From: Escherichia coli
GTDB lineage: Bacteria > Pseudomonadota > Gammaproteobacteria > Enterobacterales > Enterobacteriaceae
Length of the DNA stretch: 64,000 nucleotides
Strand: one strand, 5' to 3'
NCBI RefSeq assembly: GCF_050320075.1
Contig: NZ_CP190018.1
This document shows positions 1 to 64,000 of the stretch, in pieces. The number at the start of each line of letters is the position of its first letter. Positions within the stretch are counted from its first letter, which is position 1. The position numbers and the translations under genes were made by a program. The notes under the pieces are model-generated. The model worked only from the letters and a program-made list of their open reading frames with translations, made no database searches and was not told where the DNA came from.

Positions 1-785
1 TTCGCAAAGGGTGTAATTCATTAGTCCGTGCTGAAAAAATATTAACCCACATTGCATGGGTTGGTATGGCAAGTTATATGGAGTTATTAAATAAATTCCA
101 GTACCCCAAAAGCAGCCTGCTTAATTTATTGAATGTAATGGTGGAGTGTGGTTTCTTAATTAAAAACAAAAACGGCTACTATTCACTGGGAATAAAAAAC
201 TACGAATTGGGTTGTCAGGCGTTACACCGTCAAAATATATTTGAGGTGACTAAGCGGCCAATGCAGGAGTTGTCGCTGAAAAGTGGACTGGTTTGTCATC
301 TTGGGGCGATGGAGAGCATTTCGGCTATCTATCTCGACAAGATCGAAAGTCCGGACTCTGTACCGACGAGCAAAAGCTGGATTGGCAAAAAACTTGAGTT
401 GCATATTACCGCGTTGGGTAAGGCATTATTAGCCTGGAAGACACGAGAAGAACTGGATTATTTTTTAGAAGCACTCACGTTAACTCCACATACGCGCAAT
501 ACATTTACCGATAAAAAATTGTTTCTGGAAGAATTACAAAAAACACGCCTTCGGGGATGGGCCATAGACAACGAAGAATCAACCTATGGGGCGGTATGTT
601 TAAGTATGCCGGTATTCAATATGTATAACAGAGTTAACTATGCAATCTCACTTTCTGGCGATCCGGTAGTTTATTCAGGAAATAAGATAGACAGCTATCT
701 GGAATTGCTCCGGAAATGCGCTGAGCAAATATCATATGGGCTGGGATACAGAAACGAAAATGAGCATTTACGAAAAGGAAACTGA
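1..785 (+). CDS. yjhI: IclR-family transcriptional regulator, N-terminus just outside window (K-12 YjhI-like)
   Basis: Reading frame is open to the window edge; ORF-track start at 66 is internal. IclR-like effector domain and synteny with yjhH/yjhG/yjhF. Confidence 0.75.
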
Positions 786-789
786 GGTA

Positions 790-1695
790 ATGAAAAAATT
801 CAGCGGCATTATTCCACCGGTATCCAGCACGTTTCATCGTGACGGAACCCTTGATAAAAAGGCAATGCGCGAAGTTGCCGACTTCCTGATTAATAAAGGG
901 GTCGACGGGCTGTTTTATCTGGGTACCGGTGGTGAATTTAGCCAAATGAATACAGCCCAGCGCATGGCGCTCGCCGAAGAAGCTGTAACCATTGTCGACG
1001 GGCGAGTGCCGGTATTGATTGGCGTCGGTTCCCCTTCCACTGACGAAGCGGTCAAACTGGCGCAGCATGCGCAAGCCTACGGCGCTGATGGTATCGTCGC
1101 CATCAACCCCTACTACTGGAAAGTCGCACCACGAAATCTTGACGACTATTACCAGCAGATCGCCCGTAGCGTCACCCTACCAGTGATCCTGTACAACTTT
1201 CCGGATCTGACGGGTCAGGACTTAACCCCGGAAACCGTGACGCGTCTGGCTCTGCAAAACGAGAATATCGTTGGCATCAAAGACACCATCGACAGCGTTG
1301 GTCACTTGCGTACGATGATCAACACAGTTAAGTCGGTACGCCCGTCGTTTTCGGTATTCTGCGGTTACGATGATCATTTGCTGAATACGATGCTGCTGGG
1401 CGGCGACGGTGCGATAACCGCCAGCGCTAACTTTGCTCCGGAACTCTCCGTCGGCATCTACCGCGCCTGGCGTGAAGGCGATCTGGCGACCGCTGCGACG
1501 CTGAATAAAAAACTACTACAACTGCCCGCTATTTACGCCCTCGAAACACCGTTTGTCTCACTGATCAAATACAGCATGCAGTGTGTCGGGCTGCCTGTAG
1601 AGACATATTGCTTACCACCGATTCTTGAAGCATCAGAAGAAGCAAAAGATAAAGTCCACGTGCTGCTTACCGCGCAGGGCATTTTACCAGTCTGA
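790..1695 (+). CDS. yjhH: 2-dehydro-3-deoxy-D-pentonate aldolase (DapA/DHDPS family)
   Basis: ATG at 790 (MKKFSGIIPP...) preceded by GAGG; 301 aa as in K-12 YjhH; DHDPS-family sequence (GTGGEF). Confidence 0.85.
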   Translation: MKKFSGIIPPVSSTFHRDGTLDKKAMREVADFLINKGVDGLFYLGTGGEFSQMNTAQRMALAEEAVTIVDGRVPVLIGVGSPSTDEAVKLAQHAQAYGADGIVAINPYYWKVAPRNLDDYYQQIARSVTLPVILYNFPDLTGQDLTPETVTRLALQNENIVGIKDTIDSVGHLRTMINTVKSVRPSFSVFCGYDDHLLNTMLLGGDGAITASANFAPELSVGIYRAWREGDLATAATLNKKLLQLPAIYALETPFVSLIKYSMQCVGLPVETYCLPPILEASEEAKDKVHVLLTAQGILPV

Positions 1696-1705
1696 GGAGA
1701 AACTC

Positions 1706-3673
1706 ATGTCTGTTCGCAATATTTTTGCTGACGAGAGCCACGATATTTACACCGTCAGAACGCACGCCGATGGCCCGGACGGCGAACTCCCATTAACCGC
1801 AGAGATGCTTATCAACCGCCCGAGCGGGGATCTGTTCGGTATGACCATGAATGCCGGAATGGGTTGGTCTCCGGACGAGCTGGATCGGGACGGTATTTTA
1901 CTGCTCAGTACACTCGGTGGCTTACGCGGCGCAGACGGTAAACCCGTGGCGCTGGCGCTGCACCAGGGGCATTACGAACTGGACATCCAGATAAAAGCGG
2001 CGGCCGAGGTTATTAAAGCCAACCATGCCCTGCCCTATGCCGTGTACGTCTCCGATCCTTGTGACGGGCGTACTCAGGGTACAACGGGGATGTTTGATTC
2101 GCTACCATACCGAAATGACGCATCGATGGTAATGCGCCGCCTTATTCGCTCTCTGCCCGACGCGAAAGCAGTTATTGGTGTGGCGAGTTGCGATAAGGGG
2201 CTTCCGGCCACCATGATGGCACTCGCCGCGCAGCACAACATCGCAACCGTGCTGGTCCCCGGCGGCGCGACGCTGCCCGCAAAGGATGGAGAAGACAACG
2301 GCAAGGTGCAAACCATTGGCGCACGCTTCGCCAATGGCGAATTATCTCTACAGGACGCACGCCGTGCGGGCTGTAAAGCCTGTGCCTCTTCCGGCGGCGG
2401 CTGTCAATTTTTGGGCACTGCCGGGACATCTCAGGTGGTGGCCGAAGGATTGGGGCTGGCAATCCCACATTCAGCCCTTGCCCCTTCCGGTGAGCCTGTG
2501 TGGCGGGAGATCGCCAGAGCTTCCGCGCGAGCTGCGCTGAACCTGAGTCAAAAAGGCATCACCACCCGGGAAATTCTCACCGATAAAGCGATAGAGAATG
2601 CGATGACGGTCCATGCCGCGTTCGGTGGTTCAACAAACCTGCTGTTACACATCCCGGCAATTGCTCACCAGGCAGGTTGCCATATCCCGACCGTTGATGA
2701 CTGGATCCGCATCAACAAGCGCGTGCCCCGACTGGTGAGCGTACTGCCTAATGGCCCGGTTTATCATCCAACGGTCAATGCCTTTATGGCAGGTGGTGTG
2801 CCGGAAGTCATGTTGCATCTGCGCAGCCTCGGATTGTTGCATGAAGACGTTATGACGGTTACCGGCAGCACGCTGAAAGAAAACCTCGACTGGTGGGAGC
2901 ACTCCGAACGGCGTCAGCGGTTCAAGCAACTCCTGCTCGATCAGGAACAAATCAACGCTGACGAAGTGATCATGTCTCCGCAGCAAGCAAAAGCGCGCGG
3001 ATTAACCTCAACTATCACCTTCCCGGTGGGTAATATTGCGCCAGAAGGTTCGGTGATCAAATCCACCGCCATTGACCCCTCGATGATTGATGAGCAAGGT
3101 ATCTATTACCATAAAGGTGTGGCGAAGGTTTATCTGTCCGAGAAAAGTGCGATTTACGATATCAAACATGACAAGATCAAGGCGGGCGATATTCTGGTCA
3201 TTATTGGCGTTGGACCTTCAGGTACAGGGATGGAAGAAACCTACCAGGTTACCAGTGCCCTGAAGCATCTGTCATACGGTAAGCATGTTTCGTTAATCAC
3301 CGATGCACGTTTCTCGGGCGTTTCTACTGGCGCGTGCATCGGCCATGTGGGGCCAGAAGCGCTGGCCGGAGGCCCCATCGGTAAATTACGCACCGGGGAT
3401 GTAATTGAAATTAAAATTGATTGTCGCGAGCTTCACGGCGAAGTCAATTTCCTCGGAACCCGTAGCGATGAACAATTACCTTCACAGGAGGAGGCAACTG
3501 CAATATTAAATGCCAGACCCAGCCATCAGGATTTACTTCCCGATCCTGAATTGCCAGATGATACCCAGCTATGGGCAATGCTTCAGGCCGTGAGTGGCGG
3601 GACATGGACCGGTTGTATTTATGATGTAAACAAAATTGGCGCGGCTTTGCGCGATTTTATGAATAAAAACTGA
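1706..3673 (+). CDS. yjhG: D-xylonate dehydratase (IlvD/EDD family)
   Basis: ATG at 1706 after GAGGAG; 655 aa; IlvD/EDD-family motifs (CDKGLPA, SGGGCQFLGTAGTSQ). Confidence 0.85.
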   Translation: MSVRNIFADESHDIYTVRTHADGPDGELPLTAEMLINRPSGDLFGMTMNAGMGWSPDELDRDGILLLSTLGGLRGADGKPVALALHQGHYELDIQIKAAAEVIKANHALPYAVYVSDPCDGRTQGTTGMFDSLPYRNDASMVMRRLIRSLPDAKAVIGVASCDKGLPATMMALAAQHNIATVLVPGGATLPAKDGEDNGKVQTIGARFANGELSLQDARRAGCKACASSGGGCQFLGTAGTSQVVAEGLGLAIPHSALAPSGEPVWREIARASARAALNLSQKGITTREILTDKAIENAMTVHAAFGGSTNLLLHIPAIAHQAGCHIPTVDDWIRINKRVPRLVSVLPNGPVYHPTVNAFMAGGVPEVMLHLRSLGLLHEDVMTVTGSTLKENLDWWEHSERRQRFKQLLLDQEQINADEVIMSPQQAKARGLTSTITFPVGNIAPEGSVIKSTAIDPSMIDEQGIYYHKGVAKVYLSEKSAIYDIKHDKIKAGDILVIIGVGPSGTGMEETYQVTSALKHLSYGKHVSLITDARFSGVSTGACIGHVGPEALAGGPIGKLRTGDVIEIKIDCRELHGEVNFLGTRSDEQLPSQEEATAILNARPSHQDLLPDPELPDDTQLWAMLQAVSGGTWTGCIYDVNKIGAALRDFMNKN

Positions 3674-3704
3674 AAGCATAAATAAAAACATCCAGACACC
3701 TGAA

Positions 3705-3746
3705 TTATCCGACTCTGCATCATTCGTTATTTGCTCAGTCGGATAA
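3705..3746. promoter_or_regulatory. 10-bp perfect inverted repeat (TTATCCGACT ... AGTCGGATAA) between yjhG and yjhF
   Basis: Palindromic arms at 3705-3714 and 3737-3746, no downstream T-run; candidate operator rather than terminator. Confidence 0.25.
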
Positions 3747-3779
3747 TGATGGGTCGCTACCCTGTTATGAGAGGACGTT

Positions 3780-5129
3780 ATGCCACTAATTATCGTTGTG
3801 GCAGGGATTGCTTTACTCCTGCTTTTAACCATAAAAATTAAGCTTAATACGTTTGTTTCGTTAATTATTGTCTCGATTGCTGTCGCCATCGCCAGTGGTA
3901 TGGATTTGAGTAAAGTCGTCACCTCAGTCGAATCCGGGCTTGGCGGTACGCTGGGCCATATTGGTTTGATATTTGGCTTCGGTGTTATGCTCGGTCGCTT
4001 GCTGGCCGATGCGGGTGGTGCGCAGCGAATAGCGCTGACCATGCTGAATTATTTCGGGAAAAATAAACTTGACTGGGCAGTGGTCTGTTCGGCGTTTATT
4101 GTCGGTATCGCACTTTTTTTCGAAGTCGGTTTAATTCTTCTGGTACCTATTTTATTCGCTATTGCCCGTGAAGCAAAAATATCACCGATGTTTATGTGTG
4201 TGCCGATGCTTTCTGGTTTGCTGGTCGCACACGGTTTTTTGCCGCCGCACCCCGGCCCGACTGTTATCGCCAGGGAATATGGCGCTGATGTAGGATTGGT
4301 ACTGATATACGGTATCATTGTCGGCATTCCAACCTTTATTCTTTGCGGCCCGGTATTGAATAAATTCTGCCAGCGCATTATTCCGGACGCCTTTAAAAAA
4401 GAGGGGAATATAGCCTCTCTCGGCGCGACCCGCCGATTCAGCGAAAGCGAAATGCCAGGCTTTGGGATCAGTTTTCTCACGGCAATGCTGCCGGTGATCC
4501 TGATGGCGGTTGTCACCATCATCCAGATGACTCATGCCAAAAGTGCCGCGGATTCTGGCTTATTTTACAACGTGATACTGTTCTTAGGTAATTCGACGAT
4601 CGCCATGCTGATTTCACTGCTGTTCGCGATCTATACCATGGGCCTGGGGCGCGGGAAAACAATCCCTGACCTGATGGATTCTTGCGGAAAAGCTATCGCG
4701 GGTATTGCCGGTCTGCTGCTGATTATCGGTGGTGGTGGTGCATTCAAGCAAGTTCTCATCGACTCTGGCGTTGGTCAGTATATTTCCACCCTGGTTTCGG
4801 GTATGGATATTAACCCGATCTTGATGGCCTGGGGCGTGGCCGCATTCCTGCGTATTTGTCTGGGTTCAGCCACCGTCGCGGCGATCTCTACCGCCGGTCT
4901 GGTCATCCCATTGTTGGCAGTACATCCCAATACCAACCTGGCCTTGATTACGCTGGCTACCGGTGCCGGATCCTGTATTTGTTCTCACGTTAACGATGCC
5001 AGTTTCTGGATGATTAAAGACTTTTTTGGCCTGACCACCAAAGAAACGCTGTTATCCTGGACGTTGATGTCCACACTCTTATCCATCAGTGGGCTGATTT
5101 TTATTCTGCTCGCCAGCTTAGTTTTATAA
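3780..5129 (+). CDS. yjhF: GntP-family permease (putative pentonate transporter)
   Basis: 449 aa polytopic membrane protein; GntP-like sequence; synteny. Confidence 0.85.
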
Positions 5130-5475
5130 TCGGGTTCTTGCCAGTGAGCCAACCTGTTGTTCACTGTCCCCCATAATTTAGTGAGTGACGGCAACCGTCT
5201 GCACGGTGACGAATCGCTGGCGATCAAAAAGGGGCGATATTGAACCGTCGATTATGCTTGATGGGTGTACTCTCAGTAATACTGTAAAGCCGGAGCATGT
5301 CTCCGACTTTACAGTATGGGGGAACAGCAGGCGATCGCTCAAATGGTATGCTGGTTTATTTCATGTAAAAGAATAAAATATCTGTATAAAATCATGCCAC
5401 TGGCAATCTGCATCAACTCTCCGGGTAAACAGGGTTAAGATGAGCATTTCCCCGGTTTAATACAGGTATACAAAA

Positions 5476-6462
5476 GTGGATAGAGATCAAACAAACAGCA
5501 GCCTGTTCAATGATGATCCCGTACTTCATGCAACATGGCTGTACTATCAGGAAGGCAAAAGCCAGACTGAAGTTGCAGCTATCATGGGGGTGTCCCGCGT
5601 CACGGTTGTCAAATACCTGCAAACAGCCCGGGAAAATGGACTGGTTCATATCAACCTGGATGTGAATGTCTTTGGCTCTATCGACGCTGCTTTGCAAATT
5701 CGCGATAAATTCAATCTCCAGAGAGTGATCATCGTGCCGGATGGCGAACATGCCGGAAAACGTGATGATACAAAGCTGATGCGGACTCGCCTTTCACGTG
5801 CCGGTGGCATGTATCTGAATCAGGTGATTGAGAATGGTGATGTGCTGGGGGTTGCCTGGGGAAGAACAATCCATCAGATGAGCAAAACCATGACGCCGAA
5901 GTCATGTAAAAATGTCACCGTTATACAGATGCTCGGTTCCATGCCATCTCAGCCAGACCTGACGATCATTGAATCCTCATCGCAAATCGCCTACAAGCTT
6001 TCAGGCCGTGTCGCCTCGCTGCACGTGCCCGCCGTGGTATCAAGCGCCAGACTGGCCATGGAGTTACAGGCAGAGCCTATTATTCGATCGAATTTTGACG
6101 TTCTGACTCGCTGTACGAAAGCCTTTTTTGTCGTGGGTAACGCGCTTGATGAAAATCCCCTGATTCGGGTGGGCGTGCTGAATAAGAAGGAAATGCAGAC
6201 GTATCGGGATTTAGGCGCAGTAGGTGTCATTTGTGGTCGCTTCTATGACAAGGAAGGGATGCCCGTCGTGGCTGATGTTGACCAGCGTATTCTGGGAATC
6301 AGTCTGGCTCAGCTAAGGCAGATTGAACGGAAGATCTTCCTTGCTGGTGGGGAAAGAGGCTATGACGCAACGTTGGGTGCCCTGCTGGGAGGATATGTCA
6401 CGGACCTGATTGTTGATGAAGGAACGGCAGAGTTTTTGCTGGCGTGTGAATTACCACACTAA
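5476..6462 (+). CDS. yjhU: SorC/DeoR-type sugar-binding transcriptional regulator
   Basis: 328 aa; N-terminal HTH (QTEVAAIMGVSRVTVVKYL) and SorC-like sugar-binding domain. Confidence 0.8.
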   Translation: MDRDQTNSSLFNDDPVLHATWLYYQEGKSQTEVAAIMGVSRVTVVKYLQTARENGLVHINLDVNVFGSIDAALQIRDKFNLQRVIIVPDGEHAGKRDDTKLMRTRLSRAGGMYLNQVIENGDVLGVAWGRTIHQMSKTMTPKSCKNVTVIQMLGSMPSQPDLTIIESSSQIAYKLSGRVASLHVPAVVSSARLAMELQAEPIIRSNFDVLTRCTKAFFVVGNALDENPLIRVGVLNKKEMQTYRDLGAVGVICGRFYDKEGMPVVADVDQRILGISLAQLRQIERKIFLAGGERGYDATLGALLGGYVTDLIVDEGTAEFLLACELPH

Positions 6463-6474
6463 AAGAATGAACAA

Positions 6475-6506
6475 CTGCCCCATGTGGATATGGGGCAGGA
6501 TTTTAT
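6475..6506 (+). terminator. Rho-independent terminator (bidirectional) between convergent yjhU and the transporter gene
   Basis: 9-bp stem CTGCCCCAT/ATGGGGCAG with 6-nt loop, followed by GATTTTATTG; A-rich on the other side. Confidence 0.5.
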
Positions 6507-7360
6507 TGATTAGCGGCGATAATAAGAACAATACCCACAATGTATGAAATAAACATGGTCAGCAGCAGTTTATTGGTTCCGGCTGGCGCACTGGCAAATT
6601 CTCTCCAGATGAAGACTCCCCAGATCACGGCAATCATTGTGGCCCCCTGTCCCAGACCGTAGGAAATGGCATACCCCGCCTGACCAGACGCAATCAGACT
6701 GAATGCCAGACCGACACACCAAATCATACCGCCCAGCCAGCCGCAAACATGATCCCGTAAGCTCCCGGAAAAATACATTTTCCCGTTGACCGGTTCTCCT
6801 GAAATAGGTTTTTTCATGACCAGCGTGTTAAGGACAAAGTTCGACAAGAACAGCCCCACGGCAAACAGAACAAGTGCTGAGTAAGGCGTCATCAGACCGC
6901 TGGCAGGCTGGCTGAAATTGTCAGACATGGAGTCCGCCAAGAAGCGGAAAAACCATCCCATGATGATACCCGCCAGAATGGCAGTAATGAGACCTTTATT
7001 ACGGCGAGATTTATCCGCCTCCTGCGTGACACGACCATAGGCTATCGCGGTAAAAATAATGGCGATCACAACGCAGGCGACACCGAGGAACAGAATGAGC
7101 GGATCGCCCTGCGGATTGCCGATATAGGTGGTGATCACACCCAGAGCCAGTGCCAGCCCCACACCCACAGGAAAAGCTACCGCCATACCGGCAAGATTAA
7201 TAGAAGCGACCAGAAGAATATTGGAAATATTGAAGATAATCCCTGCCAGTATTGCCGACATCAGACTACTGCTGCTCGCCTGCTGAATATCAGGTATAAA
7301 ACTGCGACCGGCTTCGCCCATAGAACCCAGCGTGAAGGCAAATAACAAAGAACACAGCAA
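6503..7360 (-). CDS. Polytopic membrane transporter (DMT-superfamily-like sugar permease?), possible 5' frameshift
   Basis: Hydrophobic throughout; frame stays open about 80 nt upstream of the called TTG start and an out-of-frame ATG (MGVPSILLGLFNWIIAVFF) sits there. Confidence 0.45.
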   Translation of the reverse strand: MLCSLLFAFTLGSMGEAGRSFIPDIQQASSSSLMSAILAGIIFNISNILLVASINLAGMAVAFPVGVGLALALGVITTYIGNPQGDPLILFLGVACVVIAIIFTAIAYGRVTQEADKSRRNKGLITAILAGIIMGWFFRFLADSMSDNFSQPASGLMTPYSALVLFAVGLFLSNFVLNTLVMKKPISGEPVNGKMYFSGSLRDHVCGWLGGMIWCVGLAFSLIASGQAGYAISYGLGQGATMIAVIWGVFIWREFASAPAGTNKLLLTMFISYIVGIVLIIAANQ

Positions 7361-7462
7361 TAATCCAATTGAATAATCCCAATAGAATAGAGGGAACTCC
7401 CATTTTTTATTGCTGACAAGTTTAGTTGTATTGTAAGCGACTCGTCAGAACCGTATTGATAT

Positions 7463-9034
7463 TTACTGAGAGCTCAGATCAACTTTCCAGGGCAACAGAT
7501 CGCGTACCCGGTTTGCCGGCCAGTCCTGGATATGTTCAATGACGTAACGCAGCCACTTTTCTGGCTCCACATTGTTCAGACGGCATGTGCCGATCAGCGA
7601 GTACAACACCGCCGCATGTTCACCACCGCTGTCGGAACCCGCGAACATCCAGTTTTTCCGGCCTACGGCCACTCCCCGTAAGGCGTTCTCTGCGATGTTG
7701 TTGTCGATTTCCACCCAGCCATTACTGCAGTACACGTTCAGTGCATCCCACTGTTTCAGCAGGTATGCGAACGCTTTTGCCGTATCTGAGTGACGCGACA
7801 GTGTTTTCATCTGTTGCTGTATCCAGTCATACAGTGACTGCATCAGTGGCGCGGCTCTGGCTTTTCTTGCCGCCAGACGCTGTTCTGCTGAACAGCCCCG
7901 GACCTCTGCCTCGATGGCATACAGTTCACCGATACGCTGCAGGGCTTCCGTGGTGATGTAGGTGGGCGCTCTTGCATGCACATCGTGGATTTTTCTCCGG
8001 GCATGAGCCATACACGCGGCTTCCGTTATTCTGCCGGATTCGTATAACGCCCGGTAACCACCGTAAGCATCGGCCTGAAGCACACCGCTGTAACCGGCCA
8101 GGTGATTTTGTGGATGGATACCTTTCCGGTCCGGACTGTACGCGAACCAGACCGCCGGGGGCATCTGTGAACCGGCGTTACGGTCATCACGGACGTAGAC
8201 CCACAGCCGGGCTGTCCGGGTTTTACCGCTGCCCGGCTCCTGGACCGGGACGGGGATATCATCAGCATGGACTTTACCGGGCATCAGCACATACTGGCGC
8301 AGGACGTCATACAGCGGCTCCAGCAGTTCAGCAACAGCACCTGTCCAGCGCCCCAGTGTGGCACGGCTCAGCTCCACTCCCTGACGACGGTATATTTCTG
8401 ACTGGCGGTATAACGGCAGATGGTCTGCATATTTCCCGGTGACAACATGGGCCAGAAGCCCCGCTCCGGCATAACTGCGTGCAATGGGTTTTGAAGGTAC
8501 TGGTGCCTGCACGATATGGTCGCACCGGCAACAGGCCTGTTTCGGACGTTGTGTTTCGATAACCTTAAAGGCGCTGCTGATAAGCTCCAGTTGCTCTGAC
8601 ACATCACATCCCAGAGAACTGAGTTCACCACCACAGGCAGGACAGCATTCCTCTTCCGGCCGGATAACCCGGGTTTCACGGGGAAGTGAGGCCGGTAACG
8701 GTTTACGGGCTGAAGACTGGCGCAGGGCGGATGGCAGTACCGGGTCATATTGCTCACCCAGCGTTTCCGCCATTTCTTCCTGAAGTGCGCTGATTCGCTC
8801 CTGTGCTTCCTGTATCTGCCGTTCGGTTTTTGCACGAAGTTTTTCTGAGCTTTTACCGAACTGCATACGTTGCAGTTTCGCAACCAGCGCCTTCAGCCGG
8901 TTGATTTCGGAAGCATAAGCCGCCACCCGCTGTGAGAGCAGGCGGTTGTATTCAGCCATCTGGCGGATGGTGTCCTGTTGCGTCTGCAACAGTGCCCGCA
9001 GGCGGGCGTTCTCATGAGCAAGTGAGGTGTCCAT
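7463..9034 (-). CDS. IS66-family transposase (TnpC)
   Basis: 523 aa; typical IS66 transposase with N-terminal coiled coil, CxxC zinc motifs and DDE core. Confidence 0.9.
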
Positions 9035-9053
9035 ATCCTCACTTTACAACGGG

Positions 9054-9401
9054 TTATATGCGGATTCCAGCGCGTTCCGTTCGTTTCGGGTGCTTCCAGT
9101 TGATACCTTCAAGAAGCATGGATAACTGAGCCGGAGTAAGGTGCACCTTGCCGTCACGGGTGACTGGCCAGACGAAGCGGCCCCGCTCCAGGCGTTTGGT
9201 GAAGAGGCACAGTCCGTCACTGTCAGCCCACAACACTTTTATCTGGTCACCCCGGCGTCCGCGGAAGATGAACAGGTGTCCGGAGAACGGGTCATCCTTC
9301 AGGACGTTCTGAACTTTTGATGCCAGGCCGTTAAAGCCATTTCGCATATCGGTGATACCTGCAACCAGCCAGATACGCGAACCTGCAGGGAGAGATATCA
9401 T
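9054..9401 (-). CDS. IS66 Orf2 (TnpB-like accessory protein)
   Basis: 115 aa; conserved IS66 orf2 sequence (WLVAGITDMRNGFNGL). Confidence 0.9.
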   Translation of the reverse strand: MISLPAGSRIWLVAGITDMRNGFNGLASKVQNVLKDDPFSGHLFIFRGRRGDQIKVLWADSDGLCLFTKRLERGRFVWPVTRDGKVHLTPAQLSMLLEGINWKHPKRTERAGIRI

Positions 9402-10078
9402 CAGTGGCTGCTCCCTTTTATTTCGCGGATAAGTGTCTGTAATAACGCCGGCGTCAGTTTACCTTTAAGCCTGAGAGTTCCGGCCGGCAGAACCAGCTCA
9501 CAACACAGACTGTCGGACGGTGTATTTATCTGCTCTGGTTCCTGTGCGGGGGCCGGGATTTTATTATCCGGCTCCGGCGTTAACGTCACGGGAAGCAGTG
9601 CCGGCATATTTTTTCCGGAAGGCAGCAGGCCACCTTTCCGGTATTGATGGCGCCAGTTGAAGAGCAGGTTATCGTTGATTCCGTTTTCCCGGGCGATCTG
9701 CGCCACACAGGCTCCGGGCTGCAGTGACTGCTCCACTAAGGCGATTTTAAACTCATAAGGGAAGTTGGGCCGCCGGGGACGTTTTTTTACCACGGGGGCT
9801 TCGGATATAACGGTGCTTTCAGGACGTACGACTGGTACCGTGGAAAATTGTCCGTAAAGGCAGGCATCAAGTTCCTGCTCCGACATGCCTGCGGGCAAAG
9901 GCCACGAAAGGCCAGCTCTCCGAAAGCGCACGAACATACTACAAACTGTTGATTTTGGTACACCCAGGCGACGCCCGGCCACAACCCGGGGTAAATGTTC
10001 TTCAAAGTGAAGACGTAAAGCTTCAGTGATCCAGGTCCGGTGTTTCATACGATAGTGTCCATTAAAAATGATGGACAT
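9401..10078 (-). CDS. IS66 Orf1 (TnpA-like, HTH accessory protein)
   Basis: 225 aa; start overlaps the orf2 stop, as is typical of IS66 operons. Confidence 0.75.
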   Translation of the reverse strand: MSIIFNGHYRMKHRTWITEALRLHFEEHLPRVVAGRRLGVPKSTVCSMFVRFRRAGLSWPLPAGMSEQELDACLYGQFSTVPVVRPESTVISEAPVVKKRPRRPNFPYEFKIALVEQSLQPGACVAQIARENGINDNLLFNWRHQYRKGGLLPSGKNMPALLPVTLTPEPDNKIPAPAQEPEQINTPSDSLCCELVLPAGTLRLKGKLTPALLQTLIREIKGSSH

Positions 10079-10317
10079 TATTTTTGTAGAGCCGGAGGAA
10101 ACAGACCAGACGGTTTAAATGAGCCGGTTACGTTGTATTCGCCCATGAACCCCAGCAAATCATGGTAATAAAACACATTATTATGGCGACAGCATACGAT
10201 TCCACGATAAACATAAATAACTCCTTGTGGTAGTTATAATCAATCGTTGTGGACAGAGGGAATAGCAGCCATTCTGCGAATGGCTGTCATATGTTATTAA
10301 TTAAAATAAAGCTGTAA

Positions 10318-10959
10318 TTACGCTTTCAAACCATACGTTTTGAATTTTTCAAGGACGATGGTCATTTCGGCTTCAGACAGCACGGGAACATCGTGATGTA
10401 ATCCGCCACATTTGATGTATAAATCAGCCAGCGTCTCGGTTTCACCCGCCAGCCACAACGTCTTTTCCAGCGTGACGTCCATGGCCAGCATACCGTGGTG
10501 CTGCATCAGCAAGGACTTACTTTCTCTGATTCCTTTAGATACACCGTCGGCCAGTTCAGGACTGCCAAAGGTATAATAGGGAATACAGGGAATATGATCC
10601 GTCCCCGATACCGCCACCATATAATGAATGGCCGGAATTGAATGATTATGTATTGCCACCGCCGTGGAATTCACCGCATGCGTATGTATGACAGCATTCA
10701 ATTCTGGTCTGGCTTTATAACACGCCAGATGAAATAACCATTCACTTGATGGTATTTTACCCGCTTCAGGTATTCCCTTATCGTCTACAAAGACAATCAT
10801 GTCCGGCGTCATCTTTGAATAAGCGATCCCACTCGGCGTAATCAACATGCCACCGGTATACCTGGCACTCACATTACCTGATGTTCCTTGATTAAGACCT
10901 GACGCATTCATTTCCCGACAAGTGGAAATGATTTTTTCTGCTAACTTAATCCGTTCCAT
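10318..10959 (-). CDS. Class II aldolase/adducin-family enzyme (putative 5-deoxyribulose-1-P / methylthioribulose-1-P aldolase)
   Basis: 213 aa; class II aldolase fold with histidine-rich metal-site residues; directly downstream of mtnA and mtnK homologues. Confidence 0.7.
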   Translation of the reverse strand: MERIKLAEKIISTCREMNASGLNQGTSGNVSARYTGGMLITPSGIAYSKMTPDMIVFVDDKGIPEAGKIPSSEWLFHLACYKARPELNAVIHTHAVNSTAVAIHNHSIPAIHYMVAVSGTDHIPCIPYYTFGSPELADGVSKGIRESKSLLMQHHGMLAMDVTLEKTLWLAGETETLADLYIKCGGLHHDVPVLSEAEMTIVLEKFKTYGLKA

Positions 10960-10989
10960 TCCTGATCCTTAATAGCAATGGCCGCCGTT

Positions 10990-20747: not shown

Positions 20748-21938
20748 TTATAAAGAGGGCTTTATATTCCTTTCATAATATTCTGAAGGAGTAATATTAC
20801 CTCTCATGAATAATTGATAGTCATTTTCGGGGTGATGGATATAATATTTACCACTTCCATCTTCACCATGTTGCAAAGGAGGCAGATCAGATAATGCATC
20901 CTTTACAGATACCCAAGATTCCTTATCTTCTGTTAATTTTTGTGGAGGTTCAATTGAAAATAAAGGGTCGTTTGAACCAACCAATATAACCCTTTTTCGG
21001 CGCTGAGGGATTGCATAATGTTCAGAGTTTAATATCCATCCATTCATAGTTTTCATGGTTGATGAGAATTCTTCTTTGACTCTTTCAAAGACCTTACCTT
21101 TTTCCATATTCAACAAACCAGCAACATTTTCAAAAATAAAACCGTTTGGTTTTATCTCATTTAAGAGAGATTTATAATGCATAAAAAGTGAATTTCTTGG
21201 ATCATCCATTGTTCTGGCATTTCCTGCCGTAGAAAATCCCTGGCATGGGGGTCCACCAAGTATCCATAATTGTTTATCAAAATATAATTTCTTAAATCCT
21301 GATATTTTATCTGCTATTTTTGAAAAAGTTTCATTATCAGAAATGCTGCCACATAAAACTTCTTTGTGAACATTGTTTGAATATGTTTGTAGATATTTTT
21401 CTTCAATATCATTCGCCAATAATGGAGTCCATCCAGCCCATTTGAATCCTAGTCCCAGCCCTCCAGCTCCGGAAAATAAATCGATATAATAACCAGTATT
21501 ACCTATCGCCTTCTCTATTTCTTTCGCAATCAGAAAAGCTAAAAATGGGGGCACTGCATTACCGATTTGGGTATTAATTGCTGTTTGACCTCCGAAGAAA
21601 ATAAAATCATCCGGGAACGATTGTAGTCTTGCAGCTTCTCTCTGGGATAGAACACGATCTTGCTCATAGTGAATATGGCAACCATTCCCAGGTCGGTTAA
21701 AATATGTATTGATAGTATATGCAGGCATATCTGGAAGTAATCTACCGTAGTATGTTGAACGGCTTCCTTTTCCTTGTGCATAACTATCCCTAATTTGCTC
21801 TATTCTTTTAGACGGTACATCTAAAGGAATATTTTTCCAGTTGCCACCTGGCGGTACTGAGTTAACAATCATCATATCCAATTCACTTAGCTTTGCTGCC
21901 TTGTGATTGGGAATCATAAATGTTTCACTTTTAGTCAT
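20748..21938 (-). CDS. DNA cytosine-5 methyltransferase with apparently permuted motif order
   Basis: Motif I DLFSGAGGLGLGF, IV GGPPCQGFS, VI FENV, VIII QRRKRV; motif IX/X-like block (LQSFPDDF...IGNAVPP) lies N-terminal to motif I. Confidence 0.85.
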   Translation of the reverse strand: MTKSETFMIPNHKAAKLSELDMMIVNSVPPGGNWKNIPLDVPSKRIEQIRDSYAQGKGSRSTYYGRLLPDMPAYTINTYFNRPGNGCHIHYEQDRVLSQREAARLQSFPDDFIFFGGQTAINTQIGNAVPPFLAFLIAKEIEKAIGNTGYYIDLFSGAGGLGLGFKWAGWTPLLANDIEEKYLQTYSNNVHKEVLCGSISDNETFSKIADKISGFKKLYFDKQLWILGGPPCQGFSTAGNARTMDDPRNSLFMHYKSLLNEIKPNGFIFENVAGLLNMEKGKVFERVKEEFSSTMKTMNGWILNSEHYAIPQRRKRVILVGSNDPLFSIEPPQKLTEDKESWVSVKDALSDLPPLQHGEDGSGKYYIHHPENDYQLFMRGNITPSEYYERNIKPSL

Positions 21939-23571
21939 AATGTTGAAAAATCCTCAATAAACTTTCTTTTTCAGCTAACTCAATCTTATCAAATGAAGAC
22001 AGAAGCTTATTAAATTCATTCAAATCCAATTTGTAAATATTTTTGGCAACATAAGCCTCAATTTTCAACTCAGCATCACAACATCCCTCTATGCAAGAAA
22101 TCACAAGTTGTTTTAATTCAGAATGTTGTAATAATATTTTTTCAGACGGTATTGCAGTTTTTCGTAAGGCTGACAATGATACATGACCAGTAGCTAAAAA
22201 GCTTCTTAATTGAAATTCAAAACAAAGGGAGTTTATAATACCAAGCAAACTAAAGAGCGAATCTTGCGAACCACTTTTATAATAGACCACCCCTAATGAA
22301 TTCCCTGCCAAAGAGTTAGGAGGTATTATCGTTGCAATCATTCGCCTTTTTTGACTCGGGCGTGAAATGTCACGCCATGCAATCCTTACGAAATTAGAAT
22401 TGGATAGAACCTTATCAATTTTTTTCGTTATTCTTAAGCTCTTCTCATTATGAAAATTATACCTCCCAATCATTTTTCCTTTAATGAATAATAATCCGCC
22501 GCCACTTTTTTGTGTCCAGTCACTACTACCAGTTTCATCTATTTCTCTTCCTGCCCATATCTCTCCATTTTTTTCCAGACTACCCCATGTTGGGTATCCC
22601 TCTTGCAGCTTTCTTAACAAATGAACGGCATGAACACCTTGAGATACCGGAATGCTAAGATATTGAGAATCTATACTAGACAAATCAAAAAAACCTAGTG
22701 ATTTAATATTTAAGTTTTTATCATACACACTAAGTTGAATATTATCATTAAGGGATTCACCTTTATTAAAAATAAAAGAACATGAAGAAACATCAGCACC
22801 GCCGAATAATTTAGCCTCAGCTGGATAATAATTTATGCAATCAATCCTCCCTGAATTAAAAAACTTTTCACGTAATATGTACGATTGTTCATCTGCGAAA
22901 AAAGATGCAGGCATAACTATAGCTACCAATCCATTTTTATTACATATTTCTAAGCTAAGTTCTGCACCAACACGTGAAAGATTAGTCCCCCACCCAGCAA
23001 ATTTACGCTTCGGCTGAGAATATGGCAATACTCTTGACAAATAATCATCAAACTCACGAAGAGAGTCTATATACATCGATTTCATAGATGGTTCAAAAAA
23101 ATCGAGCTCTCTAGAATCTGGTTTTATATTCTCCCAAGGCGGATTGGTTATAACACAATCAAAATAATCAACATATTTTTTAAATTCATAAAAAACATCA
23201 CTATTTTTTATAGTAATGTTAATATTTGCACCTGCTAACTTAAGTTCAGACAACGCATTTTTAGCATAAGTGAGGCCTGTATTTTCTATATCGAACAGAT
23301 AAACATTCCACTCTACATCTGGAAAACCATTTATCATCCATTGTTTAATAAGCAATGTAATAAGTCGACCATCCCCTGAAAATGGATCTGCGACATTATA
23401 ACTTTTTTTATCACAGGAATTTATCAATGGTAATAACTTCTCTATCATCAAAAGAGCTATTTTTGGATCTGTATAGTATTTACCTGTCGCTTTTTTAGTG
23501 AATTTTGTTGTCTCGTCCAAGGACAGTGAATTAATTAAATGGATATGTTTCATGTAAAATATCTCTTCCAT
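21931..23571 (-). CDS. N6-adenine DNA methyltransferase (gamma-class, NPPW)
   Basis: Motif I DPFSGDGRL and catalytic NPPW; stop overlaps the start of the C5-methyltransferase gene. Confidence 0.8.
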   Translation of the reverse strand: MEEIFYMKHIHLINSLSLDETTKFTKKATGKYYTDPKIALLMIEKLLPLINSCDKKSYNVADPFSGDGRLITLLIKQWMINGFPDVEWNVYLFDIENTGLTYAKNALSELKLAGANINITIKNSDVFYEFKKYVDYFDCVITNPPWENIKPDSRELDFFEPSMKSMYIDSLREFDDYLSRVLPYSQPKRKFAGWGTNLSRVGAELSLEICNKNGLVAIVMPASFFADEQSYILREKFFNSGRIDCINYYPAEAKLFGGADVSSCSFIFNKGESLNDNIQLSVYDKNLNIKSLGFFDLSSIDSQYLSIPVSQGVHAVHLLRKLQEGYPTWGSLEKNGEIWAGREIDETGSSDWTQKSGGGLLFIKGKMIGRYNFHNEKSLRITKKIDKVLSNSNFVRIAWRDISRPSQKRRMIATIIPPNSLAGNSLGVVYYKSGSQDSLFSLLGIINSLCFEFQLRSFLATGHVSLSALRKTAIPSEKILLQHSELKQLVISCIEGCCDAELKIEAYVAKNIYKLDLNEFNKLLSSFDKIELAEKESLLRIFQHYD

Positions 23572-23785
23572 TAATAATATGGATTATATCATTTAACTTG
23601 TGAACACTCAACAATAACTGTACATAAAAACAGTCATTAAAGATTTCCCCTAGAGTGAGCATCGCTATAAAAATTTAAATTAATTTTATCCTGCTCCGAA
23701 AGAAACAGTTATCATTTATTCCATAAAGAATAACTTGCTTTATAATCACTTTAAATATCGATATCAATTTTAATACTATGGTTAC

Positions 23786-24456
23786 TTACCATATCAATAA
23801 ATAGCTTAACCCGTTATCTCGATACCCCTTAAGAACCCCTTCCGCAACTGCAACATAATCTACGCTCATCCACATGCCTGGCTTTAACTGTTCCTGATAT
23901 AAGTTGACAGTTTTCTGTCCGTAAAACGGTTGATGAACTTCATCGGGCGTTTTGTATTTCAATGCCAAATGTGACCGCTCATGGTTATAAATTGCCACGA
24001 ATTCTTTTACCATTTACCGGCCCTACGTCAGCTCTGCAGGACGCGAGAGTAAAAACTCATTTTCAGGATTCCGTTTATCCACTCAGCCTGCGCATTCTGG
24101 TGGCAGTTATAACCATTAGTCATTGAACAGGTTATTGATAAATAATTAAAAAACTCAGCTTTCTGGCTCGCCTGCTCAAGCTGTTCTTCAAGTTCCCTGA
24201 TTCTTTGCTCGGGTGTCAGCGGGACAGTCGCCAGAGCCACAGGCAGTCTCCTCTTTACCTGGTCAGGAAGTCCGGGGCTCCAGTCAAGCCGGCCATATTT
24301 ACGCAACCAGACAAGAACGGTGGAGCGCCCCTGAATGCCATAACTGCAGCCGGCCTGTTTATAAGTCATCTCGCCTTTTTCAACCTTCTCAACAACGGCT
24401 ATTTTAAAGGATAGAGGATAATCACGTTGAGTGCGTTTGAACCCAGACATCATCAC
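23786..24456 (-). mobile_element. IS3-family element remnant (orfA plus truncated orfB fragments)
   Basis: 142-aa ORF with IS3 OrfA-like N-terminus running into integrase-core residues (NAQAEWINGILK); 75-aa ORF matching a transposase C-terminus (YNHERSHLALKYKTP). Confidence 0.6.
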
Positions 24457-24553
24457 GTTCTCCGGGTTTAAGTCAGGAACGTGTCATAGCTATTCAGGAC
24501 GGGTCACCGACACAAAAAAAGTCGCCCTTGAGCGACTCGATTTGCATACGGTA

Positions 24554-24576
24554 TGGTGCGAAGGCCGGACTCGAAC
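24554..24576 (-). repeat. 3'-terminal fragment of a tRNA-Leu gene (leuX-like T-arm and acceptor end); putative island att repeat
   Basis: Minus-strand GTTCGAGTCCGGCCTTCGCACCA matches the leuX 3' end as I recall it except for one missing G; the 5' two-thirds of the tRNA is absent. Confidence 0.6.
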
Positions 24577-24994
24577 ATGTGACTTAACCTCATGATTTAA
24601 AATTGTTAATAATAAACAATATCATCTTATACCAACACAGATACCAACACGAAAAATCACTGGTTTTCGGCATCGAACCAGGACAATCAGCTCCTGATTG
24701 AGATACCGAGCTCTGTTACTCGTCATCTTCCTCGACAGGCTTCATTGCATCAAGTAGTACTCGCACCATCGCGATAGAACCAATCCGGATAAAAGCATCT
24801 TCTCCATCTATATCTGTTAACTGATATCGCTCACTTGATGCCGGATAAGTGTGTCGATTTGCAGCTGTGTACTCTTTTGTACAGCCAGAATGTGGCTGAC
24901 TGAGGTGGAGCAGATAATGTCCCCGTTGACCACTTCCGGACGGGAGGCTGTGATTTCAGACATAATTGATATTCCTTTTTGCAGATAAATGAAA

Positions 24995-25019
24995 ACGCCA
25001 GCCCTGTTCAGGCTGGCGT
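24995..25019 (-). terminator. Candidate rho-independent terminator downstream of the CP4-like cassette
   Basis: 9-bp stem ACGCCAGCC/GGCTGGCGT with 7-nt loop; U-rich tract follows on the minus strand. Confidence 0.35.
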
Positions 25020-25264
25020 CAGTGGAATGAAGTATGGTGAGTAATATTTATCGGTTCTGGTGCAGAAGCTGCAGTTGGCGCAGGGTACGGATACCCTCCC
25101 TGGCCTGTTCGATACAGGGCAACAGTGCTGCCGAATCCGTTTTATCCTCATCGTTGTCAAAGATAATTCCCGATTCGCAGTCGATATTGTCCTGCAGCCA
25201 CACAATCAGAATATCCAGCGCCGTTTCTGTGGTTAATGATTTCATCCTGTGTCTTTTGTCCTGG

Positions 25265-25753
25265 TTACCAGTTGAAAGTGGGTAAATCCTGCAGACATTC
25301 AGCACCGGCATCCAGATGAATGAGACTGACGCCATAACGCCGGATGAGTGTGACAACCAGACGGCGGAACGTTCTGGACAGCCCCAGGCGTTTAAGCCGC
25401 AGAACCGGGTATGACCACGCATCGGTACGTAACAGATATCCGCTACCTGTGAAATGAATCCATTCTGATTCGCCGGTGTCATTCGTCTGATTTGACAGCG
25501 AGTACAACCAGGCATTGTCCGTTTCCGTGATATGTGCGGTACTGCAGCGTATGCCGGTAAGGGCCGCAGATGGTGGCGTGCGCTCTGCTGATGTCCGGTC
25601 AGATTCATCAACAACACGAAGGGAGTAACCGTTATCGCAGACCACGTTAATCAGTTCAGCGAGAGTAACACCATCGACGTCAACGACAATGCGCCCCATG
25701 TTCAGTGCCTGCACGTTAATGCTGTCGGCTTCCAGCGTCAGGGCCAGTTTCAT
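25265..25753 (-). CDS. YeeW-like prophage protein
   Basis: Follows the cbtA homologue with ATGA start/stop overlap at 25750-25753; true start taken at MKLALTLE. Confidence 0.55.
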
Positions 25754-26127
25754 TGTTTCGCCCACGGATGTTTACCCAGGGTAATGTTATTTACCGTTCT
25801 GTAATTGTCGCGGGCCATCAGGCCGGTTGCCCGGCGGGCCCGGAGGATATCAATACTGTTTATTAACTGAGAACGAGTACAGACGCTGAATCCCGGCTGG
25901 TCGGTACGCACCAGTGCGTATTTTTCAACGAGAAAGTTCACCGCATCACACAGTGAAATGCCTGCCTCAATATGCTGCTCAATCACACGTTCATCAGCGA
26001 ACGGTGTGTCATTCAGTGTGAGGCCGTAATGCTGGTCCAGCAGTCGGGTGAGCAGTGTCTGCCAGATGGTGACGGGAGACTGGCAATGCGATGCCTCCCG
26101 TACGTGTGTATCGGGTAATGTGTTCAT
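25750..26127 (-). CDS. cbtA: CbtA/YeeV/YkfI-family toxin (type IV toxin-antitoxin system)
   Basis: 124 aa from the internal ATG at 26127 ([15 protein letters not shown]...); family sequence and position after the antitoxin homologue. Confidence 0.85.
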
Positions 26128-26216
26128 ACTGAAGATTTTCCTGATATGCAGAGATGAAAAATGGAAAAGTGGCGTGGTGAAAGCACCAGGCCGGAGAAGA
26201 AGGTTATTCTGGAGAG

Positions 26217-26585
26217 TTACTTTTTCGTTTCGGGCGTCGGATAAACAGCCATATAAACGTAGCCACAACTGCCGAGGGTGTCGGCTTCGCAGGTCAGCCT
26301 TTTTGCATACAGCGTGACGGTATGCTGATGGCGGGGATTCAGTTCACCGCTGGTGAGCATGAGTTCCAGTTGTTTCATCAGCAGCGGAAAGGCCTGGTCC
26401 AGATGGTACGCATCCGCGTCGCTGAACCGGCCTCTGATACCGGCGCGGTCTGCAAGGTAATGCAACCGGTTACCCTCCTGCACCAGACGTGCCCCAAAAC
26501 AGGGCGTCACGGTGCAGGGCAGTCCCCACCAGGTGCGGTCGTTATTGTCGTCGGGAAGCGTTGTCCCGGGGAGTGTGTCTGACAC
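26217..26585 (-). CDS. cbeA: CbeA/YeeU/YfjZ-family antitoxin
   Basis: 122 aa; family sequence; immediately upstream of the toxin gene. Confidence 0.85.
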
Positions 26586-26664
26586 GATAAAATCCTCACA
26601 GAAAATTGGTTAAGAATGGTCCGGTGGTGGCGATAATTCTGCTCTTCTGAATGCCCTTCCAGAC

Positions 26665-26886
26665 TCAGTTCAGGGTGACGCTCATCAGCCGGACATACGG
26701 ACCAAAACTGTCCTTACGGCGTTCTGCAAACACAGCCAGCACACCGGGAATATCCTGTACTTCACGGCCGGTATATGTATCCGTGCTACCGTGCCAGCGG
26801 TATTTACCGGTACAGAACGGAAAAAGACGGGATGCAGGATGCTGACGGTGAATACGCATGGCTTCACCACGGGTGATGATTTTCAT
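26665..26886 (-). CDS. YeeT-family protein (DUF987)
   Basis: 73 aa, MKIITRGEAMRIH...; conserved position upstream of the toxin-antitoxin pair. Confidence 0.8.
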   Translation of the reverse strand: MKIITRGEAMRIHRQHPASRLFPFCTGKYRWHGSTDTYTGREVQDIPGVLAVFAERRKDSFGPYVRLMSVTLN

Positions 26887-26972
26887 GAGAATAGTCCTCC
26901 TGAATGTGAAAGTAAGAAACAGCTGAGAAAGAGAAACTGAAGTGATATGAAGGTGATTGTGACGGTGACGGG

Positions 26973-27449
26973 TTAAAGCAGACCGTGTTCGGCAAAGGAG
27001 AATACCTGGCTGCCACCGACTATCAGATGGTCCGGCACCCGGATATCCACCAGGGCCAGCGCCTGTACCAGACGTTCAGTGATAAGCCGGTCTGCCTTAC
27101 TGGGGGTGACTTCACCGGACGGGTGATTGTGCGCCAGCACCACGGCAGCGGCATTGTGGTACAGGGCACGTTTAATCACCTCCCGGGGATGGACTTCTGT
27201 GCGGTTGATGGTGCCTGTGAAGAGGGTTTCACCCGCAATCAGCTGATTCTGGTTGTTCAGATACAGCACCCGGAACTCTTCCCGCTCCAGTCCTGCCATG
27301 TTCAGAATCAGCCATTCCCGTGCCGCATGCGTGGAGGTGAAGGCCACGCCGGGTTCATGAAGATGGCGGTCCAGGGTTTTCAGGGCCCGCTGAATGAGGC
27401 TGCGCTCGCCGGGCGTCATCTCTCCGGGCAGAAAGGAAAGCTGTTGCAT
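26973..27449 (-). CDS. RadC-like JAB-domain protein (YeeS/YfjY/YkfG family)
   Basis: 158 aa; JAMM-like HNHPSG motif. Confidence 0.85.
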   Translation of the reverse strand: MQQLSFLPGEMTPGERSLIQRALKTLDRHLHEPGVAFTSTHAAREWLILNMAGLEREEFRVLYLNNQNQLIAGETLFTGTINRTEVHPREVIKRALYHNAAAVVLAHNHPSGEVTPSKADRLITERLVQALALVDIRVPDHLIVGGSQVFSFAEHGLL

Positions 27450-27463
27450 TGTTCCGGCCCCTT

Positions 27464-27973
27464 TCAGTCAATGATGCGCATAATGGCGTTGCATTCCGGA
27501 TGTTGCAGGGCGTAATCCCGCAACCGGTAATAATGGACCGTCATGGCATAACACTCCGTACGACAGGCATGATGACTGTACGTCATCAGACAGGCAGCAA
27601 TGCCGGCGGCTTCCGGGCTCATTTCAGCGCGGTTACCGTTCATGGCATTGAACAGTACCCAGGTTTCTCCATCATCTTCATCCGGTTCGGGCGCCATAAA
27701 TGCGCCGCCGTTATTCAGGGTGTACAGATTCCAGATACCACCGCAGTAGTCTTCACACAGACGGTCCATCCAGCCGAAGACACGGGGCTCCAGGGTCACC
27801 CACTGTGGAATGAGGCCAAAGTGCTGCGGCCAGAAGCTGATGCGCTGTTCATCAGGGACGGGAGTGGCAACCAGTTGAGACTGGTTATTCCCTGATGCAG
27901 TAGTTACGGAAACAGAAGGTGTGGTGGAATTATGCGAAGAGGTTGTCATGAGATTATTCCTTATAAAAAGCAA
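27464..27973 (-). CDS. Antirestriction protein (KlcA/ArdB-like, YfjX family)
   Basis: Family-like sequence and conserved cassette position; start codon uncertain. Confidence 0.7.
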   Translation of the reverse strand: MLFIRNNLMTTSSHNSTTPSVSVTTASGNNQSQLVATPVPDEQRISFWPQHFGLIPQWVTLEPRVFGWMDRLCEDYCGGIWNLYTLNNGGAFMAPEPDEDDGETWVLFNAMNGNRAEMSPEAAGIAACLMTYSHHACRTECYAMTVHYYRLRDYALQHPECNAIMRIID

Positions 27974-28040
27974 ATGAATGGAAGAATGCCTGGGGACTGG
28001 TACAGACGTGAGTCAGGGCTGCACTTTCAGGGAAACAGCA

Positions 28041-28859
28041 TCAGCGCATGCTCTCCAGCAGCGTTTCTGCCATCACCCACAATGCGCGGTTGAGCTTAAT
28101 ATCGGTGTCGATGCTGTGAATGGCACGGGTGTGGATACGTTTTCCTCTGGCACTGCGACCGGAAATTCCGCCTTTCAGCATATTCTCCTGGATGGTCTGA
28201 TAAGCACTCCACAGGTCCTTACCGTAATCCTCCCGGCGTCGTGGTGTCAGAATGTCGGCAGTGGTGACTGGCTGATGTTTGTCACCATAACGGTAAGTCA
28301 GTGCCGCCTGTGCCAGCGCCTGGCGTGCCGGTGGCGGCAGGACCAGCGACTGCATGGCATCACGCTTCTCCTCTATCCGGTCAAAAACCCCCACCACCTC
28401 GTAAGCCCCTTCAATAACTTTCTCCACCACATTTCCCCGGTGCGGAACACGCACTTCCCCCAGAGACTGACCACAGACGCATCCGTTCTGGCAGACGAAC
28501 CTGAAGTAACCCGGCAGCATCTGGTAGCTGGAGGTACCGTCATGAGAGTTGAGCAGAATAATTTCAGGGACATGTTCTCCGTTTATCTCTCCGGCCCGCC
28601 GCAGACGCAGCATATGTTTGGTGTATCCCCGGCGGCCCGGGTCGCGCACACGGGTCTGGCAGGCGAAGAACGGCTGAAAGCCTTCCCGCTGCAGACTTTC
28701 CAGCACGGTGATGGTGGGGATATACGTATAGCGTTCACTGCGGGAGGTATGCCGGTCTTCCCCAAAAATACCGGGTACATAGTGCATCAGTTCTTCGTGT
28801 GTCAGCGGACGGTCACGGCGTATCTGATTCGCATAACCAAAACGACTGGCTAATTGCAT
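28041..28859 (-). CDS. DUF932-family protein (YfjQ/YafZ-like)
   Basis: 272 aa; conserved cassette position downstream of the YfjP-like GTPase and YfjR-like regulator. Confidence 0.7.
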   Translation of the reverse strand: MQLASRFGYANQIRRDRPLTHEELMHYVPGIFGEDRHTSRSERYTYIPTITVLESLQREGFQPFFACQTRVRDPGRRGYTKHMLRLRRAGEINGEHVPEIILLNSHDGTSSYQMLPGYFRFVCQNGCVCGQSLGEVRVPHRGNVVEKVIEGAYEVVGVFDRIEEKRDAMQSLVLPPPARQALAQAALTYRYGDKHQPVTTADILTPRRREDYGKDLWSAYQTIQENMLKGGISGRSARGKRIHTRAIHSIDTDIKLNRALWVMAETLLESMR

Positions 28860-28948
28860 ACTTTGCTCCTTATGAATGAATTAGCGGTATAAACGAAAAG
28901 GCCGCGTCTCCCGGAGAAGACGCGGCCTGATGGATGAAATGAAGACGT

Positions 28949-29158
28949 TTATTGCCTGAGAATTCCCTCACTGGCGAGATACGAATTTAGCTGTTTTCCG
29001 GCATCAGGTTCAAAATTCCAGCACCGCCAGCGTAGCTGCCCTTCGGCATTGCGGATAACCAGCCGGAAATGCGTTCCCTGGTCATCTTCAATAAGCACAT
29101 TGCGGTAAGCTGTTGTGACGGCAACCGCCTGTTCGCGTGAGAAAGGGCCTTCGGGCAA
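28949..29158 (-). CDS. Small hypothetical protein (69 aa)
   Basis: ORF with TTG start; no recognisable motifs. Confidence 0.35.
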
Positions 29159-29187
29159 TAAAACAGGGTGGCAGTCCTACATACCGG

Positions 29188-29865
29188 CTATTTTCCGATA
29201 AATTCAACGCTGGCGCCGGTGGCATTACCGTCAGCACCAACCGTGACGGTCACTTTGTCGTACGCACGGTCTTCAGGATTGAATACTTCAAACTCAACCT
29301 TATTGCCTTTTACTTCGTAAGAGCCAAAATCAGCGGTTTCTGTTGTTTCCTCGTCATATTCCCGGGCGTATGCCTGCCGGGCAGCCTGCAGGACGGAATC
29401 TTTATTAATAGTGGTCGTCTGTTTCGGGGAAAAACCGGCAAGTGATGTGACAAATTTCGGACAGACCTTCAGCATATCACCGCGGGTGAATTCCATTCGT
29501 ACACCAAATGCCTGTAAAACGGACACATCACGCTCTGCTATGGAGTGAACGGCTTTTTTGACCATTTCCGGCGCCTGTCCGATTTCCACCTCAACAGCCC
29601 TGAATCCCGTCTGCTGATTACACATTTGTGATGTGGGGATCAGGTTACCGTTAATACTGATACGGCTGCCCAGGAGCGTCTGTACACCATTCGGGCATCC
29701 CTGCATCAGGCCGGTAATACCAATCGTGCCATTTTTCAGCATTACCAGCGCCTGACCATCTTCCGTCATGGTCTGACACCAGCCGTTTTTGACAGCCCAG
29801 TTGCCGGCGGAGGCGGAGAATGATGCCACAGTGAACAGCAGGGGAAAAAGAGCTCTGGTATTCAT
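29188..29865 (-). CDS. Hypothetical secreted protein with signal peptide
   Basis: Start taken at the internal ATG (MNTRALFPLLFTVASFSASA), giving a cleavable signal-peptide-like N-terminus; about 225 aa. Confidence 0.5.
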   Translation of the reverse strand: MNTRALFPLLFTVASFSASAGNWAVKNGWCQTMTEDGQALVMLKNGTIGITGLMQGCPNGVQTLLGSRISINGNLIPTSQMCNQQTGFRAVEVEIGQAPEMVKKAVHSIAERDVSVLQAFGVRMEFTRGDMLKVCPKFVTSLAGFSPKQTTTINKDSVLQAARQAYAREYDEETTETADFGSYEVKGNKVEFEVFNPEDRAYDKVTVTVGADGNATGASVEFIGK

Positions 29866-30012
29866 GACTGACCTCTGAAATGAACGTACGGTGTTATTGA
29901 TAATGATGGAAGGTATGCAGTGACTGTTCAGGGAATGACGTAGCCGTATATTTAGTTTTCTGTTCAACATATTGTCTCCATACCTGTCGGGACGGCTTTG
30001 GCAGGCCGGCAA

Positions 30013-30693
30013 TCACAGGTTAAAGGTGTTGATAAGTTTATGGATGAAAGAGAAATGTGGCAGGGCGGAGATAAAACGCTCTTCAGCGACCAGACTGTGG
30101 ATGTGGCCTCTCCGTTCAAACCGTTCTGATGTCAGGCTGACTGATTTGATATCTGCCAGAGGAAAGACCTGCAGTTTTCCCTTCTGTAACGCGATCAGAT
30201 ACCAGCTACCGCTGTAATAAATGAGCCGGCAGGGCTCCAGTGACGGATACCATCGCTCAGTCATCAGAGAGATGTGGATACACTGTCTTATTGCCAGGAT
30301 GAGTTGCGAGAAACACTCGGGGAACGTTGCAGTGATATCCGGCGCCGGTAGCCAGATAAGGCAGGGAGAGGGCTCCTGGTTGTCGGTAAGACAGGTTATC
30401 AGTCGTCCGTTCCGGAGCGGAAGTATCCGTGCGATCCCGGTATTCTGTATAAAAGAAAGCATTTCAGGGATCGCACCTGGGCTGCTCTGTCGTCTGAGGC
30501 TGTACCTGCCATTTCTGTACTCTAAATCCAGGTGAACCAGACGCTGATGAAAATCGCGCTGTAAAGTACGTTCTGTAACGCCAAATTCATCTGACAGTGT
30601 TTTTAGTGACAGAGATTCTCCGGCCATCAGTCGGCTGATAATGAGTGATAAGCGAACCGCCAGGCGATCATGCCGGGAACGATTATCAGACAT
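30013..30693 (-). CDS. HTH/WYL-type transcriptional regulator (YfjR-like)
   Basis: 226 aa; N-terminal HTH (LSDEFGVTERTLQRDF); same position as yfjR in CP4-57. Confidence 0.7.
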   Translation of the reverse strand: MSDNRSRHDRLAVRLSLIISRLMAGESLSLKTLSDEFGVTERTLQRDFHQRLVHLDLEYRNGRYSLRRQSSPGAIPEMLSFIQNTGIARILPLRNGRLITCLTDNQEPSPCLIWLPAPDITATFPECFSQLILAIRQCIHISLMTERWYPSLEPCRLIYYSGSWYLIALQKGKLQVFPLADIKSVSLTSERFERRGHIHSLVAEERFISALPHFSFIHKLINTFNL

Positions 30694-30895
30694 AGATGTG
30701 CACTCCGTAAGAAAACATCTTTTATTTCATGATGTTATTATGCATCATGATGTTGAAAGGATGTGTCGCATCCGGATAATCAGGAATAAAATGCAGCAGA
30801 AAAAATATTCTTTTAATTATCTGATTTTTAAGCATGATTTCATAAAAAGAAGAATGCTCGTTAATCCAGCGACACATCCTGTCGGCGTGAGTGTG

Positions 30896-53101: not shown

Positions 53102-54478
53102 TCAGAACAACAGGTAGTTAGCCAGCAACATGGTAAGCATGCCGCCGAGCGCCGGAATTAAGGTCCTGCGCACTATCATGAACGGTGAACATTCACCGGC
53201 TTTGCTGACCGCAATGATGATCCCTGCGACGGGAGAAATGGAACGTCCCATTCCAGCCATCAGTTGCATCGGCAGAATCATATGTACAGCGCTTTCGCCA
53301 AATTTAGTGGCGATAGCAGGCGCCATGCCGGAGAAAGAGAAAAATGCCGCAACCCCGGAGCCCGTCAGTACAGCGGTTATACCTACCAGCAGCGTCATCA
53401 CCACGGTCATGCTGGCAAAGCCAAAGCCCGCGTTCTGCACCATCTCCAACAGGTAATCCACCGCGCCGATTTTTTGCATTCCCTGCGCGTAGATATCCGC
53501 ACACACTAACAATGAAACCACGCTGGTAAACATCCCGCCCATTCCTTTAAAAAATACCTGTACACCTTTACAGCAGGCACGGAAGTCGCGTTTAACGAAC
53601 AGTTCGCAGACGAACGCCAGTATTGTGCCGACAATCATGGCGGTAACTACGTCGATTTTAATGGTGGAGATGACCAACGGGCTAAAGACCAGCACCAGAA
53701 TCACAGGGAATACAGGCAGGAAAGCATACAGCCCCGGCACTTTTTCGCTATCCTCACTCTGAGGCGTCGTGTCGTCCGCCACCTGGCTGGTCATCACGTG
53801 ACCATCTTTCTTGTCATAATATTTGGCGGTAAAGAAAATCAGCACCGACACTACCAACATAACGGCAACAGCCACCGGCATCTGATAGTGCGCAAAGTAA
53901 ACGGCGGCTTCCATACCGGCATGTTTAGCCGCCAGGTTGGCCGTGCCGACCGCCGGGCCTAAGTCCATAAAGGCGCACAGACCGATCATCGCCGCCGCCG
54001 CTGCTTTACTGACACCCAGTCGTACCAACACCGGGAAGAACGTCACTAATAACATCATCGCCAGCCCGGCGGCGCTGGAAATCGCGACGTGCAGCAACTG
54101 TGCGCAAATATACCCCACAGCCAGGATCACGTAGGGCGCCTTGATGATTTGCAGGGGACGAATGCAGACGTTCACCATTGCATTGGAGGCTTTGATATGA
54201 TCCATATAACTGGCAAAGCCGCCCGCGGCCATGATGATCAAACCGATACCGGCGATCTGTGTGGAGAGTGAATTTTTGGCAAACGTAAAGATATCCAGCC
54301 AGGTGGAACCGGTTGATTTAGCCTTACCGTAGAGAATGCTATTATCAGGATAGAAGACAGCAGTAATGGTCAGTAAAGACAAACCAGCCAGCAGCAATAC
54401 CGTCTGAGGTTGGAAGTTCTTGATGATTAACCATGCTGCAATGATAGTGATCACGATTGCGATTACAAATGCGGTCAT
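53102..54478 (-). CDS. DcuC-family anaerobic C4-dicarboxylate-type transporter
   Basis: 458 aa polytopic membrane protein; DcuC-like blocks (ISSAAGLAMMLLVTFFPVLVRLGVSKAAAAA). Confidence 0.7.
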   Translation of the reverse strand: MTAFVIAIVITIIAAWLIIKNFQPQTVLLLAGLSLLTITAVFYPDNSILYGKAKSTGSTWLDIFTFAKNSLSTQIAGIGLIIMAAGGFASYMDHIKASNAMVNVCIRPLQIIKAPYVILAVGYICAQLLHVAISSAAGLAMMLLVTFFPVLVRLGVSKAAAAAMIGLCAFMDLGPAVGTANLAAKHAGMEAAVYFAHYQMPVAVAVMLVVSVLIFFTAKYYDKKDGHVMTSQVADDTTPQSEDSEKVPGLYAFLPVFPVILVLVFSPLVISTIKIDVVTAMIVGTILAFVCELFVKRDFRACCKGVQVFFKGMGGMFTSVVSLLVCADIYAQGMQKIGAVDYLLEMVQNAGFGFASMTVVMTLLVGITAVLTGSGVAAFFSFSGMAPAIATKFGESAVHMILPMQLMAGMGRSISPVAGIIIAVSKAGECSPFMIVRRTLIPALGGMLTMLLANYLLF

Positions 54479-54761
54479 GAGATCGTCCTTTTGTTTTCCT
54501 ATATATGACGGCTAGTTATATTTAGATCGCCTAATTCTCTATAAATTCAGAGACTGATGCCGTAATGAAATCATGATCGAATCAGGGTAATGTGAGCTAT
54601 GAGAAATTGCTTTTCCCGCTGGGGTTTGTGCGCATGATCTCATAACAGGAAATATGTCAATCACTTTACGGAAGGCTATAGCATAGCATTATTATGTGAT
54701 AAGGTTATTCTCTATACTGAATATAGTATCTTTTTATCCGTAGTGTGTAAGGACGACAATT

Positions 54762-55649
54762 ATGAAAAAAAATACCCCTTTAACATTAGAGGACTATATT
54801 TCAAAAACCGTGCTGTTATGTTCACTAACCGAGTCAGAACACCGTCTTGACGCGTATATGCGTGAACATTTTAATGAACTCCCTTTTCACGGCATCATCG
54901 ACATTGCCCGCAATGCAATGGTGAGTAAAGCAACGGTTGGGCGTTTTTTAAATAAGCTGGGATTTATCGGCTACGCTGACTTCCGTCGGGCATTGGAAAA
55001 TACGCTGACACTGCAAAAAATGGTGCCGCCGTTTGAGCTGGCATCACGCATTCAGGTAAAAGAAAAGATTACCACGGAACAAATTGTTTCCGAATTTAAT
55101 AAGAATGTTACGACCTTGTTCGAGAATTTTAAAGATAATATCAATATTGACAGTCTGGATAAATTTATCGACATTATTTTGAATACCAACCGACATATAT
55201 ACGTAATCGGTCCCGCGTCTTCCTATGCGATGGCGAAACATTTTACTACGCTGATTAAATATTTCCGCGATCGGGTTACATTGCTTTCTATGGACGTTGG
55301 GGAGTTGCCGAAGTCATTGCTGACCGTTACGGATCAGGACGTGCTGATCGTTTTCTCCTACTACCGTTTTAACCGGGTAGTGATTCGCGTTACCGAATGG
55401 TGTTGTAAAAAAGGCGCGACGGTAGTGCTGATTACTAACTCGGAGTCCAACCCGTACGGCAAATTTTGTAATCTGCAGTTTGTGTTGCCGAGCGATACGC
55501 AATCCGTATTCAAAAGCCGCATCGTAGGTTTCTTTTTTATTGAGCTGGTGTTGCATCTGGCCTATGAAAAAGGCGAAGGCGAGGGCAATTTCGAGCAACT
55601 GGAGGAACTGTTTGTCTTTTTTGAAACCTTTTCACCTCTTCCTGGATAA
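54762..55649 (+). CDS. RpiR/MurR-family transcriptional regulator (HTH plus SIS domain)
   Basis: 295 aa; N-terminal HTH (IARNAMVSKATVGRFLNKLGF) and SIS-like C-terminal domain. Confidence 0.8.
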   Translation: MKKNTPLTLEDYISKTVLLCSLTESEHRLDAYMREHFNELPFHGIIDIARNAMVSKATVGRFLNKLGFIGYADFRRALENTLTLQKMVPPFELASRIQVKEKITTEQIVSEFNKNVTTLFENFKDNINIDSLDKFIDIILNTNRHIYVIGPASSYAMAKHFTTLIKYFRDRVTLLSMDVGELPKSLLTVTDQDVLIVFSYYRFNRVVIRVTEWCCKKGATVVLITNSESNPYGKFCNLQFVLPSDTQSVFKSRIVGFFFIELVLHLAYEKGEGEGNFEQLEELFVFFETFSPLPG

Positions 55650-55702
55650 TGACCGCTTCCTGTCGGCACACCTGCTTTCGGCAGGAAGCGAATGGCTCTG
55701 GA

Positions 55703-57073
55703 CTACGCCGTCCGGACATGAATGTAATCGTCGAAGGCTATGACGGTTTCTTCGATCAGCGCGTCATTGCAGCCCAGATAAGACAATGGATCGCAAGCAG
55801 CAACAATCTCCGACTCAGTTAGCGCGTCAATAACGGTCTGATTTTCCAGCATGCACTGCAACAGGTCTTTAGAGCCGTCTGCGTCTTTTAATAACGCTTT
55901 CATCAGATCGTAAGCGGCACCACGCCCGATTTTCTCAGCCAATACCATGGTGACGGATTCCGACATAATGAAGTTCTTTGAAGCGGCGAAGTTGCTGCGC
56001 ATCTTCTCTTTGTCCACCACCAGATGCGTAATTAACCGGACAGCACGTTCAAGGCTGGCCGACAAGGCCAGCGCCGACTCCGGTACCAGCGTCCAGTTGA
56101 GTACGCGGGCGGAGGCAGCACGCACGTCACACTGATCGAGAAGGCTGGTTGCACCAGAGGCATAGTTCCAGCCCATGCGGGAAAGCGTCTGGATCATATT
56201 GCTCGCGCGGGGATTCGTCTTGTGTGGCATCGTACTGGATCCTCCACCGCCTTCGCCTTCACGCAACTCGCCCACGGACGTGCGGCCCTGCGTTTCAACG
56301 TCGTTGGCCATGCGACACAGCGTGCCATGCACCAGGGCAAAAAACTGCACCACTTCGACTACATGATCCTGACTGGCATTGCTCATACCGACAGGGCATG
56401 ACAACCCTAACGCGCCCATTAATTGCTTACGTATCGCCATTCCCTGGCTGCCGACGGAGGCCAGGTTGCCGACCGCGCCACCAAACAGGCCGGTAGTCGC
56501 TGCCGGGTAGAGGCGATCCAGGCGCTGAAGGTGGCGGGTTAGCTCGGACAGATAGCTGCTGACGTGTAGCCCCCACGTCGTGGCGGAAGCATCGACGGAA
56601 TTCGTTCTGGCGACCATCACCGTATGTCGGTGCTCAAGCGCCATAGCTTTCAACGTTTCGCCCAACTGCACCAACTGTCTGCGCAGTAATTGCAGGGTTT
56701 GCTTCATGCGCATGGCCAGGGCGGTATCCAGCAGATCCTGAGTCGTGCAGCCCCAGTGAAGGTATTTTTTGACCAAAGGGGAACCCGCATCGGCAATTTG
56801 ATCAACCAGAGGCTTAATCGCCATACCGACGGAACGCGTTTCCCTGGCGAGGCGCGGCCAGTCTATTTTCAGCGTCTGGCAGGCGGCGGAAATTTCCGCG
56901 GCGGCTTCAGGGGGAATAATACCTAACTCAGTCTGCACATGCGCGATGGTTGCTTCAAAGGTCAGCCAACAGCGAAGAAGATTATCATCGGACCAGATTG
57001 ATTTCATCTCCGGCTGCGTGAAGAGAGAGGAATACAATTCTGAATCAAATACCGAACTTTGACTGCCTGGCAT
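55703..57073 (-). CDS. Fumarate-lyase superfamily enzyme (adenylosuccinate lyase / 3-carboxymuconate cycloisomerase-like)
   Basis: Signature GSSTMPHKTNP; start taken at ATG 57073 (MPGSQSS...) with AGGAG upstream. Confidence 0.75.
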   Translation of the reverse strand: MPGSQSSVFDSELYSSLFTQPEMKSIWSDDNLLRCWLTFEATIAHVQTELGIIPPEAAAEISAACQTLKIDWPRLARETRSVGMAIKPLVDQIADAGSPLVKKYLHWGCTTQDLLDTALAMRMKQTLQLLRRQLVQLGETLKAMALEHRHTVMVARTNSVDASATTWGLHVSSYLSELTRHLQRLDRLYPAATTGLFGGAVGNLASVGSQGMAIRKQLMGALGLSCPVGMSNASQDHVVEVVQFFALVHGTLCRMANDVETQGRTSVGELREGEGGGGSSTMPHKTNPRASNMIQTLSRMGWNYASGATSLLDQCDVRAASARVLNWTLVPESALALSASLERAVRLITHLVVDKEKMRSNFAASKNFIMSESVTMVLAEKIGRGAAYDLMKALLKDADGSKDLLQCMLENQTVIDALTESEIVAACDPLSYLGCNDALIEETVIAFDDYIHVRTA

Positions 57074-57491
57074 TATAAACTCCTGTGACGTACGTCGCTG
57101 ATAACAGCATATCATTCAAATCAAATTTAACTGCGTAACGAGTATTCTGGAGCAATTCTCACTGCGTAAACAGGGGAATATGCATTTCCCATATGTTCCG
57201 GGGATCACAATATGAAAAACGTGATGAGATTAACATAAATTCGCCATTTATATCTCAGTTCGGAGAGAATCAATTAAATCGCTATTATTTATTTTCAATG
57301 AAATCTTCACAAATAACAACGCCAGCCATTAAGCCCTATTTTATGTGCGTAAAATCACATTTTATTATGAGAAAACGCAATTCCCGTATTCGCTCTGCAT
57401 TAATGTAACTAAAAATTAATGGCGCCTGATAACAACTATTTAATCCTGCATCAAGGGCGAACATATTTATTTTTTAAAGGGGAAGAACAGC

Positions 57492-58541
57492 ATGAGCATT
57501 AAAGCCAAAACATTATTATTCATTGCCTTATCTGGGGCTAGCACGTCAGCGCTGGCGATTAGCGTTTATGAGGATAAAGCCACCACGCTGGATATTTACG
57601 GGCGTATTGAGTGGCAGTTAGCGAATGGAGAAGCATCATTCGCAAATGATGACTCCCGTAGCCAAATAGGGGGGCGCTTAGGGATTTATTTAACCCGCGA
57701 CCTCCCTTTACTGGAAGATACTAAACTTGTCGGTCGCCTGGAGTGGCAGGTTCGTACTGAAAAAGATGATAATAAAACCAAAGATAAAGATCTCGACGCC
57801 CGTTACGCCTATCTGGGGCTTTCTCATGCTAAATATGGCGAGCTGATTGCCGGTCGTACTAAAAACCCGTTATATCAGGTCATGCGCATGACGGACAAAT
57901 ATAAAAACTTTACGCCAAACGTATATAACTACGGTATTACCACTATTGACGATTCTTACCAATTTAACCGTCAGGATGGCACCCTGCAATGGAACGGTGA
58001 TTTTAGCGGGCATCAGGTGCAACTGGCTTACGTTTTTGGAAATGGCAATAGCGACAACGATGCACTTGATAACGGCATGATGGCCAGTTATCGCAAGATG
58101 ATTAAATTCGGCGACGTAAAAATCACACCGGCGATTGCCGTCAGTCAATATAACCGTCAGGACGGCGTAAAAACCACCGACGGCCGCAAGAAGCACAGCC
58201 AGGTAATGGGCGGGCTGCAGTTCGATTATAGCGATTTGTCATTAGCCGTAACGGCGGGTAAGGTCTCCATAGAAAGAGACAATAAATCTGACAATGACTA
58301 TACGAGTTTCGATTCCGTTGCCTCCTATCAATTCACCAAAGAATTCAAAGTGCTTGGCGGGTACAGCATCCTGGATGAAGCCGACGAGGATGTGTACGAA
58401 CACGAGGGCTGGCGAATTGAATCGCAGCTAACCTTAGCTAAGAATGTGTATTTATCAGCAACTTACCTTAATACGCTGGCCAGTAAAAACGAGAAGGTCA
58501 ACGATGACGCCATTATCGTCGGGTTGCGCTACGACTTCTGA
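57492..58541 (+). CDS. Outer-membrane beta-barrel porin
   Basis: Signal peptide (MSIKAKTLLFIALSGASTSALA); alternating amphipathic strands; C-terminal ...LRYDF. Confidence 0.65.
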   Translation: MSIKAKTLLFIALSGASTSALAISVYEDKATTLDIYGRIEWQLANGEASFANDDSRSQIGGRLGIYLTRDLPLLEDTKLVGRLEWQVRTEKDDNKTKDKDLDARYAYLGLSHAKYGELIAGRTKNPLYQVMRMTDKYKNFTPNVYNYGITTIDDSYQFNRQDGTLQWNGDFSGHQVQLAYVFGNGNSDNDALDNGMMASYRKMIKFGDVKITPAIAVSQYNRQDGVKTTDGRKKHSQVMGGLQFDYSDLSLAVTAGKVSIERDNKSDNDYTSFDSVASYQFTKEFKVLGGYSILDEADEDVYEHEGWRIESQLTLAKNVYLSATYLNTLASKNEKVNDDAIIVGLRYDF

Positions 58542-58551
58542 GGAAAGAATA

Positions 58552-59316
58552 ATGAAAAAAATCATGTTGTTGCTGGCAGGACTGGCGCTGATGGTCGACG
58601 CGCAGGCCGATACGATTATTGCAGCCAAACCGCAGGATAAACTGAGCGGAGTCAATAAATCCATTGCGCTCTACGGAAATTCATATACACATTATAACAA
58701 TAATATAAATACCCGACTGCGCGATCTCAGCCGTTCGCTGTTACCGAATGGCGCTAAAGACTATATGTTCCGGGGAATCACCATTTCTTCTGGACGTTTA
58801 GGCTGGCACCTTCCGAATCTTGAATTCCAGAATACGCTGCAAAAATGGGACGTGGTGATATTTCAGGGGAATTCAACAGAGCCTTTTTCCGCTAAAAAAG
58901 ATTCGCGTCACTATTTCACGGAGTCCGCCGTCAAGATGGCAGATATGGCTCACAAAGAGGGCTCGCGTGTGGTTTATTTTATGACCTGGGCCAGCAAGGA
59001 TAAACCCGAGCAAACTGAAAAACTGGAGAAAGCCTATCTGAATATAGCCAGTAAAACCGGGGGATACGTCGCGCCGGTCGGGCTGGCCTTCAGTAACGCA
59101 ATTAAGACGCATCCTGAAATCAATCTGTATCATAGCGATGGAAATCACCCCTCGCTGGCGGGAACCTATCTGGCTGCCAGCGTGCTGTTCGCCACGCTGT
59201 ATGACCAGTCACCGATAGGCGGCGCACTGCCTGCCGACAGCGATATGACCGAGCAAACCGCCAAAGCGCTGCAGCAGGTGGCATGGGATACCGTCCAGGA
59301 ATTCCGTGCTAACTAA
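58552..59316 (+). CDS. Exported SGNH/GDSL-like hydrolase (putative esterase)
   Basis: ATG at 58552 after GAGGA; signal peptide; DGNHPS motif resembling SGNH catalytic block V. Confidence 0.45.
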   Translation: MKKIMLLLAGLALMVDAQADTIIAAKPQDKLSGVNKSIALYGNSYTHYNNNINTRLRDLSRSLLPNGAKDYMFRGITISSGRLGWHLPNLEFQNTLQKWDVVIFQGNSTEPFSAKKDSRHYFTESAVKMADMAHKEGSRVVYFMTWASKDKPEQTEKLEKAYLNIASKTGGYVAPVGLAFSNAIKTHPEINLYHSDGNHPSLAGTYLAASVLFATLYDQSPIGGALPADSDMTEQTAKALQQVAWDTVQEFRAN

Positions 59317-59640
59317 CGGCGGCTGTAACGGCCTCTCCCGTGTTTTCGATATTATGCGAGAGAGGCTGCCAACTCATGAAAGAGGATATCTCCCGGTATA
59401 TTCTGCTCTTCGCTGTGAGTTCAAAGCAGACCTTGCTGCGCTTCAGGCGGTCCGCTTCGTGCCCAGGCTGTGTAAAAACTCGGTTTTTTCAGTATCTGAG
59501 GACTAACACCAGCAGGGATGCAAGATATTCCTGATATGGGCTGTATTCGCAGTGATTTGTATGTTGAGGCAAAACGAGACTTTGTGGCTTGATATGGAGT
59601 ACTAATGGCCAGTTATTAGGAGTTAAAGCGGCCACTGCCG

Positions 59641-60087
59641 CTAGCTGCATCGTTCTCGCAGCTTAATGGCCAATCCTTCGGCCCCCCAGATGGACATCAT
59701 CCTCTTCAGGTTATAAGCCAGTACATGCAGACTGATTTCTGTGCTGACGTTTTTAAACCGTTGCGTCAGGAAGTGAGTCGCTCCCATCCACATCTTAATT
59801 GTCCCGAACGGATGCTCTACCGTTTGCTTTCGCACGACAGCTGTTTGTGGCGATGCATTAAGCCTGGCTTGCATGTCTTCCATTTCTGCTTCATGAACCC
59901 AGCGCTTTATACGCCTCGGATCGCGTTTTGATGTGGTGCACCTTGACCGCTGACTGCAATCGCGACAGGCAATATTGTTAAAGTACATTTGCTGTTCTAA
60001 ACCATCCTCAACCATCGTAAATCGGTTCTGAAGTTCTTCACCCATCGGGCAAATATAAATATCTTTTTCCTGGTCATATTTGAACAA
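59641..60087 (-). pseudogene. DDE transposase C-terminal fragment (IS5/IS1182-like), truncated
   Basis: 148-aa ORF with transposase-like C-terminus (HPFGTIKMWMGATHFL); no N-terminal part. Confidence 0.5.
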
Positions 60088-60222
60088 TGAACGATTGAAA
60101 AGACCTTTACGGTCAGCGCCAGAGGTATCGCCTTTTGGTACTAAGGCTACGGCACCTAAGTCCTGCGGGTGATGCTGCCAACTTACTGATTTAGTGTATG
60201 ATGGTGTTTTTGAGGTGCTCCA

Positions 60223-60498
60223 GTGGCTTCTGTTTCTATCAGCTGTCCCTCCTGTTCAGCTACTGACGGAGTGGTGCGTAACGGCAAAAGCACCGCCGGA
60301 CATCAGCGCTATCTCTGCTCTCACTGCCGTAAAACATGGCAACTGCAGTTCACTTACACCGCTTCTCAACCCGGTACGCACCAGAAAATCATTGATATGG
60401 CCATGAATGGCGTTGGATGCCGGGCAACAGCCCGCATTATGGGCGTTGGCCTCAACACGATTTTACGTCACTTAAAAAACTCAGGCCGCAGTCGGTAA
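60223..60498 (+). CDS. insA: IS1 InsA
   Basis: Identical protein to the copy-1 InsA. Confidence 0.95.
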
Positions 60499-60920
60499 CC
60501 TCGCGCATACAGCCGGGCAGTGACGTCATCGTCTGCGCGGAAATGGACGAACAGTGGGGCTATGTCGGGGCTAAATCGCGCCAGCGCTGGCTGTTTTACG
60601 CGTATGACAGGCTCCGGAAGACGGTTGTTGCGCACGTATTCGGTGAACGCACTATGGCGACGCTGGGGCGTCTTATGAGCCTGCTGTCACCCTTTGACGT
60701 GGTGATATGGATGACGGATGGCTGGCCGCTGTATGAATCCCGCCTGAAGGGAAAGCTGCACGTAATCAGCAAGCGATATACGCAGCGAATTGAGCGGCAT
60801 AACCTGAATCTGAGGCAGCACCTGGCACGGCTGGGACGGAAGTCGCTGTCGTTCTCAAAATCGGTGGAGCTGCATGACAAAGTCATCGGGCATTATCTGA
60901 ACATAAAACACTATCAATAA
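60417..60920 (+). CDS. insB: IS1 InsB
   Basis: Differs from the copy-1 InsB at one residue (R vs S). Confidence 0.95.
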
Positions 60921-60941
60921 GTTGGAGTCATTACCGACACA

Positions 60942-63900
60942 TCAGAAACGATATTCCACACTCAACATGGCAGATGTATTATGGTATCCATGTTCTCCAA
61001 GTTGAATGCCTGCATCAGCCCGGAATGCTACTTCTGGTGTTATCATTCCCACAACACCACCATTTATTTCTCCGATATCACGCGCACCATCCTGGTATAT
61101 ACTTACACCATTCATACTGGTGCCGAAAACACGACTATTGTGCAACCAGTGTGCCTCCACAAATGGTCTGAACGGAACCGCATACCGCGTATTTTTACCG
61201 TTTTTGCTGGTAAGCCATGTTCTTGCTCCCAGGCGGGTGAGAATATTTCCGTTACCGGTATTTTCAATACTGGTTCCGTTACTTTCATGATATTTGTCTG
61301 ATTTTACATTCATCCGGACAACCTGAAGCTGCGGCTGAACATACCATTCATGACTTCCCTTGTAATTGTCGGTAAACTCTCCAGCCTTCCATGAATATCC
61401 TGCTTCCAGAGATACCGTAAACCCTTTTGACTTCCATGACTCAGCAGGCAGCCGTTCTCCATTTATATGATTATCAAACCAGCTGTATTGCAGCCAGCTA
61501 TCAAGATAAGAACCATTGTGTGTTTCATCATTGGCATACCATGTTGCATAAAGACCCGCTGTGTATCCATTCATTCTTCCTTCCGAATGGTATCCGGTGC
61601 TCAGGGCATTCGTACTGTTATTATTATGACCATAGCCAGCCATCATACCTGTATGCCAGCGATCGGTACCATTCAGGCTCCACTGAGCTATATCTCCCCC
61701 TATTAACACAACGTAGCTATTCCCCCGGGTTCTCAGCTGACTACTGTTGTCACGCCAGCGATTATGTTTTCCTTTATTATACATCCAGATACCTGCTTCA
61801 TTTTCTTCTCCTGTCATGTGGCTGATATACAACTCCTGTCCCTGTCGTTCATACAGATTCGTTACAAACAGATTATTTGCAGCAGCAATACTGGCAACAT
61901 AGCTACCTGCCTCAGGACGCAAATTATTATCATGGCTTTCCGGTACAGCTTCAGGTTGTGGTACAGGAATGTCTTTTCTGCTAATCAGATACCAGTTAGT
62001 GCTGTTAATCCCCTGACCACGTTTCAGTATGTAATCATAAGCTCCGGCTGTAATACGTTCCGTCTGAATGAATTCAGCATTATCAGCATTGCCACTGACG
62101 TGAATCACTTCAATCCCATTAAGTGTCTCTGCACCAGTACCACCGGCCTGAGTAACAGCGACACGGGTACGGCCACTGGCATTACCTTTAATCACCAGAC
62201 GATCTGTTTTCGAATTGTCACCACCTGTTTCTGTCTGGAGGAGAATAAGTCCATTTCTGCCAGTGTAATTCCCTCCGACAGTCAGTATATTACCCGGCAT
62301 ATATGTAGTGAGATCGACTATACCACTATTGCTCAGATTTCCTGCAACGCCCCCAAACCCGGAGAGTTTGCCCTGCTCTTCAACAATGACCTGGTTACTG
62401 CCGAGCATCACCGGTGAATCTGCGTTCCCCAGTATCACTGTCCCCTGAATAATATCTGTCATCCCGGTCCATTTTGCGTTATCGCTAATGTTCAGTGCAC
62501 CTGCTCCCGTCTTGCGAACATTACCATAACCACTGATATTGTTGGTAAGCTGCCATGCTGATGTACTGTTCAGAGTTAATGTGCCATAGTTATCAACAAA
62601 GGCTGTCCCCAGATTATCAGCCGTGGATACAGCCAAATGAGCCCCCTTATTCACGGTAAAAACACCGGAAAAATTACGATTATTACCCGTTATATCAAGC
62701 ATTCCCCCATTTATGTTCAGAGAACCATCCCCTGCAATAGTACCTGCAGATTCTCCTCCATTATTCAGTATCAGACTTCCGCCATGAATGTTCAGCACAG
62801 AGCCTGCAGCCGTCAGTAGTTTGCTTATTGTCTGAGGATACCCATTCATATCCAGTTCTGCGCCACGGGATAAATATAAATACTCAGTCCGACCAAGAGC
62901 ATCAGGTGCAGCAAGAATTAATACGCCAGATTTAACCTCTGTATTTCCTGTATAATTGTTTGTTGCAGAAAGTATAAGAGTACCATTACCTGATTTTGTC
63001 AGACTTTTGCCGTCCCAGCCATCATATAATAAAGGTGAAAGATTATCGGAAAGAGAAACGCCTATGTTCAGAGTGGCATCTTTTTCTATATTAAAGGTTC
63101 CATATCCCATCCCTTTTGTATTATTCCATCTCAGCATGGATATCAGTTTGTTATCGTCGTCATTTAAAGACGTATAAACATAACTTTCAGCACCTTCTGT
63201 CAGTAATACATTGTATTGTACAATGTGACTATTATCAGCGATCGAGATACCTGTGTCTGACGACAATAATGTGTAATAGTCCTGAGTCCAGTTCTTAATT
63301 GATGTGTCTATATTAAGCCATGAATCACTTTTTAATGTAATAGTATTTGCGTGAACATTAGCATTTCCTACAGACAGGTTCATAGATGCGTCTTCATCAA
63401 TACTTATATTTCCGTTAAAAATGGAGTTCTTGCCTGACAGATAAACAGATGAGCCATTCCCAATCATTAGCCCACCATTAATTGCTGTTGCGTTATTGAT
63501 GTTTTTAATAATTAATTCATTTGTACCATTAACAGGTATACTAGCTAGTTTAATATCACCATTAATCACAGAATCTGAATAAATATCTAATGAATTATAC
63601 CCGCCAGAAAAAATTATTGATGTATTATAAGCATCTTTTTGGCTATTATATAATCCTGAAAGATTACCATGATTATTAATATGGATATCTTCTCCATAAA
63701 CAGAGCAACCACCGTCGGGGCCATATCCCCCCTGAACAATACCGTTATTATTCAAAGTGATTTGATTTCCAGAAATAGCATCTCCCCCTTGTTTTATTCC
63801 ATATCCTCCAGATATCATGTTGTCGTTAGTAATGAAAAGATTACTACCATTAATACCATCACCACCGTTTACGCCATTACCGCCCAATATTCCTCCGGAA

Positions 63901-64000: not shown

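Follow-up and report, generated by a model that had tools for sequence, protein, structure and literature searches.

The transporter gene called at 6503..7360 in the window, a 64,000-nt stretch of Escherichia coli DNA, is the 3' part of a permease gene that has been split at codon 28 by an IS66-family element, a reading in which we have very high confidence. The event is an ordinary insertional knockout, and a frameshift was not involved. The permease has almost certainly been inactivated, a loss of function that we infer from the sequence, and mtnK, mtnA and ald2, which lie upstream of it, are intact. The features on which this reading is based are compiled in Table 1.

Table 1. Features of the interrupted permease gene, the inserted element and the surrounding operon (positions are those of the window)
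Feature	Position	Strand	Evidence or remark
yjhU/mtnR, operon repressor, convergent to permease gene	5476..6462	+	Pfam Sugar-bind E = 9e-80; PMC12632272
Two-way terminator-like hairpin between permease and mtnR stop codons	6475..6498	.	Lies between the two convergent genes
3' permease fragment	6503..7432	-	Native codons 26-334 plus stop; 100% identical to intact E. coli genes up to 7432
285-aa ORF from TTG	6503..7360	-	Residues 50-334 of the 334-aa permease; no Shine-Dalgarno sequence before TTG
Out-of-frame ATG ORF, 37 codons, hydrophobic (MGVPSILLGLFNWIIAVFFVICLHAGFYGRSRSQFYT, then stop)	7290..7403	-	Unchanged in intact genes
Target-site duplication, copy 2, AATACAAC read on minus strand	7425..7432	-	Direct sequence comparison
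IS66-family element, ISCro1 type, 2,699 bp	7433..10131	-	End of match to uninterrupted genomes and flanking 8-bp duplication
Terminal inverted repeat beside tnpC, GTAAGCGACTCGTCAGAACCGT	7433..7454	.	16 of 22 first nt match other end
tnpC, IS66 DDE transposase, 523 aa	7463..9034	-	Pfam DDE_Tnp_IS66 (PF03050) E = 2.5e-103
tnpB accessory gene	9054..9401	-	ORF; identical protein is TnpB in RefSeq
tnpA accessory gene	9401..10078	-	ORF; identical protein is TnpA in RefSeq
Terminal inverted repeat beside tnpA, GTAACCGGCTCATTTAAACCGT on minus strand	10110..10131	.	End comparison
5' permease stub	10128..10214	-	Native ATG 10214, 28 codons MFIVESYAVAIIMCFITMICWGSWANTT, then IS-supplied TAA
Target-site duplication, copy 1, AATACAAC	10132..10139	-	Direct sequence comparison
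9-bp hairpin in ald2-permease spacer	10265..10287	-	Perfect stem, 3-nt loop: CAGCCAUUC GCA GAAUGGCUG
ald2, class II aldolase of DHAP shunt, intact	10318..10959	-	Length and protein accession as in SE15; PMC12632272
mtnA, intact	10990..12105	-	Length and protein accession as in intact strains
mtnK, intact; operon promoters upstream	12115..13374	-	Length and protein accession as in intact strains; PMC12632272

In E. coli SE15, the corresponding gene is an uninterrupted 1,005-nt CDS encoding 334 aa (WP_000471144.1, "GRP family sugar transporter"), located directly downstream of mtnK, mtnA and a class II aldolase gene and convergent to yjhU. The intact 334-aa frame is absent from the window: it is broken after codon 28 by the 2,699-bp IS and is otherwise identical to the intact gene. 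The native permease codons 1-28 (10214..10131) lie beyond the far side of the IS, with an AAGGAG 7 nt upstream of ATG 10214 (AAGGAG-N7-ATG), and the near IS end directly abuts native permease coding sequence. When the IS and one copy of the target-site duplication were removed in silico, a 1,005-nt CDS resulted that differs from the SE15 gene at 0 of 1,005 nt and has an identical translation. The translation of the remnant equals residues 26-334 of the SE15 protein, and codons 26-28 are present twice because of the target duplication. From the N-terminal sequence of the SE15 protein (MFIVESYAVAIIMCFITMICWGSWANTTKLVSNKKWEFPLFYWDYSIGLLLCSLL...), the called TTG is recognized as the codon for native Leu50. 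The 285-aa ORF, beginning as it does within transmembrane helix 2, is therefore an artefact of annotation. In RefSeq, by contrast, the remnant is listed as a normal CDS (WP_215197741.1, 285 aa, "GRP family sugar transporter") with a TTG start and without a pseudogene flag (strain YZLc1-3; NZ_CP123240.1), which is misleading; the 28-codon stub at 10128-10214 has no RefSeq annotation.

The inserted element has the properties of a complete member of its family. Transposition of IS66-family elements leaves a signature consisting of an 8-bp duplication and inverted repeats that begin with GTAA. Since terminal repeats and the 8-bp duplication are too short or imperfect for a general repeat search, they were located by direct comparison. 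The inverted repeats are imperfect, begin with GTAA and agree at 16 of their first 22 positions, and the 8-bp duplication is perfect on both flanks of the IS. TnpC contains, in addition to the DDE domain, zf-IS66, LZ_Tnp_IS66 and IS66_C (PF13005, PF13007 and PF13817), i.e., all four IS66 transposase domains. The assignment to ISCro1 follows the RefSeq name of the identical transposase WP_000381395.1 ("IS66-like element ISCro1 family transposase"). In its tnpA-tnpB-tnpC layout, IS66 DDE transposase, length of ~2.7 kb, imperfect GTAA repeats and 8-bp duplication the element resembles ISCro1 and the IS66 family, and nothing about it is unusual; only the insertion site is specific, at codon 28 of the DHAP-shunt permease gene.

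A second, independent ISCro1-type insertion was observed in the same operon, within ald2 of E. coli 98232 (NZ_CP173446.1, locus L003, 2360-5080). It has the same orientation and its own 8-bp duplication, GGACATGA, and RefSeq represents the ald2 gene of this strain as two pieces, one a pseudogene fragment and the other a 160-aa 'L-fuculose-phosphate aldolase'. Two independent ISCro1 insertions in the same orientation could hint at an interaction between operon and IS or at a target preference.

These observations are best explained by the following course of events. An ISCro1-type IS66-family element of 2,699 bp transposed into permease codons 26-28, duplicating the 8-bp target AATACAAC and dividing the gene into a 28-codon 5' stub and a 309-codon 3' remnant. 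The stub retains the native ribosome-binding site and ATG and now stops at a TAA within the IS end, and the remnant is left with neither a start codon nor a ribosome-binding site of its own. In the start-less open frame of 84 nt in front of the called gene, native codons 26-49 are joined to four codons from the IS end, and the called TTG, as native Leu50, lies in the middle of transmembrane helix 2. Because there are zero substitutions compared with intact alleles, the event appears to be evolutionarily recent.

All intact E. coli copies were annotated by the same pipeline; therefore, independent homologs were sought to support the position of the true start. By tblastn against plasmid records we found homologs in Flammeovirga (57% identity), Parabacteroides (52%), Spirosoma oryzicola (42%) and Piscirickettsia (38%); in all four, the alignment begins at residue 1 to 3 of the E. 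coli sequence. A multiple alignment shows conservation of the helix-1 motif M-F-x-I-x-x-Y...C-W-G-S-W-A-N and of the motif F-Y-W-D-Y-S-I-G. The NCBIfam RhaT model covers residues 10-329 of the intact protein, and the remnant is reached only from model position 63 onward. In a hydropathy scan helix 1 comprises residues 2-20 and helix 2 about residues 40-64; thus, the insertion point immediately follows helix 1, and helix 2 contains the called TTG. The first-pass annotation had allowed for orthologs that start at the called TTG. This is not what we found: the orthologs start at an ATG 49 codons upstream of it, preceded by AAGGAG, and this N-terminus is kept down to 38% identity.

We compared positions 6400..7500 by megablast with 5,426 complete E. 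coli genomes. At least 80% of this query is present in 1,214 of them. In all but three of the genomes listed, the match has 100% identity only from 7432 downward and stops exactly at the IS end. A 120-nt probe spanning the junction was matched in full in 2 of the 5,426 complete genomes, YZLc1-3 (chicken, China) and Ec-U3 (human), and about 1,200 genomes have the region without the junction. Over its first 50 kb, the window has 2 differences from YZLc1-3.

Several details that had been noted earlier on this locus were confirmed, and the interpretations attached to them have to be revised in part. As the first-pass annotation had stated, the reading frame of TTG 7360 is open upstream of the called start: it continues for 84 nt (7444..7361) up to an in-frame TGA at 7447..7445, and no ATG, GTG or TTG occurs in frame within this stretch. 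The translation upstream reads ...SSQ, stop, ISIRF, stop, RVAYNTTKLVSNKKWEFPLFYWDYSIGL-L-LCSLL.... The out-of-frame ATG with a hydrophobic product was likewise found, at 7403, and so was an IS66 end within about 100 bp, its outermost base 7433 lying 73 nt from the called TTG and the stop codon of the transposase gene at 7465..7463. The start-less main frame and the nearby ATG with its hydrophobic 37-aa peptide had led to the suggestion of a small 5' frameshift, according to which the peptide from ATG 7403 is the true N-terminus, displaced by an indel. However, no frame-shifting indel relative to intact orthologs was found: from 7432 downward the window matches intact genes without gaps at 100% identity, and ATG 7403 and its ORF are unchanged in the intact SE15 gene, from which the reconstructed gene does not differ. 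Because it is present unchanged in intact copies, this ORF is a mere off-frame reading, arising by chance in a region that encodes a membrane helix. Moreover, the real N-terminus, MFIVESYAVAII..., is conserved in distant homologs and is not the same as the out-of-frame peptide. We consider a frameshift to be virtually out of the question. The same degree of improbability applies to the idea that the junction between IS and gene is an assembly artefact caused by an IS copy misplaced in a repeat. It is true that elements of the ISCro1 type occur in several copies, at 5-6 places in each of the two matching genomes, and that repeats commonly cause misassembly, but here a full-length element is flanked by a perfect 8-bp duplication, the two gene halves fit exactly, and the identical junction exists in two independently sequenced complete genomes from different hosts.

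The possibility that the IS replaced the promoter or the 5' end of the gene deserves slightly more attention, although it is still very improbable. A shortened yet working transporter would then be produced from TTG 7360 or ATG 7321, with transcription either beginning in the IS end or continuing out of tnpC. Both in-frame codons exist, the IS genes and the remnant are co-oriented, which makes read-through transcripts plausible, and RefSeq annotates the remnant as a CDS. However, when the minus strand close to the IS end was scanned with a consensus, no sigma-70-like site emerged, and TTG 7360, TTG 7348 and ATG 7321 all lack a Shine-Dalgarno sequence in front of them. A fusion to tnpC is precluded by the in-frame stops at 7465..7463 and 7447..7445, and the product would be missing helix 1, including the CWGSWAN motif, along with some or all of helix 2, two helices that are conserved in the family. 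Furthermore, there was no promoter specific to the native gene that could have been replaced (PMC12632272), so that the earlier suggestion of a promoter replacement does not hold. An outward-reading IS promoter was considered as well and dropped, as the consensus scan was empty both at the IS end and before the remnant. Read-through RNA from the operon or from the IS across the remnant is plausible, since IS, operon and remnant are all on one strand. Insertional disruption of the coding sequence thus stands as the preferred reading. The inactivation that had been proposed earlier is supported by these results, but the insertion site is inside the coding sequence at codon 28 and not upstream of the gene.

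Judged by its sequence, the intact 334-aa permease is a GRP/DMT-family member: it scores above the Pfam gathering thresholds for PF07168 (Ureide_permease, 70 bits, cut-off 27) and PF06800 (Sugar_transport, 30.3 bits, cut-off 26.3). In these Pfam scores it resembles the GRP (glucose/ribose porter, RhaT/GlcU-like) and ureide-permease branches of the drug/metabolite transporter superfamily. A Kyte-Doolittle scan of the intact protein gave 8 clear hydrophobic segments, and two probable weaker ones, judged by eye at about 105-125 and 280-300, would bring the total to about ten. It differs, however, from the RhaT and GlcU equivalogs, and an identity with either was rejected, because it remains far below both NCBIfam cut-offs (NF010022, 27.6 bits vs 369; TIGR00776, 34.9 vs 319.6). 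A sequence search of PDB chains for relatives of the permease gave no meaningful hit (best E = 0.8). The homologs in Bacteroidota with 52-57% identity (plasmid records L005, 4077-7957, and L006, 1473-6002) adjoin genes for ribokinase, nucleoside hydrolase and ADP-ribosylglycohydrolase. By analogy, these neighbours point to a ribose-type or nucleoside-derived putative substrate for this clade of transporters.

The interrupted gene is the fourth gene of the DHAP-shunt operon of the leuX island (Huening et al. 2024, PMC10986504; 2025, PMC12632272). It comes next after mtnK-mtnA-ald2, shares their strand and is convergent to yjhU/mtnR. The gene order and the yjhF-yjhG-yjhH-yjhI neighbourhood correspond to those known for this operon, and the accessions of MtnK, MtnA, aldolase and YjhU are those found in intact strains; for mtnR, the length, too, is the same as in intact strains. 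The difference is that the fourth gene is interrupted by an IS here, whereas it is uninterrupted in ATCC 25922 and in about 1,200 complete genomes. In the published operon, the permease gene is co-transcribed with mtnK-mtnA-ald2 from two start sites upstream of mtnK, and its product was termed a "putative permease of unknown function" (PMC12632272). MtnK, MtnA and Ald2 convert 5-deoxyribose or methylthioribose into DHAP and an aldehyde, and on 5-deoxyribose operon expression rises about 7.5 log2-fold, with YjhU (renamed MtnR) acting as repressor and CRP as activator (PMC12632272). The 103-nt spacer between ald2 and the permease gene folds better than shuffled sequences (z = -3.0) and contains a perfect 9-bp hairpin that has no U-tract behind it and is conserved in SE15. 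This hairpin may be an intra-operon element of mRNA processing or stability.

The case is one of a routine IS knockout of a known operon gene, an IS-mediated inactivation of the ordinary kind. The permease gene comes last in the operon, with mtnR running towards it from the other side; we therefore infer that the insertion spares the three enzyme genes and mtnR and that only the permease should be hit. With mtnK-mtnA-ald2 as the only genes supplied, the K-12 strain, itself devoid of the permease, grows on 5 mM 5-deoxyribose (PMC10986504); therefore, the phenotypic cost may be small, and absence of the permease may have consequences only when the substrate is scarce. The main value of these results lies in a correction of annotation: the 285-aa protein WP_215197741.1 represents the remnant of an IS-disrupted gene that deserves a pseudogene flag. 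In addition, they describe a rare and recent knockout of a putative importer of the DHAP shunt, the pathway by which extraintestinal pathogenic strains grow on 5'-deoxynucleosides, and the strains carrying it are possible natural controls for the role of the permease. A more far-reaching prospect, which we put forward as a speculation with a rather small chance of proving right, is that this allele is a natural permease-null with enzymes and MtnR intact that could reveal whether the transporter, a relative of ureide permeases, is a high-affinity importer of 5-deoxyribose, methylthioribose or 5'-deoxynucleosides, and that the operon promoter under MtnR/CRP control may drive tnpA-tnpB-tnpC, given the sense orientation of the IS at the end of this strongly inducible operon. 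Expression of the ISCro1 transposase would then be tied to the supply of 5-deoxyribose as a carbon source.

A scan of the window for tRNA genes found none, which places the leuX end of the island outside the window. For the segment at 15532-23553 and for the stretches rich in mobile elements, the names used here are those of the RefSeq annotation of a near-identical record. Positions 15532-23553 of the island contain a restriction and defence block with McrB/McrC-family genes, a type IIS endonuclease of the Alw26I/Eco31I/Esp3I type and two methyltransferases, one Dcm-type and one adenine-specific. Dense mobile-element debris occupies 24148-50608 and 59641-60920, comprising frameshifted or partial IS3, IS256 and IS110 elements and two IS1A copies, together with a CP4-44-like module (CbtA/YeeU toxin-antitoxin, antirestriction, DUF932, YagK/YfjJ). 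A gene of the H-NS family is located at 38270-38710. Between the IS1A copies, a metabolic islet at 51320-59316 encodes an NAD-malic enzyme, DcuC, a MurR/RpiR regulator, a class II fumarase/aspartase-family protein, a porin and a DUF4886 protein. This islet could be an IS1-bounded composite unit.

Follow-up and report, generated by a model that had tools for sequence, protein, structure and literature searches.

The tRNA gene leuX is a classic integration hotspot (PMC7545054). Pathogenicity islands found there, such as PAI II536 and PAI-EC14142-leuX of ST131, carry a P4-type integrase beside leuX, and leuX-derived direct repeats serve as their attL and attR. PAI II536 excises through direct repeats of 18 bp, while the leuX island of ST131 has a truncated right repeat that has been linked to its stability (PMC9686529). 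The locus described here was analysed in a stretch of 64,000 nucleotides of Escherichia coli DNA (contig NZ_CP190018.1), below called the window. It likewise has a P4-type integrase beside leuX and leuX-derived direct repeats, and its right repeat is imperfect, as is known from leuX pathogenicity islands, where imperfect or truncated right repeats go together with stability (PMC9686529). There are also differences: the repeat of such islands is quoted as 18 bp in the literature, while the identity here covers 24 nt minus one, and the cargo consists of dnd/dpt genes, autotransporters and metabolic genes instead of hly, cnf or pap.

A similar arrangement has been described for GI-pheV, although at another tRNA gene and another chromosomal site. 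This island has an intP4-type integrase and a yee/CP4-like module at its distal end, as here, and its attR is an imperfect repeat of 23 bp that is one G short just before CACCA (TTCGATTCCGAGTCCGG-CACCA), which is also the case here (PMC11537424). The attR without this G is the commonest one among pheV islands, and a single mismatch in such repeats cuts island deletion by orders of magnitude (PMC11537424).

Phage P4 (X51522) shares with the locus both its target gene, leuX, and the 20-bp attP core annotated at 4078-4097 (GAGTCCGGCCTTCGGCACCA), which is contained in the fragment studied here. The layout agrees as well: in both, tandem arm repeats stand about 53-54 nt away from the core, and more repeats are found beside the start of the integrase gene. 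However, the arm repeats of P4 are GGGGGCA while those of the leuX island are TGTTGGTA, and the P' arm of the island carries its own leuX terminator, which P4 does not have. Further, P4 is a satellite of 11.6 kb while the leuX island is a mosaic of 76 kb, and the core in the island attR is one G short, unlike that of P4.

In K-12 the corresponding element is KpLE2 with its integrase IntB. From leuX through the terminator (type A, see below) and the P' arm to intB, K-12 is 97.7% identical at the nucleotide level to the leuX-integrase region that belongs to our locus, and the same arm motifs are found, but intB is a pseudogene while the integrase in strain YZLc1-3, the nearest genome, is intact. 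Between leuX and fimB, K-12 has no attR or orphan leuX repeat, and the extent of KpLE2 can therefore not be defined by repeats. The yjh genes belong to KpLE2 according to the K-12 annotation, whereas in the window they lie outside the repeat pair. The stretch from yjhI to yjhU (window 1-6560) is 99.6% identical to K-12 (24241-30800 of the K-12 segment compared), and the similarity stops exactly at the IS1F boundary of K-12.

By comparison with these systems, the fragment at 24554-24576 of the window is a textbook case, the attR of an island that a P4-family integrase placed at leuX. Features of this kind are already known, and no new kind of system is involved.

An orphan leuX 3' end and its counterpart

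An earlier note on this DNA had reported a 23-nt match to the 3' end of tRNA-Leu on the minus strand, with one G missing and with no tRNA body upstream. Both statements agree with what we find. On the minus strand, positions 24554-24576 read GTTCGAGTCCGGCCTTCGCACCA, which is the final 24 nt of leuX without one G of a GG pair, when compared with the intact leuX of YZLc1-3, which terminates in ...GCCGGTTCGAGTCCGGCCTTCGGCACCA. The sequence upstream of the fragment (…GGTTAAGTCACAT) does not resemble the leuX body. ARAGORN predicts no tRNA in the whole 64-kb window, and Rfam gives no match at the gathering threshold, nor at a permissive E<=10 in the region 24300-24850. The fragment lacks a complete cloverleaf according to both programs, and no intact tRNA gene spans the position. 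It is a genuine orphan leuX 3' end without a tRNA body. A chance repeat is also contradicted: the pattern occurs a single time in the 64-kb window when up to 3 mismatches are allowed (<=3) and in 0 of 100 dinucleotide-preserving shuffles. Past the 23 nt, the resemblance to the leuX locus extends into a diverged 47-nt copy of a terminator at 24507-24553.

All 64,000 bases of the window can be aligned to NZ_CP123240.1, the chromosome of strain YZLc1-3 from chicken, with 6 substitutions and 0 gaps (99.991% identity). By the annotation of this record, the fragment lies between a block with Eco31I-type restriction-modification (RM), McrBC and DHAP genes and a CP4-like cassette. The GC content changes at the fragment, from 31-38% to 50-55%. 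Annotation and GC step both bear out the location that had been proposed, at the boundary between the defence/DHAP block and the cassette. The features of the window are as follows, where the names of the att parts follow the reading that we prefer.

1-6560, unstranded: yjhI to yjhU, outside the repeat pair, 99.6% identical to K-12.
6561-23571, unstranded: block outside the island with a GRP transporter, ISCro1, DHAP-shunt genes, McrBC and Eco31I-type RM; low GC, absent from K-12.
23786-24506, minus strand: IS3-family element, internally deleted, whose end (TGACCCGTCC…) abuts the terminator (annotation and comparison).
Within 23786-24506, minus strand: helix-turn-helix (HTH) part of the IS3-family orfA at 24028-24456 and tail of orfB at 23786-24013.
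24507-24553, minus strand: displaced leuX terminator of what we read as the native type ('type B'), with a hairpin at 24538-24519 and then a T tract (sequence comparison).
24554-24576, minus strand: attR core, corresponding to the 3'-terminal 24 nt of leuX without one G (GTTCGAGTCCGGCCTTCG-CACCA), including the 20-bp P4 att core.
24577-24715, minus strand: island-side (P) arm of attR, AT-rich, including the arm repeats; common, up to the core, to islands with differing downstream flanks.
24627-24650, minus strand: putative arm-type repeats, a tandem pair of 12 nt each (GTGTTGGTATCT and GTGTTGGTATAA), located in the P arm at 54 nt upstream from the P4-type core.
24716-64000, unstranded: interior of the repeat-bounded leuX island, up to the window end (annotation of the 99.99%-identical record).
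Within the island, at its distal end: CP4-like cassette with DUF957, DUF5983, CbtA/YeeU, DUF987, RadC-JAB, antirestriction, DUF932, DUF905 and GTPase genes.
Within 24716-64000, after the cassette: IS-rich cargo.
41974-42207, plus strand: small AlpA-family HTH protein of 77 aa (Pfam PF05930, E = 2e-10), candidate excisionase (recombination directionality factor).

For the IS3 remnant, a search for a far-end inverted repeat that matches its end at the terminator found none.

The other end of the element lies outside the window, and the intact leuX and integrase are known from the 99.991%-identical NZ_CP123240.1 alone. There, the minus strand carries the intact tRNA-Leu(CAA) gene leuX (4508294-4508378), which has the same orientation as the fragment and is located 76,148 bp to its right. 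Next to it is an intact tyrosine integrase of 421 aa with the domains Arm-DNA-bind_3, Phage_int_M and Phage_integrase, which is 59.5% identical to the Int of phage P4 over 97% of its length. The earlier proposal, that the fragment is a direct repeat left by an integrase-mediated insertion at leuX, is supported by these two genes, both present 76 kb away on the same strand in this near-identical genome. In the 150 kb from uxuB to mgtA there are two copies only of the leuX 3' end, the intact gene and the fragment; when up to 5 errors are allowed (<=5), the search for a third repeat over the same 150 kb returns only 12-14-mers at the level of chance.

The arms on the two sides of the element share a motif. 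The 8-mer TGTTGGTA occurs 10 times in the 150 kb, and half of these occurrences (5/10) are in the two att arms: two copies beside attR and three within 60 nt between leuX and the start of the integrase. The tandem 12-mers at 24650-24627 end 54 nt before the P4-type core, while the tandem repeats of P4 attP end 53 nt before the core. Both the arm and its repeats are conserved in ATCC 25922, AR_0017 and PCN061. Given this clustering in the att arms and the analogy with P4, the TGTTGGTA repeats are putative arm-binding sites of the leuX integrase.

The fragment thus combines a core derived from a tRNA 3' end (23 of 24 nt), leuX with an integrase at the other end, and common motifs in both arms. 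We estimate the probability at about 0.9 that it represents the attR core at the distal junction of a composite island of ~76 kb that was put into leuX by an IntB/P4-family tyrosine integrase.

A decayed P4 satellite prophage might also have left an attR here, as the core is the P4 att core, P4 integrates at leuX, and P4-like prophages sit at leuX in some strains, e.g. NCTC9041. However, the P arm has TGTTGGTA repeats and not GGGGGCA, and the same repeats are found beside the IntB-type integrase at attL; the adjoining genes are those of a CP4-like cassette, with no P4 genes. Such an origin is very improbable. That the fragment matches by chance, or is the tail left by decay of a duplicated tRNA gene, is favoured by nothing but its short length. 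This has to be set against the absence of the pattern from all shuffles and against a 33-mer, covering the core without the G and the type B terminator, that is present in 550 of 5426 complete genomes (among them the ST131 strain EC958), always once per genome. The boundary with the island arm is also exact and shared, and the terminator copy follows in register. This explanation is effectively refuted.

Terminators and the exact end of the island

The terminator that follows the fragment (type B) differs from the one that follows the intact leuX of YZLc1-3 and K-12 (type A). An intact leuX followed by type B is present in 743 of 5426 complete E. coli genomes; four of these were examined, and three of them (1303, PS10-3 and RM13514) have no integrase. 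The terminators were also compared between genera, in a survey of species-representative genomes with 49 tRNA-Leu(CAA) loci. B-like terminators, found in Pantoea, Erwinia, Enterobacter and one E. coli, have no P4-like integrase in the available flank (14/14), while types A and C are near-identical across genera, with a P4-like integrase downstream at +184 to +202 each time (12/12). There is an exception: in OkiPb01681 a B-like terminator is followed by a P' arm and a frameshifted integrase.

Because of the 743 genomes and the integrase survey across genera, we read type B as the native leuX terminator and type A as island-borne, located within the P' arm. The opposite assignment, where type B derives from the island, was considered since the intact leuX of both YZLc1-3 and RM10042 has type A; it is rejected by the same two sets of data.

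The classical model of integration into tRNA genes predicts that the original 3' end of the tRNA gene is displaced together with its flank. The fragment and the type B terminator would then be the original leuX 3' end and flank, moved away by the insertion. On the island, attP would have contained its own copy of the leuX 3' end, and strand exchange by the integrase would have taken place within the common core. The intact leuX (attL) would as a result be followed by the island-borne type A terminator, the P' arm with arm-type sites and the integrase gene, while the original 3' end with its native type B terminator would have been pushed 76 kb away. There it would have been fused to the P arm of the island, with its two tandem arm-type sites at P4-like spacing, and one G of the core would have been lost later.

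Other genomes show where the island ends. In AR_0017 the same island end, with arm repeats and core, is followed by a type C terminator, a P'-arm remnant and then nanS'/nanM/fimB, and the RM/DHAP/yjh block is wholly absent. In PCN061 the same island end leads to a perfect core and then to a genuine P4 P' arm with an N-terminal remnant of an integrase. As the same island end is joined to different flanks, the island ends exactly at the core. The junction that had been suggested at this position is thus an exact boundary, with the same island end in alternative contexts on one hand and unsplit leuX sites on the other. For the comparison with genomes that lack the insertion, which the earlier note had proposed, there are the 743 with an intact leuX followed by type B and 12, RM10042 included, in which an intact leuX is joined to the same IS3 remnant. 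Non-island sequence directly after the core and the existence of unoccupied sites both fit an attR.

Paralogous CP4-like cassettes are also found at other tRNA sites, but what they have in common with this one is limited to 25060-24839. An island end common to those sites is ruled out, and the final ~260 nt up to the core belong to leuX islands alone.

When RM10042 (20262-20600 of the segment used) is compared with the window (24150-24576), it has an intact leuX and a type A terminator, and then the IS3 remnant that in the window follows type B. This mosaic is not accounted for by a simple history of integration and excision.

From these comparisons, the island has the CP4-like cassette as its far end, and what lies outside, in a variable interval between leuX and nanS, comprises the IS3 remnant, the RM/McrBC/DHAP block and the yjh genes. 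RefSeq does not annotate where the IntB-type leuX island truly ends on the right. The fragment defines this end, and its main value is for annotation. Further, it places the DHAP-shunt cluster, McrBC, the Eco31I-type genes and the yjh genes of KpLE2 outside the integrase-bounded element, in a separately variable leuX-nanS hotspot.

Composite island and the block beyond the repeat

The earlier note had also suggested that two or more islands are integrated in tandem. One part of this is supported, as the remnant of a second integrase is present within the 76 kb to the right of the fragment. The other part, two islands that flank the fragment, is not: there is no third repeat and no integrase to the left, the terminator is of the native type, and the left block occurs independently of the island.

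The second integrase is also P4-type and is represented by its 3' end (the last ~150 nt), at 4503726-4503877 of NZ_CP123240.1 and thus outside the window, with 72% nucleotide identity. It is located 4.4 kb from the intact integrase, just before the dpt/dnd genes for phosphorothioation defence, and it has no leuX repeat of its own. The interval from leuX to the outermost repeat therefore contains more than one integrase gene or remnant. Judging from this remnant, the 76 kb to the right of the fragment is a composite island to which more than one integrase-borne element contributed and in which the internal junction is lost.

An internal leuX repeat followed by a P' arm and the integrase, or integrase remnant, of a second element was not found. 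The interval between the fragment and fimB contains neither an integrase, whole or as a remnant, nor another leuX repeat. At genuine tandem junctions at leuX, as in strain 143 and PCN061, an orphan core is followed by an island-type terminator or by a P' arm with an integrase remnant.

It should still be considered that two integrase-borne islands could meet at the fragment, which would then be a hybrid att site. In this case the defence/DHAP block would represent an older leuX island that lost its integrase and P' arm to the IS3-family element. The block is indeed foreign (31-38% GC) and absent from K-12, the IS3 remnant lies exactly where a P' arm would start, and the strains just mentioned show that tandem junctions occur at the leuX locus. 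In the literature on the DHAP shunt, this gene cluster is described as located at the end of a leuX genomic island (PMC10986504). Even the terminator leaves some room, since a B-like terminator can adjoin an integrase, as in OkiPb01681, or a P'-arm remnant, as in strain 1303. However, in general this terminator is of the type without integrase (14/14), while types A and C always come with one (12/12), and the region from the fragment to fimB holds neither an integrase or its remnant nor a leuX repeat. Further, AR_0017 has the same island end beside nanS' without the left block, and genomes without an integrase hold other defence modules at the same place. Taken together, a hybrid site between two islands is quite unlikely.

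Instead, we read the left block as a variable defence hotspot driven by recombination, and not as a tandem island brought in by an integrase. This reading, from sequence comparison, is based on the lack of an integrase or repeat up to fimB, on the native-type sequence that adjoins the fragment and on the variability between strains, where type I RM, McrBC, Zorya or PT-dependent nucleases are found at the same place.

Some properties of the left block can be described in addition. The DHAP-shunt genes ald2/mtnA/mtnK (window 10318-13374) are not enclosed by the two leuX direct repeats but lie beyond attR, towards fimB. The RM block at 18996-23571 is type IIS, of the Eco31I/Alw26I family, with one endonuclease, a C5 and an N6 methyltransferase; its GC content is 31-38%, against 50-55% in the CP4-like cassette. 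McrB is intact here (15532-17607), while it is split by ISEc52 in ATCC 25922. At 6503-10078 of the window, ISCro1, of the IS66 family, adjoins the GRP sugar-transporter gene, which is 858 nt long here and 1005 nt in ATCC 25922; from this comparison, ISCro1 probably truncated the gene.

The missing G and island stability

The junction region found in the 550 genomes is also present in Nissle 1917 and ATCC 25922, the latter with the core without the G followed by type B. A perfect core at the same island end is seen in 7 genomes only. From these 7 genomes, the missing G is by sequence a derived mutation and not a property of the integration reaction. That the G was already lacking in the attP of the island is unlikely for the same reason.

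The G is also missing in attR copies with different flanks, and a single late mutation fits this only if the flanks were exchanged afterwards. The attR copies of AR_0017 (9491-9530 of the segment used) and ATCC 25922 (21122-21144, likewise) lack the G, yet have GTTTGAG, as in P4 attP, in place of GTTCGAG. The copy in AR_0017 also has an 8-nt duplication (TTCGCACC), after which the different terminator type follows.

As excision needs matching cores, the loss of the G probably lowers or abolishes excision and helps to fix the island. The one-base defect in attR would thus be a simple reason for the stable inheritance of the island in major lineages such as ST131, ST73/Nissle and ATCC 25922.

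The same loss, of a G before CACCA, is found in leuX attR copies with different flanks, in the 550 genomes and in the commonest pheV attR. It could in principle be a systematic signature of 'locking' in P4-family islands, either produced in passing when strands are exchanged at a heterologous core or repeatedly selected because it immobilises beneficial islands, and not a single accident inherited by descent. We regard this as unlikely. The parallel with pheV may be coincidence, survivorship or mechanistic, and it is the sole mildly novel lead of the analysis.

Two repeat structures were also noted inside the island. A pair of IS1A elements, inverted and ~99% identical (49911-50608 on the minus strand and 60223-60920 on the plus strand), brackets about 9.6 kb with genes for a malic enzyme, DcuC, an RpiR regulator, an aspartase-family enzyme, a porin and a DUF4886 protein, an arrangement that resembles a composite transposon. 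Finally, two direct repeats of ~440 nt that are 87% identical (37266-37698 and 43420-43861) are located near IS256-family remnants.
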